DNA of 64,000 nucleotides from an uncultured Bacteroidota bacterium (GTDB lineage: Bacteria > Bacteroidota > Bacteroidia > Chitinophagales > Chitinophagaceae). The DNA is taken from NCBI GenBank assembly GCA_963737475.1, contig CAVTSY010000007.1:6248-70247 (forward strand). The letters run 5' to 3'. The notes beneath the pieces are model-generated. The model made no database searches, had not been told where the DNA came from, and worked only from the letters and a program-made list of their open reading frames with translations. The translations under genes and the position numbers were made by a program. How positions within the stretch are numbered: the stretch's first letter is position 1; the number at the start of each line of letters is the position of its first letter. Shown one piece after another: positions 1-64,000 of this stretch.

Positions 1-120
1 GCGCCATCCCACCTTTTGGACTTGATCCTGCTAATGCGGCAGAAGTTGTGCCCGTACATATAAATTGTGCATATAAAACCGTATTGTTTGAGATGGATAA
101 CTTATCCATATTGTACTGCT
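1..120 (-). pseudogene. Out-of-frame continuation of the adhesin repeat module past the stop of ORF 121..2478 (runs off the window)
   Basis: A shifted minus-strand frame reads 'KLSISNNTVLYAQFICTGTTSAALAGSSPKGG'. This copies the module '[30 protein letters not shown]' encoded at ~270-370. Nucleotide similarity of 1-110 to 271-372 is visible by eye. Confidence 0.45.
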
Positions 121-2478
121 TCATATATCAGAACATCCATCTGATGTTACCGTTCTTCTGTACCACGTGGTTTGCGTTAATGCTCCCGGTGTATAGTTGC
201 TACCATTGTTTGTTCCTGATGCAGAACCAAAAGTTGTATTATCTGTGCTGCTCTCCCATAAATATGCGTAAGTGCCATCTCCACCTGTTGGAGTTGATCC
301 TGTTAATGCGGCAGGAGTTGTGCCGGTACATATTGATTGTGCAGATAAAACCGTATTGTTTGAGATCACAGGATTAACTGTTACTGCTACATCATCCGAT
401 GCTGTGAATCCATTTCCATCAGTAATTGTTACCGTATATGTTCCAGCAGTTGATACAGAGATAGAAGAAGTAGTTTCATTTCCCGGGCTCCATAAATAAG
501 TAATTGTTGGATCACCGCTAACAGTTGTATTAAGAACTATTGAAGATCCGTTACAGATAGATGCACTTGGAAGATCATTATTTGCTGCATCTACAATATT
601 GACTGTAGGTGGAGCAAGTGTAATACCACTAAAACTTACCAAAGATGGGGCATTAACAACAGTAGTTGTCAGGGTTGCATTGAGAGGGCCCTGTTTTATC
701 CATGGCAATGTATTGTTGTATTGTGCTGCAGCAATGTTTGCAACTGAACCTACAACATCTGTCGCTAAATAATTCGCAGTGATAGTGTAGGTTGGGTTTC
801 CAACATTTGTATTTATATTCCAATAACGTTTGAGATAATTATTAGTATTTGTATTATTAGGATGTTTGGAGTTTACAGCCCTTACACCCACATAGGTATT
901 TGCTGAGTAGCTGCCAGCCGTAAAATTCAAATCAACAGGCGAATATTCAGAAGCACTTGTTCCAACAGGAAACAAATAAGCGAAGCTCGTGGTTAAAATT
1001 TTTCTTAATTCACCGGTTCCATTGGTAACGATGATCCCATTGTTTGCACCAAGATTACCCGTAATAGCAGGAGCCCCTGAACCCAGGATCAGATTTTGAT
1101 CGTTTAATTGAAGTGAGCCATTTAATGTAAGCAGATTTGTTATCGAAAGATCGTAAGTGTAAGTTATGTTACTGATCGTGCTTGTTGCAGGAACTAATTG
1201 TACAGAAGAATTTGCATTGACGGTAACGTTATATAAAGGTATGCCGGTATTAATTCTATATGTTCCTGCATTGGCACCAAACTGAAATACACCATCGGTA
1301 ATTGATTTCGCTCCACCGGGAATAATGAATAAATCAACCGGAGTCGCTGCAGTACTTGGGTTCTGAAATATGATCGTTCCACCAGATATATTAACTGAAG
1401 AACTTAATGACATATCAAAAGAACCCGTGTTGCCTGCCGCATTACCGATCGTACAAAGATTTATGATGCCTCCTGATATTGATACGCCACTTGACGTGAG
1501 TCCTGTTAATGGAGCACCGCTTGCAGTATTTTCCAGTCCTCCCGCTATATTAACTATACCACCTGAAACTTCGAATGAGCCATTGTTTTGTGTATGAGCA
1601 CTATTACCGGAATTTGTTCCAAAGTTTGCAGTACCATTACTAATTCGGATTAATCCATTATTAGTAATGGTATAATCTCCACTATTAAGACTTGCGCCAG
1701 GACCAGCTATCCAAATTCCTCCTGTTGATGGAATAGTAGGTCCTGAATTTCCACCAAATTGAAATGTCCCGGTTGTCATTTTAAACAATCCGTTCAGTAT
1801 AGAAAGAGCGCCAGTATTTGAAATGGCACCTGGACCATTTGATTCGAGAGCAGAAGTAACATCGACCCCTTTATCAACAATCATGTTATTAAAAGCAGTT
1901 GGAGAACTTCCGCCGATTGTAGTATTTACTGCGCCTTTAAACCTTACTGTGCCCGTTCCCGCACTAAATGTTCCATTGTTGGTCCAATGTCCGGCTACTT
2001 CAAGCGTTGTGCCTGCACTGAAAACCAGGGAACCATTCATATTAATTGCAATGTCAGTACAAGTGGGTGCAGGTGACCCTGCATCGATGGTAACTGTTGT
2101 GCCACCTGCAATGATTACATTGTCAGCGGGACCTGGAACAACTCCACAACTCCAGGTTGCAGGATCATTCCATGCCCCGGATGCTACAGATGTGCATGTT
2201 GCAGATCCTGATTCAAACTTTGAATCGTTATTTTTTTCGCCTAAATATTCCGAGCGAGAATAAAAAATATCTTTTTGCTGTGATAAGCCTGAAGAAAAAA
2301 TTGAAGTTGAAAAGAAATTTGGAAGAAGTTTTACCTGGGCATTTGAAAAAGAAAAAACAATTGAAAAAACCACGCATGAAAAAAGGCATAACAGCCTCCG
2401 CCGCGGAGTTTTTATGAAACTTCCAGGGGTCGAAAACTTGTGAAATAATTTTTCGTTTTGTAAAAAATGTTTCATCAA
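121..2478 (-). CDS. Large secreted repeat protein (adhesin-like; Gly/Thr/Asn-rich beta-helix-like N-half, Ig/PKD-like cysteine repeat modules at the C-end)
   Basis: 785-aa ORF. N-terminal hydrophobic signal ('[20 protein letters not shown]'). C-terminal module '[33 protein letters not shown]...[11 protein letters not shown]' is typical of Bacteroidota cell-surface/gliding-associated proteins. Confidence 0.6.
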
Positions 2479-3286
2479 ACCCTTAAAAAGATTTTTTAGG
2501 TTTTCGCAGGTTGACTTGGAATTAATGGAATAATAAGTCGTTCAGATAATTATCCCATTCACTATTTTATCAATGCAAATCACAATGCCGGAAACCGCGG
2601 GGTTTTTTAAAAGGATAGCATGATTCATTAAGGAAATAGAATCACAGAATGTTGAAGAATTCTCCGACTGTCAATTGAATTTTTATACAATCATTGTCGC
2701 GGGTCAAAGCAGTTGGTTTCGATTTGGCCATATCAATTCGTTTACGATTTAACAAATAAAACTAAGCGGCTTCTTAAGAAATTGGGCACCGGTGGCTATA
2801 GATAGGATCTTGTAGGAGAGTTCTTTGTAAGAACAGGAGAAACGATGATTTCTTTAAACCTATTTACGCTTTAATGACTTGACCACCAAAGTAGTAACAA
2901 TTGTTATAATGTTAATTAAAGACTAATTAGAATAAAATTAGAATAACATTAAAATTGCATTAAAGATCCCTCCAATTCTGTAGGTTTTTGATTCGCAGCA
3001 TATCTGTTGCGGTTTTACGAGATAACCTTCAAAGAAACTGGGTAATGTGGTTGTTGATAGAAGATTGGTACGGATAATCGCATAGAAATTGCGAGCTGAA
3101 TTACTTTGAAAACGGCTACAAACTAAAAAAAGTTTGTGATAATTAAAAGTAAATAGCCAAAGAAAAAATAGCAAGGATTTTTGACCGTCAAAGCCTTTAT
3201 ACTCAAGCCCTATTAATGGGTGTTACTCAATGGGCTACTCATCAAACCCACTGATTACCCAAAAAGTTGACCCCGCCTGTTAAGTC

Positions 3287-3553
3287 ATGTTCAATGCAAT
3301 CAATGATGCCAACTCAGAAAAGGCACAATTCTGGGATATGGTTTATGAAAGCTTCGACATGAAAGATGTATCATTGCTGGTCACTGTCATTATTGCATTT
3401 CTTCTTTTTGTCGTTGGCCTCTTTATTCCGGGAAGAGAAAACCCATGGCATATCATTTTTGTTACTCTTTTTCTCCATTTGAGGTTTGGGGCTTTACTAC
3501 TGTTTCACCATGATGAATGTCCATTAGAAAAAGTTTGCGCAAGAAATGAATAA
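3287..3553 (+). CDS. Hypothetical small membrane protein (weak call)
   Basis: 88-aa ORF with two hydrophobic stretches. No recognisable family. Sits in an otherwise ORF-poor 1.4-kb region. Confidence 0.25.
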   Translation: MFNAINDANSEKAQFWDMVYESFDMKDVSLLVTVIIAFLLFVVGLFIPGRENPWHIIFVTLFLHLRFGALLLFHHDECPLEKVCARNE

Positions 3554-3857
3554 GCTAATTGCAACAGTTATAATGCCAGCAATGACAAAGATGCCAGCTG
3601 TCTTAAATTGCTACTTACTTCATATATCAAGCAAACAGAACAATAAATTTTTTTGAAAACGTTTATGAGGAATTTTTACCACGATTCATGGAATCCAATT
3701 TGGAAAACTGTTGCAGCAAGGCGAATATCCTGCAGCAGTGAGGTCTGCTTAAAAATAATCTTTACAACAGATCTAATATCACCGGGAGAATCCCCACACA
3801 CCAGTAGGTTATTAATTGAAGATAGAATAACTTCAATTAGCAGCTAAGTGTTAAGAA

Positions 3858-5309
3858 ATGAATGTAAATAAGACAGATTATGATGCTATTGTTGTCGGCT
3901 CAGGACCGAACGGTCTGGCCGCTGCTATCACTATTCAACAAGCTGGTCTTTCAGTATTATTAGTGGAAGCAAAAGAAACAATTGGTGGGGGAATGCGATC
4001 AGCGGAACTTACCCTGCCTCACTTTATTCATGATGTATGTTCTGCCATACATCCATTGGCTGTGTGTTCTCCTTTTTTTAAAACACTCCCTCTTGAAAAA
4101 CATGGATTGAAATTCATAGATCCAGTCATTGCCGCGGCACATCCTTTTGATGATGGCACCGCTGCTGCTTTGTACAAATCAATTGAACAAACTGCAAAAG
4201 GATTGGGTGAAGATGAAGGATCCTACTTGAAACTCATAAGCCCTGTAGTGAACAACTGGCCACGGATCGTTGCAGATTTATTTGCACCCTTGCATTTTCC
4301 AAAGCATCCAGTTGACATGGCTCGCTTTGGATTGAAGGCATTGACATCCGCAAAACATTTAAGCAAAATTTTTCACTCGAAGGAAGCGCGGGGATTATGG
4401 GCGGGGATGACAGCTCATTCTATTCAACCTTTGTCAAATGCCGCAACTTCCGCTACAGGATTAGTATTAATGTCAGCCGCGCATTTAAAAGGATGGCCAC
4501 TGGCAAAAGGAGGTTCACAAACAATTGCTAACGCCCTTGCTTCTTATTTTCTTTCAATAGGCGGAACTATCGATACTAATTTTTATGTTGACTCATTAAG
4601 CAAGTTGCCTTCCGCGCAAGCAATATTATTTGATGTTACACCAAAGCAATTATTACAAATAGCGGGATACAAATTCTCATCGATCTATAAAGCGCAATTG
4701 AAAAGATTCCGATACGGAATGGGTGTGTTCAAAATTGATTGGGCCCTGGATGGCCCCATACCTTTTACCGCATTAGAATGCAGGCAAGCCGGAACTGTTC
4801 ATTTGGGAAATACATTTGAAGAAATTGCAGACTCCGAACAACAAACGTCAGAAGGAAAACATCCGGAAAAACCGTTTGTGTTATTGGCGCAGCAAAGTTT
4901 GTTTGACCCTTCCCGTGCCCCGGAAGGAAAACATACAGCCTGGGCTTACTGTCATGTGCCCAATGGCTCAGAAACAGACATGACCCGGCAAATTGAAAAC
5001 CAGGTGGAGCGATTTGCTCCCGGTTTCAGGGATAGGATAATAGGCAGACATGTTATGAATACTGCACAAATAGAAGAATACAACCCCAATTGTATTGGAG
5101 GTGATATTGTTGGAGGAATAATGGACCTGGGACAATTATTCACCCGGCCGGTGTTACGGCTATCACCTTACAAAACTTCTGCAAAAGGCATTTACATCTG
5201 CTCTTCATCTACACCTCCCGGCGGAGGGATTCACGGCATGTGCGGGTATCATGCAGCAAAGAAAGCTTTGAGAGATGTTTTCAATAAGAAGGCTGCGGTT
5301 ATTTATTAA
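3858..5309 (+). CDS. Phytoene-desaturase-family (CrtI-like) NAD(P)/FAD-dependent oxidoreductase
   Basis: 483-aa ORF. N-terminal Rossmann motif 'DAIVVGSGPNGLAAA...LVEAKETIGGG'. Length and C-terminal 'GGGIHGMCGYHAA' fit the family. Confidence 0.8.
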   Translation: MNVNKTDYDAIVVGSGPNGLAAAITIQQAGLSVLLVEAKETIGGGMRSAELTLPHFIHDVCSAIHPLAVCSPFFKTLPLEKHGLKFIDPVIAAAHPFDDGTAAALYKSIEQTAKGLGEDEGSYLKLISPVVNNWPRIVADLFAPLHFPKHPVDMARFGLKALTSAKHLSKIFHSKEARGLWAGMTAHSIQPLSNAATSATGLVLMSAAHLKGWPLAKGGSQTIANALASYFLSIGGTIDTNFYVDSLSKLPSAQAILFDVTPKQLLQIAGYKFSSIYKAQLKRFRYGMGVFKIDWALDGPIPFTALECRQAGTVHLGNTFEEIADSEQQTSEGKHPEKPFVLLAQQSLFDPSRAPEGKHTAWAYCHVPNGSETDMTRQIENQVERFAPGFRDRIIGRHVMNTAQIEEYNPNCIGGDIVGGIMDLGQLFTRPVLRLSPYKTSAKGIYICSSSTPPGGGIHGMCGYHAAKKALRDVFNKKAAVIY

Positions 5310-5321
5310 CTTCACTAAACA

Positions 5322-6899
5322 TTGAACTTTCTTCGACAAGCAAAAACAAATGAAGTGATCAACGAAGAAACGGATAATGAATTTGAAGAACTTCCCCGAA
5401 CAAATCGTCCAACCTACTGGCTCACGCGGTTCATGATCCTTCGCTTCCTGGGATTGGTTTATGCGATCGCATTCCTGGTCGCGATCAATGAGATCATTCC
5501 ATTGATCGGTTCTCATGGACTCACCCCCATTGGTATCTATCTGAAGAATGTAAGCGCAGCGCTGGGTTCAAATGGCGCTGGCTTTATGCGATTACCATCG
5601 ATCTTTTGGGTGTGGCATTCTGATACAGCTTTGTTAACTGGTGCATGGATAGGCTTCCTGCTTTCGTGTGTGGTCGTGGCAGGCTTTGCGAATGCACCAT
5701 TGCTTACTGTTCTGTGGTTTCTTTATATGTCCTTTGTTCACCTTGGACAAGAATGGTATGGATATGGTTGGGAGATACAACTTACCGAAACGGGTTTTCT
5801 TGCTATTTTTCTTTGTCCGCTCATTGATATGCGTCCCTTTCCAAAAAGAGAAGCACCGCTGGCGATTATTGTTTTATTTCGCTGGCTGATCTTTCGCATC
5901 ATGGTTGGTTCAGGATTGATCAAACTTCGCGGAGATGAAATTTGGCGCAATGGAACTGCTCTTTATTATCATTTCGAAACGCAACCCATTCCCGGACCTT
6001 TGAGTCGGTGGTTTCATTTTCTTCCGCGCATAGTTTTGAAAATTGGAGTTTGGTTCAATTGGCTCGCCGAATTGGTTGCTCCGTTGTTTATCTTCTGGCC
6101 ACGAATTGGCCGTCATATCGCGGGAATAGTGATCGTGTTGCTACAAATTGTACTTATACTCAGTGGCAACCTTTCATTTTTGAACTGGCTGACAATTATT
6201 CCTGCTCTTGCCTGCTTCGATGATGGCTTTTGGTCTAAAATTCTTCCCCGATTTCTTGTAGGTAGATCCAACGTTGCTGCTGAAAAAGCCGAACCTTCTA
6301 AAGCAATGACAATTACCGCCTGGGTTGTAACATTTATTATTGGATTTCTTAGCTTTCGACCCATAGCCAACATGCTTTCTCCCGGACAGATCATGAACAC
6401 TTCATTCGATCCATTCGACCTTGTCAATACTTATGGTGCATTTGGGACTGTGGGACAAGAACGCCTGAATGTAATATTTGAAGGAACCATGGACAACGAT
6501 TCAAGTGACAAAGCCAATTGGAAATCTTACGTGTACAAAGGTTTGCCCGTTGCTTTAGACCAGGCATCTCCACAAATAGCTCCTTACCAATTACGATTGG
6601 ATTGGCAGATGTGGTTTGCTTCTATGTCATCTCCTGACGAATATCCATGGACACTAAATCTTATGTACAAACTTCTTCATAATGATCACGACGTTATAAG
6701 TCTTTTTGCCACTAATCCTTTCCATGACAAACCTCCAAAATATATTCGGGCAGTATTGTATCGCTACTCTTTTGCAAAACCGGGCAACGCGCAAGGAGTT
6801 TGGTGGGATCGTGAACGGGTGAGTATGTGGCTTCCGCCAATGTCCGCCAATGATCCGGGATTGGTGGGATTTCTAAAAAGTTCGGGATGGATTCAATAA
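5322..6899 (+). CDS. Lipase maturation factor (LMF) family polytopic membrane protein; start codon uncertain
   Basis: 525-aa ORF with many hydrophobic segments. N-terminal 'YWLTRFMILRFLGLVYAIAFLVAINEIIPLIGSHGLTP' matches my recollection of bacterial LMF1 homologues. The ORF-track start is TTG. Confidence 0.7.
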   Translation: MNFLRQAKTNEVINEETDNEFEELPRTNRPTYWLTRFMILRFLGLVYAIAFLVAINEIIPLIGSHGLTPIGIYLKNVSAALGSNGAGFMRLPSIFWVWHSDTALLTGAWIGFLLSCVVVAGFANAPLLTVLWFLYMSFVHLGQEWYGYGWEIQLTETGFLAIFLCPLIDMRPFPKREAPLAIIVLFRWLIFRIMVGSGLIKLRGDEIWRNGTALYYHFETQPIPGPLSRWFHFLPRIVLKIGVWFNWLAELVAPLFIFWPRIGRHIAGIVIVLLQIVLILSGNLSFLNWLTIIPALACFDDGFWSKILPRFLVGRSNVAAEKAEPSKAMTITAWVVTFIIGFLSFRPIANMLSPGQIMNTSFDPFDLVNTYGAFGTVGQERLNVIFEGTMDNDSSDKANWKSYVYKGLPVALDQASPQIAPYQLRLDWQMWFASMSSPDEYPWTLNLMYKLLHNDHDVISLFATNPFHDKPPKYIRAVLYRYSFAKPGNAQGVWWDRERVSMWLPPMSANDPGLVGFLKSSGWIQ

Positions 6900-6904
6900 A
6901 AATT

Positions 6905-6975
6905 TCATCTCACAAATTTCACAGATGAGCACAGATTGCTGTTATATCCGTGAAAATCTGAGTAATCTGTGAGCA
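6905..6975. terminator. Imperfect hairpin between convergent genes (possible bidirectional terminator / REP-like element)
   Basis: 'gagcacagattgc' (6927-6939) pairs with 'gtaatctgtgagc' (6963-6975) at 10/13 positions, with a 23-nt loop. Lies between the stops at 6899 (+) and 6981 (-). Confidence 0.3.
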
Positions 6976-6980
6976 ACAAT

Positions 6981-7598
6981 TCAGGATTTCAACAGTAGTT
7001 CATTTGCGTGGTCAAATTCATCCTGGATAATCGTGTGCCCTATCCTTTCGTATATTTTTTCGGTTACTGATGCATTCATACTTCTAAGGATCTTAACTGT
7101 ATCATGCACTCTTTGCACCGGTACATGAGGGTCAGGATCACTTGTACCGATAAATACAGGAGTATTTTGAAAATCTCCTTTGTAATTGTCTGTATAAATT
7201 TTATCGCCGATCAATCCTCCCGTAAATGCAATGCAGCCGCCATATCCCTCAGCATTTCTTGTAACAAATTCAAGCGTTAAACATGCCCCCTGCGAAAAAC
7301 CAAGAAAGTAAATATTTTTTTTGTCTATGGTTTTTGCAAGATCATTCACAACTTCACCAAGTATTGCGATCGCAGATGACAACCACGGTTCGTTGTGCGT
7401 TGGTGGTTCAAGAAATGAATAGGGATACCATGTGTTGTTAGTCGCCTGGGGAGCTATTAATGTAAAGCCATCCACATTAAGATGACTACTAAGCGATAAA
7501 ATATTTTTTGCTGTTGAACCACGGCCGTGGATCATGATCAACGCCCTGCCAGACTCTTCTAATTTTTTCCCGGCGGTAAGAATATTTTTCTGATGCAT
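6981..7598 (-). CDS. Phospholipase/carboxylesterase-family alpha/beta hydrolase (MhqD-like)
   Basis: 205-aa ORF. Nucleophile elbow 'GFSQGA'. 'IMIHGRGSTA' start typical of Abhydrolase_2 esterases. 9 nt downstream of the dioxygenase gene. Confidence 0.75.
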   Translation of the reverse strand: MHQKNILTAGKKLEESGRALIMIHGRGSTAKNILSLSSHLNVDGFTLIAPQATNNTWYPYSFLEPPTHNEPWLSSAIAILGEVVNDLAKTIDKKNIYFLGFSQGACLTLEFVTRNAEGYGGCIAFTGGLIGDKIYTDNYKGDFQNTPVFIGTSDPDPHVPVQRVHDTVKILRSMNASVTEKIYERIGHTIIQDEFDHANELLLKS

Positions 7599-7607
7599 GC
7601 CCAGCTA

Positions 7608-8543
7608 TTATTTCAATGGTATCAATGTTTTTTCCAACTGATCCCTCATGAACTCATATTGAGAAGGTAATTTCAAATGTGTGCCCAATTCATTCAATGG
7701 CTCATCGACTGTAAAGCCAGGATTGTTGGATGCCAGCTCGAAGATCACACCACCGGGTTCCCTGAAATAAAGGGAGAAAAAATAATTGCGGTCTATTTTT
7801 CCTGTAATATCCAGTCCATGACTTTCAACTTTTTCACGAAATGTCATCAATATATCATCATCCTGTACACGAAAAGCAACGTGATGATTCGTTCCGCCGG
7901 CCACGAAACCTCTTTGTACATTAGGTGCTTCTACCAGGTCAACAATATTGGCTCCCTCAATCGCATCTGTTATAAAACGAAACCTATCGTTTTCCTGTTT
8001 TAGAAATTTGTATCCAAAAATTTCTGTCAGGATATCTGCAGTACCTTTTATATTTTGAAGTGTTAGTGTGATACTATGAAATCCTTTGGTCGCCACATTT
8101 TCATTTACTTCTTCGGTTGTCCATGATTTCCTGTTATCTGGTTCGTTCGGGATAATTAAATTGATCTGCAATCCATCCGGATCTTCAAACCAAATAAATT
8201 TTTCGCCGAACCGCTCATTGGTCATTTGATATTTTATCTTATTCTCAGCAAACCTGTTTTCCCAAAACTCAAGACTGCCTTCTGGAATCGAATATCCAAT
8301 TTCAGTCGCCATGCCCGTACCCACGCGTCCAGGGCGGGTTCCTTCCCACGGGAAAAAAGTCAGTATGGTCCCGGGTGCTCCCTGTTCATTTCCATAATAA
8401 AGATGATAGGTTTTCGGATCGTCAAAATTCACCGTCTTCTTGACGAATCGTAAGCCAAGAACTTTGGTATAAAAATCAAAGTTTCGTTTTGCCGATGTCG
8501 CTATCGCGGTAATATGATGTAGTCCAAGAATTCTGTTTTCCAT
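7608..8543 (-). CDS. Ring-cleaving dioxygenase, glyoxalase/VOC superfamily (MhqO/MhqE-like)
   Basis: 311-aa ORF. 'GLHHITAIATSAKRNFDFYTKVLGLRFVKKTVNFDDPKTYHLYYG' and a second VOC half 'GFHSITL...'. Confidence 0.8.
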   Translation of the reverse strand: MENRILGLHHITAIATSAKRNFDFYTKVLGLRFVKKTVNFDDPKTYHLYYGNEQGAPGTILTFFPWEGTRPGRVGTGMATEIGYSIPEGSLEFWENRFAENKIKYQMTNERFGEKFIWFEDPDGLQINLIIPNEPDNRKSWTTEEVNENVATKGFHSITLTLQNIKGTADILTEIFGYKFLKQENDRFRFITDAIEGANIVDLVEAPNVQRGFVAGGTNHHVAFRVQDDDILMTFREKVESHGLDITGKIDRNYFFSLYFREPGGVIFELASNNPGFTVDEPLNELGTHLKLPSQYEFMRDQLEKTLIPLK

Positions 8544-8819
8544 AATAATTTTTACGATCTACGATGAATCTGTCTGCAAATCTAAGTTCATCTTTTGCAA
8601 TTATCGTAACTGAATTCTTTCTGAAGATCAGGAAAAAGAGGGGAGAATTAAATTTCCACCTGACCTATCGGCTGAACATTTTTTCAGCCTTTATATTGAG
8701 AAGATCGGCAATTTCACCTATGCCCAAAAACTATTATTCTGATTTGGCAGATAAGGTTCCGGGCCTTACCTTTGCCGTCCTCCGGAGAAACCATAAAACC
8801 GGGGCAAATATTAGAGAAT

Positions 8820-9071
8820 ATGGCTAATCATAGTGCAACAAAGAAAGATGTTCGCCAGGCTGCAAAGCGCCGTGAAAGAAACAAATTTTATGGCAAGACC
8901 ACCCGTAATGCCATTCGTGATTTCAGAGCAGCATCGGGAAAAGAGGCTTCGGATAAATTACCGGAAGTGGCCAGCATGATCGACAAACTGGCTAAGCGTG
9001 GCATCATCCACAAGAACAAAGCCGCCAACTTAAAAAGTAAGCTGGCCAGGAAAGCAGCTAATCAAAATTAA
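8820..9071 (+). CDS. rpsT: 30S ribosomal protein S20
   Basis: 'MANHSATKKDVRQAAKRRERNKFYGKTTRNAIR...' starts at the ATG at 8820. The ORF-track start at 8772 is an upstream extension. Confidence 0.9.
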   Translation: MANHSATKKDVRQAAKRRERNKFYGKTTRNAIRDFRAASGKEASDKLPEVASMIDKLAKRGIIHKNKAANLKSKLARKAANQN

Positions 9072-9257
9072 TACTGAATAATTTTGATTAAAATGATAAT
9101 TGTGTTACGAGCGATAGAATGTTTGTTGAACATCGGTTGTGTCACTCACTTGTGCTATAACAATTCGACTGAGCTTATTTAAATTATAAATCGAAGCATC
9201 TCTTAGAAACGGGTGCTTTATTTTATCTGGTGTATTTTTATTCTTCAATTGATTCAC

Positions 9258-10985
9258 ATGAAAACCTCTGTCTCATTATTTTTTCTTTTGTCCGCCAAAC
9301 TCATCTTCTCTCAAACCATCACTACAAAATTTGAACAAAGCAACGGCACGCAGAGCCCGACCTACTATGAGATCGTCGACTGGTGGAAAAAGCTGGACCA
9401 GCGATCGCCAAAAATCAAAATGCTGGCAATGGGAATGACCGATGCCGGTTTTCCTTTGGACCTCGTTGTTGTTTCCAATGATGGCGACTACAATTTTGAA
9501 AGCATTCATAAAAAAAACAAGAGAATTATACTCGTCAATAATGGAATTCACCCGGGTGAACCGGATGGCATTGACGCAAGCATGTTGCTGGCGCGGGATA
9601 TTGTGACCGGTAAATACAAGCTGCCTTCGAATGTTGTTCTCGCCATTATTCCTGTCTACAACATCGGTGGGTGCTTAAACAGAAGTCCCAATTACAGGAT
9701 AGATCAAAATGGTCCTTCAGAAAAAGGTTTTCGCGGCAATTCTCAAAATCTTGATCTCAATCGTGATTTTATTAAATGTGATTCCAAAGATGCAAGAGCC
9801 TTTGCAGAGATCTTTCATTTAACCGATCCCGACGTATGTGTTGACAACCATGTAAGCGATGGCGCCGATTACCAGCACATCATGACCCTACTAACATCAC
9901 AGCATAATAAGCTGGGAGGAGTTATGGGTGATTATTTGGATAAAGAATTTGAGCCTGCTTTATATAAATTAATGAAAGAAAAAGGCTATGATCTTGTTCC
10001 ATACGTTAATTCATTTGGTGACACTCCTGAAGACGGCTGGCCGGAATATTGGGACAGTCCAAGGTACAGCAGTGGTTATGCAACACTCTGGAACAGCTTT
10101 GGGTTTATACCGGAAACGCATATGCTGAAATCCTATGAGCAAAGAGTGAGGTCAACCTATGCACTGATGCAATGCTTTACCGAATTCACGTCAAAGAATA
10201 GTGATAAAATAAAACAACTAAGAGATCAAACAAAACAATCCGTGAAATCCGCGATAGAGTTCCCGGTAAGCTGGCAGCTGGATCGTTCTCAATGGAAAGA
10301 GGTCACTTATAAAGGTTATGAAGCAGGCCACAAACTCAGTGGGGTTTCTAATTCACCAAAACTATATTACGACAGAACGAAGCCCTTTGAAAAGCAGGTG
10401 AAGATCTTCAACTATTTCTCTCCAAAAACAATCATCAAAAAACCATTGGCGTACATAATTCCACAGGGATGGTGGAAAGTGATTGACCTGCTTAAGCTGA
10501 ACAAGGTTCGAATGCTGCCCTTAAAAAATGACACATCCATCGAAGTGGTGGTCTATCATATTGATGATTACAAAACTTCGACTCGTCCATATGAGATGCA
10601 TCACGTCAACAGTAACGTAAAGATCAGTACGTCCAAACAAAAAATAAATTTCAGAAAAGGTGACTGGTATATTCCGATGAACCAAACGGCCAATCGTTTT
10701 CTGATTGAAACGCTTGAACCACAGGCAGAGGATTCTTATTTTGCCTGGAACTTCTTTGACGCAGTACTGGGACAAAAGGAATATTTTTCTGATTACGCCT
10801 TCGATGAGATCGCCGAAGACTATTTAAAAAAACACCCTGACCTGCAATTGAAACTGGAGCAAAAAAGAAAAACTGATACAAGCTTTGCCAAAAGCTGGCA
10901 GCAGCAATTGAATTTTGTTTATCAGAATTCGGCTTATTTCGAACCAGACTATTTAAGATATCCTGTTTTCAGAATTGAAAACTAG
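9258..10985 (+). CDS. Secreted M14-family zinc carboxypeptidase
   Basis: Signal peptide 'MKTSVSLFFLLSAKLIFSQ' from the ATG at 9258. Zinc motif 'NNGIHPGEPDG'. Further 'NLDLNRDF' and 'DNHVSDG' blocks. Confidence 0.8.
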   Translation: MKTSVSLFFLLSAKLIFSQTITTKFEQSNGTQSPTYYEIVDWWKKLDQRSPKIKMLAMGMTDAGFPLDLVVVSNDGDYNFESIHKKNKRIILVNNGIHPGEPDGIDASMLLARDIVTGKYKLPSNVVLAIIPVYNIGGCLNRSPNYRIDQNGPSEKGFRGNSQNLDLNRDFIKCDSKDARAFAEIFHLTDPDVCVDNHVSDGADYQHIMTLLTSQHNKLGGVMGDYLDKEFEPALYKLMKEKGYDLVPYVNSFGDTPEDGWPEYWDSPRYSSGYATLWNSFGFIPETHMLKSYEQRVRSTYALMQCFTEFTSKNSDKIKQLRDQTKQSVKSAIEFPVSWQLDRSQWKEVTYKGYEAGHKLSGVSNSPKLYYDRTKPFEKQVKIFNYFSPKTIIKKPLAYIIPQGWWKVIDLLKLNKVRMLPLKNDTSIEVVVYHIDDYKTSTRPYEMHHVNSNVKISTSKQKINFRKGDWYIPMNQTANRFLIETLEPQAEDSYFAWNFFDAVLGQKEYFSDYAFDEIAEDYLKKHPDLQLKLEQKRKTDTSFAKSWQQQLNFVYQNSAYFEPDYLRYPVFRIEN

Positions 10986-10986
10986 T

Positions 10987-11215
10987 GTTAAGTTAATTGT
11001 ATTTTGTCGCCACAGAATACACAGAAACACTGAATTATTTATTGATTTCTCTTTGTGTTTCTCCCCACTTATCCAAACTGGTCAGCAGTTCAATTTTTTT
11101 CAGGATTTCGGCGGCAGCAGGTGTTATCTGAATACACAGAAACACTGAATTATTTATTGATTTTCTCTCTGTGTTTCTGTGTTTTCTGTGGCAAAATTTA
11201 TGCGGATTATTACGG
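10987..11215. repeat. REP-like hairpin element, family 1: left half (10987-11062), 65-bp filler, near-complete copy (11128-11215)
   Basis: 'gtcgccacagaatacacagaaacactgaattatttattgatttctct.tgtgtttctgtgttttctgtggcaaaatttatgcg'. An inverted full copy lies at 54265-54380. Stem 'cacagaaacac'/'gtgtttctgtg'. Confidence 0.65.
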
Positions 11216-11224
11216 GATTCGCAA

Positions 11225-12904
11225 CTATTTTTCATGCATGGCTACTATGCCTGCCCCATTCTCAAAAATACCTTCGTCAATTATTTTCTTTGTGTTCCTG
11301 TAAAAGAATTTTGCCGTATGATCGCCCGGATCTGTTTCGACAACTTTTTTGAACGCAATGTTTGCTTCAGGAAATGATTTATTCAGAAATAAAGAAACGC
11401 CTTCATTAAAAACTGAAAGGGTGTTTAATTTTTTCTCCATATCAGGCAATGGATTGCTGTCAAAACATTCGTGAATTTCCACGGCTTCACGTTTGCCTTT
11501 CAATTGTACTAATCCAAGAGAGCGAAGATGAAAACCTTCTTTTTGCTCAATTTGTTTTAAAGAAGAATCACTGAGGATAATGTTTACGCTATAATGTTTG
11601 GTCAGGCTTTCCAGTCTTGATGCAATATTGACCGTATCAGAAATGGTGGTCGCGTCCATCCGGTTCGCATCCCCGGTAATACCCATTATCAATGGGCCCG
11701 TATGCATGCCCACCCCGATCTGTATTGGAATTTGATTGTTAGTGATCCTGGTCTTATTGAGATCCTGTACTTCTTTCTGCATCTCGATAGCCGCTGACAG
11801 CGCATCTTCAGCATTATGGGGAAAGATCGCCATAATGGCATCGCCGAGATACTGATTGATAAATCCATTGTGCCTGCGTATGGCAGGACCCATCCTCTCA
11901 TTGAATGCGCATACGAACTTAAAATTCTCCTCGGGGCTCATTTGCTCTGATAGAGACGTATAGTCCCGGATATCTGAGAAAAGAACGGTCACTATTTTCT
12001 CCACCTGGTCGCCAAGTTTCACATCGGTGATCACATTATGACCCAGTGACCCGATGAATTCATAAGGAACAAATTTTCCTGTCGCCTCATAAACAAGACG
12101 CATGGCTTCTTCTCTTTCCTTTGCTTCTCTCAGATTTTTTTCATAGAGTAACGCACTTTCAATGGCAGCAGAAGATTGTAACGCCAGGGTGGTGAGCAGT
12201 TTCAGATCCGCCGCGGTATACTGAACTAACTCATTGCTGGCAAGAATGATCGCCCCCATTGTCCGCTTGTTCACTTTCAATGCAGAATAAATAACAGATC
12301 TTACTTCAGGAAAAAGAACCCCGGCCTGGGATAATGCAGAAATATCGGTGATGATCTCGGATTGCCCGCTCAATAATATTTTACTAAGGAGACGTAATTC
12401 ACTGTACAGTTTTTCTTCAGCAAAAAATAATTCCCCTGAGGAAGCAAGGACCTTTAATCTTTCTGTCTCCTCATCCCACAGGATCACCACACCACTGTTT
12501 GAATTTATCACCCGCCCAGCTTCCTCTAATGTGATCTCGGAAATTGTTGGAGCATCAATGGTCTGCGCTAATCTTTCAGAAAAATTGTAGATCAGGTTTA
12601 TTTCCTGGTATAAATTCAAAACCTCGGATCCGAGCTTTCGCTTCTCGACTTCCTTTCTTATTGAGAGATTGAGGATAGCGGCAATGATCTTTGCTTCCTC
12701 ATCGCCTTTCACAACACCGATCGGTTCATTGTCAACTTCGATGACCTGTTCAACTCTGTGCGCTTCCGATCTATTGCCCAACAAAATGTTGCCCGTGTCA
12801 TCCTCGATCCAAACACCGGTATTTAACCGCTCAATTAAAGATGCGAGTATGGGAGCTGTTTCATTCTTTTTACTAAGAATACTTTTTAAAGTAAGTTTTA
12901 TCAT
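11225..12904 (-). CDS. GAF-domain class III adenylate/guanylate cyclase (soluble)
   Basis: 559-aa ORF. Cyclase blocks 'VTVLFSDIRDYTSLSE', 'NQYLGDAIMAIF', 'IGVGMHTGPLIMGITG', 'ISDTVNIASRLES'. GAF-like region at aa ~120-260. No TM segment. Confidence 0.85.
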   Translation of the reverse strand: MIKLTLKSILSKKNETAPILASLIERLNTGVWIEDDTGNILLGNRSEAHRVEQVIEVDNEPIGVVKGDEEAKIIAAILNLSIRKEVEKRKLGSEVLNLYQEINLIYNFSERLAQTIDAPTISEITLEEAGRVINSNSGVVILWDEETERLKVLASSGELFFAEEKLYSELRLLSKILLSGQSEIITDISALSQAGVLFPEVRSVIYSALKVNKRTMGAIILASNELVQYTAADLKLLTTLALQSSAAIESALLYEKNLREAKEREEAMRLVYEATGKFVPYEFIGSLGHNVITDVKLGDQVEKIVTVLFSDIRDYTSLSEQMSPEENFKFVCAFNERMGPAIRRHNGFINQYLGDAIMAIFPHNAEDALSAAIEMQKEVQDLNKTRITNNQIPIQIGVGMHTGPLIMGITGDANRMDATTISDTVNIASRLESLTKHYSVNIILSDSSLKQIEQKEGFHLRSLGLVQLKGKREAVEIHECFDSNPLPDMEKKLNTLSVFNEGVSLFLNKSFPEANIAFKKVVETDPGDHTAKFFYRNTKKIIDEGIFENGAGIVAMHEK

Positions 12905-12931
12905 GTGGGTGCAGGGTTGGGAAATGTAACA

Positions 12932-13315
12932 TCAATTTTGCAATTGAAGAACTTCTCTTGCTTTTTCTAAAATTTTTTCGGGGTCAAAAGGTTTTGTCAT
13001 GTATACATCGGCGCCCACTTCCTGCCCTTTTTGACGGTCCAGTTCCTGGCCCTTTGCAGTAAGTAAAACAATAAATACATCATTCAAGCCCAATTCTTTT
13101 TTTACTCGGCGGCAAACTTCCATGCCATTCATTTTAGGCATCATGACATCAAGAAAAACAAGCCGCGGCTTTTCTGCCTGTATGATCTCCAAAGCTTGTT
13201 CACCGTTTTCTGCCGTGAAAAAATTTACTCCCTCATCTTCCAGTTCTTCCAGCGTTTGCCCGATAAGCATACGGATATGTGCTTCATCATCCACAATCAA
13301 AAGTTTTTGTTCCAT
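12932..13315 (-). CDS. Single-domain response regulator (CheY-like receiver only)
   Basis: 127-aa ORF. 'LLIVDDEAHIR', 'RLVFLDVMMPKMNG', 'VLLTAKG', 'DVYMTKPF'. No output domain. Confidence 0.9.
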   Translation of the reverse strand: MEQKLLIVDDEAHIRMLIGQTLEELEDEGVNFFTAENGEQALEIIQAEKPRLVFLDVMMPKMNGMEVCRRVKKELGLNDVFIVLLTAKGQELDRQKGQEVGADVYMTKPFDPEKILEKAREVLQLQN

Positions 13316-13336
13316 TTTTAGTTTTCTCAGTTTTGT

Positions 13337-16300
13337 TTATTGATAAATTAAGAACAATACATTCTCCAATCCTTTTTCAAAGCGAAGCGACTGTACAATT
13401 TCCTGTTTGTCCGAAAGGACGGAATTTAAGATAATGATATCCGGTTGTGTAGAGATAGCCTTTTGAACCAATTCCTTTCCATCTGATTCCACAACATGGT
13501 AACCCTTAGCCTGCAACACGTCCGTCAAAGAGCGAACAGCCGCCCCATCTTCATCCACCACCATTACTTTTTTCTTTGATTTCCCCTGCTCCAATAAGGT
13601 TCCAACTTCTTTAAACAATTGTGCAGTATCAATTGGTTTTGTCAGGTACCTGTCCACACCGATACGATATCCCCGTGCTTTATCCTGCACTATCGACAAG
13701 ACAATAATCGGGATATCCATCGTTTGAGGATCATTCTTAAGAACGGCCGCCACATCAAATCCATTCATCTCCGGCATCATCACATCAAGGATGATCAGGT
13801 CAGGGCGGTTTTTGCGAACACTCTCCAATGCTTCTTTGCCATTGGTGGCCTGCTCTATCAAATATCCGGCATCACTAAGCTCCTGTTGCAATAATGACCG
13901 TATAGAATCATCATCATCTACAACAAGTATTGTCGCATCTTTTCCTATCACTTTGAATTTCGAGTTCGCCATTTGTTCTTTTAATTGCTTCACCAGGTCG
14001 TCAAAATGTACAGGCTTTTCTCTTTTGGAGTTAATGACAGGCAACGAAAAAGAAAAGGTACTTCCTTTCCCTACTTTGCTTTCCAGCCAGATGCGGCCGC
14101 CATGGTGTTCGACAATTTCTTTACAGATCGGCAAACCTAAACCCGTTCCCTTCGGTTTGTCAGTCAACGTATCACCCCCCACTTGTTTAAATTGTTCAAA
14201 CACGGCCGCATAATCTTCCGGCGCAATTCCAATACCTGTGTCAAGAACGCTAACAATGATCTCATCCTTTTTCTTATACACTTTGCAGGTAACAGAACCC
14301 TTGTCCGTGAATTTTACAGCATTTGAAATAAGGTTGATGATCACCTGGATCAGTTTATCACGATCACCGGAAATATCAGGGATATCCGTTTCAATTTCTC
14401 TTACCAGTTTTAATTTTTTCTGCTCGAACAAAGAAGTAGTTGCGGCGAGAGCTCTTTCCGCCACTTCCGTCATCGACACATTTTCCAGGTTCCATTCCAT
14501 TTTGCCGGCTTCTATCTTTGCCAAATCCAATACGTCATTGATAAGATGTGTGAGACGTTCGCCTTCGGATATTACCACTTCCAGGTTTTGAGATATCTGG
14601 CCGATCGTTTTTTCTGTTTTTGTATCTGATCTATCAACCGCGGGGAATATTTTTTCATCCAATCTTTTGCGGATGATCTTAGCAAAACCAAGAACAGATG
14701 TAAGTGGTGTTCTTAATTCATGACTCACTGTAGAAAGAAATGCGCTCTTCGCTTCATTTGCTTTTTCGGCCGCTTTACTGGCGGCTTCTGCTTCCATTTT
14801 CGCCATCTTGACATCTTCAAACAATGTTGCATTGCGTAAAGCAACTCCTACTGAAGCAGCAATTGTCGACAGAAGACGAAGGTCATCTTCGTTAAAACTA
14901 TTTTCGTGCTCCGTGCTTTGCACGCTCAGAACTCCGATTATTTCGTCGCCAACCGGGATAGGAACACCAAGATAAGAAGCCGCGGGCACGCCTTGAGATT
15001 GCACTCCCAACTTTGCTCTTAGTCCCTGGACATTTTCGTTGATCAGGAGAGGTTCACCCGAAAGAATGATTTTCGAAGTAAGACCCTCACCCAGTTTCAT
15101 TGGCCTGTTATCATCACCATGCTGATAAGGGAAATGGATCATCTTGGTTTTTGGATTCAACAAAGCCAGGTAAACTATATTGGCTTTGAAAAGATCTCTC
15201 AATTTATCGCCAACAAATTTTATCAGGTCGTCCGGATCCAATTGGGAAGCCAATGCCTTGCTGATGCTATTCACCGTGCTCAATTCAGACGCTCTCTGTT
15301 TTGCCTCAGACAACAAGTGAGTAGTCTCATCAAATAGTCTTGCATTCTCCAGCGCTACGCTCATACTGTTCGTAATTGTCGTAAGCAGCCTGATATCGGC
15401 ATCCGTGAAAGCATTTTCCTTATCTACGTTCTGGAGACTAACTGATCCTTTTACCACATCACCGACAAGCATAGGAACAAAAACGGCTGATTTAGGTGGT
15501 TGGCCCTTTGTGACGCCGGTACCTCCATGACTTTTTGCAGTGTCAAGGTAGTTTTGCCGAATATCCAGGGGTCTTTTTATTGATATAAGCTCTTTACTGG
15601 TCCAATTAAATGGCCTTGCTTCGATAGGGAAACGTTCTCCTTTTTCTATGGCGTAATGAAAATGCTCGATACCGGCTTCATGGTCAAACGTCCGTATGAC
15701 CAATGTTTGTGTATCGGGAAATAAACTGCAGAGGCGATCACCAACTACTTCATAAATTCCCTGCACATCCAGCTCTTTTGCCAAACCTTCCTGCACACTA
15801 TTGATAACAGCTAATTCAGCCGTACGCTGCTCTGTTTCCTTTAATAAGCGATTTGTTTCATCAAAGAGTCTTGCATTTTCCAGTGCCACACTCATGCTAT
15901 TCGCCAGTGTTTCAAGTAACCGGATATCAGATTCACTAAAGGCATTCTCTTTATCAACATTCTGAATGCTTACATACCCTTTGATATTGTTTCCGCTGAG
16001 AAGAGGAACAAACATCAGTGATTTGGGCATCTTCGTATCTCCTATTGCAACAATACCATATTCGTCTCTTGCTTTTTGCTCAGTGTCTATATAAAGAGTT
16101 TGCTTCAAATTAATAAGTGTTTGGCGTAAACCACTTATTGGCCGCGAGTCAAGAACATATTTCTCTCCGTTCTCAAACGCATAATTGAAATGCTCAGTTT
16201 TATTTGCAAGATCAAAGCTTGCTATGATCACGCCATGTGTCTGAAAAAGTTTTTGCACCCGTTCACCTACCAAATTATAAATGCCCTGCATGTCGAATTC

Positions 16301-19300
16301 TTTTGCCAAACCTTCCTGCACACTGTTAATGACCGCAAGTTCCGCCGTGCGTTGTTCCGTTTCTTTCAATAAACGACTCGTTTCGTCAAACAATCTTGCA
16401 TTTTCCAATGCCACGCTCATGCTGTTAGCAAGAGTTTGCAGGAGTGATAGGTCTGACTCGCTGTATGCATTCTCTCTTTCGTAATTTTCCAAACGAATTG
16501 TTCCATTCACTTGTCCACCGGAAATAAGCGGAACACCTAACCAGGATTTTGCTGTATCCTCTTCGGTTTCTGAAGAGGCAAACACAGCTCCAAGTTCTTT
16601 AAAACGTTCAACTGCATTTTCATTGATTAACAATGGCTGTGCTGTCTGTATTATGTGTGATGTTAACCCCTTACCAAGTTCAAAACCTAATTCAACAATA
16701 CGTTTGCCTTTAAACAGGTAATAGGGATGAGTAATAAAATTCTTTTCACGGTTATAATAGGAAATGGAGATTCCCTGCGTATCAAATACATCCCGGATCT
16801 TGTCCCCGACAAGATCATAAATGGCCTGGATATCCAGTTTGGAAGCAAGGCCTTCCTGAACACTGTTGATAATGCCGAGTTCAGCTGTACGCTGCTCTGT
16901 CTCCTTTAATAAGCGATTGGTTTCATCAAAGAGCCTTGCATTTTCCAATGCTACACTCATACTATTTGCCAGGGTAGTGAGAAGACTGATGTCTGACCTG
17001 GAAAATGCATTTTCATGGTCAAGATTTTGCAGGCTAATGACTCCTTTTACTTCACCTCCCGCAATCATCGGTACATACATTTGTGACTTTGGCATTTCAC
17101 CAATCAATATCTCGTTGCCGAAATCACGCATTGCCTGCTCTACATTATTATTGTGAACTAACAATTCTCCGGTCTCAATTACATGCTTTCTGAACCCTTT
17201 GGGTGGCCTTGCTTTTACCAGTGTCCTGTCACCTTTTTCATAGGAATATCTATCCTCGATCAGGTTTTTGCTACGATCATAAATAACGATATCAACTACC
17301 TGGGCTTTAAAAATTTTTCGGATCTTTTCTCCTACCAGTTCATAAATGGAATGCATATCCATTTGCGCCACCAAACCTTCCTGCACACTATTGATCACTG
17401 CCAGTTCGGAAGTACGTTGTTCAGTTTCTTTTAATAAGCGATTTGTTTCATCAAAGAGTCGCGCATTCTCCAGCGCTACGCTCATACTATTGGCTAACGT
17501 TTCAAGCAACCTTATGTGTGCGTCTGTAAAGGCATTTTCCTTATCAACATTTTGCAGTGTAACATAGGAGGTAATTTTATCCCCGATCATTAGCGGGACA
17601 AATACCGCAGATTTTATCATTTCCGTACCCGGCACTACTTCCGTTCCAAACCATGCGTGCACCTCTTCCTGCTTATTGACCACGACTTTCTTACGGGACT
17701 GAATCAGGTGAAGTCTCAACTTACCCAATGGTCTTGGCGCCGGATAGAAGCGCTGCCCTTTCTCTACAAAGTATTGGAATTTCTCAGTTCCTTCTTCCTG
17801 GTTGAGCGTAGCTATACCAACAACCTGCGCATCAAAAAGACTGCGGATCCTTTCACCTACCATGCTATAAATCGCATCAATATCCAGTTCTTTCGCCAAA
17901 CCTTCCTGTACACTATTTATTACCGCTAATTCTGCAGTACGTTGTTCGGTTTCTTTTAATAAGCGATTTGTTTCATCAAACAGCCTTGCATTTTCCAAAG
18001 CCACACTCATACTGTTGGCCAATGTCGTTAGTAGGTTTACATCAGAATCCGGAAATGCATTTTCCTGGTCGAGATTTTGTAAACTGATGACACCATTTAC
18101 TTCCCCGCTGGCGATAAGAGGTACCAATACAATTGATTTTGCACCTTTGCCAACGATAACAGTTTGATCATACTTTGTCCTTTGCGCATCCAGATTTTCA
18201 TTTATGACCAGGGCCTTTCCTGTGTCAAAAACAGATTTCCTGAATCCTTTCAATGGCCTCGGTCCTAATAAAGTCCGGTCGCCTTTTTCATAAGTATACC
18301 GGTCTTCGATCAGTTGCGTTCTTTTATCATAGGTCACAATGTCTATGACCTGCGCGTTGAATATTCCTCTGATTTTTTCACCCACCAATTCATAGATTCC
18401 CTGAATATCCAGCTCTCTTGCAAGTCCTTCCTGCACACTATTAATTACCGATAATTCGGCAGTGCGTTGTTCGGTTTCTTTTAATAACCGATTGGTTTCA
18501 TCAAAAAGTCTTGCATTTTCTAATGCCACACTCATACTACTGGCCAGGGTACCTAAGAGACGAACATCTGAGTGCGAAAAAGCATGCTCCTTATCAATAT
18601 TCTGAAGGCTTACATATCCGGTTACTTTATCCCCTACTTTCAAAGGCATAAACAAAAGTGATTTTGGAACTTCTGTCCCGGGAACCACTCTCATTCCAAA
18701 TTCAGCTGCTGCCTTGGCAAAATCTTCGTTAATCAGGATATTTTGACCTGTTTCAATCAGGTGTTGTCGCAGCCTGTCAAAACGCCGGGGGCCAGGATAA
18801 GTTACTTCCTCTTTCTCAACATGGTAATTGAAATACTCTAGCTTTTTTTCATGATCAAATGTGGCGATGATCACAGCCTGGGCATTAAAAAGCTTTTGAA
18901 CCCGCTCGCCTACCAAATTATAGATTCCCTTCATGTCTAGTTCCTTTGCTAACCCTTCCTGCACGCTATTGATTACTGCAAGTTCTGCGGTTCTTTGCTC
19001 GGTTTCTTTTAATAAGCGATTCGTTTCATCAAACAGGCGGGCACTTTCCAAAGCCACGCTCATACTATTCGCCAATGTAGTGAGCAGGCTTGCATCACTG
19101 CTGGAAAAGGCATGTTCATGGTCAAGATTCTGCAGGCTGATGACTCCCTTTACTTCATTGCCTGTGATCATGGGCACATACACTTGTGATTTAGGGATTT
19201 CTCCGATTAAAATTTCATTGCCAAACTCGCGCATGGCTCTTTCGACTTTTTCATTATGCAGAAGTAACTGTTTGGTTTCAATAACATGTTTTCGGAACCC

Positions 19301-22207
19301 TTTTACCTCGCGTGGACCGAGTAATGTCCTGTCCCCTTTTTCATAAGCATACCGGTCTTCGATCAGGTTTGCTTTAGGATCGTATGTTACAATATCAATG
19401 ACCTGCGCATCAAAAATCTCTCTGATTTTTTCACCCACTAATTCATAAATTCCCTGCATATCCATTTTTGCTACCAGGCTTTCCTGGACGCTGTTGATCA
19501 CCGCCAGTTCCGCATTACGTTGCTCAGTTTCTTTTAATAAGCGATTTGTTTCATCAAAACGCCGGGCACTTTCTAATGCCACACTCATGCTATTAGCTAA
19601 TGTTGTCAGAAGACTTACATCATTCTCAGAAAAAGCGTGCTCCTTGTCGAGATTCTGCAGACTGATCATCCCTTTAACTTCGTTCCGGGAAATTAAAGGA
19701 ACAAAAACGGCAGATTTCGGTTGCTCTCCACGAATGACATTACTGCTCTGTTCCTTTGCTTTTTCGTCAAGTCCCTCATTGATCAACAGCAATTGACCCG
19801 TATCGATGACAATTCGCCTGAAGCCTGCTGGCTTCCATTTACCTACCAAAGTCCTGTCTCCTTTTTCATAAGCATACCGGTCTTCGATCAGGTCCGTTTT
19901 GGGATCGTATGTTACAATGTCCACCACCTGTGAATTAAAAATCTCTCTTATTTTTTCACCAACCAACTCATAGATCCCCTGTATTTCCAACTCTTTGGCC
20001 AATCCATCCTGTACACTATTTATCACTGATAGCTCAGCAGTTCGTTGTTCAGTTTCTTTCAATAAGCGAATCGTTTCATCAAACAGTCTCGCATTTTCCA
20101 ATGCCACGCTCATGCTGTTAGCCAATGTTTCCAAAAGCCGAACATCTGATTCAGAAAAAGCATTTTCCTTATCTACATTTTGCAAGCTTACATAACTGGT
20201 AACTTTATTGCCTACAATTAACGGAACATATAGTAGTGATTGGGGCATATCTGTTCCCTTCACTACCTTAAGTCCAAACTCTTCAAATGCTTTCTCAACA
20301 TTATTATTGATGAGAATTTTTTGTTTTGTCATTATAAGCTGGTAGCGCAACTTATCATAAGGGCGAGGTTCCGGGTAATAACGTTCTCCCTTTTCAATCA
20401 AATAATTGAATTTTTCTTTCCCCGTATCGTGATCAAATGTGGCTATAATAACTGCCTGGGCATCGAACACATCACGGATCTTATTGCCAACCAGTTCGTA
20501 GATCGCCTGCATGTCCAGTTCGCGGGCTAAGCCTTCCTGCACGCTGTTAATGACGGCGAGCTCCGCTGTACGCTGCTCCGTTTCTTTTAATAAACGTGTT
20601 GTTTCATCAAATAATCTGGCATTTTCAAGAGCAACACTCATGGAATTTGCCAAAGTTTCCAGCAAACGAATATCGGATTCGCTGAAGGCATTTTCCATTT
20701 GCATGTTCTGCAAACTGATGTAACTATTCACCTTATCACCAATGATCAGCGGAACAAACACTCCTGATTTAGTGGGATTAGTGCCCGGCAATGTTTTCAA
20801 TCCGAAGCGGGCGTAAGCTTCTTCATAATTTGTATTGATAACAATTTTTTGCCCCGTAATGATCAGATGTTGTCTTAGTTTGTCATATGGACGAGGTGGC
20901 AAATAAAATCTCTGCCCGTCTTCAATAAGATATTTGAAATGTTCAGTAGCAGTTTCATGATCAAAATTGGCGATCATAACAGCTTGCGCATTGAACAACT
21001 CACGGATCCTGTTCCCGACAAGATCATAAATAGCCTGCATGTCCAGTTCCTTTGCCAAACCTTCCTGCACGCTGTTGATTACTCCCAATTCAGCCTTTTG
21101 CTGTTCGGTTTCTTTTAACAGCCGTGTGGTCTCATCGAAAAGTCTTGCATTTTCCAATGCGACGCCCATACTGTTTGCAAGCGTTTCCAACAATCTCACA
21201 TCCGAATCACTAAAAGCGTTTTCCTTGTCAATATTTTGAAGACTAATGTATCCGGTTACTCTTTCGCCAATAACCAATGGAACATACACGGCGGATTTTG
21301 GTAATTCAGTTCCGGGAATCTTTTTCAGTCCGAATGTGGAGGCTACCTCTTCAAAATTCTTATTGATCAATATCTTTTCCCTTGTTGCAATAAGGTGTTT
21401 CCTTAAAATATTCAAAGGTTTGGGCGCGGGATAATACCGTTCACCTTTCTCGATGAGGTAATGGATATGCTCCATTTCAGTTTTATGATCGAACGTGGCG
21501 ATTCCTACTGCCTGTGCATCAAATAAGTCGCGAATCCGATCCCCGACAAGGTCATAAATTGTTTGTATATCTAATTCCTTCGCCAGCGCCTCCTGAACGC
21601 TATTGATCACGGCGAGTTCGGCCGTTCTTTGCTCTGTCTCTCTTAGCAGCCGCGCATTCTCCAATGCATTACTCATGCTGTTCGCAAGTGTTTCTAATAA
21701 TCTCACATCGGAATCACTGAATGCATTTTCCTTATCGACGTTCTGAAGACTCACATAACCCGTAACGTTGTCATCGATAAGGAGCGGAACATACAAGGCA
21801 GATTTCGGAAAGTCTGAACCGGGAAGTACCCTCATTCCAAATTGGCGATAAGCTTCTTCAAAGTTTTCATTGATAAGTATCCTTTGTTTAGTATCAATAA
21901 GACTTCGCCTAAGCTTATCGAATTCCCGTGGTTTCAGGTGAAACCGTTCGCCTTTTTCGATGGCGTATCCGAAATGTTCTGTATTTGTTTCATGATCGAA
22001 AGTCGCTATAATAACTGCCTGCGAATCAAAAGTATCACGAATGCGATCTCCGACAAGGTCATAGATCGCCTGCATGTCCATCTTCCGGGCAAGACCTTCC
22101 TGGACGCTATTTATTACCGCCAGTTCTTCGGTTCGTTGACTTAGCTCTGCCGTTAACTGTGTTATGGTTTTTTGCAGCTCATCATACCCTGCTTTTTCTT
22201 CTATCAT
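13337..22207 (-). CDS. Soluble hybrid sensor histidine kinase: 14 tandem GAF domains, HisKA, HATPase_c, receiver, truncated pseudo-receiver
   Basis: Uninterrupted 2,956-aa ORF. 13 'INSVQ' anchors plus one degenerate 'VNSISK'. H-box 'FLSTVSHELRTPL' (His ~aa 2496; ~14720-14770). ATPase boxes 'NLISNAVKFT', 'DTGIGI', 'GTGLGLPICK' (~14033-14500). Receiver 13583-13936 ('ILVVDDDD', 'LIILDVMMPEMNG'). Tail 13340-13570. Confidence 0.9.
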   Translation of the reverse strand: MIEEKAGYDELQKTITQLTAELSQRTEELAVINSVQEGLARKMDMQAIYDLVGDRIRDTFDSQAVIIATFDHETNTEHFGYAIEKGERFHLKPREFDKLRRSLIDTKQRILINENFEEAYRQFGMRVLPGSDFPKSALYVPLLIDDNVTGYVSLQNVDKENAFSDSDVRLLETLANSMSNALENARLLRETEQRTAELAVINSVQEALAKELDIQTIYDLVGDRIRDLFDAQAVGIATFDHKTEMEHIHYLIEKGERYYPAPKPLNILRKHLIATREKILINKNFEEVASTFGLKKIPGTELPKSAVYVPLVIGERVTGYISLQNIDKENAFSDSDVRLLETLANSMGVALENARLFDETTRLLKETEQQKAELGVINSVQEGLAKELDMQAIYDLVGNRIRELFNAQAVMIANFDHETATEHFKYLIEDGQRFYLPPRPYDKLRQHLIITGQKIVINTNYEEAYARFGLKTLPGTNPTKSGVFVPLIIGDKVNSYISLQNMQMENAFSESDIRLLETLANSMSVALENARLFDETTRLLKETEQRTAELAVINSVQEGLARELDMQAIYELVGNKIRDVFDAQAVIIATFDHDTGKEKFNYLIEKGERYYPEPRPYDKLRYQLIMTKQKILINNNVEKAFEEFGLKVVKGTDMPQSLLYVPLIVGNKVTSYVSLQNVDKENAFSESDVRLLETLANSMSVALENARLFDETIRLLKETEQRTAELSVINSVQDGLAKELEIQGIYELVGEKIREIFNSQVVDIVTYDPKTDLIEDRYAYEKGDRTLVGKWKPAGFRRIVIDTGQLLLINEGLDEKAKEQSSNVIRGEQPKSAVFVPLISRNEVKGMISLQNLDKEHAFSENDVSLLTTLANSMSVALESARRFDETNRLLKETEQRNAELAVINSVQESLVAKMDMQGIYELVGEKIREIFDAQVIDIVTYDPKANLIEDRYAYEKGDRTLLGPREVKGFRKHVIETKQLLLHNEKVERAMREFGNEILIGEIPKSQVYVPMITGNEVKGVISLQNLDHEHAFSSSDASLLTTLANSMSVALESARLFDETNRLLKETEQRTAELAVINSVQEGLAKELDMKGIYNLVGERVQKLFNAQAVIIATFDHEKKLEYFNYHVEKEEVTYPGPRRFDRLRQHLIETGQNILINEDFAKAAAEFGMRVVPGTEVPKSLLFMPLKVGDKVTGYVSLQNIDKEHAFSHSDVRLLGTLASSMSVALENARLFDETNRLLKETEQRTAELSVINSVQEGLARELDIQGIYELVGEKIRGIFNAQVIDIVTYDKRTQLIEDRYTYEKGDRTLLGPRPLKGFRKSVFDTGKALVINENLDAQRTKYDQTVIVGKGAKSIVLVPLIASGEVNGVISLQNLDQENAFPDSDVNLLTTLANSMSVALENARLFDETNRLLKETEQRTAELAVINSVQEGLAKELDIDAIYSMVGERIRSLFDAQVVGIATLNQEEGTEKFQYFVEKGQRFYPAPRPLGKLRLHLIQSRKKVVVNKQEEVHAWFGTEVVPGTEMIKSAVFVPLMIGDKITSYVTLQNVDKENAFTDAHIRLLETLANSMSVALENARLFDETNRLLKETEQRTSELAVINSVQEGLVAQMDMHSIYELVGEKIRKIFKAQVVDIVIYDRSKNLIEDRYSYEKGDRTLVKARPPKGFRKHVIETGELLVHNNNVEQAMRDFGNEILIGEMPKSQMYVPMIAGGEVKGVISLQNLDHENAFSRSDISLLTTLANSMSVALENARLFDETNRLLKETEQRTAELGIINSVQEGLASKLDIQAIYDLVGDKIRDVFDTQGISISYYNREKNFITHPYYLFKGKRIVELGFELGKGLTSHIIQTAQPLLINENAVERFKELGAVFASSETEEDTAKSWLGVPLISGGQVNGTIRLENYERENAYSESDLSLLQTLANSMSVALENARLFDETSRLLKETEQRTAELAVINSVQEGLAKEFDMQGIYNLVGERVQKLFQTHGVIIASFDLANKTEHFNYAFENGEKYVLDSRPISGLRQTLINLKQTLYIDTEQKARDEYGIVAIGDTKMPKSLMFVPLLSGNNIKGYVSIQNVDKENAFSESDIRLLETLANSMSVALENARLFDETNRLLKETEQRTAELAVINSVQEGLAKELDVQGIYEVVGDRLCSLFPDTQTLVIRTFDHEAGIEHFHYAIEKGERFPIEARPFNWTSKELISIKRPLDIRQNYLDTAKSHGGTGVTKGQPPKSAVFVPMLVGDVVKGSVSLQNVDKENAFTDADIRLLTTITNSMSVALENARLFDETTHLLSEAKQRASELSTVNSISKALASQLDPDDLIKFVGDKLRDLFKANIVYLALLNPKTKMIHFPYQHGDDNRPMKLGEGLTSKIILSGEPLLINENVQGLRAKLGVQSQGVPAASYLGVPIPVGDEIIGVLSVQSTEHENSFNEDDLRLLSTIAASVGVALRNATLFEDVKMAKMEAEAASKAAEKANEAKSAFLSTVSHELRTPLTSVLGFAKIIRKRLDEKIFPAVDRSDTKTEKTIGQISQNLEVVISEGERLTHLINDVLDLAKIEAGKMEWNLENVSMTEVAERALAATTSLFEQKKLKLVREIETDIPDISGDRDKLIQVIINLISNAVKFTDKGSVTCKVYKKKDEIIVSVLDTGIGIAPEDYAAVFEQFKQVGGDTLTDKPKGTGLGLPICKEIVEHHGGRIWLESKVGKGSTFSFSLPVINSKREKPVHFDDLVKQLKEQMANSKFKVIGKDATILVVDDDDSIRSLLQQELSDAGYLIEQATNGKEALESVRKNRPDLIILDVMMPEMNGFDVAAVLKNDPQTMDIPIIVLSIVQDKARGYRIGVDRYLTKPIDTAQLFKEVGTLLEQGKSKKKVMVVDEDGAAVRSLTDVLQAKGYHVVESDGKELVQKAISTQPDIIILNSVLSDKQEIVQSLRFEKGLENVLFLIYQ
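14798..22114 (-). repeat. In-frame tandem array of 14 GAF-coding units (period 525-540 nt; first unit 507 nt)
   Basis: Unit boundaries taken at the Ile of 'INSVQ', high coordinate of each: 22114, 21607, 21079, 20551, 20023, 19498, 18973, 18445, 17920, 17395, 16870, 16330, 15805, 15274. I checked the codons at 21605-21607 and 20021-20023 directly. Confidence 0.85.
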
Positions 22208-22268
22208 TGCAGCTCTTCTTTAATAATGGTGGTTCAGAAATGCTTGATGGGAAAAACTTTGTGTAGGG

Positions 22269-22298
22269 TAAATATAGCACTCTTTGCCCAAGTACAAA
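22269..22298 (-). promoter_or_regulatory. Weak Bacteroidota-type promoter candidate upstream of the multi-GAF kinase
   Basis: Minus strand reads TTTG-N18-TATATTTA (near TAnnTTTG), about 60 nt upstream of the ATG at 22207. Confidence 0.2.
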
Positions 22299-22408
22299 GC
22301 GCCGTTCTATTTGATTTTTGTTGAAAAATTGAGGCGGCGCAAGATAAGATCCTGCTACTGTTTTTCGCGAGATTGCCCGCGAATAATCTGCCAGGGCTTT
22401 AGATGAGG

Positions 22409-22924
22409 TCAATCTCTGGCTAAGGAGACATTTTGTTTTGAAGGTTGGATCTTAAATCCATTGTCCCTGGCAAATATTTTCTGCGCTTTCTGCATCTCGG
22501 CGATCATTTTATCTTCCTTGCTGATGATCATCGTCATTATCTGCAATTGGATCTGCCTTCCCTCAGGTGAGTTTTGCAATCCATAGTTTTTATAACTGGT
22601 ATAAATGCTTTTCATGTAATCGAAATAGTGGAGCGCTGCCTTCTTGAAATTTTCGCCCTGTTTCACGCGGGGAGCTGGCTTCTTTGCAATTTCCTTAATG
22701 ATCGTATCGATCGTTATCTCCATTCTGCCGCTAATGCTGGCTATGCTATCGTATTGGTAAGAGGCAAAACAGTTTTTTAATAGGGGCGCCGCGTGGTCCA
22801 TATTTTTTCCCAGGCTTTTTTGTTTTTCGACGATCATGTCATTATAGTTCATGGCAATTTTTGACTTGCATCCTATTCCCAAAAAACAGACGATGGCAAT
22901 CGCAACAATCGTTTTACATTTCAT
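22409..22924 (-). CDS. Hypothetical lipoprotein
   Basis: 'MKCKTIVAIAIVCFLGIGC' lipobox from the ATG at 22924. No recognisable family. Confidence 0.5.
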   Translation of the reverse strand: MKCKTIVAIAIVCFLGIGCKSKIAMNYNDMIVEKQKSLGKNMDHAAPLLKNCFASYQYDSIASISGRMEITIDTIIKEIAKKPAPRVKQGENFKKAALHYFDYMKSIYTSYKNYGLQNSPEGRQIQLQIMTMIISKEDKMIAEMQKAQKIFARDNGFKIQPSKQNVSLARD

Positions 22925-23280
22925 AACAAAGCTTTTATTCAGTATCCAATCCCCAAATTCATTATTTAGCAACAATCAATCAATTGAAAACAAAAAGCCT
23001 GCCTGTTCGGCAAACAACTCTTCCGGATTTTGCAAGGGATATATCAAGGAAACGGGCAAGTATTTCTCACAGTAGGTCAGCTCAGTGAATTGAACTCATC
23101 ATTCAATTCGTTTTCGGGTGAAAGGACTTGTTGACTCATTCATGCTCTAAGTCAGATGCAAAATACTGCCTTTTTTATTTTAGTTGAATGCCTTCTGTAA
23201 GACTTTTTCATTCTACTATAAAAAACCGAAGCAAATTGAGCGGGCCGAAGTTATGATAGAGTGGATGGCTAATTGAAATA

Positions 23281-23312
23281 AAAAAGCCTCCCGACAAAGT
23301 CGAAAGGCTTTC
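23281..23312 (-). terminator. Rho-independent terminator of the rrn operon
   Basis: Minus strand: 'agcctttcgac-ttt-gtcgggaggct' (11-bp stem including 2 G:U pairs) followed by TTTTT, ~10 nt after the 5S 3' end. Confidence 0.55.
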
Positions 23313-23321
23313 AATAAATAT

Positions 23322-23430
23322 GGCAGCTACCTACTCTCCCGCATTGTGGTGCAGTACCATCGGCCATGAGGGGCTTAACTTCTCTGTTCGGTATGGGAAG
23401 AGGTGAACACCCTCGGAAAAACCACCATAA
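23322..23430 (-). rRNA. rrf: 5S ribosomal RNA
   Basis: Reverse complement contains 'CCCATACCGAACAGAGAAGTTAAGCCCCTCATGGCCGATGGTACTGC...GGGAGAGTAGGTAGCTGCC'. Ends are approximate. Confidence 0.85.
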
Positions 23431-23559
23431 AGAGTTAAGCTATGAGCTATTAGCAATGAGCTTTGAGCTTTTGGCTCATGGCTCGCAGCTAGTTGCTCGC
23501 AGCTGAATTAAATCAACATATCGGAGTTGTTAGAAAAGTATCTAAGAAAAAAAAATTAA

Positions 23560-26368
<2,809 letters not shown>

Positions 26369-26691
26369 AAAAAAATTAGAAACTAGAATTTGTTATTCTT
26401 GTAGTTGTTACCCGACCACATAAACTTCAGACCAACCAATAATGGTGTGTTCTAAAAAATGTGATCGATAAAATTATTAGATACTCGTCTAACAACTTTC
26501 CCAATATGTCAAAGAGCTATCGCGGATTTACGGATTACTCAGAATTCCACGCATGCTGATGATCAGGTTTCGAGCCCGGAGGTCTGATAAACATTGAAGA
26601 GTTTATCAACCAACATCATATTTTAAAAGAACTTTTCAATCATTCGAACTAAAAACAGTGAAATCACTTCAAATCATTTAATCCATGATCG

Positions 26692-26765
26692 TGGAGGATA
26701 TCGGAATCGAACCGATGACCCCTAGCTTGCAAAGCTAGTGCTCTAGCCAGCTGAGCTAATCCCCC
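26692..26765 (-). tRNA. tRNA-Ala (anticodon UGC), CCA not encoded
   Basis: Reverse complement 'GGGGGATTAGCTCAGCTGGCTAGAGCACTAGCTTTGCAAGCTAGGGGTCATCGGTTCGATTCCGATATCCTCCA'. The G3:U70 wobble (alanine identity element) is present. Confidence 0.9.
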
Positions 26766-26853
26766 GTTAGGGTCATTGAGTCATTAGGTCATCAAGCCAT
26801 CAACACTTTTCCAATTGACTTATTGACTTATTGACTTACTGACTAAGTTTAAG

Positions 26854-26928
26854 TAGACCCGAGCAGATTTGAACTGCTGACCCCTACATTATCAGTGTAG
26901 TGCTCTAACCAGGCTGAGCTACGGATCT
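26854..26928 (-). tRNA. tRNA-Ile (anticodon GAU), CCA not encoded
   Basis: Reverse complement 'AGATCCGTAGCTCAGCCTGGTTAGAGCACTACACTGATAATGTAGGGGTCAGCAGTTCAAATCTGCTCGGGTCTA'. Acceptor stem AGATCCG/CGGGTCT. Confidence 0.9.
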
Positions 26929-27150
26929 ATTTGATATAGCTCCAAGCCCCATGCTTCACGCTTCAAGCAAAACTTGCAGCTTGTAGCTTACAGCTTGCAG
27001 CTGTTAGTAGCCCACTCACCGATAGCTATCGGGACTAGCGGGTTTACATTAAATATTTAAAAGAACTTGACATAAAAAAATTGAAAGTTTGGGGAAACAA
27101 CAGCAGGCAAATCCATAGAGGCAATGCATGCATTGCCTCAACAGCTCTAA

Positions 27151-28680
<1,530 letters not shown>

Positions 28681-28860
28681 GTAAATGTTGTTTGATACTG
28701 ACATTATTAATTCAAAGAATTAACGTGTCAAATCGAATTGTTTTCGCTTGACTTACCTATTGTTGTTGTCCTTAGTTTGACACTAAAGACAGCCAACGTG
28801 CTGTTGCTTCCCAACTTTCAAAGATCTTTTGGCCTTTTCAGCCTCCCATTTTTGGGAGTG

Positions 28861-28892
28861 CAAATGTACGAGCCATATAATTCTCAGCCAAA
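28861..28892 (-). promoter_or_regulatory. rrn promoter candidate (proximal): TTTG-N20-TACATTTG
   Basis: Minus strand 'AAAAAAGTTTTGGCTGAGAATTATATGGCTCGTACATTTGC'. Matches the Bacteroides -33 TTTG / -7 TAnnTTTG consensus. ~180 nt upstream of the 16S 5' end. Confidence 0.35.
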
Positions 28893-28965
28893 ACTTTTTT
28901 CAACATTCTTGGCTGATTTTCAATTTCTTTAAGAGAACTAAAATGAAAATTTTTAGGACGGACTG

Positions 28966-28996
28966 CAAAAATACAGTATGATGGTTTCACAGCAAA
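28966..28996 (-). promoter_or_regulatory. rrn promoter candidate (middle): TTTG-N19-TATTTTTG
   Basis: Minus strand 'AAAATTTGCTGTGAAACCATCATACTGTATTTTTGC'. Confidence 0.35.
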
Positions 28997-29116
28997 TTTT
29001 TACTGTGATAATTGTTCACATTCGTCACACAATTTATTCATCAGGCAGTAAGCAAAAACTTACTTCAGATGAATATTTCAGAGAACTGATTCCGTTTGTT
29101 TTTAAAAAGCGGGACG

Positions 29117-29147
29117 CAAAGATAAGCAGCAGGGGTTTACCCGCAAA
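29117..29147 (-). promoter_or_regulatory. rrn promoter candidate (distal): TTTG-N19-TATCTTTG
   Basis: Minus strand 'AAAAAAGATTTGCGGGTAAACCCCTGCTGCTTATCTTTGC'. Confidence 0.35.
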
Positions 29148-29224
29148 TCTTTTTTGAAAAAGAAAATCAAAATCATACAGAAATGAAGGCTAGTGCAGTA
29201 TTCAGACAATAAAAAATCTTATAG

Positions 29225-29968
29225 TCATTCAAAATAGTTCCCTTGATAATTTACACTTATCAAAAAGAGACCTTGGGAAGGAGCAGCAAAACTTGCCTTC
29301 GTACAATCTTTTTCTTCAATCACATTTTTAAATTCTGCAATCGTCATTTTGCCGCGACCAATTTTCAACATGGTTGCCACCAGTGCTCTGACCATTCCCC
29401 GTAAAAAACGATCAGCCTTCACATAAAATACCAGGCAGTCATCTTCCCATCCCCATTTGCTTTCCATAATGCAGCAGTTAAATGTCTTTACTTGTGTGTT
29501 TCGTTTTGAGAAAGAGGTAAAATCTGTATATGCCTTTATGATCACAGCAGCCTGCTGCATCAATTCCATATTTAATTTATAAGGAAAATAAAAAGCCCTG
29601 TCTTTTAAAAATGGGTCTTTATGCTGATAGATGAAATATTTATATTCCCGGCTTATTGCATCGAAACGGCAATGGGCTTCCTGATTTACAGATATTAATT
29701 TTTGAATAACAATATCACCCGGCAGAATCGCATTCATCTTATATACAAAACGAGGGTTCATTTCTCCTTCAAAATCGAAATGAAAAAAATTTTGTAAAGC
29801 ATGCACACCCGCATCCGTCCGTGATGAGCCGGTTAAACCAATTTTTTCTTTTTGTAAGATTTGAATGCCTTTTTCTATTTCTGCCTGGATGGAATTTGCA
29901 TTCTGCTGAATTTGGAAACCACTGTAGTTTGTTCCTTTATATGAAACTTCAAGAAAGTAACGTGACAT
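29225..29968 (-). CDS. truA: tRNA pseudouridine(38-40) synthase TruA
   Basis: 247-aa ORF. 'YFLEVSYKGTNYSGFQIQ', catalytic 'GSSRTDAGVHA', 'RFLRGMVR'. Confidence 0.9.
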   Translation of the reverse strand: MSRYFLEVSYKGTNYSGFQIQQNANSIQAEIEKGIQILQKEKIGLTGSSRTDAGVHALQNFFHFDFEGEMNPRFVYKMNAILPGDIVIQKLISVNQEAHCRFDAISREYKYFIYQHKDPFLKDRAFYFPYKLNMELMQQAAVIIKAYTDFTSFSKRNTQVKTFNCCIMESKWGWEDDCLVFYVKADRFLRGMVRALVATMLKIGRGKMTIAEFKNVIEEKDCTKASFAAPSQGLFLISVNYQGNYFE

Positions 29969-29975
29969 AGGAACA

Positions 29976-31241
29976 TTAATTATGCAGCATTTCTTTGAAC
30001 CGATTTATGTAATACTCATCCTTCAGTTCAGATTGGAGGGAAGAAAAATTATCAACATCCGTAGTATAATTGTATGCGGCACTAAAGAAATTATACTTTC
30101 CTGCATTGGAAAGAAACAAGGTGCTGAGGTTTTTTATTTGTTCCGTCGCAAAACATTTTGATTTAAAATATTTTCTTGCCTCATCAAGCATTCCATCATC
30201 ATTGGTCCTGGCTGCCATCTTTTTCCTTAATTTTAAAAAATCGTCGTTATTAGCAATTGCTTCGCATCTTTTGCTTTCTGTAGTTTCAGTTTTGCCTTTA
30301 ATAAATGGGAATGACCACCATTTTTTGGTCTCCTCCTTTTTGGGTTCTTCTTTGGCTTTATCCATTACCTGCGCGGTATCCGACGAATTCAAATTGTTTG
30401 TTTCAACTGCTGAGTCGATCTTGGGCTCTTCCTTAACTGCTGTCGCGGTCTTATCGGCACGTATGAATACTCTTATGGTGTCCTTTGTTCCGTCGGGGTT
30501 TTGATCTATATACACGGATTCATACCCGTCGGCACTACCAGACTCTGAAAGTTTTATGACATCCGATCTTTTATAGACCTGGTTTTGGTTTATAGAACTC
30601 TTTTGTGAGTCTTCCTTTTGGCCGCTTATATTTACAAGATCCGTTTTGTTTTCATCTGGCTTAGCTGCCGGTTGCATAACCTGGTCTTGCTTTTTTTCTT
30701 CTTTTATGACGGCGTCTGTAACTACCGGTTTCTTTTCCTCTTTCTCAATGGTTTGAACAACTGCCGGTTTTTTCTCTACTTCTTTTGCAAAGACAGCATT
30801 TTGTCTTAATGAGGGATCATCAGTCGCCTTGGCAAGCAAAGCAGTAAATGCATTGACCTGCGTATTTGTATTATTATCAAAGCCCGTTTCCTTTTTTACA
30901 TTCGATGGAGACATTTGCAGGTCCAGTGATTGCAGGTCAAAAAGCCCCCAACCCCGGTCACCCAGGTTTTTTATAAGGTATCCGTGGTCCTTTTTATTGA
31001 TGGAAGTTGTGAAATCAAGATCAATATCCTTTGATGGAAAGCCCAACTTAAATTTATACGTGCTGTCCTTTAACCGTGGAAGGATCAAATATCCCGATGA
31101 TTCTGAACTATAAAGCTTATCATTCATCCGGACAAAAAAAGGTTCGCCTGTTTCTGTTTGCAGATAAATGAAATAGATCTTCTGAGCACTTAGCAAAGAA
31201 GCAAGCAGTGCAAGAAAACAGATCAATAATGTTCGCTTCAT
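29976..31241 (-). CDS. Secreted hypothetical protein with Lys/Glu-rich linker and a possible DUF4476-like C-terminal domain
   Basis: Signal 'MKRTLLICFLALLASLLSAQ'. Low-complexity KE-rich middle. C-terminal 'DDFLKLRKKMAARTNDDGMLDEARKYFKSKCFATEQIKNLSTLFLSNAGKYNFFSAAYNYTTDVDNF'. The family name is from memory. Confidence 0.55.
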   Translation of the reverse strand: MKRTLLICFLALLASLLSAQKIYFIYLQTETGEPFFVRMNDKLYSSESSGYLILPRLKDSTYKFKLGFPSKDIDLDFTTSINKKDHGYLIKNLGDRGWGLFDLQSLDLQMSPSNVKKETGFDNNTNTQVNAFTALLAKATDDPSLRQNAVFAKEVEKKPAVVQTIEKEEKKPVVTDAVIKEEKKQDQVMQPAAKPDENKTDLVNISGQKEDSQKSSINQNQVYKRSDVIKLSESGSADGYESVYIDQNPDGTKDTIRVFIRADKTATAVKEEPKIDSAVETNNLNSSDTAQVMDKAKEEPKKEETKKWWSFPFIKGKTETTESKRCEAIANNDDFLKLRKKMAARTNDDGMLDEARKYFKSKCFATEQIKNLSTLFLSNAGKYNFFSAAYNYTTDVDNFSSLQSELKDEYYINRFKEMLHN

Positions 31242-31373
31242 ATAAAAGCTGGTTTCACTTCAAATTTAAATCAATTCTAACTATACGGCCTGTTAAATGC
31301 CCGCCCATATATAAAAAATTATACCCGGCAATGAGTCGTTCACTCTATTTTTGTGCTTTCTAAATTTTAAGCA

Positions 31374-33866
31374 ATGAAGAAACTATCGATCTGCCTGCTA
31401 TTAGCAATAATGAACCATTTGCTGATAGCCCAACCTGGCAAGTCCGCTGATACAAGCTGGAAAAAACAATACCGCGAAACAGCAACAAAGATCAATGATC
31501 TTGTTCACACCAAACTGGATGCGAAATTTGATTTCAGCAAATCTTATATGTATGGCAAGGCATGGATAACTCTCCAGCCGCATTTTTATCCTACCGATTC
31601 TTTGCGGCTCGATGCAAAAGGAATGGACATTCATAAAATAGCTATCGTCAAAAATGGCAAGGAGTCACCATTAAAATATGATTATGACAACTGGCAATTG
31701 AATATTCATCTTGATAAAACATACAAAGGTCGTGAGCAATACACTGTTTTTATTGACTATACTTCAAAACCAAATGAAGTAAAGGTGAAAGGAAGTGCAG
31801 CCATTAGTGACGCAAAAGGTTTATATTTTATCAATCCAACAGGGGAAGAGAAGAATAAGCCCACAGAGATCTGGACACAGGGTGAAACTGAGGCCAATTC
31901 CGTTTGGTTACCAACCATTGACAAACCCAATCAGAAGATGACTGATGAAATTGCAATGACAGTACCGGCCAAATACGTGACCCTTTCAAATGGCAAACTG
32001 TCGAGCCAGAAGAAAAATGCCGATGGCACAAGAACAGATACCTGGAAAATGGAATTGCCACATTCTCCCTATCTTCTGTTTATGGGAGTTGGAGATTTTG
32101 CGATTATCAAAGACTCATATAAAAACAAAGAAGTAAGTTATTATGTAGATAAAGAATACGCTTCCGTAGCAAGAAAGATCTTTGGTCTCACGCCCGAGAT
32201 GATCGCTTTTTATTCTAAAATAACAGGAGTGGATTATCCATGGGCAAAGTATTCCCAAATAACAGGTCACGATTATGTAAGTGGCGCTATGGAAAATACC
32301 ACGGCTACTTTGCATTCAGACGCTGCACAACAGGATGCAAGGGAATTAACGGATGGAAATAATTGGGAATTGGTAGTAGCACACGAATTATTCCATCAAT
32401 GGTTTGGCGACTATGTAACCACTGAAAGCTGGAGCAATATTACTCTCAATGAATCATTTGCCAACTACAGTGAGACTCTTTGGAATGAGTATAAGTATGG
32501 AAAAGATGCAGGCGATGATCAAAACTTTGGCGACATGCAGGGTTATCTTCAAAGCAACAGTGGCAAAAAAGACCTGGTACGGTTTTATTATAATGATAAG
32601 GAGGATGTATTTGATGCAGTGAGCTATAACAAAGGCGGACGCATTCTTCATATGCTACGTAATTATGTTGGAGATAGCGCATTCTTCAAAGCGCTGAACC
32701 TGTATCTCACAACAAATAAGTTTAAATCCGCCGAAGCGCAACAGCTACGATTGGCATTTGAAGACGTTACCGGTAAAGATCTTAACTGGTACTGGAACCA
32801 GTGGTATTATGGAGCCGGCAATCCAAGTCTTGACATTGTGTACAGTTACGATGACACTGCAAAAAAAGTCCAGGTGATCGTAAACCAGACGCAGGCCGGC
32901 GATAAAGTTTTCAAATTGCCTGTTGCTATAGATGTATACAATGGAGCGAACAAGACAAGATATAAAGTCTGGGCGCAAAATAAGTCTGATACATTTTCGT
33001 TCGCTGATGCATCCAAACCGGATCTTGTGAATTTTGACGGCGACAAAATTCTCCTCTGCACGAAAAAAGAAAATAAAACACTGGATGAATATATCCATCA
33101 ATATAAATATGCCGGCAGTTACGTTGACAGAAGAGAAGCGATCGACTTCGCTTCTAAACACCAGGATGACGCAAAGGCCGTTGCATTTTTAAAAACTTCG
33201 CTCAAAGACAAATATGAAGGTCTCAGAGGCTTTACGCTTGGCCGCATTGATATGAAAAAAGACAATGTGAGAAAGGAAGTAGAACCTGTATTACTTGATC
33301 TTGCTAGAAATGATCCAAAGAAAACAGTAAAGGCTGCGGCGATCGCAAAACTCGGCACTTATAAAAAACCTGAATATGCTACTTTGTTTAAGGCGGCCGT
33401 TAATGATTCTTCCTACACTGTTTCGGGCAATGCATTGCAAGCTTTATCTGAAATTCATAGCGCAGGTGCTTTAACCGAAGCAAAGCGCTTAGCACAGCAA
33501 CCTGCGAAAGGAAAACTTTCTTCTGTGATCACCGCGATAATGATCGAATCAGGTGATGAGTCCTCCGCTGAGATGATCTTAAAGAATTTTGAAGCAATGC
33601 CTCTCTCTCAAAATAAATTCAACTTATTGCAATCAATCGGCGACTTCCTTGGTAAGACAAAAAATCCCGATATTTTCAAAAGAGGAATAGATGACATTGT
33701 TACTTTCCGTGACGAGATCCCTGAGGCTTTTAAAGGACAAACAGATCCTTACATCAATGGCGTATTGCTGAAAGGACTGGCAGCAAAGAAAAAAGAAGCA
33801 GGTCTGACTGAGCAATCGGAGTATGTAATTTCGAAGCTACCAGCTGAAGATAAAAAAGGGTTCTGA
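31374..33866 (+). CDS. M1-family aminopeptidase (aminopeptidase N-like) with HEAT-like C-terminal region
   Basis: 830-aa ORF with a signal peptide. 'GAMENTTATL' exopeptidase motif. 'HELFHQWFGD-X-NESFANY' is HEXXH-X18-E. Confidence 0.85.
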   Translation: MKKLSICLLLAIMNHLLIAQPGKSADTSWKKQYRETATKINDLVHTKLDAKFDFSKSYMYGKAWITLQPHFYPTDSLRLDAKGMDIHKIAIVKNGKESPLKYDYDNWQLNIHLDKTYKGREQYTVFIDYTSKPNEVKVKGSAAISDAKGLYFINPTGEEKNKPTEIWTQGETEANSVWLPTIDKPNQKMTDEIAMTVPAKYVTLSNGKLSSQKKNADGTRTDTWKMELPHSPYLLFMGVGDFAIIKDSYKNKEVSYYVDKEYASVARKIFGLTPEMIAFYSKITGVDYPWAKYSQITGHDYVSGAMENTTATLHSDAAQQDARELTDGNNWELVVAHELFHQWFGDYVTTESWSNITLNESFANYSETLWNEYKYGKDAGDDQNFGDMQGYLQSNSGKKDLVRFYYNDKEDVFDAVSYNKGGRILHMLRNYVGDSAFFKALNLYLTTNKFKSAEAQQLRLAFEDVTGKDLNWYWNQWYYGAGNPSLDIVYSYDDTAKKVQVIVNQTQAGDKVFKLPVAIDVYNGANKTRYKVWAQNKSDTFSFADASKPDLVNFDGDKILLCTKKENKTLDEYIHQYKYAGSYVDRREAIDFASKHQDDAKAVAFLKTSLKDKYEGLRGFTLGRIDMKKDNVRKEVEPVLLDLARNDPKKTVKAAAIAKLGTYKKPEYATLFKAAVNDSSYTVSGNALQALSEIHSAGALTEAKRLAQQPAKGKLSSVITAIMIESGDESSAEMILKNFEAMPLSQNKFNLLQSIGDFLGKTKNPDIFKRGIDDIVTFRDEIPEAFKGQTDPYINGVLLKGLAAKKKEAGLTEQSEYVISKLPAEDKKGF

Positions 33867-33920
33867 TTTTATTTACCTGATATATACCCGAGAGACTATC
33901 CTAAGAGGCCGTTTAGTAGG

Positions 33921-34135
33921 TAAGCCACAAAGTCGCTAAGACGCAAATTTTGATGTTCGAGTTTTATTTTCTTCCTGGTGATTAAAAAAGTATTTCACGC
34001 AACGGCGCTAAGTGCGCAACGACGTGGCGCTAAAGATATATGGATAGACCACAAAGAAGCTGAGACGCAAAGTTTTGATGTTTGAGTTTTATTATTTTCT
34101 TTGCGTCTTCGTGTCCTGGTGGCAAAATACGTTTC
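33921..34135. repeat. REP-like hairpin elements, family 2: truncated copy 33921-33990, complete copy 34046-34135
   Basis: 'gaccacaaagaagctgagacgcaaag-ttttgatgtttgagttttattattttc-tttgcgtcttcgtgtcctggtggcaaaatacg'. Stem 'gagacgcaaag'/'ctttgcgtct'. Ends in GTGGCAAAAT like family 1. Confidence 0.55.
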
Positions 34136-34152
34136 GGGACAGCCTCTCTTTT

Positions 34153-34833
34153 TTAGAAAAGACTGTTATAATATTTGACCAGTTCAATAAAGCCTGATTC
34201 AGATTTTCCCGAAAGCCTGTTGGTACTGATATATGCATCCAGCTGTTTAAATTTATTATTCAGCAGATGGGGAAGGTCTTTGATTTTTTTCACTGGCAAG
34301 AGAATGGAGTCTGCATAAATAAAAAACTCCTCTGAACTAATGACCGATGCCTGCGATTCTGCTGGTACATAATTCTTAGGCTGGTTTATCGCTTTAGTTA
34401 TCCACTTATAAAGACAAGCAGGGCCCGACACCAGTTCCAGGTACCAATTAACCTTTGCATTTTTCATTCGGTCAAGAAAAGAAGAAGGAACAAACTTATA
34501 TACATTCCCCGTTGAAGAATCCTTGAGAATTACAGTTTTAATTGCTGCCGTTGCAATTAATTCTCTGCCCTCAGGACTGATATATTGTAACGTATTTTCA
34601 ATGAGATCAAACCGCACTTTTACATTTTTATCAACTGCCCCGTTTGCAAGTTCAATATCTGCATTTAACCATTCATCTAAAAAATACGGGCTACCGCTGG
34701 AAAATATTGGATACTTGTCCCGGACCACTGACAGGTCGGCGTTTAAATAGAAATTATTGCTGGAAGCGTTCGGAGCTTGTGAATGGCTGATAAGAGAAGA
34801 AAGCGCAAAGATTATGAAAATTGATTTTTTCAT
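34153..34833 (-). CDS. Secreted hypothetical protein
   Basis: 226-aa ORF with signal 'MKKSIFIIFALSSLISHSQA'. No recognised family. Confidence 0.5.
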   Translation of the reverse strand: MKKSIFIIFALSSLISHSQAPNASSNNFYLNADLSVVRDKYPIFSSGSPYFLDEWLNADIELANGAVDKNVKVRFDLIENTLQYISPEGRELIATAAIKTVILKDSSTGNVYKFVPSSFLDRMKNAKVNWYLELVSGPACLYKWITKAINQPKNYVPAESQASVISSEEFFIYADSILLPVKKIKDLPHLLNNKFKQLDAYISTNRLSGKSESGFIELVKYYNSLF

Positions 34834-34965
34834 ATTGCTGGTTATATCAAAGATATTTTATTATAAAGTGACTTTAAGACAAGTAAACAAAATAACCTTT
34901 GTTGACGCCTTCACCGTAAAAAGAAGAGACTAATCTGCCTCCTCATTGACCAGAAAAACTAAGTA

Positions 34966-35005
34966 TCAAAAAGAAACCGCCTCAAAATTTTACCTTTTGA
35001 GACGG
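34966..35005 (-). terminator. Rho-independent terminator after the first SusC/SusD locus
   Basis: Minus strand 'ccgtctcaaaa-ggtaaaa-ttttgaggcgg' followed by 'tttcttttt'. 24 nt after the stop at 35029. Confidence 0.55.
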
Positions 35006-35028
35006 TCTCTTTATGTTATAGAATTATT

Positions 35029-35988
35029 TTACCTAGGCCCTTTGTAAGTATACAATTCATCAAAGCTAACTCTGTGAGGTGTAATTACCGATGGTTGATC
35101 CATCCAATATTTTACACTCAAATTCTTAGTAGATGCATCCCACAAATTTGTCCCGGAAGGATCAAGTGCAGCAGATCTCCCGTTACCTGAAGGTTGACCG
35201 TAAGGATTGGTAACACTTACAACCTGATCAGTGTTTGGATCAAACGTAAATTCCATTCCGAAACTTCCATAATAACTCCAGTCAGGTCCGTTCAATATTG
35301 GATGTAACACATAATCATTCTCAACATCCCATACAATTACGGAATTAGGTCCTGATGTACGGAATTCCACATCCCATGGATAATTTCCTGTAAGGCTGGA
35401 ATTTGCATAATCAACCATTGTCCCCGTAGCAGTATATTTACCGTCATACTTATTCTTTACGCCAATGTTATAAATAATTTCAGAGGCTTCGCTATTGATC
35501 ACTGCACTACCCGCATCAGCTACCGAGAAAGCAAGGGCATACTGTTGAGATAAATCTAACAGACTTTGATCTACAACGATTTTAACTCCCTTTATAGCTT
35601 CACCGGGTTGAAATGTAAGATTATTGATATCATCCAACAACGTATAAGCCGCAGGTGGAAGTTCAATGAATGAAGTATTGTTGTTATTGTTGAAAGTATC
35701 TATCAAGGAAGGGTCGCTTTGCAATTTTACAGTTAAAGGTTGATTCAAATCTCCTTCTGTGTTTGGATAACGACGTAAATCAATGAGCTCAAAGGTGTCT
35801 TTTGTTGGCTTAACATCCCTCGCATAGGCTACTAAGTCTGGTGCTCCCATTAATTTTACTACTTGTTTCCTAGCAGATTCATCTGAATTCTCTTTATACG
35901 TATCGTCTTTCTTCACACAACTGACAAATGCAGTTGCAAGCAGCAGGAATAAGAAAGAAAAATGAGTCAGGCGCATTATATTTTTCAT
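35029..35988 (-). CDS. Surface lipoprotein accessory to SusC/SusD (DUF1735/BT_3987-like N-domain suspected)
   Basis: Lipobox 'LLLATAFVSC'. 'LPPAAYTLLDD...LTFQPGE...ALAFSVAD' resembles DUF1735-type PUL lipoproteins (from memory). Immediately downstream of the SusD gene. Confidence 0.5.
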   Translation of the reverse strand: MKNIMRLTHFSFLFLLLATAFVSCVKKDDTYKENSDESARKQVVKLMGAPDLVAYARDVKPTKDTFELIDLRRYPNTEGDLNQPLTVKLQSDPSLIDTFNNNNNTSFIELPPAAYTLLDDINNLTFQPGEAIKGVKIVVDQSLLDLSQQYALAFSVADAGSAVINSEASEIIYNIGVKNKYDGKYTATGTMVDYANSSLTGNYPWDVEFRTSGPNSVIVWDVENDYVLHPILNGPDWSYYGSFGMEFTFDPNTDQVVSVTNPYGQPSGNGRSAALDPSGTNLWDASTKNLSVKYWMDQPSVITPHRVSFDELYTYKGPR

Positions 35989-36013
35989 GTTAGAAATAGT
36001 TTATAATATTAAA

Positions 36014-37459
36014 TTATTTATCCCACCAGATCCTTCCCCATTGAGAATCCGGTTGGCCATTTACTGTATAAGTTGCAGCAGCCGCACTTACATTGCTTGC
36101 ATTGTAGCTGTAATCGTTGGTACCGTAAGTCGCCCTTCTTGGGATGCCATTCGTTGTACCAGGCGCCGGCGTAAGCGTCGGAAACCCGGTTCTGCGATAC
36201 ACGTCCCAACCTTCCAGTCCATTCGGGAAGAATGCCAGCCATTCCTGGACGGCAATTTTTTGTGCATCCGGAGTACCTTGTGAACTTATATAGCCGGAAG
36301 CGCTGCCCTGGCCCCATTGATCAAAGCTTGCCTGGATACCATTAGCAAACAAAGTGGCAACACTTTCTGAGGTCCATCCTAACTGAGCTGCTTCAGCCCT
36401 TGCGAGATCAATATTTGCAGCAGACAGGAGCGTCCAGGATGAATTGGTTGGAGTATTGGTTCCCGCCAGGATCCTTGCCCAGTCGGCATTTGCACCGGCA
36501 AAAGCAACGGCATCATCCCTGGTCAAGCCATAAGGGAATCCTTTTGTTGAGCTTGCATATGCATTAATTCTCGGATCACTTGTGGATGACAGCTGGTCGA
36601 TCATGGTTTCGCTCACCCCAAAATCCAAACGCTGAGTCAATACATAGTAGTTGAAAATGGGCTGGGGAAAGTTACCACCGGGATAATTAATCGTAACATT
36701 ATCGCTATTATCTTCAATAACTCCCGCTGAATTATTCAATGCATCCAGGAACTCTGTTTTTCCCGTGCCCGCATCCGCTTTTTGCATGTTTAATGCAAGA
36801 AGGAGGCGGAGGGAGTTTGCGTATTTTTGCCATTTTTCAACATCACCGCCAAAAATAACATCCCCCTGAACAGTTGTGCCATTATCAAATTGTTCTACAG
36901 CTTCTTTCAATTCCTTGATCAGGTCTGCGTAAATAGCCTGCTGACCGTCATACTGAACAGAGATCACGCCGCTATTTCCTTTTAACGCATCAAAATAAGG
37001 AAGATCACCCACTGCATCAGTCAGGAACTTTACATAATGAGCTTTTAAAATACGGGCGATAGCGATTTGGTTGTTATTTGAACCAAAAGCAGCCGCTGTA
37101 CCTGCAGTAGCAGGATCTGAATTATAGTTGATAATATTTTGCAGGTCTTCGATCGGTCCCGCATAATAAGCATCATAGTTATAATTAGGCTTATTGTATC
37201 TTGATACCTCAGTGTACTGCGTTTCAGAATAATACTGTGCATATAAACCTGAACCTGTATTGATGCCACCGGCGTCAAACCCAAGGTTCGCACCCATATT
37301 TGACTCCACATTTGTCAATAATGCTGAAGGAATCGGGGTGGTTGTTTGGTTCTGATCGTTATTAAGATCCTTAAAATCTTCGATTTTATCACAAGAGGCG
37401 ACAGTGAAAAGTGAAACTATTCCTGCTCCCCATATAATTTTTTTATACATCGTTTTCAA
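36014..37459 (-). CDS. SusD/RagB-family nutrient-binding outer-membrane lipoprotein (locus 1)
   Basis: 481-aa ORF. Lipobox 'LFTVASC'. Sits 8 nt after SusC. C-terminal 'AVQEWLAFFPNGLEGWDVYRRTGFP' is typical of SusD-like_2 proteins. Confidence 0.8.
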   Translation of the reverse strand: MKTMYKKIIWGAGIVSLFTVASCDKIEDFKDLNNDQNQTTTPIPSALLTNVESNMGANLGFDAGGINTGSGLYAQYYSETQYTEVSRYNKPNYNYDAYYAGPIEDLQNIINYNSDPATAGTAAAFGSNNNQIAIARILKAHYVKFLTDAVGDLPYFDALKGNSGVISVQYDGQQAIYADLIKELKEAVEQFDNGTTVQGDVIFGGDVEKWQKYANSLRLLLALNMQKADAGTGKTEFLDALNNSAGVIEDNSDNVTINYPGGNFPQPIFNYYVLTQRLDFGVSETMIDQLSSTSDPRINAYASSTKGFPYGLTRDDAVAFAGANADWARILAGTNTPTNSSWTLLSAANIDLARAEAAQLGWTSESVATLFANGIQASFDQWGQGSASGYISSQGTPDAQKIAVQEWLAFFPNGLEGWDVYRRTGFPTLTPAPGTTNGIPRRATYGTNDYSYNASNVSAAAATYTVNGQPDSQWGRIWWDK

Positions 37460-37467
37460 TTTTAAAT

Positions 37468-40400
37468 TTAAAAGAGGAATTTTAAATTGAAGCCAATTCC
37501 ACGGGTTCCGGGGAACTGACCATCTTCACCATAAACTCCTGAAATTTCAGAAGGATCAAAATTCTGAGTTTCTCTGTATATCATTAGAGGATTTCGTGCC
37601 ACTACTGAGGCGGTAATTCCCTTCACCCATTTCCAGTTTGTTCCAAACTTTTCTACAGGCAGGGCATATCCCACACTTAGTTCTCTTAATTTAACATAGG
37701 TCAAACTATGAACAAAGTAATCAGCAATGGCATTGCTGCCGCCAAGGTTGTGGTAATAGCTTTGTGCATCCACATACATGTCAACCGGTGTTTTTTCATC
37801 TACTGATGAAACACCTACAACATGTACGCCGCCGCCTAATCCAACGTCGTCACGAACATTCCATCCCTTATCATTGGTTGCTGCAGTCGGAGCTAACAGA
37901 CCTGAATAAGTTCCCCACATTTCAGAAAGTGAGAAGAACTTACCGCCAACCTGGTAGTCAATATTGAAGTTCAGAATGAAATTCTTATAAGTAAGAGTAT
38001 TGACGATGCCCCCGGTAAATTTTGGAACCACCGATCCGAAGTCATGATTAGCTTCACCAACGTACAAACCTGAAGCCGGATCAACTTCAGCTATGCCATC
38101 GGAATTTCTCTTAATGGCAGTACCAATTAACTGGCCCCACGATTTGCCTTTCACCTGGTAAACTTTCGGAGGAACGATACCCTGGAAAGCTGCACCCGTT
38201 GATATCTGCACCCTGTTTCCTGCCGTATCAGTTTCTTCCACCGGGTTAGAGAGCAAAATCCCAAAGTTTGCAGTCGCCTGCCAGGTAAAGTCTTTACGTG
38301 TCATGATCTTTGCATCTGCCACAATTTCAAGTCCTGTTCTTTTGATCAGGGATATGTTGGTCAGGTAAGTAGTGAATCCGCTGTATCCAGAAATAGGCAC
38401 AGAAAAGGGCGCTTGCTCGGAAGTTTCGTTGTAATACAAAACACTCAGGCCATAACGGTTATTCTTGAATTTCAAATCAATCCCCGTTTCATACGTAGTG
38501 ATCAACGAACCCTGGATGGCAGGGTCTATGGCCTGGTTAGGAGTTGATGTTAAGAAGTTGTTTCCCCATTTGTTCTGGTTGATGGTATAGCTGAAATTAA
38601 CTGAGTAAGGATTGATACCTGACCCAAATCCAGAAGTCGGCTTTCTTCCCCAGCTTCCAAATACTTTTCCATAGCTCAACCAGGGAAGATCATCTTTCGT
38701 AAAATCACTAAAGAAGAAGCTTAAACCTGCTGAAGGTGATAATAAGCTGTTATTAGCGGGAAGCAGTATTGAATACCAGTCGTTACGCAAAGCAAAAGTT
38801 GCAGCCACTATCCTATTCCATTCTACGTCGCCGGATACAAACAGTGCCCGGTTTTCCCATCGGAACCTGTTATTGGTTAGTGTGGCCTGATCTTTTGAGT
38901 TTGATATAGCGTACAGATCAGGAACATTCAACCCATTTTTTGTGGCCATGTCGGTTGAGTAGAATTTATATCTTGTATCCGATCCGCCCGCATTTACATT
39001 TACGTTCAGCTTGTTGTCCATGAAAATCTGGTTGTAAGTAGCCAGAACGTCGAATGAAGTAACATTGGGATTCAAAAGAGAAGTGCCCACTGAACTTCCC
39101 GTTGCATAAGCAGCTTTCAAACCGGTTTGGGTAGCGCTGGCTTCTAATATGGACGGCGTAATGTTTTCATAATAGCGATTGATCGAATTCTTGCGAACGG
39201 TACCCGTTATTTTGAAAAGGTTATTAAGCTTATAAGTCAACGAAGCATTACCTGTGAGATAATCGCGACTCTGCTTATTGTTGATCTGCTGGAAGTAAGT
39301 GTAAAAATTATACCAGTAGTTGCCTTTGTACACATTATTTACAACACCGACCGAACCGGGGTTAGAGCCAAGGTTCCAGCTTGGAAATGTCCCGATAGGT
39401 GTTTTGATATCCTTGTACTCTTTCAGCTTGTTTAGATCAAGATCACGGTGAAACCACGAACTGAATGAACCCGAGGATTGGTTGGCATATGAATCATCAA
39501 ACTCCCCTTTAATAATGGTATTGCTGTAATTCATGTTAGCTGAAAGAATGAAATGCTTATTTAACTCTGTTGAAAAAGTCGTAAACAAAGAGTTTCGGTA
39601 CGACATTGAGTTGGGGATCATCCCATGTACACTTTGATTAGTATAAGAAACTCTGAGCGTTGATCCCTGCCATCCCTTTGAGAAAGCAACATTTGTGTTA
39701 GAAGTAATACCGGTATTGTAAAAATCACGGGCGTTATCTTTTTGCGGTACCAGCCTGGCTGTTTTACCAGATTCGGGGTTGTTCGGATTCCAGGCATACC
39801 ACGGAATATATTCTTGTCCCACCATCCGGGGACCCCAACTTGCGTCATCAGTATATTCCGGATAATATTTACCATCCAGCGCCTGCCATTCGTCAGGCAT
39901 GCCCGGCTGCCATGTAAACTTTGTAAGGTCGGCGGCCGCACCACCCGCATATTTATTTTGATAGTTCGGTAAGATAGATACCCGATCGAAAGTTACACCC
40001 TGGTTTACTTCGATAGAGCTTCTGCCGGCAACAGCTTTTTTCGTATTGATTACGATGGCACCTCCTTTTGCGATATCGCCAAAAAGAGTTGTAGCATTGG
40101 CACCCTTTAGAACGGTTACATCCTCAACATCGTCGGGATTAATATCAAAAGAACCCGTAACTGTTCCATCAACAACATAAACAGGGGAAACATCTCCTGT
40201 CAGATCTAACCCTCCCCTTATCCTCAATGATCCCTGGTTGTCAAGTTTCATTGGAGATTGACCTCTGAATTGAACACCTGCGACTTTTCCGGCCAGTGCA
40301 CTATTGATGTTTGTTTGAGGGATGATGTGGAGTTGTTCATCGCCGACAACCTGAGCACTATAGGGTGCGACCCTTTGTGAACGTTTGATCCCAAAAGCCG

Positions 40401-40716
40401 AGGTAACTACAACCTCTGAAAGTTGAGCCGCAGATGTCGTTAATGTGACATTTGCGACATCCTCGGTAGGCGTTATCGTTTGTGTCGAATGGCCTGCCGC
40501 AGAAATGGTCAATTTTGCGTTCTGTGGAATTTTGATTGAAAAAGCTCCTTGTACGTCAGCCGTTGTAGCATTTTTGGTTCCTGTTTCCTGAATAGTCGCG
40601 AAAGGAACAGATTCACCCTTTTCGTTCTTCACTACTCCTGTGATCGTACGAGTCTGACTGAATGCCAATGTGCACAGCAGCATCAGCACTGAAAGCAGTG
40701 ATGCAAGTTTTCTCAT
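37468..40716 (-). CDS. SusC/RagA-family TonB-dependent outer-membrane transporter (locus 1)
   Basis: 1,082-aa ORF. Signal peptide. CarboxypepD_reg-like 'ITGVVKNEKGESVPFATIQE'. Plug region 'VLKGANATTLFG'. C-terminal 'GFNLKFLF'. Confidence 0.9.
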   Translation of the reverse strand: MRKLASLLSVLMLLCTLAFSQTRTITGVVKNEKGESVPFATIQETGTKNATTADVQGAFSIKIPQNAKLTISAAGHSTQTITPTEDVANVTLTTSAAQLSEVVVTSAFGIKRSQRVAPYSAQVVGDEQLHIIPQTNINSALAGKVAGVQFRGQSPMKLDNQGSLRIRGGLDLTGDVSPVYVVDGTVTGSFDINPDDVEDVTVLKGANATTLFGDIAKGGAIVINTKKAVAGRSSIEVNQGVTFDRVSILPNYQNKYAGGAAADLTKFTWQPGMPDEWQALDGKYYPEYTDDASWGPRMVGQEYIPWYAWNPNNPESGKTARLVPQKDNARDFYNTGITSNTNVAFSKGWQGSTLRVSYTNQSVHGMIPNSMSYRNSLFTTFSTELNKHFILSANMNYSNTIIKGEFDDSYANQSSGSFSSWFHRDLDLNKLKEYKDIKTPIGTFPSWNLGSNPGSVGVVNNVYKGNYWYNFYTYFQQINNKQSRDYLTGNASLTYKLNNLFKITGTVRKNSINRYYENITPSILEASATQTGLKAAYATGSSVGTSLLNPNVTSFDVLATYNQIFMDNKLNVNVNAGGSDTRYKFYSTDMATKNGLNVPDLYAISNSKDQATLTNNRFRWENRALFVSGDVEWNRIVAATFALRNDWYSILLPANNSLLSPSAGLSFFFSDFTKDDLPWLSYGKVFGSWGRKPTSGFGSGINPYSVNFSYTINQNKWGNNFLTSTPNQAIDPAIQGSLITTYETGIDLKFKNNRYGLSVLYYNETSEQAPFSVPISGYSGFTTYLTNISLIKRTGLEIVADAKIMTRKDFTWQATANFGILLSNPVEETDTAGNRVQISTGAAFQGIVPPKVYQVKGKSWGQLIGTAIKRNSDGIAEVDPASGLYVGEANHDFGSVVPKFTGGIVNTLTYKNFILNFNIDYQVGGKFFSLSEMWGTYSGLLAPTAATNDKGWNVRDDVGLGGGVHVVGVSSVDEKTPVDMYVDAQSYYHNLGGSNAIADYFVHSLTYVKLRELSVGYALPVEKFGTNWKWVKGITASVVARNPLMIYRETQNFDPSEISGVYGEDGQFPGTRGIGFNLKFLF

Positions 40717-40967
40717 GTGAAAGTCAATTTTTAATTAAAAGCAATAAGTTAAAATCCCATTTCAAAAGAAGGGGAATTGAAACGAGACAACCCTACCTTT
40801 TGAAATGCTGCGCCAAAGAAAAAGAATTTTTAACAATTTTTAAAAAAAACAATTTTTTTGAGCTCTATATTTTAAAAATAAAAATCCAAGACTATTAAAA
40901 CGAAGCACTTTTTTAAACTTTCTAAAAAACAACCCAACATTTCTTGACCCTAATTAACATATTAAAG

Positions 40968-40999
40968 AATAAGGCCACTTCAATTGAAGTGGCCTTATT
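40968..40999. terminator. Perfect palindromic hairpin between the two Sus loci (terminator of locus 2)
   Basis: 'aataaggccacttcaattgaagtggccttatt'. 25 nt after the stop at 41025. Confidence 0.5.
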
Positions 41000-41024
41000 A
41001 TAAATGTCCAGGTGTTAAAATGTT

Positions 41025-41504
41025 TTAGTACTCATCTTCGGCAAATCTTGTTCTTGCCCCGCCGTTCATCTCATATATTGTACCCGGGTCATCAGAAAAT
41101 TCCACCTGCATGTGAATACTGTCAACTACATTTCCTGATTTTGAGTGCCCCGCATTTAAGAGGATCTTACCATCAGTTAAATTAACAGTTATAGGATAAT
41201 ATTCGTTTGCTGCATTAGAAGTAGCAAAAGTTAAGTTGCTATAATCAGCCCTGGCTTTAAATTTAACCTGCCAACCGCTTCCAAAATCATCGATCCAGAT
41301 AGAATCATCATTGGCTGAAGTATTGTATGTGGCAATTTTGAAATGGCCAATCCCATACACATCCTGAGTGCCACCCTGGTCAAGTGTCACCCACCATTCA
41401 TTTGCCATTTTTTCTGCGGCTGTGCTACCTACTTCCGGTAAATTTTTTTTGCATGAACAAAGCAGGAAGATCACAACTCCTGATAATAAGAATATCTTTT
41501 TCAT
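41025..41504 (-). CDS. Small lipoprotein, lipocalin-like 'lipid-binding' family suspected (PUL accessory)
   Basis: Lipobox 'VIFLLCSC' from the ATG at 41504. 'EWWVTLD...SIWIDDFGSGWQVKFKA'. The family assignment is from memory. Confidence 0.5.
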   Translation of the reverse strand: MKKIFLLSGVVIFLLCSCKKNLPEVGSTAAEKMANEWWVTLDQGGTQDVYGIGHFKIATYNTSANDDSIWIDDFGSGWQVKFKARADYSNLTFATSNAANEYYPITVNLTDGKILLNAGHSKSGNVVDSIHMQVEFSDDPGTIYEMNGGARTRFAEDEY

Positions 41505-41520
41505 ATTTAAGTGAAAATTT

Positions 41521-42173
41521 TTATTGTTTAACAAAAGTTCTTAATGCGGTTCCATATCCCTGGTTTAATATCTGCCATGTGTACGTGGCTGGTGGGCCAG
41601 GGCTATACATCTCCTGTGCAGAGGTCATAGTGGAACCATCACCAATTGTTTGGTCAGGCATATGAATCGTATTTCCTGTTTGATTAAAGACGATCACAGT
41701 AAGATTGACCCCAGGCGCTCCCCCGGATTATATACGGTATAAACTCCCGGAGCAATTTTGGTCCATGTGCTTTCTACACCATTTAAGGTACGCACGTACG
41801 TGCCTGACAGATCATTCGCCGCCGCACTTGTTTCGGTAGAATATACGACCACAGTTCTTGTTAATGATGCAGGGAATCCGTCTTTGTTTATTGCAGTGTA
41901 AGTGATATCGTAAACACCAACCTCACCTGTATTTACAGATCCATCTGTTGTATAAGGAATATCGACTCCTCCTTCGGTTGCCACTATGCCGGGATCGGTA
42001 AAAGTGCCGCCGGCCTCAATCGTCATATATCTATCGCCATTGAGAGTTAACACAGGAAAATGTGTAACCCTGGAAATGCCAACCTGGTCTTCAGTATTAT
42101 GAATTTCATCCTTGTTGCAGGCGACAAATAAGACCGCCAGCAAAGAATAAAATAATGGAATGAATTTTTTCAT
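41521..42173 (-). pseudogene. Ig-like (DUF5011-type) surface lipoprotein, frameshifted at a C5 run (41720-41724), or a sequencing error
   Basis: ORF 41694..42173 ends '...VYNPGERLGSILL*'. One frame over, the reading continues 'GAPGVNLTVIVFNQTGNTIHMPDQ...GTALRTFVKQ*' to 41521. 'GVYDITYTAINKDG' is an Ig-like signature. Confidence 0.55.
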
Positions 42174-42191
42174 ACTTAATCTTTTAAATTT

Positions 42192-43666
42192 TTATGGTTT
42201 AGCCCACCACACCGGTGTTGTAATAGGAATTAATTCCGGAGTATTGCTGTTTCTTGACACTTCAACATCAGGATATCCAAGTCTTCTTGGAAGAGCTCCT
42301 GGCGGCAATACCGAATTTTTTGAAACAACAAACTGGCCCGACACATATGACCCATCGGTTGAGTAAACCGGACTGGTAACCGGGTACCCCGTTCTTTGTT
42401 TTTCGAAAAAACCTTCGATAAAATGAACTCCATACGCAAATGATGCCCATTTCTGCGTCACGATCGCTTCTATCTTTTGTTCGAGACTTCCGCCTGTTGG
42501 ATATTTATATGTCCCGGTGATAAATGAACTCCCATCCTGCCCTACAGACGCAAAGGCATCAAGTACACCCTGGTTGTACAATGATTCTGCCTGGTCACCG
42601 GAAAAATAACGCTCTCTTGCTTCTGCCTGTAAAAAATAAGATTCTGCGGCTGAAATAAATATCACAGGGTCAGTTGGAGATTGTACAAAGACTGCTGCAC
42701 TCGCATATGAGGGATCTGTACCAAGGTAGTCTCCCTGGTGAATTGAATTGGGTGCATTCGTTCCAAAATGACTGACGATCCTTGGGTCATTGTTTCCTTG
42801 CAGCCAGCTTACAAATGTTCTGCTCGCCCGTAAGTTATTTGGCGTATTTAACTGACGAATATTTTGTTCGTACAAAGGATTGTCCTGTCCTGGAGCATCA
42901 CTAAATCCAAATATGCCTGCATCAGTTTGTAAGAACTCTGCACCATTTGTATATAATCTTTGGATACCAGCCTGTGCTGCGGTTGCGTTTATATTGACCA
43001 TTCTCAAATACAGTTTCAATTCCATTGTATGTGCGAAGCGTTTCCATTTGTCCATATCTCCGTTAAAAATCAGGTCAGATGTTCCGGGAGCTGAATTTGA
43101 CGAAGCAGTGAAATCTTTCGTCATTGCGCTGTCAATCCCGGCAATGAGGTCAGCATATATTGCATCGCCGTTATCAAAATGAGGATTCAGATTTGATGAG
43201 CCTCCTAAAGCTTCAGAATACGGCATCTTATCATAAAGGTCTACTAAAAGGCCGGCGGTATAGGCTTTCATCACTTCGCCCATAAGATAAAAATTCCAAT
43301 CCTGTGCATCCTTTGCTTTGTTAATTACAAACTGGTAATTTTTTAGACCCCCGGTGAACAAACGACTGTATTGTGCGTTCAGGTCGGTGCTCTTTTACAT
43401 CGTAGGCATCAATAAATTTATATTGATTAGCCAATGCGGACTGGGTAAAATACTCACCCCAAATCCCACCGAGTATTGCAATATCACCGCCTTCCATACC
43501 CGCTGTAGCCATGACTGCTGCAGGAAATACGAGCCGCGGATTTCCCTCGTAGAGAAGGATTGTTGGGGTCCTGGTTTATATCTAACGCTTTTTTACATGC
43601 CGTTACAAGTAACAGCAGCGATAGTAATCCAGGCAAAATTGTTCTCTTATTTATGTTAGATTTCAT
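42192..43666 (-). pseudogene. SusD/RagB-family lipoprotein (locus 2) split into three ORFs by two frameshifts
   Basis: ORFs 43484..43666 (lipobox 'LLVTAC', 'DINQDPNNPS'), 43321..43512 and 42192..43361 are consecutive SusD-like pieces in different frames. Confidence 0.75.
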
Positions 43667-43676
43667 GATTTAATTT

Positions 43677-46600
43677 TTAGAATGTTGCTCTTAACTGTAC
43701 TCCAAATTGCATTGAAGTAGGTGCTGTTCTGAACTCGCCCAATTGGCTGGTAAGATCATTACCCAGGTTGGAAGCCTCCGGATCTATATAAATATTAGAT
43801 TGCGGTGTCCACAAAAGGAAATTGCGACCATATGCAGCGAGGTTCAAATTCGTTGCACTTATTTTAGAAGCCCATTTTTTAGGGAAATTGTATGACAGCG
43901 AAATGTCCCTTAACTTTAAAAACGATCTGTCAATGATTCTATCCTGGTAAGATTGAGCCAGGTTTGATGTAGGATACCAATAAGAATCATAATGTAATTC
44001 ATCAATGGGTGTGGTGTTCTCTGCATATGTAGGATGGCCACTTCCATCCACACCCGTTTGAATTACTGAGTTGGGAATAATGAATGGACGACGATCATTA
44101 TAGGTTGTAGCATAACTATTGCCGGTAAACAATAGAAGGTCGGAAGTGCCACTATACATTACGCCACCTCTCCTGTAGTCAAGAGAAAAATTCAATCCCC
44201 AATTTTTGTAATTGAATGTATTGACCAATCCCATCATATAGTCGTAAGCTGCATCTCCATAATAGCTTTTTGTAGGATCGGCAAGAGGTATGCCCGTGGA
44301 CGGATTTACAATGATCTTACCATCGGGTGTGTATTGGGGAATGGGTGCATATATTCCTGTTACAGTTTTACCGGGGAATGCATCCATTTCTACATCATAG
44401 GCAGTAGACAAGATCACTTTGTCAGGGCCGCCGGTCAGGTTTTCAACTTTATTCCAGTTCTTGGAAAAAGTGTATGTAATTGACCATGTAAAATCTTTGT
44501 TGACGACCGGCTTGCCATCAGCACTCACCTCAACTCCTTTATTACTTACTAAGCCAAGGTTCTCAACCAGGCCCGTATATCCTGTTGATGGACTAATGGG
44601 AACAGTAAATATCTGGCCGTTGGTTCTTTTGTCATACGCTGCCACATCAAATCCTAACCTGTTTTTCCAGAATCTTATTTCTGTTCCAAGTTCTGCTTCT
44701 GAAGTTATGATCGGTTTCAGACCCTGGTTCCCAAGAGTATTAGCGATACCAAAAGCACTTACACCATTAAACGGAAAAGTAATTGAACCAAAAGGAAGAT
44801 TAACATTCCCGATAGTCAGGACCGGATAAACGTCGTAGGGAGGCGCATCTGAACCCGTCTTACCATACGCTGCCCTGAATTTCAGAAATGAAATGGCAGT
44901 CCTGGTCAGATCAAAAGTCTGAGAAGCTATCCATGAAAGATTACCGCCCGGGTAAAAGAAACTATTATTTTCAATGGGTAAAGTTGAAGACCAGTCGTTT
45001 CTTGCATTCAATGTCAGGTACAGTTGATTTTTATATCCAAGAATTGCCTGGGCATATAGCCCCATCAATCTTCTAAGGATCGTTGCATCAGCTGCTGTTG
45101 GTTTCACACTTGAGTTTGAAAGATTGTAAAAACCAGGGATCACAAGATTCAGTAATGGATGCAGATACTGCTTTTTGACTCTGCTGATTGTAATTGTAAC
45201 CCGCAAGTGCTTCAAGAGTAAGATCGCTGTTAAGATTTTTATTGTACTTCAAAATAAAATCGCCATTTATTACCCCGAGATAGTTACTTGTTTCAGTAAC
45301 CGATCCTACATCCGGAGCCCTTGGTGCGCTTTCAGGATTATTACCTGCATTCCAGCTTCCGGGACTTGGCGCATTGACTGCTTTATATTCAAATGTGCGG
45401 GCATTTGTAAAATCTCCTCCCACGCGCAACTGTGCAGAAAGTTCATTGGTGAATTTATAGCCTGCATCGACATTACCAAAAAATCGATCCGAATTTTGCG
45501 TATTACGGTTCTCATACAATTGGTAGTAAGGATTCTCGGCGTAAGGAGTGAAATAATTATCTACGTTGAAAAATTTATTCTTATAATCCCTGAAATCAGA
45601 GATTTTTATATCCACGGGTATCTGTAATATATTTTCGAAAGTGGAAGTACCATCACTTCCACCCTGGCCGGTGAAGGGCGCGTTCATTTTCCTATTGACA
45701 TAGTTGAAAGAACTATTAATAGTAAACTTGTTGAACTTACTATTTGTGCGAAGAGCAAAAGAATTTCTTTGCAAATTATCTGAGTTCGATGGAATAACGC
45801 CGTTGCTCGTTACGTTGCCATACGAAAAATAAAAACTAGTTACGTCGCTGCCACCGGAAAGGGCAATGGTGTTATTGTATTCAGTACCGATGTCGTAAAA
45901 ATCGCGTACATTATCATCGATAAAAGAAAACGGCTTAAGCAGTTGGGAATTGTCGACGATAGAACCCCACAGTCTTTCCTTCCCATCAAACTTAGGACCC
46001 CAGCTTCCATTTTCTGATAAAATAAATGTCCCACTCCATCCCTGGCCAAATGTCTTTTGAAAGATCAGGCAACTTGCCAACCTTGCTGAAGTTGGCAGAC
46101 CCGTTGTATTCAACTTTCAGTTTTCCTGGTCTTCCACGCTTTGTTGTGATCATAATGGCGCCATTCTTGGCACTAGAACCATAAAGCGAAGCAGCTTCAG
46201 TTCCTTTTAAAACCGTTATGGTCTCAATATCACTTGGGTTAATATCACCTGCGGAATTCCCAAAATCCGTATTGCCATTTGTAGATCCAAACCTCGCATC
46301 ACTGAGAGGCACTCCATCTACAACATATAGGGGCTGATTTGAACCTCCGGCAATGACTCCATATCCTCTTAGCACCACTTTGGTAGAAGCACCCGGGCCC
46401 CCGATATGGGAAATGTCAGCACCTGCTATCTTACCCTGTAATGCATCCAGTGGACTAACAGGGGCCGCTCGTGTAATAGCCTCTGAATTAAATGTACTGG
46501 AAGCATACCCCACCTTGGCTTTGCTTCTTGTTTGCCCCAGGGCAGTAACAACTACTTCCTGCAATTGTCCTCCTGATCGCACCAGCGTGATGTTTGCCAC

Positions 46601-46855
46601 ATCACCGGAAACAGTGATCGTTTGCGCAGTATGATCTACCGCAGTAATTGTAATCTGATCTCCCGTAATTGTGATGTTGAAATTTCCGTTGACATCAGAG
46701 GTTACCGAATGCGAAGTGTTCGTTTCGGTAATCGTTGCAAAAGACACAGGGCCACTTTCGTCTTTCACCTGGCCTGTAATTCTTCTCGAGTTTTGGCTAA
46801 ATGTCCATATGCCAAAGAGCAATAACGCTGCAAGCAGCGATAACCGTTTTCCCAT
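43677..46855 (-). pseudogene. SusC/RagA-family TonB-dependent transporter (locus 2) split into three ORFs by two frameshifts
   Basis: The N-piece from the ATG at 46855 ('ITGQVKDESGPVSFATITE', plug) is paralogous to locus-1 SusC. Frame changes near 46060 ('KLPDL|QKTFGQGWSG') and ~45150 ('SASIT|NLVIPGFYNLSN'). C-terminal 'FGVQLRATF'. Confidence 0.85.
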
Positions 46856-46991
46856 GGTTTCGTATTTTATTAATAAATAGAATTTACATACGCATAGTTC
46901 TATAACCTCTAACATTAAAAAGTATTAGAAACACGTAGTTGGGTGTGATAAAATTGACCGCAGTACTATTTAGGTTCAAAGGAGAGATGGA

Positions 46992-47485
46992 TTATTCTTT
47001 TAAGAAATCAAACAATAGTCCGGGTTGATATTTCTCGATAAGCAGTTAGTCGTAGTAGCGTCAGTTGGTGTGGTCGTAAAATGACAAGCCGATTTTTGAA
47101 ATCGCTGCGCCGCGAAAAAGAATTTTTTAATGAATTATAAAAAAAAGTTGGAAATGACATTTTTAAGACAATTCTCCGCAACTGTTTTCAATTTTTCGCA
47201 AAGCGCCCTTTGCAAAATCCGGCCAATATCAGGATTTATCCAACCACAATTAAATAGTTACATCATCGCCAACGAGGCAGGCAATAAAAACGTAGTATAT
47301 CTGTCCGGAGTTTGTTCTTCTGAAGTATTTCTTTCAAAAGGTACCGGAACTATAGTGTTCTGATGGCAGCCAAGATTAATTTCGAATAAGCAGTTAGTCG
47401 TGGCGAGTGTTGGTGTGATTTGTTATCAGCGTGGCAAAACAATTTTTCAAATCGCTGCGCAATGTTAATGATTTCTTAAGAATAA
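46992..47485. repeat. ~495-bp segment bounded by 16-18-bp inverted repeats and holding two ~80-bp direct repeats
   Basis: IR 'ttattcttttaagaaatc' (46992-47009) versus 'gatttcttaagaataa' (47470-47485). DR 'tcga(t/a)aagcagttagtcgt.g...atttttgaaatcgctgcgc' at 47035-47110 and 47382-47460. Confidence 0.4.
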
Positions 47486-47510
47486 ATTTTCGTAGTAGAA
47501 AAAAATTGAT

Positions 47511-49592
47511 TCAAAATAATAACATTATTTGAATTTTTATTTCGCTTCGATGATTACCGGCGATCTCATCCAGGCCGCTGCCAACAGCTATTTTATTTTG
47601 ATAAATCGTTTGAGCCCATCTTAACAATACTGACAAATTTCTTTTCATATCATAGCTTAAATTAATGTAATACCGGTAACCCTTATCATAAAAACCCGGG
47701 ATGGAAAAACTATAAAGCACATCATTCTCATAAGTGTAAATGCGTGAATTGTACCCATCGGTTTCAAAATATTCCAACCTGATATTTCCGGAATAGGGTT
47801 TCAACAGGGGTTTATATAGAAGATCAAAAAAAATTAGAAAGCCGGTTTCGAAGTCATTTTCCCGTCCGACCGGATCGTCCGGGCGGGCATCTTTATCATA
47901 CCATAACATTTCAATTCGATTGCGAACTGTTATGGCAGAATTGATCTTATAACTTATTTGTGTTCGCCAGCTTTGCTTTGGGATCAGAACAAGATAATTG
48001 GTTACAGTAGTATTTCCGGGCAGATCGTGCTGCTTTGACTCGCTTCTGAACCTGGAATAGATCATTAATTGCTTGTTGGGCGCAAATGTCGCCTGCACCA
48101 GGAAATCTTTTCCATAACCCGGCGCATCTGCTAAATATCTAAGCCATGGAAATCTGTAAAAGTCTGCATACATATCCAATCTCCATCCGGTCAGTGGTTT
48201 TAAACTGATGCCTGCATAAATTCCGTTTTCATTGGTTGGATAAGCATTTTCAGTAAATGCATTTCCATAAACTGCCTGGTATCGCTGATCAATTGCACGT
48301 TGCACAAAAGAAAGGTCAACATGAGGATCAACACTTATTAACAGCCCATTCAAAATAGCCCTGTCCAAATTTTTATCCATCGCTACTTCACCAAAAAAAT
48401 GAAAATTGTGATGGGTCCAACTATAGTCAATACTGAAATTATTCCAGTCCCTTCCACTAATAGCAAACAAATTGTAAGGTTCATTTCTCTTTTGAACCGC
48501 CAAAGAGAAATTGTAACCCACTCCATTTATGCCTATGTGCCAATTCCTTTGACGATATCTAATATTGCCGCCATACGAAAATTGTTGCAGGTTATTCTTA
48601 TTATCTATTTCACTTTGGGTTCTATGGTAACCGGAATTTAAAAATGAAGAAATAAAATCTTCATTGTTTATTGTATCAGCAACAAAATTTGCACTTAGCT
48701 TTCGAAGTGAAGCAAATGCTGTTGCTTCAATTTTTCCGAATCGAAGTGTTATGCCGGCGCCACGGTTAAAATAAAATTCACCGGAAGAATTATAAGGACG
48801 AAGAATGGATAGCTGTCTCTTTATCGCCAACACATCTGCACTTTTGGAAAATGCAATGCTTTGCCATTGGATGAGACCCTGCCCCATATTTACGGTAAAA
48901 TCTCCTAATGCTAATACTTGTATCCTGCCCAGTTTTGTTGCAAACAAATGAAGCGAGTAGAAATCAAACCCATATTTCTGCTTTCCGCCAAAAAATTGTT
49001 CACCGGCGTCTTTCTCTCCTACAACTCCAAACTGCAGGAGATCTTTGCACTGATAGCGATAACGAAAAAATAACTTCTGCCTGCTGCCAAGGTATTTTGT
49101 ACCCGGCGTGGTTTTATCAAATCCTTTTGATCTTTCCAATACCTCAGAAAAACGAAATAACAAGCCATGATCACCCCCCGCAAATCTTTTCTTAAGATCG
49201 TCGACTGTTGATATGGAATTATCTGTTGTAACGAACGGAAGAATCTTTTTAATAGTGCCGACATCCCATGCGGGTATTGCCTGTAATTCGTAAATGCTGA
49301 TGAATTTGCCAAGAAGATGACGATAAGAAATCAAGTTCTCAATTTGCAGGTCAGTAAGAAAAAAAAACTCTCTCAGTTCATCGGCGGCGGCTTCATTTAA
49401 ATTAAGAGGGTGTTTTTTGAAATACTGAAGTTGGACGACATAGGAGTCATCCTCCGGCTCTATTTGATCAGCATCTGTAAGATTTTCCAATTGCTGTTCT
49501 GTGTTAGGCGGAATTTCCTGCCCCCATCCCCTAAAGGGGAGTATTGAAAAACAAACTAAGGACGACAACGCTATGATAATGGATTGTATCAT
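47511..49592 (-). CDS. Outer-membrane beta-barrel-like protein with an N-terminal ComEA-like helix-hairpin-helix module
   Basis: 693-aa ORF with a signal-like N-terminus. 'LNLNEAAADELREFFFLTDLQIENLISYRHLLGKFISIYELQAIPAWDVGTIKKILPFV' (~49217-49415). The rest is alternating-hydrophobic and Tyr/Gly-rich, ending '...IMLLF'. Confidence 0.7.
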   Translation of the reverse strand: MIQSIIIALSSLVCFSILPFRGWGQEIPPNTEQQLENLTDADQIEPEDDSYVVQLQYFKKHPLNLNEAAADELREFFFLTDLQIENLISYRHLLGKFISIYELQAIPAWDVGTIKKILPFVTTDNSISTVDDLKKRFAGGDHGLLFRFSEVLERSKGFDKTTPGTKYLGSRQKLFFRYRYQCKDLLQFGVVGEKDAGEQFFGGKQKYGFDFYSLHLFATKLGRIQVLALGDFTVNMGQGLIQWQSIAFSKSADVLAIKRQLSILRPYNSSGEFYFNRGAGITLRFGKIEATAFASLRKLSANFVADTINNEDFISSFLNSGYHRTQSEIDNKNNLQQFSYGGNIRYRQRNWHIGINGVGYNFSLAVQKRNEPYNLFAISGRDWNNFSIDYSWTHHNFHFFGEVAMDKNLDRAILNGLLISVDPHVDLSFVQRAIDQRYQAVYGNAFTENAYPTNENGIYAGISLKPLTGWRLDMYADFYRFPWLRYLADAPGYGKDFLVQATFAPNKQLMIYSRFRSESKQHDLPGNTTVTNYLVLIPKQSWRTQISYKINSAITVRNRIEMLWYDKDARPDDPVGRENDFETGFLIFFDLLYKPLLKPYSGNIRLEYFETDGYNSRIYTYENDVLYSFSIPGFYDKGYRYYINLSYDMKRNLSVLLRWAQTIYQNKIAVGSGLDEIAGNHRSEIKIQIMLLF
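49520..49541 (-). repeat. C/G-run palindromic mini-repeat, copy a (inverted orientation)
   Basis: 'gcccccatcccctaaaggggag'. Lies inside codons ~18-24 of the HhH protein (encodes 'PFRGWGQ'). Confidence 0.55.
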
Positions 49593-50428
49593 CTATTATC
49601 CTTCTTAGATCCCCCTTTAGGGGATAGGGGTATCAGTAACAGTAAACCCGGCGTAATGCCCAATTGCGGATGATAACTTGCCGTTACATCAAACCTCATC
49701 GACCTAAATCCGTAGCCAATACCAAAGTAAAGCGATGACGCAGCAGTAGAAATACCGATCCTGGTTAATAATTGTGGTAGAAATTTATACTGCAGACCTG
49801 CGTTTACATTCACAGGCTTGTCCTCTTCTTTCTCTATTTCAATATTCATGAAAAACTTTTCAGACGCATCATAGCCAATACCTGCAGAGTAAACAGACGC
49901 CAACTTCTCTTCGCCGTTCTTACCCAAAGCACCGCCTGCCGGGTTGTACACATGTACGCCTGCATTCAGGTTATCTGTAAGATGAAAAATAGTTCCGATC
50001 TCAAAATTGATCGCAGATGCATTTCCATAACCAGCTATGCGAACATTGTAGTAATTGAATTGTACACCAACATCCACTTTGGATCCAAGGCTCCTTCCAT
50101 AGGCTAATCCAACCTGGCTTTCATTATAGTCTGAAAAGCCGTAATAGCTGGCATCCAAACCGAAATTTCCCGAAGATGTCGGAACTGTAGCTGCTGCATC
50201 ATATAACCCCAATTCATTCAATAAAAATCTTTTTTCTCCGTAGATCCCTGCTGATACCATTTTTATTTTTGCAAGTGCAGCCTGGTTCGCATGAATTGAA
50301 AAAACGTCAAGATGATTATTACTGTATGCACCCAGTCCAATATAAGATGCAGACACCGGATCGCGAATGGATTGACAAAATCCACAAACAGGCACGCAAA
50401 AAAATACCGCAGCCACAATTCCTCTCAC
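49589..50428 (-). CDS. Outer-membrane beta-barrel protein of unknown function (distant PorQ/PorV-like feel), translationally coupled to the HhH protein
   Basis: 279-aa ORF with a signal peptide. 'HANQAALA' motif and alternating beta-strand pattern. Its stop overlaps the next start (ATGA at 49589-49592). Confidence 0.55.
49601..49631 (+). repeat. C/G-run palindromic mini-repeat, copy b
   Basis: 'cttcttagatccccctttaggggataggggt'. Encodes the last residues ('[11 protein letters not shown]') of ORF 49589..50428. Confidence 0.55.
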
Positions 50429-50561
50429 CGAAAGTTGGTTTAATTTTCAAAATACCTTCTTTCCTAATAAACAGTGCGGGGTAAATTCCCGGGAAATGGA
50501 GAGTTTTTTCCGTCTTATTGGTGAGCATTTGCCACGTACCTCTAACTATTATCTTTGCGCC

Positions 50562-51437
50562 ATGCAAATTTTAGATGGAAGAAAAGCAGCACAGGCTATC
50601 AGGGATCAATTGAAATTGGACACGGCGCAATTGGCAGTTGAAGGGAAAAAACTCCCGCATCTTGTCGCCATTTTAGTAGGTAACAACGGTGCCAGCGAAA
50701 CATATGTAGCAGCCAAAGTGAAGGCTTGCGAAGAAGTTGGCTTCAAATCCACACTGATACGGTTTGAAGAAACAACCAGTGAAATGAAACTTTTAGAGCA
50801 GATCAGGGATCTGAATGTGGACCCTGATGTAGACGGCATCCTTGTACAATTACCGTTGCCCAAACATATCTCGGATGAAAGCATTATTAATGCTATTGAC
50901 CCCGAAAAGGATGTCGACGGATTTCATCCTGAGAATGTTGGAAAAATGGTACAGGGTGTATCTTCATTTGTCCCGGCTACTCCGCATGGGATCATGCTAC
51001 TGCTGGAATATTTTAAAATTGAGACGAAAGGAAAACATGCTGTTGTATTGGGACGAAGTAATATCGTCGGCAGACCTATCAGCATTTTATTAAGTAATAA
51101 TGCTAACCCGGGAAATTGCACAGTCACTATTTGTCATTCGCAAACAAAAAATATAAAGGACCTTTGTCTTGAAGCAGACATCATCGTGGCCGCAATAGGA
51201 AGACCTGAATTTGTGACAGCGGATATGGTGAAGGAAGGAGTCGTCGTTATTGACGTAGGGATCACAAGAGAACCAGATTCGACAAAAAAGAGCGGATTTA
51301 AATTAAAAGGTGACGTGCATTATGAAACGGTTGCGCCAAAATGTTCATGGATCACACCGGTGCCCGGTGGTGTAGGACCGATGACGATCGCTGCTTTGTT
51401 AAAAAACACTTTCCAGGCGTGCAAAACAAAAAACTGA
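50562..51437 (+). CDS. folD: Bifunctional methylenetetrahydrofolate dehydrogenase/cyclohydrolase FolD
   Basis: '[17 protein letters not shown]' from the ATG at 50562. '[22 protein letters not shown]', '[14 protein letters not shown]', '[16 protein letters not shown]'. Confidence 0.9.
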
Positions 51438-51443
51438 GAAGCC

Positions 51444-51467
51444 CTCTAAATCTCCCTAAAGGGAGAC
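51444..51467 (+). repeat. C/G-run palindromic mini-repeat, variant copy c
   Basis: 'ctctaaatctccctaaagggagac', between folD and queE. Confidence 0.4.
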
Positions 51468-51519
51468 TTGCGAACGCACAAAGTGCCCACTCGATCAGCC
51501 TTAGTAATTTTGTCCCTTC

Positions 51520-52182
51520 ATGAAATCCAAAATCTCAAATCTTAAATCTGAAATCGTTGCCTCGCTTCCTGTGATGGAACATTTTTATACCCTGCAGGGA
51601 GAAGGGTTTCACCAGGGCAGGGCAGCTTATTTTATTCGTCTTGGTGGCTGTGACGTGGGTTGTGTGTGGTGCGACGTAAAAGAAAGCTGGGATGCCGATA
51701 AACATCCAAAGTATCGATATTCGAAAGTTTGAGGTTTGAAATAGAAAAAACATTGCATCTCCCCCCTGCCGGAGGGGGTTGGGGGAGTTATTGTTATCAC
51801 CGGCGGAGAACCCTTGATGCATGATCTGACCGAGCTGACAAAAGAATTACAGGCTGCTGGTTTTAAAACCCATTTGGAAACTTCAGGCGCCTATCCATTG
51901 AGCGGCAACTGGGATTGGATCTGTTTATCACCAAAAAAATTTAAAGCTCCGTTGCCTGGCATATCGGCAAAAGCGAATGAATTAAAGGTTATCATTTTTA
52001 ACAGATCAGATTTTGAGTGGGCAGAAAAATATGCAGCGCAAGTTTCAGCAGATTGTAAATTGTATTTGCAACCTGAGTGGGATAAAGCTGATCAAATGAC
52101 ACCTTTGATTATTGATTACATCAAGGCGAATCCGAAATGGGAACTGAGCCTGCAAATACATAAATACATCAATGTGCCGTGA
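51520..52182 (+). pseudogene. queE: 7-carboxy-7-deazaguanine synthase QueE, interrupted by two in-frame stop codons
   Basis: N-part '[45 protein letters not shown]'. TGA at 51730-51732 and TAG at 51742-51744. C-part 'VIVITGGEPLMHDL...LSPKKFK...LQIHKYINVP' is in the same frame. Confidence 0.8.
51759..51787 (+). repeat. C/G-run palindromic mini-repeat, variant copy d, inside queE
   Basis: 'tcccccctgccggagggggttgggggag' (C6 - loop - G5 - TT - G5). Confidence 0.5.
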
Positions 52183-52267
52183 GGAAGCTATAAGCCCTAA
52201 GCTGTTAGCTGTGAGCAGATTTAAAAAAAGAATAAAAAATAAATAGTTTCGTTATAATCTAATACCA

Positions 52268-54206
52268 ATGAAAATTACATCCCCTATACTTTTCTTATTT
52301 TGTCAATTGCTAATTGCCAACTGCCTGTCTGCGCAATACGATCCAACCAAAATAAATAAAAAAGCTCTCTCAGTATACATGCAGGCTATGGAAAAAGCCA
52401 ATGACCGCGATTTCAAAGGAGCTATTGATCTCCTTAACCAGTGTACCAGTATTGAACCAAATTATGCTGATGCTTTTTTGTCTCTTGGCGGTGTATATGG
52501 TCAATTAAAAAATTATAAAAGCAGTACGGAGAATTATGAAAAAGCATTCGCCATTGACTCTGACTATACCAACGAATATAGATTGCCTTATTCAATTAAT
52601 CTTGCGGGACAGGGAAGATTTGAGGAAGCATTGAATACTATTAATTCGTTATTAAGCAGTGAAAAAATTTCACCTGCTACAAGGCGGGCAGCTGAGTACA
52701 GGAAAAAAACTTTTCAGTTTGCAGTTGATTATGCAGCCAGCCATTCCAATTCATCGTACCAGTTTACGCCAGTTAATTTGGGAGACAGTATCAATACTGC
52801 CAGTTCGGAATATTATCCATCGATCACTATCAATGATAGCTTGTTTGTTTTTACGCGGCGGGGTGCGGGGATTCGTGAAGACTTTGTTGAGAGCACGATC
52901 CTTCCCAATCATGAATATTCCAGGTCAAAGACCATAAGTGGCAGCATCAATGAAGAACCATCAAAAGGCGCGATCAATATATCGCAGAGACGGGGACTGG
53001 CTCATTTTTGCCGGAAATTTTTCTTCACAAGGTTTTGGAAATTTTGATCTCTATATTTCCTATCAAACGCCGCAGGGATGGAGTGAACCGATCAATTTAG
53101 GTTCGCAGATAAATACCGAGTTCTGGGAAAGTTCGCCCTCATTAAGTTCCGATAAAAACACTCTGTACTTTAGCAGTGATCGTCCCGGTGGTTATGGCGG
53201 CAAAGACCTCTACGTTAGTCATCGAATGCCGAATGGTAAATGGAGTGAGGCCCTTAACATGGGAGCATCTGTAAATACTACCGGTGATGAGTTGGCTCCT
53301 TTCATACACGCAGATAATAATACCTTATACTTCACTTCGGATGGATTGCCCGGTTATGGCGGCAGTGACCTGTTTGTGATGAGAAGAAAAAATGCTCCCG
53401 ATAGCTATCGGGATGAATGGAATGCTCCTGAAAATCTGGGATACCCGATCAACACTATCGAAAGCGACGGTAGTTTATTTATTGCCTCCAATGGAGTGGA
53501 TGCCTTTTATTCAAGTGACAGAGCGGACAGTCGTGGCGGCCTGGATCTTTATCGTTTTGAATTAAGACCTGATATCCGGCCCGCAAGAACTCTCTATGTA
53601 CGGGGCACCGTTTTCAACAAAAAGAATAACAAGGGGATCCCCGCGACAGTAGAACTCATTGATAATTCAACAGGAGAACTTAATTCGAAAGTGCAAACTG
53701 ATGAACAGGGGAATTATTTTATTACTTTACCGGTAGGAAAGGATTATGTCTTTAACGTCAATCGCAAAGGCTATTTATTTTATAGTGATAATTTTTTGCT
53801 CAGCCAGCGGGTGCCTGATTCTGTTTACGAAAAAAATATCCCGCTGCAGCCTATCGAAGTCAATGCTTCCATCATCCTTAAAAATATTTTCTTTGAGACA
53901 AATAAATTTCAGCTCGATCCAAAATCACAGGCCGAATTAGACAAAATTGTCCAGCTATTAAACGACAACCCAACATTAAAGATCGAGATCAGCGGATACA
54001 CGGATAATGTGGGTAAACCTTCCGACAATCTTTCTCTCTCAAACAACCGTGCAAAATCTGTTGTCAGTTATCTCATTGGCAAAGGCATCGCTCCTCAACG
54101 CCTGGTCGCAAAAGGTTATGGCGAAACCAAACCGGTTGCTGATAATACAACTGAGGAAGGAAAAGCGAAGAACAGGAGAACGGAGTTAAGGGTCATTAGT
54201 CAATAG
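52268..54206 (+). pseudogene. OmpA-family outer-membrane/peptidoglycan-associated protein (TPR, PD40-like repeats, OmpA_C), one frameshift near 52985-52995
   Basis: ORFs 52268..53047 and 52938..54206 overlap in different frames ('GAINIS|DGDWLIFAG'). C-terminal 'ISGYTDNVG...NLSLSNNRAKSVVSYL...GYGETKPVADNTTEEGKAKNRRTELRV'. Confidence 0.75.
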
Positions 54207-54264
54207 ATGAAACCTGCCCGCCGGCAGGCGGGGATAAAAGTGAATAGCTAATAGTGTTATGTTA

Positions 54265-54380
54265 ACCGTAGTAATGCGCATAAATTTTGCCACAGAAAAC
54301 ACAGAAACACAGAGAGAAATCAATAAATCATTCAGTGTTTCTGTGTATTCAGTGGCGACAAAATACAATTAACTTAACAA
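54265..54380. repeat. REP-like hairpin element, family 1, full copy (inverted relative to 10987-11215)
   Basis: 'ccgtagtaatgcgcataaattttgccacagaaaacacagaaacacagagagaaatcaataaatcattcagtgtttctgtgtattcagtggcgacaaaatacaattaacttaac'. Confidence 0.65.
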
Positions 54381-54423
54381 TAGTTATTTTCGCTATCGTT
54401 AAACCTTATCTGTCAGTCTTATC

Positions 54424-55536
54424 TTGAACGCGGATCTATTATACCAACTTGCATTAACTGAAGTTCCTAATATCGGTTGGGTACAGGCCAAAATTCTTGC
54501 TCAGCATTTTGGCGAGGCTGAAAAAATTTTCAGAGCGAAATTGTCCACCCTGGAAAAAATTGAAGGCATTGGAACGATCAGGGCGAACAGCATCAAAAAC
54601 TTCAGTGATTTTTCAAACGCGGAAGAAGAAATAAAGTTCATTGATAAATTCAGGATCAAGCCACTGTTTATTACCGGCAAAGAATATCCCCGGCGATTAT
54701 TGAATTGCTACGACTCTCCTACCCTTTTATTTTATAAAGGAAGCGCCGACCTGAATGCTTCAAAAATCATTTCGATCGTTGGAACAAGAACCCACACTGA
54801 TTATTCAAAGAAAATAACTGACAAACTCATTGAAGAACTATCTGTCTCAAAATATTTTGATTGTCAGCGGAATGGCTTACGGAGTAGATGCCATTGCGCA
54901 CAAGGCTGCTGTTAAAAATAATTTGCCCACAGTAGGCGTACTTGCCCATGGCCTTGATCAGATCTATCCCCCGGATCATTCTAATCTGGCAAAAGACATG
55001 CTGAAAAACGGCGGAGGATTACTCACAGAATTCAGGAGCAAAACAAAACCCGACAAACATAATTTTCCCACACGAAACAGGATCGTTGCGGGCATGAGCG
55101 ATGCGACGATCGTTATTGAATCGGGAATAAAAGGCGGAAGCATGGTAACCGCGGAATTAGCGAACGGGTATAACAAAGATGTATTCGCATATCCCGGAAA
55201 AGTAACGGATAGCAAAAGTGCCGGCTGCAATTACTTGATCAAATCAAACAAAGCAATGTTGCTGACCGATGCACAGCAGTTAATAGAAATAATGGGATGG
55301 GAGGAAAGAAAGCAAAAGCTCAAAAGTAGGGCAAAAGTCAAAAAGAGATATTCATTGAATTAAGCAGGGAGGAAAAAATAATTATCGATATCCTGAATGA
55401 AAAAGAATCCGTGCATATTGATGAGATCAATTTGCGAAGTGGTCTAAGCAGCAGTGCCATTGCAGCAGCGATTCTGAATTTGGAGTTGCAGAATGTTGTA
55501 AACGGTTTGCCGGGAAAGGTTTACAAATTGTCCTGA
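54424..55536 (+). pseudogene. dprA: DNA-processing protein DprA (Smf), two frameshifts (A-run 54849-54852 and ~55330-55345)
   Basis: Pieces 'LLYQLALTEVPNIGWVQAKIL...ISIVGTR', 'NILIVSGMAYGVDAIAHKAA...GGSMVTAELANGYNKDVFAYPG' and 'QKEIFIELSREEKIIIDILNEKESVHIDEINLRSGLSSS...GKVYKLS*' lie in three frames. Confidence 0.8.
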
Positions 55537-55689
55537 AACTCCGGCCAAACATCCATTAAAACGTGCAAACTGTACATTCTGGGTAAAAAGAAGTAAATAC
55601 GCTCATTAGATTGAGTAAATGCAATCAATCTTTTTGTAACTTCTGTTGATAAATAAAGCTCAGATCATTTATAAGTGATCATTACGCAA

Positions 55690-58600
55690 ATGAAACCCCT
55701 TATTCTATCATGCATTTGTTTGACGCTGCTATTACTTACAGAGGGTGTCAATGCGCAAAGACAGCTCTTGAATTTTAGTCTTGTATCAGGCAATAACGGT
55801 GTTTCACTTGGAAAAATAAACGGAATTACACAGGATAAATGGGGATACATGTGGTTTGTTGACCAAACCAACAGATGCCTCATCCGGTTTGATGGATATA
55901 GAATGAAAACATTTCGACATGATCCCTTAGACACTAATTCCATTGACGGCGTGAATTTTGAATGTATTGCTGCTGACTCAACCGGTTGTATCTGGGTTGA
56001 TGCTGCAAGAGGTGTTGATAAATTTGATCCCTATACAGGAAAATTTATTCATTTCCGATATCAGCCAACGAAAGCCCTCAGAAGAGAAATATACAATATA
56101 TTGATTGATCATTTGGGAACTGTCTGGGTGGGTACCAGTGCTGGACTTGACCGGCTGGATCAAAAAACAGGAAAATTCATTCATTACGAACATAAGGATA
56201 ATGATTCCACATCGCTAAGCTATAATACAGTACGTTCTCTCTATGAAGATCATCAGGGTGTATTGTGGATAGGAACAGGATTGCCATTTCTTCCGCTGAA
56301 AGGGGGTGGACTAAACAGGTTTGACAGAAAAACCGGAACATTTACCCGTTACATGCATGACCCTAACAATCCTCATAGCCTGATCGACGATAAGATCAGG
56401 GCCATCTTTGAAGATAGCAGGGGGATATTTTGGGTGGGCACCCAGGGTGATGGCTTGCATATCATGGATAGAAAGACCGGCAGTTTCACCCGGCTAACGT
56501 TTGATCCAAATCATCCTGAAAAGCTAAGTCGCCCACCTGTGAATAAAGGAAATCCCATGGATCATATAACTTTTGTAACAGAGGATATGACCGGTGCAAT
56601 ATGGATAGGAACGTTTGCTGCCGGTATTAACCGTTACGATCCGGTTACAAAAAAAACTACCCATTACCAATCCGGAAATGGATTTCCGGACAGTACCTGC
56701 TGGAGTAGTTTCCTATCACACGATGGCGTTTTGTGGATAAGTACAGAAAATAGCAAACTACTATACCGGCTTGATCCTTCCCATAGGTCGATCAATAGTA
56801 TTCCAACCGTTGATGTGGCCCGCGATTTTGTGGAAGATAAGAAAGGATATTTATGGGTTGCCACTCGTGGAAATGGGCTGCTCAAATATGATCAGCATAA
56901 GAATTTAATAAAGCAATATAAAAATGACCCATCAAATCCATTCAGCCTTAATGATAATAGAGTGAATTCACTATTTCAAAGCCAGGAAGATACAATTTGG
57001 GTGGGAACATGGAGCGGAGTTCAAATCTTCAATAAGGTTACGCAACAATTTTCCATGAATTCCTAATAGCTTGAATTTAAAAGATTCCATAGATAATGCT
57101 ATCACTACCATCTATCAGGACAAACAAGGAGTAATGTGGTTTGGCAGATGGTCGGGAGGATTGATTCAGTATAACCCTAAAAACAATTCATTTAAACATT
57201 TTTATTCAAGTGCAAAAGACTCCGCTTCTATCGGTACAAATGTAATAACAACTATTTTGGAAGACAGATCGGGCGTACTATGGGTAGGGGGTCATGGAGA
57301 GGCAATCAATCGCTTAAACCGGGAAACCGAATCATTTAAACATTACATGTCAGGGCATCAAATATATGATTTATACGAGGATTCAGGAGGCAGTTTATGG
57401 GCAGGAACAGATAATTTTCTTTATCGTTACAATCAAAAGGAAGATAGGTTTACAAGTTTTTTTGATCCATTGGACAAAATTAATTCTCTTGATATCGAAG
57501 GCATAATTGAAGATAATTCGAAAGATTTATGGCTCAAATCGAGTTCGGCCATCATAAAACTGAACCCCGTTACCAAAGAAACATTCATTTATGGCAGCAG
57601 GTTTGGAATAAAGCCAAACAGTATGGAGTATTTCGGAGGAGTATATAAGAACAAACAAGGGCTGCTATATTTTGGGTATAACAATGGTTTTTATACTTTT
57701 TTCCCTGAAGAATTGGTTGTAAAAACAGATTTGAAAATTATCATTACGGATTTGTTCATCAACACTCGTCCGGTATTACCCGGTAAAGGAAGCCCTATAC
57801 AAAAACCAGTTGAAGAGATCAGTGATTTAGAATTAAAGTACAACCAGAATAATATCGATTTTAATTTTGCAGCCATTGATTACCGGAAGCCTGAAGCTGT
57901 TAAATATTTTACCATGCTGGAAAACTATGATAATACCTGGCGTGAAGCAGTTGGCGAAAAAAGTTCTGCCTATTTTAATGTTCCCCCTGGTAGCTATGTG
58001 TATCGGGTAAGGGCTAACAACAGTGACGGCGCAAAGGCAGAAAAAGCAATAACTATCCGGATATATCCGCCCTGGTGGCAAACATGGTGGTTCAGAACAT
58101 CCGTAATCATTTTACTGGCCGCAACTTTTTACCTGCTGATCCGATGGTGGTTACATCGCAAATTCCGGCTGCAACTGGAACGTACAGAAAAAGAAAAACA
58201 ATTAGCCGAGTTAGAAATGCAGGCCCTGCGATCACAAATGAACCCTCATTTTATTTTTAATTCGCTCAATTCTATTAATATGTTCATCCTTGAAAATAAT
58301 AAACTGCAGGCATCGGAATATCTTTCTAAATTTTCAAAGCTTATACGATTGATCCTTCAAAATTCACAGGAAGCATTTATTCCTTTGGAAAGAGAATTAG
58401 AAGCACTCCAGTTATATCTTGAACTCGAATCTTTAAGGTTTGAACAAAGATTTGAATATAAAATTACTGTAGGCGGAAATGTTGATACTGCAATGTTGAA
58501 AGTGCCCCCACTTATTATTCAGCCCTATGCAGAAAATGCGATCTGGCATGGGTTAATGCACCTGCCTGACCGGCAGGCAGGTAAAAAAGAAAACGGGCAT

Positions 58601-58861
58601 TTAGAGATTGAGGTGTACAGAGAGAATGAAATACTGCTCTATAAAATAACTGATGATGGCATCGGGAGACAAAAAGCTGCAGAATTAAAAAGTAAATCTG
58701 CATCAACGCAAAAATCAATGGGAATGCGCATTACAGCAGATAGAATTGCCATGTTACAACAGCAAAACAAAACTTCTATAACAATAACCGATCTTGTGCT
58801 TGCCGATGGTAATCCGGGCGGTACGGAAGTGCTGATCAAAATGCCTGTTTCTTATGATTAA
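55690..58861 (+). pseudogene. Two-component-regulator-propeller / Y_Y_Y / LytS-type sensor histidine kinase, one frameshift near 57058
   Basis: Repeated '...G.LW(I/V)GT..GL..' propeller blades. 'YVYRVRANNSDG' (Y_Y_Y). TM 'VIILLAATFYLLI'. 'MNPHFIFNSLNSI' (His_kinase). HATPase 'AENAIWHG...DDGIG'. The frame changes between ORFs 55675..57066 and 57071..58861. Confidence 0.8.
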
Positions 58862-59218
58862 AGCCATCATTATAGACGATGAAATGCATTGCCCACTATG
58901 GAAGGATTGCAAATGATCCCGGTTGATTCTATTGTCAGTTGTGCATAGATCGCAATTATACTGCAGTTTTGCTCAAGGGTAAACAAAAGATCATTGTTTC
59001 AGAAATACTGAAGGAAATAGAGGAAATGCTTGAAGAATATTTATTTCTTCGTGTGCATCATTCCTTATTGTTCCCTGAATGAAATCAGCAAATACGTAAA
59101 AGGTGAAGGCGGTTACTTGGTTATGAGTGATGGTTCTTCTGTGCATGTTTCCCGAAGTAGGAAAGAAATACTTCTTCAAAAATTACAACCGGGCAAGCAT
59201 CATTCTGCCGAATCGTAA
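58854..59218 (+). pseudogene. Decayed LytTR response regulator (copy A): receiver domain deleted, LytTR part carries stops and indels
   Basis: Starts 'MIKAIIIDDEMHC' exactly like 60605... It then jumps at ~58893 to sequence homologous to 61041... (~398 bp missing). 'tgtgcatagatcgc' introduces a TAG. Confidence 0.7.
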
Positions 59219-59240
59219 ACAATTGTTTGCTAAAATCATT

Positions 59241-59268
59241 CAACTGTCATCCATTTCCCCCCAACTGT
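59241..59268 (-). promoter_or_regulatory. Candidate LytTR operator: direct repeat CAACTGT (= ACAGTTG on the minus strand), 21-bp period
   Basis: CAACTGT at 59241-59247 and 59262-59268. A TAATTTTG (-7-like) box lies at 59302-59309. The same arrangement is conserved in copy B. Confidence 0.35.
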
Positions 59269-59470
59269 ACATTGTAGCTGGCATTTGGCTGTTTGCCAAT
59301 ATAATTTTGGTATTGAAAGTTTATTAATTATTTCAATCCAAAAGAAGCAGGGCGCTTCACATTAAGTTCCAGCAGTTGGATTCATACTTGCCTCTCCAAA
59401 TAAAGGACTAAAGTATATCTGTTAAAATAAATATAGTAAACAATTTTTGTAACCATTTAAAAAGTAAATT

Positions 59471-60008
59471 ATGAAAAAAAATAAATTACAGTCTATTCTT
59501 TTTTGTACCGGGTTAATGGTATTTATCTTTTCCGGTTGTCAGAAACAAAGTCAACTTGCTCCGGCTTCTGCTAATACTACTAAGGCTTCCGTTTCTACTA
59601 ATAAAGGTATTGGTCACACTTTCGATGCCACATTCACGAAATATATAACTGACTACCCTATCATGTCGGGTATTGTTGGAGGTGACGTAGGCACTGGCAT
59701 TTATGCAGGAGAGGTTCTTAGTTTTGAAACTGTGGGTCTTATTGATTATGTAGAGGCCATTTACCACTTCAACGGCCAGAATCCATAGCTTTACCGCACA
59801 CGTCTTCGTAGTTCAGAACAATGAATCGGGACCGGGTATTGCCGCGATAACCGGCCAGGTCACTGAAGGATGGCTTAAAGGCGCGACTTTGACTGGGGAG
59901 TACAATGTATTGGGCGTATGTACAATACCGACACCCGGGAACTTAGAGGGTACTAAGTGTTACCAGGGCATACTCCACATCCACGTTCCGAAAGGTAGCG
60001 TAGACTAG
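59471..60008 (+). pseudogene. Small lipoprotein of unknown function, one frameshift near 59785
   Basis: Lipobox 'LMVFIFSGC'. ORF 59471..59788 continues one frame over as 'HSFTAHVFVVQNNESGPGIAAITGQVTEGWLKGATLTGEYNVLGVCTIPTPGNLEGTKCYQGILHIHVPKGSVD*'. Confidence 0.5.
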
Positions 60009-60479
60009 TGTTGCAGAAGTGGATTATGGTGATTCCGATTTGGGACAATAGTTTGCTAATAGAGTTACGCTCATTTTTTGTGTCCAGCCGGGGTCTCACA
60101 GCAGAGATTTTTGAAATAAAATTCTTTATTCTTTACGTGCGACCCCGGCATTGGATACTCGGGCGGGTTAATAGTCTTCGAATTCAAGAAAGGAAGTAAC
60201 ATCCTTGCTACAATTGCACTTTTGCTTAATCTTGCGTTTTTCACAATGAGTTGGGTGTTCAATGCCGGCTCCCAAGTCGGCGCCAGTTACCATCACCTGT
60301 CCATTTATAGATGTTGGAACATATCTGATCTTTACCTGGACCTTTACCATCAGCGGAGCGTTGAAACGTCAGGGACTGCTACAATGGATTGGCTAAGTCC
60401 CTGCCGGATTTCTTTGAGTGGCGAAGTGAATACATTTACTTAGAAAATTATAGATTATGGTACTCATCTTTCCACATCT

Positions 60480-60612
60480 CATTACAGCAAATAGAATTGC
60501 CATCTTACAACAGCAAAATAAAACTTCTACAACAATTACCGATCTTGTGCTTGCGGATGGTAATCCGGGTGGCACGGAAGTGCTGATCAAAATACCTGTT
60601 TCTTATGATTAA
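60480..60612 (+). pseudogene. Orphan 3'-terminal remnant (~44 codons) of the LytS-type kinase gene (copy B)
   Basis: 'ITANRIAILQQQNKTSTTITDLVLADGNPGGTEVLIKIPVSYD*' is ~90% identical at the DNA level to 58729-58861. No kinase sequence lies upstream of it. Confidence 0.65.
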
Positions 60613-61372
60613 AGCCATCATTATAGACGATGAAATGCACTGTCGTAAAACATTAGGCATATTGTTGAAAGAATATTGTCCTGATGTGCAGGTAATGGAG
60701 CAATGTGATAATGGCGAAGCCGGCATTGAAGCAATCAATGAACTTAAGCCTGACCTCGTCTTTTTAGATATTGAAATGCCTCGCATGAATGGTTTTGAGA
60801 TGCTGGAACAATTTTCGGAAATTTCATTTGCAGTTATTTTTACCACCGGGTATGACCAGTATGCCATTAAAGCTTTTCATTTCAGTGCTCTTGACTATCT
60901 GCTGAAACCAATAGATCATGAAGAATTAAGAAAAGCTGTACTGAAAGTCAGTCGGCAGGTTCTCCATCCCCTACCACAGCAATTGGAAATTTTATTACAA
61001 AAGATACATCATCAGCCTTCAGGTATTAATAAGATCGCATTGCCCACTATGGAAGGATTGCAAATGGTCCCGGTTGATTCTATTATCAGTTGCGCATCTG
61101 ACCGCAACTATACCGCAGTTTTACTCAAGAGTAAACAAAAGATCATTGTTTCAAAAATACTGAAGGACATAGAAGAAATGCTTGAAGAGCATTCGTTTCT
61201 ACGTGTGCATCATTCATATATCGTTAACCTGAATGAGATCAGCAAATACGTAAAGGGTGAAGGCGGTTACCTGGTGATGAGTGATGGTTCTTCTGTAGAT
61301 GTTTCCCGAAGCAGGAAAGAAATACTTCTTCAAAAATTACAACCGGGCACGCATCATTCTGCCGAATCGTAA
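60605..61372 (+). CDS. LytTR-family response regulator (intact copy B)
   Basis: 255-aa ORF. Receiver 'IIIDDEMHCR...DLVFLDIEMPRMNGFE...LLKP'. LytTR 'LPTMEGLQMVPVDSIISCASDRNYTAVLL...FLRVHHSYIVNLNEI'. Confidence 0.9.
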   Translation: MIKAIIIDDEMHCRKTLGILLKEYCPDVQVMEQCDNGEAGIEAINELKPDLVFLDIEMPRMNGFEMLEQFSEISFAVIFTTGYDQYAIKAFHFSALDYLLKPIDHEELRKAVLKVSRQVLHPLPQQLEILLQKIHHQPSGINKIALPTMEGLQMVPVDSIISCASDRNYTAVLLKSKQKIIVSKILKDIEEMLEEHSFLRVHHSYIVNLNEISKYVKGEGGYLVMSDGSSVDVSRSRKEILLQKLQPGTHHSAES

Positions 61373-61394
61373 ACAATGGTTTACTAAAATCATT

Positions 61395-61421
61395 CAACTG
61401 TCATCCATCTCCCCCAACTGT
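61395..61421 (-). promoter_or_regulatory. Candidate LytTR operator (copy B): CAACTGT direct repeat, 20-bp period
   Basis: CAACTGT at 61395-61401 and 61415-61421. TAAATTTG box at 61455-61462, 42 nt before the ATG at 61504. Confidence 0.35.
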
Positions 61422-61503
61422 ACGTTGTAGCTGGCTTTCGCCTGTTTGCTGATATAAATTTGGCATTCAAAGTTTATTATTCACTTTTTAAATACTAAAA
61501 ACA

Positions 61504-62010
61504 ATGAAAAAGATTTTATCAGCGCTTGTACTCCTGATTATCGGGAACTGCGCCTTTCCTCAAAGCCTAAAGAACAGTGTACCTTCCGAAAACCCGGAAG
61601 TTTCTCCAGCTGTTTTAGTAAGTGAGAACACTGCACCTGCTTCCATGAGCAAAGCTGTAAGAAATTTCGATAAAACATTCAAAAATGTTATCGATGAAAA
61701 ATGGTACGTGATGCCCGATGGATATAGAGTAAACTTTACAGCAAAGGATGTTCGTTGCCGGCTCGACTATGACAAAAATGGCAACTGGATGCATACGATA
61801 AAATACTACGATGAAAAAAAGTTACCTGTGGAAGTAAGACGTCTCGTTGTCAGCAGCTACTTCGACTATAGTATCAGAACAGTTGAGGAAATTGAAGCGC
61901 CCGTGATATTAAAGTTCTACGTTATTCATTTGGAAGGAGAAACAAACTGGATAAACATAAAGGTTGCAGATAATGAAATAAACGAATTGGAAAAGATCAA
62001 AAAATCATAA
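61504..62010 (+). CDS. Small secreted protein, PepSY-like (beta-lactamase-inhibitor-like) fold suspected
   Basis: Signal 'MKKILSALVLLIIGNCAFPQ'. 'AVRNFDKTFKNVIDEKWYVMPDGYRVNF...DYDKNGNWMHT'. The family is from memory. Confidence 0.5.
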   Translation: MKKILSALVLLIIGNCAFPQSLKNSVPSENPEVSPAVLVSENTAPASMSKAVRNFDKTFKNVIDEKWYVMPDGYRVNFTAKDVRCRLDYDKNGNWMHTIKYYDEKKLPVEVRRLVVSSYFDYSIRTVEEIEAPVILKFYVIHLEGETNWINIKVADNEINELEKIKKS

Positions 62011-62093
62011 ATAATATTTCCTGGATCTCGGAAAAATCTGTTTAGTAACTACATAATCGTTAGTAGTGATGTTCTCAAATTGAACATCGAAAA

Positions 62094-62121
62094 CGGCCTT
62101 CTTTTTTAAGAAGGCTTTTTA
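62094..62121 (+). terminator. Rho-independent terminator
   Basis: 'cggccttc-ttttttaa-gaaggc' followed by TTTTT. Confidence 0.55.
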
Positions 62122-62202
62122 TATACATTATTTCTCCGTATCTGCAAATAATCCCTTGAAGCAGCTGAATACACTCTAAGTTATCAGGTTTGTAAGGTGA
62201 TT

Positions 62203-62282
62203 AGGAAAGAGTTCTTCTTCAAAAATTGCAACCGGGCAAGTACAATCATACGGACTCATGATTTAATTGTTTGCCAAAATAC
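62203..62282 (+). repeat. Third, ~80-bp remnant of the LytTR regulator 3' end plus leader (copy C)
   Basis: 'aggaaagagttcttcttcaaaaattgcaaccgggcaagtacaatcat...aattgtttgccaaaata' versus 59159-59240 and 61313-61390. Confidence 0.45.
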
Positions 62283-62460
62283 TCCACAGGAGCCCCCAGG
62301 CGAAGGTAAGGAGACAGGAGATAAAGGCTGATGTGCCATTGAATGCTCTATAGAAGGACTAGTAAATTATGTAAACATTTCCCGAAATAATGTAATAGTG
62401 TAGAGATGTAAAATGCTGATCTTCGAACGTAAATTTTTTTCGTTATTAAAAATGTTGTTT

Positions 62461-62985
62461 ATGAAAAAGCAAATTGTATACGCAATTCTATTGGTACTAT
62501 CTATTTCATTTTTTAATCTTTCTTGTTTAAAAGACCGTCCGCTGGATGAACATGTCTGTACTCTCAATCATACAGATCCTTCCGGTCCATGCTACAACCT
62601 GGATGTTCTTCTCAAAGGCAATGGGAAAGAGAAAGGGGTTGGATTTATCAAATTCCGGCAGGATCCCGACACCGCCAGGATCGTTTCATTGGAAACGTTC
62701 ATTAAAAACCTCCTGCCGAACCATGAATACCTGTTACAACGGGCTGTTGATCCAGCAAATGTTGTTGATGGAGATTGCACAAGCACGACATGGCTCACGC
62801 TTGGTAAAGGGTTAACTCCTCAATCCATCTTAACTGATAATCATGGCGACGGAAGTGAAACATTATGGAGAGACATAACGGCTATTGCAAGAGGAACATC
62901 ATTTGATATCCACTTCCAGGTAATAGATGCAACGAGCATGGAAGTAGTACTTACAAGCGATTGCTACCAATATACCGTCAGGTAA
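62461..62985 (+). CDS. Hypothetical lipoprotein
   Basis: 'MKKQIVYAILLVLSISFFNLSC' from the ATG at 62461. No recognised family. Confidence 0.5.
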   Translation: MKKQIVYAILLVLSISFFNLSCLKDRPLDEHVCTLNHTDPSGPCYNLDVLLKGNGKEKGVGFIKFRQDPDTARIVSLETFIKNLLPNHEYLLQRAVDPANVVDGDCTSTTWLTLGKGLTPQSILTDNHGDGSETLWRDITAIARGTSFDIHFQVIDATSMEVVLTSDCYQYTVR

Positions 62986-63064
62986 AACTCTTCTATAGCT
63001 TACTTCAGGCTTTATTATTCTTTATGATCGTTAGTTTGATATTCTCAAATTGAGCATCGAAAAC

Positions 63065-63095
63065 AGCCTTCTTTCCAGGAAGGCTTTTAGTTTTA
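63065..63095. terminator. Hairpin terminator between convergent genes; part of a repeat shared with 62058-62121
   Basis: 'agccttc-tttccag-gaaggct' followed by 'tttagtttt'. Confidence 0.45.
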
Positions 63096-63185
63096 AGAGA
63101 TGTCCCAGGTATCTAAACAAAGCGGGCTGGCAGTAGCGTTATTAATTTAAGAAAATCCCGTATTCCCCGAAACAATTTACTTCGA

Positions 63186-63725
63186 TCATAAACTGATAAT
63201 CCCTTGCTTTAATGCGCCATTGACGATTTTCCCATCAGTGATATTTAATGTTTCCCCTTTTGTGTTTTTTACCGTCCCCGAAAAAGTTCCGTTCAGAATA
63301 TGATGCAATGTATCTACATCCGTTATTACAAACGAACCGCTGACGAATGAATAAGCGTTTAAGGTCTCCCTAAAATCGGGGTGATATGAACCATGTGATT
63401 TTTCCATGATGACACCTTTATCATTAAAACTGTAAGTGCCGGGTTTTGCTCCATTCAAATTAACATTGATCGTCCGTTTTTCTTTGTGCATATCGCTCGT
63501 AATATTCATCCAAACAGCGGGTTGATTGCTCCATCTGAAAAGACTGATATTCCAGCCGCTGGTTTTTACTTCATCTCCATTTACTTTGAAGCTAATAAAA
63601 TTTTTATCTGTGGATGAAGACACATCGGCTGAATTTTTTTCTGAATTTCCGGTGCTGGCTGTGTTACTGTTATTGCAACTAACAACAAGCAAAGCGATCA
63701 AATAGAAAGGAAATACTTTTTTCAT
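63186..63725 (-). CDS. Hypothetical lipoprotein
   Basis: 'MKKVFPFYLIALLVVSC' from the ATG at 63725. No recognised family. Confidence 0.5.
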   Translation of the reverse strand: MKKVFPFYLIALLVVSCNNSNTASTGNSEKNSADVSSSTDKNFISFKVNGDEVKTSGWNISLFRWSNQPAVWMNITSDMHKEKRTINVNLNGAKPGTYSFNDKGVIMEKSHGSYHPDFRETLNAYSFVSGSFVITDVDTLHHILNGTFSGTVKNTKGETLNITDGKIVNGALKQGIISL

Positions 63726-63887
63726 AAAAATGATTTTAATCACGAAAGATCATTATTGGGGCCGGGGCATGTTTGAAGCAACAATGGTTTATTTAAGTAC
63801 CAATGGCAAAAACAAGTCCAAAAAGAAATTTACTCATTTCAGCAGGCCGGTTTATCGTTGTATATTTGTGGTTTCATTTTTTTTAAC

Positions 63888-63917
63888 CTTCTAAATACCC
63901 CTTTAGGGGATAGGGGC
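63888..63917 (+). repeat. C/G-run palindromic mini-repeat, copy e, abutting the mnmA start codon
   Basis: 'cttctaaatacccctttaggggataggggc' followed directly by ATG (63918). Confidence 0.55.
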
Positions 63918-64000
63918 ATGAGTCAGAAAGGAAAAGTCTTAGTGGCCATGAGTGGCGGTATCGACAGTACCGTTACAGCATTAATGCTTCATGATGAAGG
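63918..64000 (+). CDS. mnmA: tRNA 2-thiouridine(34) synthase MnmA, N-terminal fragment (runs off the window)
   Basis: 'MSQKGKVLVAMSGGIDSTVTALMLHDEG' contains the PP-loop SGGxDS. Confidence 0.85.
   Translation, partial: MSQKGKVLVAMSGGIDSTVTALMLHDE

Follow-up and report, generated by a model that had tools for sequence, protein, structure and literature searches.

In the window (the whole 64,000-nt stretch of DNA analysed here), three adjacent minus-strand genes encode a sensor kinase, a small phospho-receiver and a GAF-regulated nucleotide cyclase. The question raised by this locus is whether the three proteins belong to one signalling pathway and, if so, how a signal would reach the cyclase. 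Our best model, in which we have about as much confidence as doubt, is that the genes form one operon and that the kinase acts on the stand-alone receiver, which in turn acts on the cyclase in trans, with a cyclic nucleotide as the output.

The three co-directional minus-strand ORFs reported in a first-pass annotation of the same DNA were recovered at the same coordinates (Table 1), with gaps of 21 nt between kinase and receiver (13316-13336) and 27 nt between receiver and cyclase (12905-12931). Terminator-like sites were found in neither of the two gaps, and the operon promoter probably lies in the intergenic region 5' of the kinase gene. The annotated domain content was borne out by Pfam, both for the kinase (14 GAF stretches, HisKA, HATPase_c and Response_reg) and for the cyclase (GAF and class III catalytic domain without a receiver), and the strings FSDIRDYTSLSE, YLGDAIMAIF and GMHTGPLIMGITG, on which the latter assignment had been based, are all present in the translation. 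Likewise, the proteins lack transmembrane (TM) segments, the peak Kyte-Doolittle hydropathy over 19 residues being 1.67, 0.79 and 1.18 for kinase, receiver and cyclase, respectively; the peak of 1.67 corresponds to a GAF beta-strand containing Glu and not to a TM segment. A DNA-binding output is absent from the trio, as had been claimed. Sequences identical to the window cyclase (P0001, 100% match) and the 2956-aa kinase product are also present in public sequence collections. The neighbours of the window cyclase gene are an M14 peptidase gene and the receiver gene. Directly upstream of the trio lie an rRNA operon and a lipoprotein gene, on both of which the annotation was silent. A 188-aa upstream ORF was considered as a hidden Hpt protein or fourth member of the system and rejected, as it encodes a lipoprotein (lipobox GIGC) that is restricted to the closest clade.

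Table 1 Features of the kinase-receiver-cyclase locus. Nucleotide positions refer to the window, residue numbers to the respective protein.
Feature	Position (nt)	Strand	Residues (aa)	Description
Intergenic region 5' of kinase gene	22208..22408	-		201 nt; putative operon promoter site
Hybrid histidine kinase gene	13337..22207	-	2956 aa	soluble; 14 GAF units, HisKA, HATPase_c, receiver, half-receiver
GAF array	14762..22150	-	~20-2482	14 units
Kinase core	14036..14752	-	2486-2568; 2614-2724	HisKA; HATPase_c (Pfam)
His2496	14720-14722	-	2496	phospho-accepting, in HisKA
Fused receiver	13604..13930	-	2760-2868	Response_reg, 103 bits (Pfam)
Asp2808	13784-13786	-	2808	canonical acceptor of fused receiver
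C-terminal half-receiver	13340..13576	-	~2878-2956	pseudo-receiver
Asn2928	13424-13426	-	2928	in place of acceptor Asp in half-receiver
Stand-alone receiver gene	12932..13315	-	127 aa	CheY-like, without output domain; Response_reg alone (Pfam)
Cyclase gene	11225..12904	-	559 aa	
Cyclase N-domain			1-117	~115 aa; without Pfam family
Cyclase GAF			118-249	Pfam
Cyclase helical linker			250-302	with KFVPYEFIGSLG element
Class III catalytic domain			303-473	Guanylate_cyc PF00211, 76.0 bits, cut-off 21.9 (Pfam)
Cyclase TPR-like tail			486-559	

The strongest evidence that the three genes belong together is their conservation as a unit. In 82 of 82 informative related loci, i.e. loci with room for it, the receiver gene immediately precedes the cyclase gene, and in 76 of 76 the kinase core immediately precedes the receiver. 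The synteny test proposed with the first-pass annotation thus came out in favour of the trio, and an order recurring this often is no matter of chance. It persists at cyclase identities of 37-41%, where the genes abut or overlap: in L087 (cyclase 37% identical), the gene for a 709-aa kinase with a single GAF lies 2 nt from the receiver gene and the latter overlaps the cyclase gene by 14 nt, and in L086 (41% identical) the receiver-cyclase overlap is 1 nt. Conservation within the trio is highest for the receiver, with a median identity of 86%; the kinase core reaches 81% and the cyclase 62%. No conserved fourth gene was found beside the three, any downstream gene being common to at most 10 of 71 loci. 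Judged by these comparisons, the trio is an ancient, fixed cassette; its cultured carriers include Flavisolibacter ginsengisoli DSM 18119 and Ginsengibacter hankyongi BR5-29. Since all examined related Chitinophagaceae genomes hold the trio together, it very probably constitutes a single two-component pathway with cyclic-nucleotide output. Literature searches on this cassette, on Bacteroidota class III cyclases and on Bacteroidota cyclases of the Gln type described below retrieved no relevant paper from the searchable library.

The first protein is a hybrid histidine kinase of the HisKA type: it has an H-box His and a HATPase_c domain, and its fused receiver contains an acceptor Asp. Across 67 kinase orthologues, the H-box SHELRTPL is invariant, His2496 and Asp2808 are kept, and the fused-receiver motifs LiiLDvMMP, LS and KP are conserved. 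The protein ends in a half-receiver, which was absent from the first-pass description. This tail matches positions 1-54 of 111 of the Response_reg profile with an E-value of 7e-5, under the curated cut-off, and its sequence PDIIIlNS...RFEkGLENVlF..Yq is conserved among orthologues. With Asn at the acceptor position, or Ala in the remote L087, this conserved tail is predicted not to be phosphorylatable. The GAF units preceding the kinase core measure ~176 aa (525-540 nt) each and are linked by a conserved helix, ...ENARLFDETNRLLKETEQRTAELAVINSVQEGLA.... Units 1-13 are mutually 46-81% identical and unit 14, which adjoins the kinase core, shares 30-39% identity with the others. At the DNA level, the repeats are spaced by 525-540 nt and are 60-79% identical, which argues for old duplications rather than an assembly artefact. 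Tandem Repeats Finder did not detect the array, as its period exceeds the 500-nt limit of the program.

The number of GAF units varies from 1 to about 17 between orthologous kinases, and close relatives differ by whole units. In this respect, the kinases are reminiscent of poly-HAMP arrays of bacterial receptors, which are described as variable tandem module copies on a helical backbone between input and kinase or output (PMC13446029). In place of a ~50-aa four-helix HAMP, the kinases repeat a GAF of ~176 aa that may contain a ligand pocket. The N-terminal input is variable as well. The first-pass annotation had proposed a fully cytoplasmic pathway with a GAF-sensed signal, which fits the window clade and some other kinases but not about 29 of the 40 complete orthologues. 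These ~29 are membrane proteins with a signal peptide, a periplasmic Reg_prop/Y_Y_Y ectodomain of ~780 aa, a TM helix and then 1-10 GAFs; the split of 29 membrane-bound to 11 cytoplasmic kinases is approximate, as it was derived from N-termini, Pfam matches and hydropathy. The fully cytoplasmic design is therefore one variant and not the rule, and the GAF array is not necessarily the primary sensor. No remnant of a periplasmic sensor was found upstream of the window kinase, in which the ectodomain is lost altogether. With their signal peptide, Reg_prop/Y_Y_Y ectodomain, TM helix, HisKA, HATPase_c and receiver, most of the orthologues resemble the hybrid two-component systems (HTCS) of Bacteroides, which carry an AraC-type DNA-binding domain at their C-terminus and control polysaccharide-utilisation loci. 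The kinase family differs from HTCS by the GAFs between TM helix and kinase, the half-receiver tail, the lack of a DNA-binding domain and the separate receiver and cyclase. The window kinase, having neither ectodomain nor TM helix nor HTH, and its orthologues, having an ectodomain but no HTH, are thus distinct from HTCS proper.

The second protein has, by its sequence, the full residue set of a single-domain (CheY-like) response regulator, with D56 as the predicted phosphoryl acceptor. Across 80 orthologues, D9, D10, D56, T86, Y105 and K108 do not vary, and the alpha4-beta5-alpha5 region is likewise invariant.

The third protein is a class III cyclase with all catalytic residues in one chain and is, as such, homodimer-competent. 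Its profile retrieved solved class III cyclases with E-values of ~1e-23, and alignment to bPAC/OaPAC identified the metal-binding D311 and D355 and the transition-state residues Asn426 and Arg430. All four residues, of the kinds whose absence the first-pass annotation had named as refuting its proposal, are invariant in 15 family members (alignment A1). The same bPAC/OaPAC alignment assigned Gln351 and Thr419 as the base-specifying pair. Gln351 is invariant in the family alignment and shared by 61 of 67 subfamily representatives with a locatable motif, and the second position is T, C or A across the family. Canonical class III adenylyl cyclases have Lys followed by Asp (IIIa) or Thr (IIIb), and canonical guanylyl cyclases have Glu with Cys, Ser or Gly; Gln351/Thr419 conforms to neither pattern. 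The first-pass annotation was therefore apt in leaving the choice between cAMP and cGMP open, as the pair is neither Lys/Asp nor Glu/Cys. The alignments indicate that an invariant Gln at the adenine-specifying Lys position is the hallmark of a large Bacteroidota cyclase subfamily. Because Gln replaces this Lys, the product cannot be predicted from sequence. The class III cyclase Rv0386 of M. tuberculosis also carries Gln at this position. Castro et al. in 2005 reportedly found that Rv0386, with Gln/Asn for Lys/Asp, has adenylyl cyclase activity and a guanylyl side activity. This activity report is echoed in bioRxiv 10.1101/2024.03.06.583649. Rv0386 differs by its second residue, Asn versus Thr/Cys/Ala in the window family, and by its composition of cyclase, ATPase and LuxR-type HTH.

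The N-domain and the TPR-like tail of the cyclase were missed by the first-pass annotation. The N-domain is present in every cassette, over the entire range of 37% to 100% cyclase identity, and a Pfam search with E-values up to 10 returned no family and no known receiver-binding fold for it. In an AF2 model of the cyclase, computed from a 15-sequence alignment, the GAF is well predicted, the N-domain has pLDDT values of 72-90 and the tail of 85-93, and the catalytic domain is poor (mean pLDDT 64). A Foldseek search with this model was dominated by GAF matches and gave nothing on the N-domain. The arrangement of a GAF N-terminal to a class III catalytic domain, connected by a helical linker, is shared with Anabaena CyaB1 and CyaB2 and other GAF-regulated cyclases. 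CyaB1/2 have tandem cAMP-binding GAFs, a PAS domain and the canonical adenine-specifying residues and, to our knowledge, no dedicated kinase and receiver partners. Control of cyclase activity by GAF ligands is established and was reportedly described by Kanacher et al. in 2002. The window cyclase differs from CyaB1/2 by its single GAF, the extra N-domain, the TPR-like tail and the Gln at the Lys position.

Based on these features, we infer the following course of events for the kinase-receiver-cyclase model. A soluble, presumably dimeric kinase would integrate its input via the rod-like 14-GAF array with its signalling helices and autophosphorylate on His2496. The stand-alone receiver encoded next to the kinase would then accept the phosphoryl group on Asp56 without an intermediate carrier, with Asp2808 of the fused receiver as a competing intramolecular acceptor or gate and the half-receiver tail as a possible docking or regulatory element. 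The phosphorylated receiver would bind the cyclase, most likely at the N-domain or at the GAF module, which occupies the place of the receiver domains in fused relatives, and would thereby alter the activity of the homodimeric catalytic domain. The product would most likely be cAMP, although Gln in place of Lys precludes a prediction. Receiver-cyclase fusions, with the class III cyclase under the control of receiver phosphorylation, are established for cyanobacterial CyaC and for Myxococcus CyaA/B. Fusions of this kind also occur within the subfamily of the window cyclase: P0160, P0237, P0249 and P0135 carry the catalytic domain and TPR tail, are ~50% identical over this part and have the same Gln, and P0160 and P0237 share the F[IV]NQYLGD motif with the window cyclase. 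Their existence suggests that this clade is regulated by receiver domains. In the fused relatives, the receiver sits in cis on the linker and substitutes for the N-domain and GAF instead of being added to them, whereas the window system has a separate receiver, so the fusions argue by analogy only; moreover, identity between the fused receivers and the stand-alone one amounts to only 24-35%.

The model is a variant of an already known wiring from two-component system to second messenger. In the Pil-Chp system of P. aeruginosa, the kinase ChpA is of the CheA type, carries several Hpt domains and receives its input from a chemoreceptor and pili, and the cyclase CyaB is membrane-bound and has a MASE2 domain in place of an N-domain and GAF. 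As proposed here, Pil-Chp controls its class III cyclase in trans, with a kinase that carries a fused receiver and with separate CheY-like receivers (PilG/PilH), and its output is cAMP and not DNA binding (PMC10519157, PMC3019171). In this system, cAMP in a delta-pilG mutant is as low as in a delta-cyaB mutant (PMC10519157). Pil-Chp differs in that cyaB lies outside the operon and a GAF array is lacking, and the proteins of the two systems are homologous at the domain level only.

Two other routes through the same proteins have to be weighed against this model. Hybrid kinases commonly use Hpt shuttles, and the signal could accordingly follow a four-step phosphorelay from His2496 via Asp2808 to an unlinked Hpt protein and from there to the stand-alone receiver, which would regulate the cyclase. 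The kinase, a canonical hybrid whose acceptor Asp is conserved, would suit such a relay, and with only 64 kb of the genome visible, an Hpt may be encoded elsewhere; the missing linked Hpt is in itself unremarkable. On the other hand, one would expect a dedicated shuttle to accompany so rigidly kept a cassette, which has no conserved fourth gene next to it, and at six related loci the neighbours annotated with Pfam include no Hpt. Within the window, the absence of an Hpt noted previously holds for the trio, the other ORFs of at least 110 aa and the smaller ORFs tested (no PF01627 match). We regard the four-step relay as unlikely. The receiver could instead do no more than drain phosphate as a sink or regulate the kinase by feedback, as single-domain receivers are established as sinks or allosteric kinase regulators (Sinorhizobium CheY1, LovR, DivK); the cyclase would then respond to its own GAF ligand, and the genes would be linked for co-expression or because the product feeds back on the kinase GAFs. 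The GAF of the cyclase could indeed let a small ligand alone regulate the enzyme, and the solved GAF closest to the kinase GAF profile is the cAMP-binding GAF of Lcd1 (5W10, E 2.4e-10), a weak lead for possible cNMP feedback on the array. This similarity is modest (43.7 bits), however, and heme- and other-ligand GAFs rank close behind. Furthermore, a pure sink would not require 86% family identity with an invariant output face, the internal receiver of the kinase is already available as a sink, and the kinase would be left without any output. We therefore consider the sink reading unlikely, and the extreme conservation of the receiver together with the receiver-cyclase fusions in the same subfamily leads us to favour a role as connector.

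Two further interpretations concern the cyclase. The locus could be a defence island with a Pycsar-type anti-phage pyrimidine cyclase, as the PycC models of PADLOC hit the catalytic domain (best E 8.5e-20, 69 bits) and base-specifying residues outside the canonical patterns do not fix the product. This match, however, reflects generic class III homology and is comparable to the 76 bits of Pfam Guanylate_cyc, and solved adenylyl cyclases of class IIIb give much stronger matches (E ~1e-23) than does the 229-aa chain 7R65 (2.7e-5), which we take for a Pycsar cyclase. The adjacent genes include no effector (cNMP-binding plus TM or TIR), and the cassette has a fixed place among housekeeping genes and is vertically conserved across the family rather than patchy. 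On this context, the defence interpretation was rejected as extremely improbable. A more far-reaching version of the connector model is that the stand-alone receiver, once phosphorylated, allosterically switches the GAF-cyclase in trans via a dedicated docking domain at the N-terminus of the latter, that the product is not plain cAMP but cGMP or mixed cNMPs, and that the poly-GAF array is a tunable integrator with product-binding feedback. If true, this would be an undescribed type of two-component output; we think it distinctly unlikely in this full form.

Cyclic-nucleotide signalling in Bacteroidota is an almost unstudied field. The cassette provides a rigidly conserved, all-soluble module of three proteins, which makes in vitro reconstruction possible and in which the driving of a cyclase in trans by a two-component system can be tested. 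The invariant Lys-to-Gln change flags a large cyclase subfamily. In addition, the natural series of kinases with 1 to about 17 GAFs, with and without a periplasmic sensor, offers a ready test of how signals are passed on or integrated in tandem sensory modules.

The hybrid kinase, stand-alone receiver and GAF-cyclase genes, which the first-pass annotation had read as an operon, form a real and strongly conserved three-gene signalling cassette. The genes are co-directional, separated by 21 nt (kinase/receiver) and 27 nt (receiver/cyclase), and neither short gap contains a terminator-like site. According to Pfam, the kinase comprises 14 GAF stretches, HisKA (residues 2486-2568), HATPase_c (2614-2724) and a single Response_reg domain (2760-2868), the second protein Response_reg and nothing else, and the cyclase a GAF (118-249) plus a Guanylate_cyc domain (303-473; 76 bits versus a cut-off of 21.9). 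By their defining features, they are a bona fide HisKA hybrid kinase, CheY-like receiver and class III cyclase. A 19-residue hydropathy scan gave maxima of 1.67, 0.79 and 1.18 for kinase, receiver and cyclase, respectively; since the peak of 1.67 is a GAF strand containing a glutamate, none of the three proteins has a transmembrane (TM) segment, in agreement with the first-pass annotation, whose ORFs, gaps, domains and quoted peptide strings were all recovered.

Coordinates of the cassette, its neighbours in the window and related loci from other genomes or metagenome contigs
Feature	Location	Coordinates	Strand	Remarks
Cyclase ORF	window	11225-12904	minus	559 aa
Stand-alone receiver ORF	window	12932-13315	minus	127 aa
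Hybrid kinase ORF	window	13337-22207	minus	2956 aa
Lipoprotein gene	window	22409-22924 (ATG at 22924)	minus	~171 aa; lipobox GIGC; no Pfam family
Complete rRNA operon	window	23318-28682	minus	16S 27151-28682, tRNA-Ile, tRNA-Ala, 23S 23553-26371, 5S 23318-23429
Two SusC/SusD-like pairs	window	35029-46915	minus	TonB-dependent receptor and SusD-like lipoprotein; accessory surface proteins
Genes in overlapping or adjacent ORFs	window	54424-55363; 43677-46915; 55675-58861
Second, unrelated two-component system	window	55675-61372	plus	Reg_prop/Y_Y_Y sensor and His_kinase (LytS-type) domain
Its receiver-LytTR response regulator	window	60605-61372	plus
Close-relative kinases differing by whole GAF units	L082; L084; L085	1-9568; 1074-9416; 1190-9535
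Remote cassettes	L087; L086	5502-9704; 480-2551		Cyclases 37-41% identical

Judged by homologue names and genome titles, the window belongs to the Chitinophagaceae (Bacteroidota). A 201-nt intergenic region lies 5' of the kinase ATG, and a convergent M14 peptidase gene marks the downstream boundary of the unit. The rRNA operon just upstream of the cassette ends in a strong hairpin terminator (23282-23312). The lipoprotein gene between this operon and the kinase gene has counterparts upstream of the kinase solely in L083-L085, the closest clade (68-88% identity); the other loci lack it. The remaining neighbours have housekeeping or polysaccharide-uptake functions, the SusC/SusD-like pairs being polysaccharide-utilisation-type loci. 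The 8.9-kb kinase ORF is intact, although other genes of the window look split: two ORFs cover DprA, three a TonB-dependent receptor and two the Reg_prop/Y_Y_Y LytS-type kinase, which suggests pseudogenes, or frameshift errors of the assembly.

A search of one-genome-per-species contigs with a cyclase-family profile yielded 230 places, the best 80 of which were taken with 10-kb flanks, and seven further loci were added from metagenome contigs. The receiver gene was located immediately 5' of the cyclase in 82/82 loci with room, and the kinase core immediately 5' of the receiver in 76/76, with gaps of a few tens of nt on both sides in the majority of loci. The receiver is the closest to its window counterpart (median identity 86%), followed by the kinase core (81%) and the cyclase (62%); receiver residues D9, D10, D56, T86, Y105 and K108 are invariant (n=80 orthologues), as is most of its C-terminal half. 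The gene order is retained even in the remote L087 (identities of 37% for the cyclase, 65% for the receiver and 53% for the kinase core), whose kinase is a 709-aa hybrid with a single GAF; there, 2 nt separate the kinase and receiver genes, and the receiver gene runs 14 nt into the cyclase gene. The corresponding overlap in L086 (cyclase 41%, receiver 74% identical) is 1 nt, and these abutting or overlapping genes suggest translational coupling in the remote cassettes. The L087 cassette adjoins a tryptophan biosynthesis operon. No fourth gene is conserved: any one downstream gene recurs in 10 of the 71 loci or fewer. At 9/71 loci (L003, L004, L005, L013, L029, L033 and others), the next gene, 10-750 nt 3' of the cyclase, is a co-directional ORF of ~160-200 aa, which the window lacks. 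The linkage, the remote cassettes and the lack of a further conserved gene therefore define the trio as a discrete, ancient cassette, and the proposed unit withstands comparison with its relatives, in which the neighbourhood recurs at every locus with room.

The GAF units of the window kinase repeat every ~176 aa (525-540 nt) and are connected by a near-invariant helix (...ENARLFDETNRLLKETEQRTAELAVINSVQEGLA...). Units 1-13 share 46-81% mutual identity and comprise at least two subtypes; unit 14, the one adjoining the kinase core, shares 30-39% with them. Since the copies are only 60-79% identical in DNA, the duplications are old and maintained, and no assembly artefact. The canonical receiver (Asp2808) is followed by a conserved kinase C-terminus of ~79 residues resembling the receiver profile over its first half (E 7e-5); the acceptor position of this half-receiver is Asn2928, and Ala in a remote relative.

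Complete orthologous kinases measure about 670-3062 aa, and about 3484 aa in a relative at 92% identity, with between 1 and about 17 GAF units of the window type. Among relatives with cyclases 77-92% identical, L084 and L085 have 13 units, L083 14 like the window, and L082 about 17. Unit-by-unit matching of close relatives revealed ongoing gain and loss of whole units, some of them without a one-to-one orthologue; the seventh unit of the window kinase, for instance, has none in L084. Many orthologous kinases (L003, L012, L035, L063 and others) open with a ~780-aa Reg_prop/Y_Y_Y ectodomain ahead of the first GAF, the sensor type of the hybrid two-component systems (HTCS) of Bacteroides, which in L003, L035 and L063 is bounded by a clear signal peptide and TM helix. 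The alignment of the window kinase to L003 starts at residue ~802, just past the L003 TM helix, and no ectodomain remnant was found upstream of the window kinase. By an approximate classification from N-terminal sequences, ~29 of 40 complete orthologues are membrane-type (1-10 GAFs) and 11 begin like the window kinase with a helix and then the first GAF (7-12 GAFs); L084 and L085 share this cytoplasmic start. Because of this predominance of membrane-type kinases, the fully cytoplasmic pathway postulated earlier applies to the window, its close clade and some other members, as a recurrent variant, and is not the defining design of the family. In most members, the GAF units lie between periplasmic sensor and kinase, a position taken in other receptors by poly-HAMP arrays (PMC13446029).

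On alignment of the cyclase-family profile to the solved class IIIb cyclases bPAC and OaPAC (E ~1e-23), the invariant D311 and D355 occupy the metal-binding and the likewise invariant N426 and R430 the transition-state positions, so the catalytic residues on which the first-pass annotation had made its reading depend are intact. Gln351 occupies the adenine-specifying Lys position (K of ..TKFIGD.. in bPAC) and is invariant in the family and its remote members; the second specificity position is Thr419 (T/C/A across the family). This pair differs from both the adenylyl signature, Lys/Asp(Thr), and the guanylyl one, Glu/Cys, and thus fails both canonical specificity tests, which fits the earlier choice to leave the product as cAMP or cGMP. 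To our knowledge, the sole precedent for Gln at the Lys position is Rv0386 (Gln/Asn), reportedly an adenylyl cyclase with guanylyl side activity. Our best guess is that cAMP would be the product.

The cyclase also carries an N-terminal domain, modelled by AF2 as a helix, four strands and a long helix (pLDDT 72-90), and a three-helix TPR-like tail at its C-terminus, neither with a significant Pfam family. Catalytic domain and tail (~50% identity, same Gln) terminate many long Bacteroidota proteins of up to about 1800 aa, a large subfamily marked by the motif F[IV]NQYLGD (representatives P0121-P0270; Gln in 61/67 where the motif was located), of which we know of no characterised member. In the samples scanned, they are fused to a receiver (P0160, P0237, P0249, P0135), a Y_Y_Y ectodomain (P0228, P0210) or PAS and TPR domains (P0124). 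The receiver fusions make receiver control a natural design for this cyclase clade and, by analogy only, support the idea of the stand-alone receiver as the cyclase's connector. Among the proteins scanned, this particular receiver was nowhere joined to the N-domain-GAF cyclase.

We propose that the kinase would autophosphorylate on His2496 and that Asp56 in the stand-alone receiver would take the phosphoryl group straight from it, with Asp2808 of the fused receiver as a rival acceptor, or a gate, within the kinase itself. The phosphorylated receiver would then bind the N-domain/GAF module of the cyclase and modulate cNMP synthesis. For this route as a whole we see about an even chance; we infer each transfer and contact, whereas gene order, its conservation and the intact residues are observed. 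An unlinked Hpt could instead act in a phosphorelay, which appears unlikely to us; as annotated before, an Hpt domain is absent from every scanned ORF of the window. Similarly unlikely is a receiver that serves as a sink or kinase regulator, with the cyclase answering to its own GAF and its product perhaps feeding back on the GAF array. The sole lead for such feedback is that, among solved structures, the GAF-unit profile best matches the GAF of Lcd1, which binds cAMP (5W10; E 2.4e-10). A Pycsar-type defence cyclase is highly improbable and was rejected, as the PycC matches reflect generic class III homology and no effector gene is adjacent.

The functionally closest known system is Pil-Chp of P. 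aeruginosa, where CyaB, a class III cyclase, is governed in trans by a kinase with fused receiver and the single-domain receiver PilG (PMC10519157, PMC3019171). The architecture of the cassette combines traits of the GAF-cyclases CyaB1/2, of receiver-cyclase fusions and of poly-module arrays, and in the orthologues those of HTCS-type sensors; the cassette is not an HTCS. No publication on this cassette was found in the literature searched. The wiring is a variant of the known coupling of two-component systems to second messengers. Three traits stand out: kinase, receiver and cyclase genes are rigidly linked, with a receiver that would act in trans; the GAF array has grown by whole units, from 1 to about 17 copies, both in kinases with a periplasmic sensor and in those lacking one; and Gln replaces Lys across the cyclase subfamily, so that the product is not predictable. 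They do not overturn current concepts, and all can be tested with soluble proteins.

Follow-up and report, generated by a model that had tools for sequence, protein, structure and literature searches.

The window, a stretch of 64,000 nucleotides from an uncultured member of the Chitinophagaceae, contains at 13337..22207 an uninterrupted ORF on the minus strand that starts with ATG and encodes 2,956 aa, followed by two smaller genes (Table 1). The earlier note had described the same uninterrupted frame of 8,871 nt and had not stated the strand, which is added here. The computed mass of the protein was 332 kDa, in line with the ~330 kDa given before, and its pI was 5.2. Pfam profiles recognized 14 stretches of GAF_2 (PF13185; E 7e-185, 606 bits against a cut-off of 28.6) and 14 stretches of GAF (PF01590; 450 bits against a cut-off of 22.4), both above the gathering score, together with HisKA (E 1.8e-17), HATPase_c (E 2.2e-29) and one Response_reg (E 1.1e-29). 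The H-box SHELRTP was found in the kinase, and the N, G1, F, and G2 boxes were readable as NLISNAVKFT, DTGIGI, FEQF, and GTGLGL, respectively. The canonical receiver contained VVDDDD, ILDVMMP, VLS, and TKP, which were kept in the orthologues. The last 79 aa matched positions 1-54 of the 111 positions in the receiver profile, that is, only the first half (E 7e-5, under the gathering score), and this stub was also conserved, with Asn (DIIILN) at the phospho-acceptor position. These profile searches, which the earlier note had recommended, upheld its reading of the units as GAF domains followed by an H-box, ATPase boxes, one canonical receiver and a truncated second one.

No transmembrane segment was detected; the highest Kyte-Doolittle 19-mer scored only 1.67 and was located within a GAF beta-strand containing E, N, and G, in agreement with the lack of hydrophobic segments noted before. 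There were three Cys in the entire protein (aa 2160, 2641, and 2695), none of them common to the units, as had also been claimed. Pfam found no Reg_prop, Y_Y_Y, HTH, HAMP, PAS, or PHY domain in the window protein, and an HPt domain was absent. The NCBIfam identity 'MadS' was rejected, with a score of 266 bits far short of the cut-off of 500 and a literature that concerns an unrelated Enterococcus kinase. The identity of the protein as a hybrid sensor histidine kinase, soluble and cytoplasmic, with 14 GAF domains is essentially certain, and autophosphorylation and phosphotransfer are its predicted activities.

Table 1. Features of the kinase ORF and of the two genes downstream (positions in the window)
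Feature	Residues (aa)	Position	Strand	Description
Whole ORF	2,956 in total	13337..22207	-	soluble hybrid histidine kinase (14 GAF + DHp/CA + REC + half-REC)
N-terminal leader	31 aa	22115..22207	-	S-helix-like (LTAELSQRTEELAV); counterpart of the juxtamembrane helix of sensor-bearing orthologues
GAF unit 1	32-200	21608..22114	-	class A; linker to U2 7 residues (one heptad) shorter than the rest
GAF unit 2	201-376	21080..21607	-	class A
GAF unit 3	377-552	20552..21079	-	class A
GAF unit 4	553-728	20024..20551	-	class A; unit modelled with AF2
GAF unit 5	729-903	19499..20023	-	class B
GAF unit 6	904-1078	18974..19498	-	class B
GAF unit 7	1079-1254	18446..18973	-	class A; missing in the 13-unit relative P0005, at a shifted position in P0003/L001
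GAF unit 8	1255-1429	17921..18445	-	class B
GAF unit 9	1430-1604	17396..17920	-	class A
GAF unit 10	1605-1779	16871..17395	-	class B
GAF unit 11	1780-1959	16331..16870	-	class F; canonical G-K-G-L-T-S loop retained
GAF unit 12	1960-2134	15806..16330	-	class E
GAF unit 13	2135-2311	15275..15805	-	class C; Cys aa 2160 and a Trp, both class-conserved
GAF unit 14	2312-2484	14756..15274	-	class D; kinase-proximal, in nearly all orthologues, continues into the DHp helix
HisKA (DHp)	2486-2568	14504..14752	-	H-box SHELRTP (Pfam)
HATPase_c	2614-2724	14036..14368	-	catalytic domain (Pfam)
Receiver	2760-2868	13604..13930	-	canonical, DD...D...S...K complete (Pfam)
Half-receiver stub	2878-2956	13340..13576	-	conserved; Asn (DIIILN) at phospho-acceptor position
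Response regulator	127 aa	12932..13315	-	stand-alone, CheY-like; 21 nt downstream of the kinase
Third cassette gene	559 aa	11225..12904	-	unassigned N-domain + GAF + class III nucleotidyl cyclase; 27 nt downstream of the regulator

GAF units, their classes and their conservation

The ORF was searched for unit anchors with the regular expression [IV]NS[VI][QS][EDK][GSA]L. Exactly 14 anchors were obtained (aa 32, 201, 377, 553, 729, 904, 1079, 1255, 1430, 1605, 1780, 1960, 2135, and 2312), 13 of the INSVQ type and one VNSISKAL, the same tally of regular and degenerate copies as in the earlier note. The spacings were 169, 176, 176, 176, 175, 175, 176, 175, 175, 175, 180, 175, and 177 aa, and the range is therefore 169-180 aa instead of the 169-190 aa reported there. 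An AF2 model of U4 (single chain, one unit) had a pLDDT of 89.9 and a pTM of 0.80, and all 50 of the 50 matches listed by Foldseek against the PDB (all E<1e-6) were GAF or GAF-fold domains. We could not assign a ligand via solved structures: the nearest were generic GAFs of 12-19% identity whose ligands were unrelated (cAMP, haem, bilin, or none known).

Clustering of 1,253 units yielded six classes, and the class order of the window array was AAAABBABABFECD. Among the 116 near-complete proteins of the top 120 homologues, class D was last in 114, class C was penultimate in 108, and class A was first in 80. These six conserved unit classes in positional order are new here. The class-specific conserved positions were chiefly in the beta-sheet, alpha3, and the pocket loops, which could reflect class-specific packing or protein partners instead of ligands. 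The canonical G-x-G-L-T-S loop was kept in classes D and F and replaced in classes A, B, C, and E. The conserved Cys of class C, which in U13 is the sole Cys within any GAF of the window protein, was located in helix alpha2, which is not where bilin is attached. The NKFDE motif was incomplete: N125, K/H/R128, F132, and D136 were conserved, with V, I, or L after the D in place of E, and K was just 36% conserved overall.

Considering that the gene is internally repetitive and the contig probably metagenome-derived, the repeat number might have been inflated or collapsed during assembly, or the ORF might be a decaying, unexpressed pseudogene. The chance of this appears negligible to us. A repeat scan revealed 12-copy families with a periodicity of 525-540 nt, far beyond chance, yet the DNA identity between units was 53-73% among U1-U13 and 43-48% against U14, and the longest exact repeat within the gene was 35 nt. 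Independent assemblies carried 14-unit proteins of 2,954-2,958 aa with collinear unit types, and orthologues from other assemblies had 13-14 collinear units. The frame was intact over 8.9 kb, with a dN/dS of ~0.01-0.03 against the orthologue where synonymous divergence was still measurable. The shorter members (2,257 and 2,607 aa) of the P0002 90% cluster were considered as recent copy-number variants and rejected; they begin within a linker (MRVALQNARLF and MSVALENARLF), so they are 5'-truncated gene calls and no evidence for strain-level variation.

Values of pN and pS were calculated against an 87%-identical orthologue. In 12 of the 14 units, pN was 0.017-0.052 and pS was 0.64-0.85; the pN of DHp+CA was 0.045, meaning that these 12 GAF units were equally constrained. 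The exceptions were U12 (0.112) and U7 (0.115), the counterpart of the latter being at a different position. Every unit is under strong purifying selection, which is also new here. Between the units of the gene itself, synonymous sites were saturated throughout (pS about 0.8), and pN was lower in the linker (0.11) than in the core (0.38). Therefore, the duplicates are old, and the identity of the linkers has been preserved by selection, not by gene conversion.

Linkers between the GAF domains

The 973 inter-GAF linkers of 120 homologues were of two lengths only, 17 residues (n = 906) and 10 residues (n = 67), and the gap between them is exactly one heptad. In the U4 model, an unbroken helix of 55 residues (160-214) took in alpha5 and the linker and reached into the unit that follows, and by sequence such a continuous GAF-joining helix applies to 13 of 13 junctions. 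The long helices that the earlier note had placed between the GAFs are thus seen in the model. The a/d positions of the linker were its most conserved columns and were partly polar (T, T, R, and Q). When the L/L/I/L residues were set at a/d, Q-R-T fell at c, d, and e, as read by eye; distant relatives had E-R-N or E-R-V in place of Q-R-T.

This pattern recalls the S-helix, a helix of ~40 residues between two signalling domains with heptad periodicity and polar core residues (PMC1592074). Its 'ERT' signature is an E/Q-R-T triplet at c, d, and e of the central heptad (PMC1592074). The S-helices described by Anantharaman, Balaji & Aravind 2006 occurred singly, for the most part ahead of a catalytic domain, and the inter-GAF linkers known at that time, which were poorly conserved, were explicitly separated from them (PMC1592074). 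The linkers of the window protein share with S-helix modules the position between two signalling domains and, as far as reading shows, appear to share the heptads, the polar core, and the Q-R-T at c/d/e. They differ in number, as a single chain carries 13 near-identical S-helix-like linkers in alternation with its GAFs, and their membership was assigned by reading. Inter-GAF linkers that read as S-helix-like, with a Q-R-T core and two lengths, are new here. We infer that the window protein forms a rod-like dimer, and this is strengthened because the linkers are heptad-quantised.

Family breadth, origin and gene cassette

At E<=1e-10, a word-index search gave 3,511 relatives, whose lengths rose in steps of ~175 aa. 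The 50%-identity library contained 12,965 representatives at E<=1e-30, and their longest arrays had 15 units. Unit counts ranged from 8 to 18 among the 116 near-complete proteins of the top 120 relatives, seven of which had 14 units and four 17-18 units. A separate count over all 120 gave 19 units in two distant proteins. The survey of GAF copy number in orthologues that the earlier note had suggested showed a span of 1-19 units, and the rarity implied there was overstated: the window protein is at the high end of a widespread family and is not unique. At present, such proteins are labelled only as 'GAF domain-containing protein'. In literature searches covering papers available without subscription, none was found on poly-GAF kinases outside the cyanobacteriochromes.

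Over its last 645 aa (class D GAF, DHp/CA, REC, and half-REC), the window protein was 50-87% identical to its orthologues, the Reg_prop-Y_Y_Y-GAF hybrid kinases of Bacteroidota and Acidobacteriota, with which it also shares the downstream regulator and GAF-effector genes. Those sensor-bearing orthologues have Reg_prop/Y_Y_Y in the N-terminal part, forming a periplasmic propeller/Y_Y_Y sensor, plus hydrophobic segments: the N-terminus has a signal peptide or a hydrophobic stretch, and a second hydrophobic segment was detected near aa 790 in both Bacteroidota examples checked. The window protein, in contrast, has no periplasmic part, and sensorless orthologues begin with the same S-helix-like leader. 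The GAF count is 1-2 in members from Acidobacteriota and Saprospiraceae and 1-14 in sensor-bearing Chitinophagales, compared with 14 in the window protein. Two cultured organisms that have the cassette, Flavihumibacter petaseus NBRC 106054 and Granulicella aggregans M8UP14, carry 2 GAFs each, and a protein labelled Daejeonella sp. has 8 units. The ancestral kinase was probably membrane-bound and combined 1-2 GAFs with a Reg_prop/Y_Y_Y propeller sensor in the periplasm. In Chitinophagales, the GAF-plus-linker unit would have been amplified and diversified into the six classes, and in the lineage of the window protein, the periplasmic sensor and both membrane helices would have been lost. A Bacteroides-type HTCS (Reg_prop/Y_Y_Y + HK + REC + AraC-type HTH) was also considered and rejected, as the window protein has neither Reg_prop and Y_Y_Y nor HTH by Pfam; no HTH family was present among the precomputed Pfam domains of the relatives found.

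The genes form a cassette in which the kinase comes first, followed by the CheY-like regulator and then the GAF-effector gene. A tblastn search with a kinase/receiver query (E<=1e-3) confirmed 591 stretches, a number that would admit other kinases and is not an orthologue count, and the loci examined comprised the 80 best of these. The cassette was present in nearly all 81 loci examined from Bacteroidota and Acidobacteriota, with regulators of 66-97% identity. The GAF-effector was a class III cyclase in Bacteroidota and a PP2C phosphatase in Acidobacteriota. No exact match of the window protein or of P0001 was found in the contig index, and the comparative gene context was taken from the 87% orthologue. 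The 188-aa ORF upstream (22409-22975) was rejected as a cassette member; it belongs to no family and, among the 81 loci, occurred only beside the closest relative. The model of the cyclase N-domain had a pLDDT of 86 but no significant fold match in the PDB (best E 0.05) and no Pfam match, and therefore gives no clue how the regulator acts on the cyclase. Read by eye against canonical enzymes, the nucleotide-specificity residues of the cyclase are presumably Gln/Thr at the Lys/Asp positions. The cassette and the probable propeller-sensor origin are context that was absent from the earlier note.

Possible mechanism and alternative readings

Our best guess is that the protein works as a serial integrator of multiple ligands. 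Two parallel chains would pair as a homodimer through the DHp domain and the coiled-coil linkers and so make a long rod, which by our estimate would rise roughly 5 nm per unit and measure 60-80 nm in total. Each GAF class may have its own cytoplasmic ligand or its own on/off equilibrium, and the state of a GAF would bias the helices on either side of it in their register or rotation. Summed along the chain, these biases would travel by way of the invariant units of classes C and D next to the kinase and determine the balance between kinase and phosphatase activity in the DHp/CA core. Phosphoryl groups might then reach the stand-alone regulator, directly or via the internal receiver, with the attached receiver and half-receiver possibly being a sink or modulators within the protein. 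The regulator may in turn control the GAF-cyclase and hence cyclic-nucleotide output, a link taken from conserved gene order only. We hold the explanation as a whole, that is, a genuine kinase with a 14-GAF S-helix-like chain, a cassette, propeller ancestry, and a serial multi-input dimeric rod, with moderate confidence.

Several other readings were weighed against this one. Most or all of the GAFs might bind cAMP or cGMP made by the cyclase two genes downstream, giving a highly cooperative, ultrasensitive feedback sensor. The operon does encode a class III cyclase, and the best matches include the cAMP-binding Lcd1 (5w10; E 3e-12 by sequence, 4e-11 by fold) as well as GAFs of CyaB2 (1ykd) and PDE2/5/10. 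The N, K/H/R, F, and D residues also stand, by reading, at positions that recall NKFDE. The tandem GAFs of PDE2/5/6/10 and CyaB1/CyaB2 resemble the units here in their fold, in a long connecting helix, which in those proteins also takes part in dimerisation, and in the control of a C-terminal catalytic domain by GAF state. However, the identity to these cyclic nucleotide-binding GAFs (3ibj, 1mc0, 3lfv, and 1ykd among the Foldseek matches) is just 14-17%, and they have two GAFs, a known cyclic-nucleotide ligand, and NKFDE, whereas the window protein has 14 GAFs of six classes, the motif without its last E, and a histidine kinase output. Most differences between the classes lie near the predicted pocket and speak against a single ligand for all of them, and the Acidobacteriota cassette retains the class D GAF with a PP2C phosphatase and no cyclase. 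We consider this feedback quite improbable. A haem- or chromophore-based array sensing redox, gas, or light in the manner of DosS/DosT or the cyanobacteriochromes is more doubtful still and seems very improbable. The GAF-A of DosS/DosT and the GAFs of cyanobacteriochromes and phytochromes are among the remote matches, and cyanobacteriochromes, with serial GAFs upstream of a kinase or MCP output, account for most multi-GAF arrays in the literature and were the only such arrangement we found discussed. But the identity to such GAFs is 12-18%, no PAS or PHY is called, and the Cys in alpha2 of class C is not at the site of bilin attachment. Cyanobacteriochrome GAFs bind bilin via a conserved Cys and number only a few per protein (e.g., three), whereas the few Cys of the window protein are not shared among its units, and the statement in the earlier note that these are not bilin-binding cyanobacteriochrome GAFs holds.

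A reading in which no ligand is needed deserves somewhat more weight, and we regard it as unlikely. Here the array would be a spacer or ruler fixing the distance or geometry of the kinase, a scaffold for partner proteins, or a long metastable coiled coil responsive to temperature, crowding, or ionic strength. The extreme conservation of linker length and sequence, the variation of copy number from 1 to 19 with a constant output module, and the replacement of the canonical loop in four classes would all suit such a rod. Fungal group III hybrid kinases (Nik1/Os-1/TcsC) use arrays of HAMP modules that bind no ligand in a comparable way (PMC13452588). Like the window protein, they are soluble hybrid kinases whose sensory region is one tandem helical signalling module; their copy number differs by species, and the module next to the kinase plays a special part in regulation (PMC13452588). 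Their module, however, has about 50 aa, no ligand pocket, and 5-6 copies in the examples (PMC13452588), compared with 14 copies of a 175-aa GAF plus coiled coil. The sensory regions are not homologous, and the likeness is an analogy only. Against the ligand-independent rod, purifying selection acts on the GAF cores, and not on the linkers alone, just as strongly as it does on the catalytic domains, and six class identities with their positional order are kept across genera, which would be needless for a simple spacer.

The serial-integrator mechanism can be extended to a combinatorial 'sensor barcode' built from cassettes. At least six unit classes would each read a different cytoplasmic metabolite, whole GAF-plus-S-helix cassettes would be acquired, lost, and reshuffled by in-register recombination within the heptad-locked linkers, and a weighted sum or logic function of the inputs would reach one kinase along the coiled-coil rod. 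We put this forward tentatively, as a rather unlikely but possible extension. If true, it would be an undescribed way for one bacterial protein to integrate many signals over tens of nanometres, and long-range allostery could be studied in it as a natural test case.

Kinases regulated by GAF domains and tandems of two GAFs are textbook matter. The transfer of conformational signals across even one coiled-coil linker is still debated. Members of the family range naturally from 1 to about 19 GAF/S-helix modules of identical length, placed before one conserved kinase and one conserved output cassette. With this series, it becomes testable whether adding modules makes a signal decay, sum, or become gated, whether register (multiples of 7) is the sole thing of importance, and whether the GAF classes have separate ligands. 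The class order and the cassette would also permit a more informative family definition for annotation. To our knowledge, cyclic-nucleotide and PP2C outputs have been little studied in Bacteroidota and Acidobacteriota. The family is relevant to the biology of soil members of both phyla, in which the cassette is common and its output would be cyclic-nucleotide or PP2C signalling.

Architecture of the kinase and fold of its units

The single uninterrupted ORF of 2,956 aa described in the earlier note was present, and its anchor pattern was matched exactly 14 times. The spacings were 169, 176, 176, 176, 175, 175, 176, 175, 175, 175, 180, 175, and 177 aa, so the proposed upper limit of 190 aa was slightly off (measured range 169-180). 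Pfam called 14 GAF units (14 GAF_2 and 14 GAF stretches), HisKA, HATPase_c, and one Response_reg, the expected domain count. The protein is acidic, with a mass of 332 kDa, and no segment anywhere in its sequence qualified as a transmembrane helix.

Coordinates of the kinase, its domains, and neighboring features (aa, kinase numbering; other positions, nt of the window)
Feature	Position	Strand	Basis or remark
Kinase ORF, ATG start, 2,956 codons	13337..22207	minus	reading frame
HisKA	aa 2486-2568	minus	Pfam
HATPase_c	aa 2614-2724	minus	Pfam
Response_reg, single copy	aa 2760-2868	minus	Pfam
Half-receiver stub	13340-13576	minus	receiver profile, first half
U13, with the class C Cys (aa 2160)	15275-15805	minus	
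Stand-alone receiver, 127 aa			starts 21 nt downstream of kinase
559-aa protein: N-domain without known family, GAF, class III nucleotidyl cyclase	11225-12904	minus	27 nt past regulator
188-aa ORF	22409-22975	minus	between 5S rRNA and kinase
Complete rRNA operon: 16S, tRNA-Ile-GAT, tRNA-Ala-TGC, 23S, 5S	23318-28682	minus	

The fourth unit (U4) with its flanking helices was modeled from an alignment of 43 units (pLDDT 89.9, pTM 0.80). The model had a GAF fold, and its C-terminal helix continued without interruption across the linker and into helix alpha1 of the following unit (model residues 160-214). The top Foldseek matches in the PDB were GAF domains without exception (12-19% identity), including Lcd1/cAMP, PtsP, a dual-sensor kinase, PDE2/5/10, DosS, CyaB2, and cyanobacteriochromes, and a PDB sequence profile search agreed on the GAF identity of the units. 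The GAF fold is certain, but a ligand could not be inferred from the matches of either search. A chromophore-based sensor, a reading that the cyanobacteriochrome matches might bring to mind, is highly improbable: the kinase has three cysteines, of which only that in U13 lies inside the array, and the claim that no Cys is conserved across units held.

Linkers were measured from the ALENAR motif to the EL..INSV anchor. The 973 inter-GAF linkers of 120 homologues had only two lengths, 17 residues (906) and 10 residues (67), differing by one heptad; in the window protein, the U1-U2 junction is of the short kind, hence its spacing of 169 aa. With L156, L163, I1, and L8 at heptad position d and L174 at a, the other core positions are T160, T167, R170, and Q5, and the linker core positions rank among the most conserved columns of the unit. 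Under that register, the Q-R-T triplet falls at c, d, and e; membership in the S-helix (signaling helix) group was judged by reading the sequence. The S-helix paper set inter-GAF linkers apart and described them as poorly conserved (PMC1592074), whereas those of this family are the opposite.

Unit classes, constraint, and integrity of the array

Clustering of 1,253 units from the best 120 homologues gave six major classes, which follow the order AAAABBABABFECD in the window protein. Among 116 near-complete proteins, class D was last in 114, class C penultimate in 108, and class A first in 80. Class-specific positions lie mostly in beta1-beta3, alpha3, loops, and beta4-beta5, the pocket-forming region of other GAFs, and the common G-x-G-L-T-S loop is kept in classes D and F and replaced in A, B, C, and E. 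The class C Cys lies in helix alpha2, occurs in 89% of 199 distinct class C units, and might be redox-relevant; Trp at column 67 and Arg at column 37 are invariant in this class.

Unit classes of the GAF array (mean relative position from 116 near-complete proteins)
Class	Units in set	Window units	Mean relative position
A	396	U1-4, 7, 9	0.24
B	320	U5, 6, 8, 10	0.40
C	205	U13	0.79
D	117	U14	1.0
E	92	U12	0.64
F	53	U11	0.67

Orthologous units across organisms were mostly 70-98% identical, compared with 45-72% for most paralogous pairs within one protein. Against P0003, the 87%-identical orthologue, synonymous sites were near saturation (pS 0.64-0.85), and 12 of the 14 units had a pN of 0.017-0.052, the same as that of the kinase core DHp+CA (0.045). 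Higher values were found for U12 (0.112) and U7 (0.115), the counterpart of U7 being differently placed. Close relatives differ in the presence or place of entire units: P0005 corresponds to the window protein without U7, and in P0003 and P0004 a U7-like unit (78-80% identical) lies between U4 and U5, not between U6 and U8.

The sequence strongly argues against mis-assembly of the array. U1-U13 share 45-81% identity in protein and 53-73% in DNA, and U14 shares 29-39% and 43-48%, respectively, with the others. Repeat families in the gene show 60-79% identity, and the longest exact repeat in its 8.9 kb is 35 nt. Synonymous sites between units are saturated in the core and the nearly invariant linker alike (pS about 0.8), indicating that the duplications are old; since pN falls from 0.38 for the core to 0.11 for the linker, linker constancy reflects protein-level selection, not gene conversion or recent copying. 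Proteins with 14 units and 2,954-2,958 aa occur in independent assemblies with unit types collinear with those of the window protein, for example P0003 (GCA_042087915.1). The probability of an assembly artefact is negligible.

Orthologues and the gene cassette

Orthologues were sought with the last 645 aa of the kinase as query, in a single genome for each species. The best 80 loci were 50-87% identical across the full query and came from two phyla, Bacteroidota (Chitinophagaceae, Sphingobacteriales, Pedobacter, Saprospiraceae, Cyclobacteriaceae, Chryseolinea, and one Flavobacteriaceae MAG) and Acidobacteriota (Terracidiphilus, Granulicella, Edaphobacter, Bryobacter, and Vicinamibacteria). In most orthologues, the N-terminal 830 aa or so contain Reg_prop and Y_Y_Y domains; an N-terminal hydrophobic segment was found in all four checked, and a second near aa 790 in both Bacteroidota ones. 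After this sensor region come one or two GAFs in Acidobacteriota and Saprospiraceae and 1-14 in Chitinophagales, and almost everywhere the GAF next to the kinase belongs to class D. The window protein is one of a subset from Chitinophagales that lack the periplasmic part and open with an S-helix-like leader (...LTAELSQRTEELAVINSVQ) some 30 residues ahead of the first GAF. One genome (MAG SMAG_U14066) holds two kinase-family loci, L031 and L032 (contigs DATKSX010000084 and DATKSX010000057), so paralogues can coexist; a sensor-bearing copy may lie elsewhere in the genome of the window organism.

In nearly all of the best 80 loci, the regulator lies directly downstream (66-97% identical), and the third gene comes next. 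The Acidobacteriota version of that gene retains the N-domain and GAF, and a SpoIIE/PP2C phosphatase takes the place of the class III cyclase of Bacteroidota (window gene at 11225-12904; L042:12308-13867). The N-domain (roughly 70-110 aa) gave a confident model (pLDDT 86) with no Pfam match and no PDB fold match. Upstream, the 188-aa ORF has no Pfam family (best match DUF4299, E 0.019), and among 81 fetched loci a homologue was found only beside the closest relative (79% identity, L001). The rRNA operon is on the same strand, immediately upstream of this ORF and the cassette; ORFs called inside it (e.g., 23684-24142) are spurious.

The C-terminal 79 residues of the kinase matched positions 1-54 of the 111-position receiver profile (E 7e-5, under the gathering score), with Asn at the phospho-acceptor position (DIIILN) and the C-terminal end LRFEKGLENVLFLIYQ. 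This half-receiver is kept in nearly all aligned orthologues of both phyla, from Chitinophagaceae to Vicinamibacteria, and had a pN of 0.011 against the orthologue. Thus, the second receiver is indeed half a domain, but it is a conserved family feature rather than a truncation.

Prevalence and proposed signaling of poly-GAF arrays

At E<=1e-10, a word-index search gave 3,511 relatives. The unit counts of the 116 best near-complete proteins were 8 (24 proteins), 9 (30), 10 (16), 11 (12), 12 (12), 13 (11), 14 (7), 17 (3), and 18 (1); under a looser threshold, two distant proteins among all 120 homologues had 19, one of these measuring 4,781 aa. When 1.84 billion 50%-identity representatives were searched exhaustively with a profile, 12,965 proteins were matched at E<=1e-30. 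The top matches had 5-15 units, mostly before a kinase with two full receivers; one was an Anaerolineales protein and one ended in PP2C. In distant lineages (about 40% identity), arrays of 18-19 GAF units have the same LENARLFDETQRLLKETEQR.AEL linker, indicating that the GAF/S-helix cassette has spread well beyond Bacteroidota, and a different linker type (EQQTATSDILRVI...) follows some units. Examples are P0076 (4,781 aa), P0114 (4,374 aa, TPR domains), and P0052 (3,786 aa), as well as P0121 (Anaerolineales, HLO13445.1). Fourteen GAFs are therefore at the high end, but neither unique nor a record; the earlier interpretation was largely right, with the gene less exceptional than assumed. The only database name for these proteins is "GAF domain-containing protein", and a full-text literature search found no paper on such arrays outside cyanobacteriochromes.

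Alongside the observed architecture, conservation pattern, heptad quantization, and cassette, we propose that two kinase chains pair in parallel as a homodimeric rod, which in extended form might reach 60-80 nm (a rough, uncomputed estimate). The S-helix-like linkers on either side of each GAF would take on a conformational bias from it, and the summed bias would pass through the invariant C-D units and set the kinase/phosphatase balance. The phosphoryl group would then go to the adjacent CheY-like regulator, and this regulator would control the GAF-cyclase, while the internal receiver and half-receiver would modulate phosphoryl flow. Sensor-bearing orthologues place up to 14 GAFs between membrane and kinase, which implies that signals can cross such arrays.

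A ligand-independent physical rod, with which the near-constant linkers would be compatible, is unlikely; the conservation of six classes in a fixed order suggests that the arrays take distinct inputs and are not a passive spacer. A cNMP feedback sensor, to which the neighboring cyclase and the Lcd1/cAMP match might point, is rather less probable still, and the third gene of Acidobacteriota ends in a phosphatase. In functional terms, the best analogy is with the poly-HAMP array found in fungal group III hybrid kinases (PMC13452588), whose sensory region is not homologous to the GAF array. The window kinase is an extreme member of a widespread, uncharacterized family, which offers a natural series for studying long-range coiled-coil signaling and multi-input integration.
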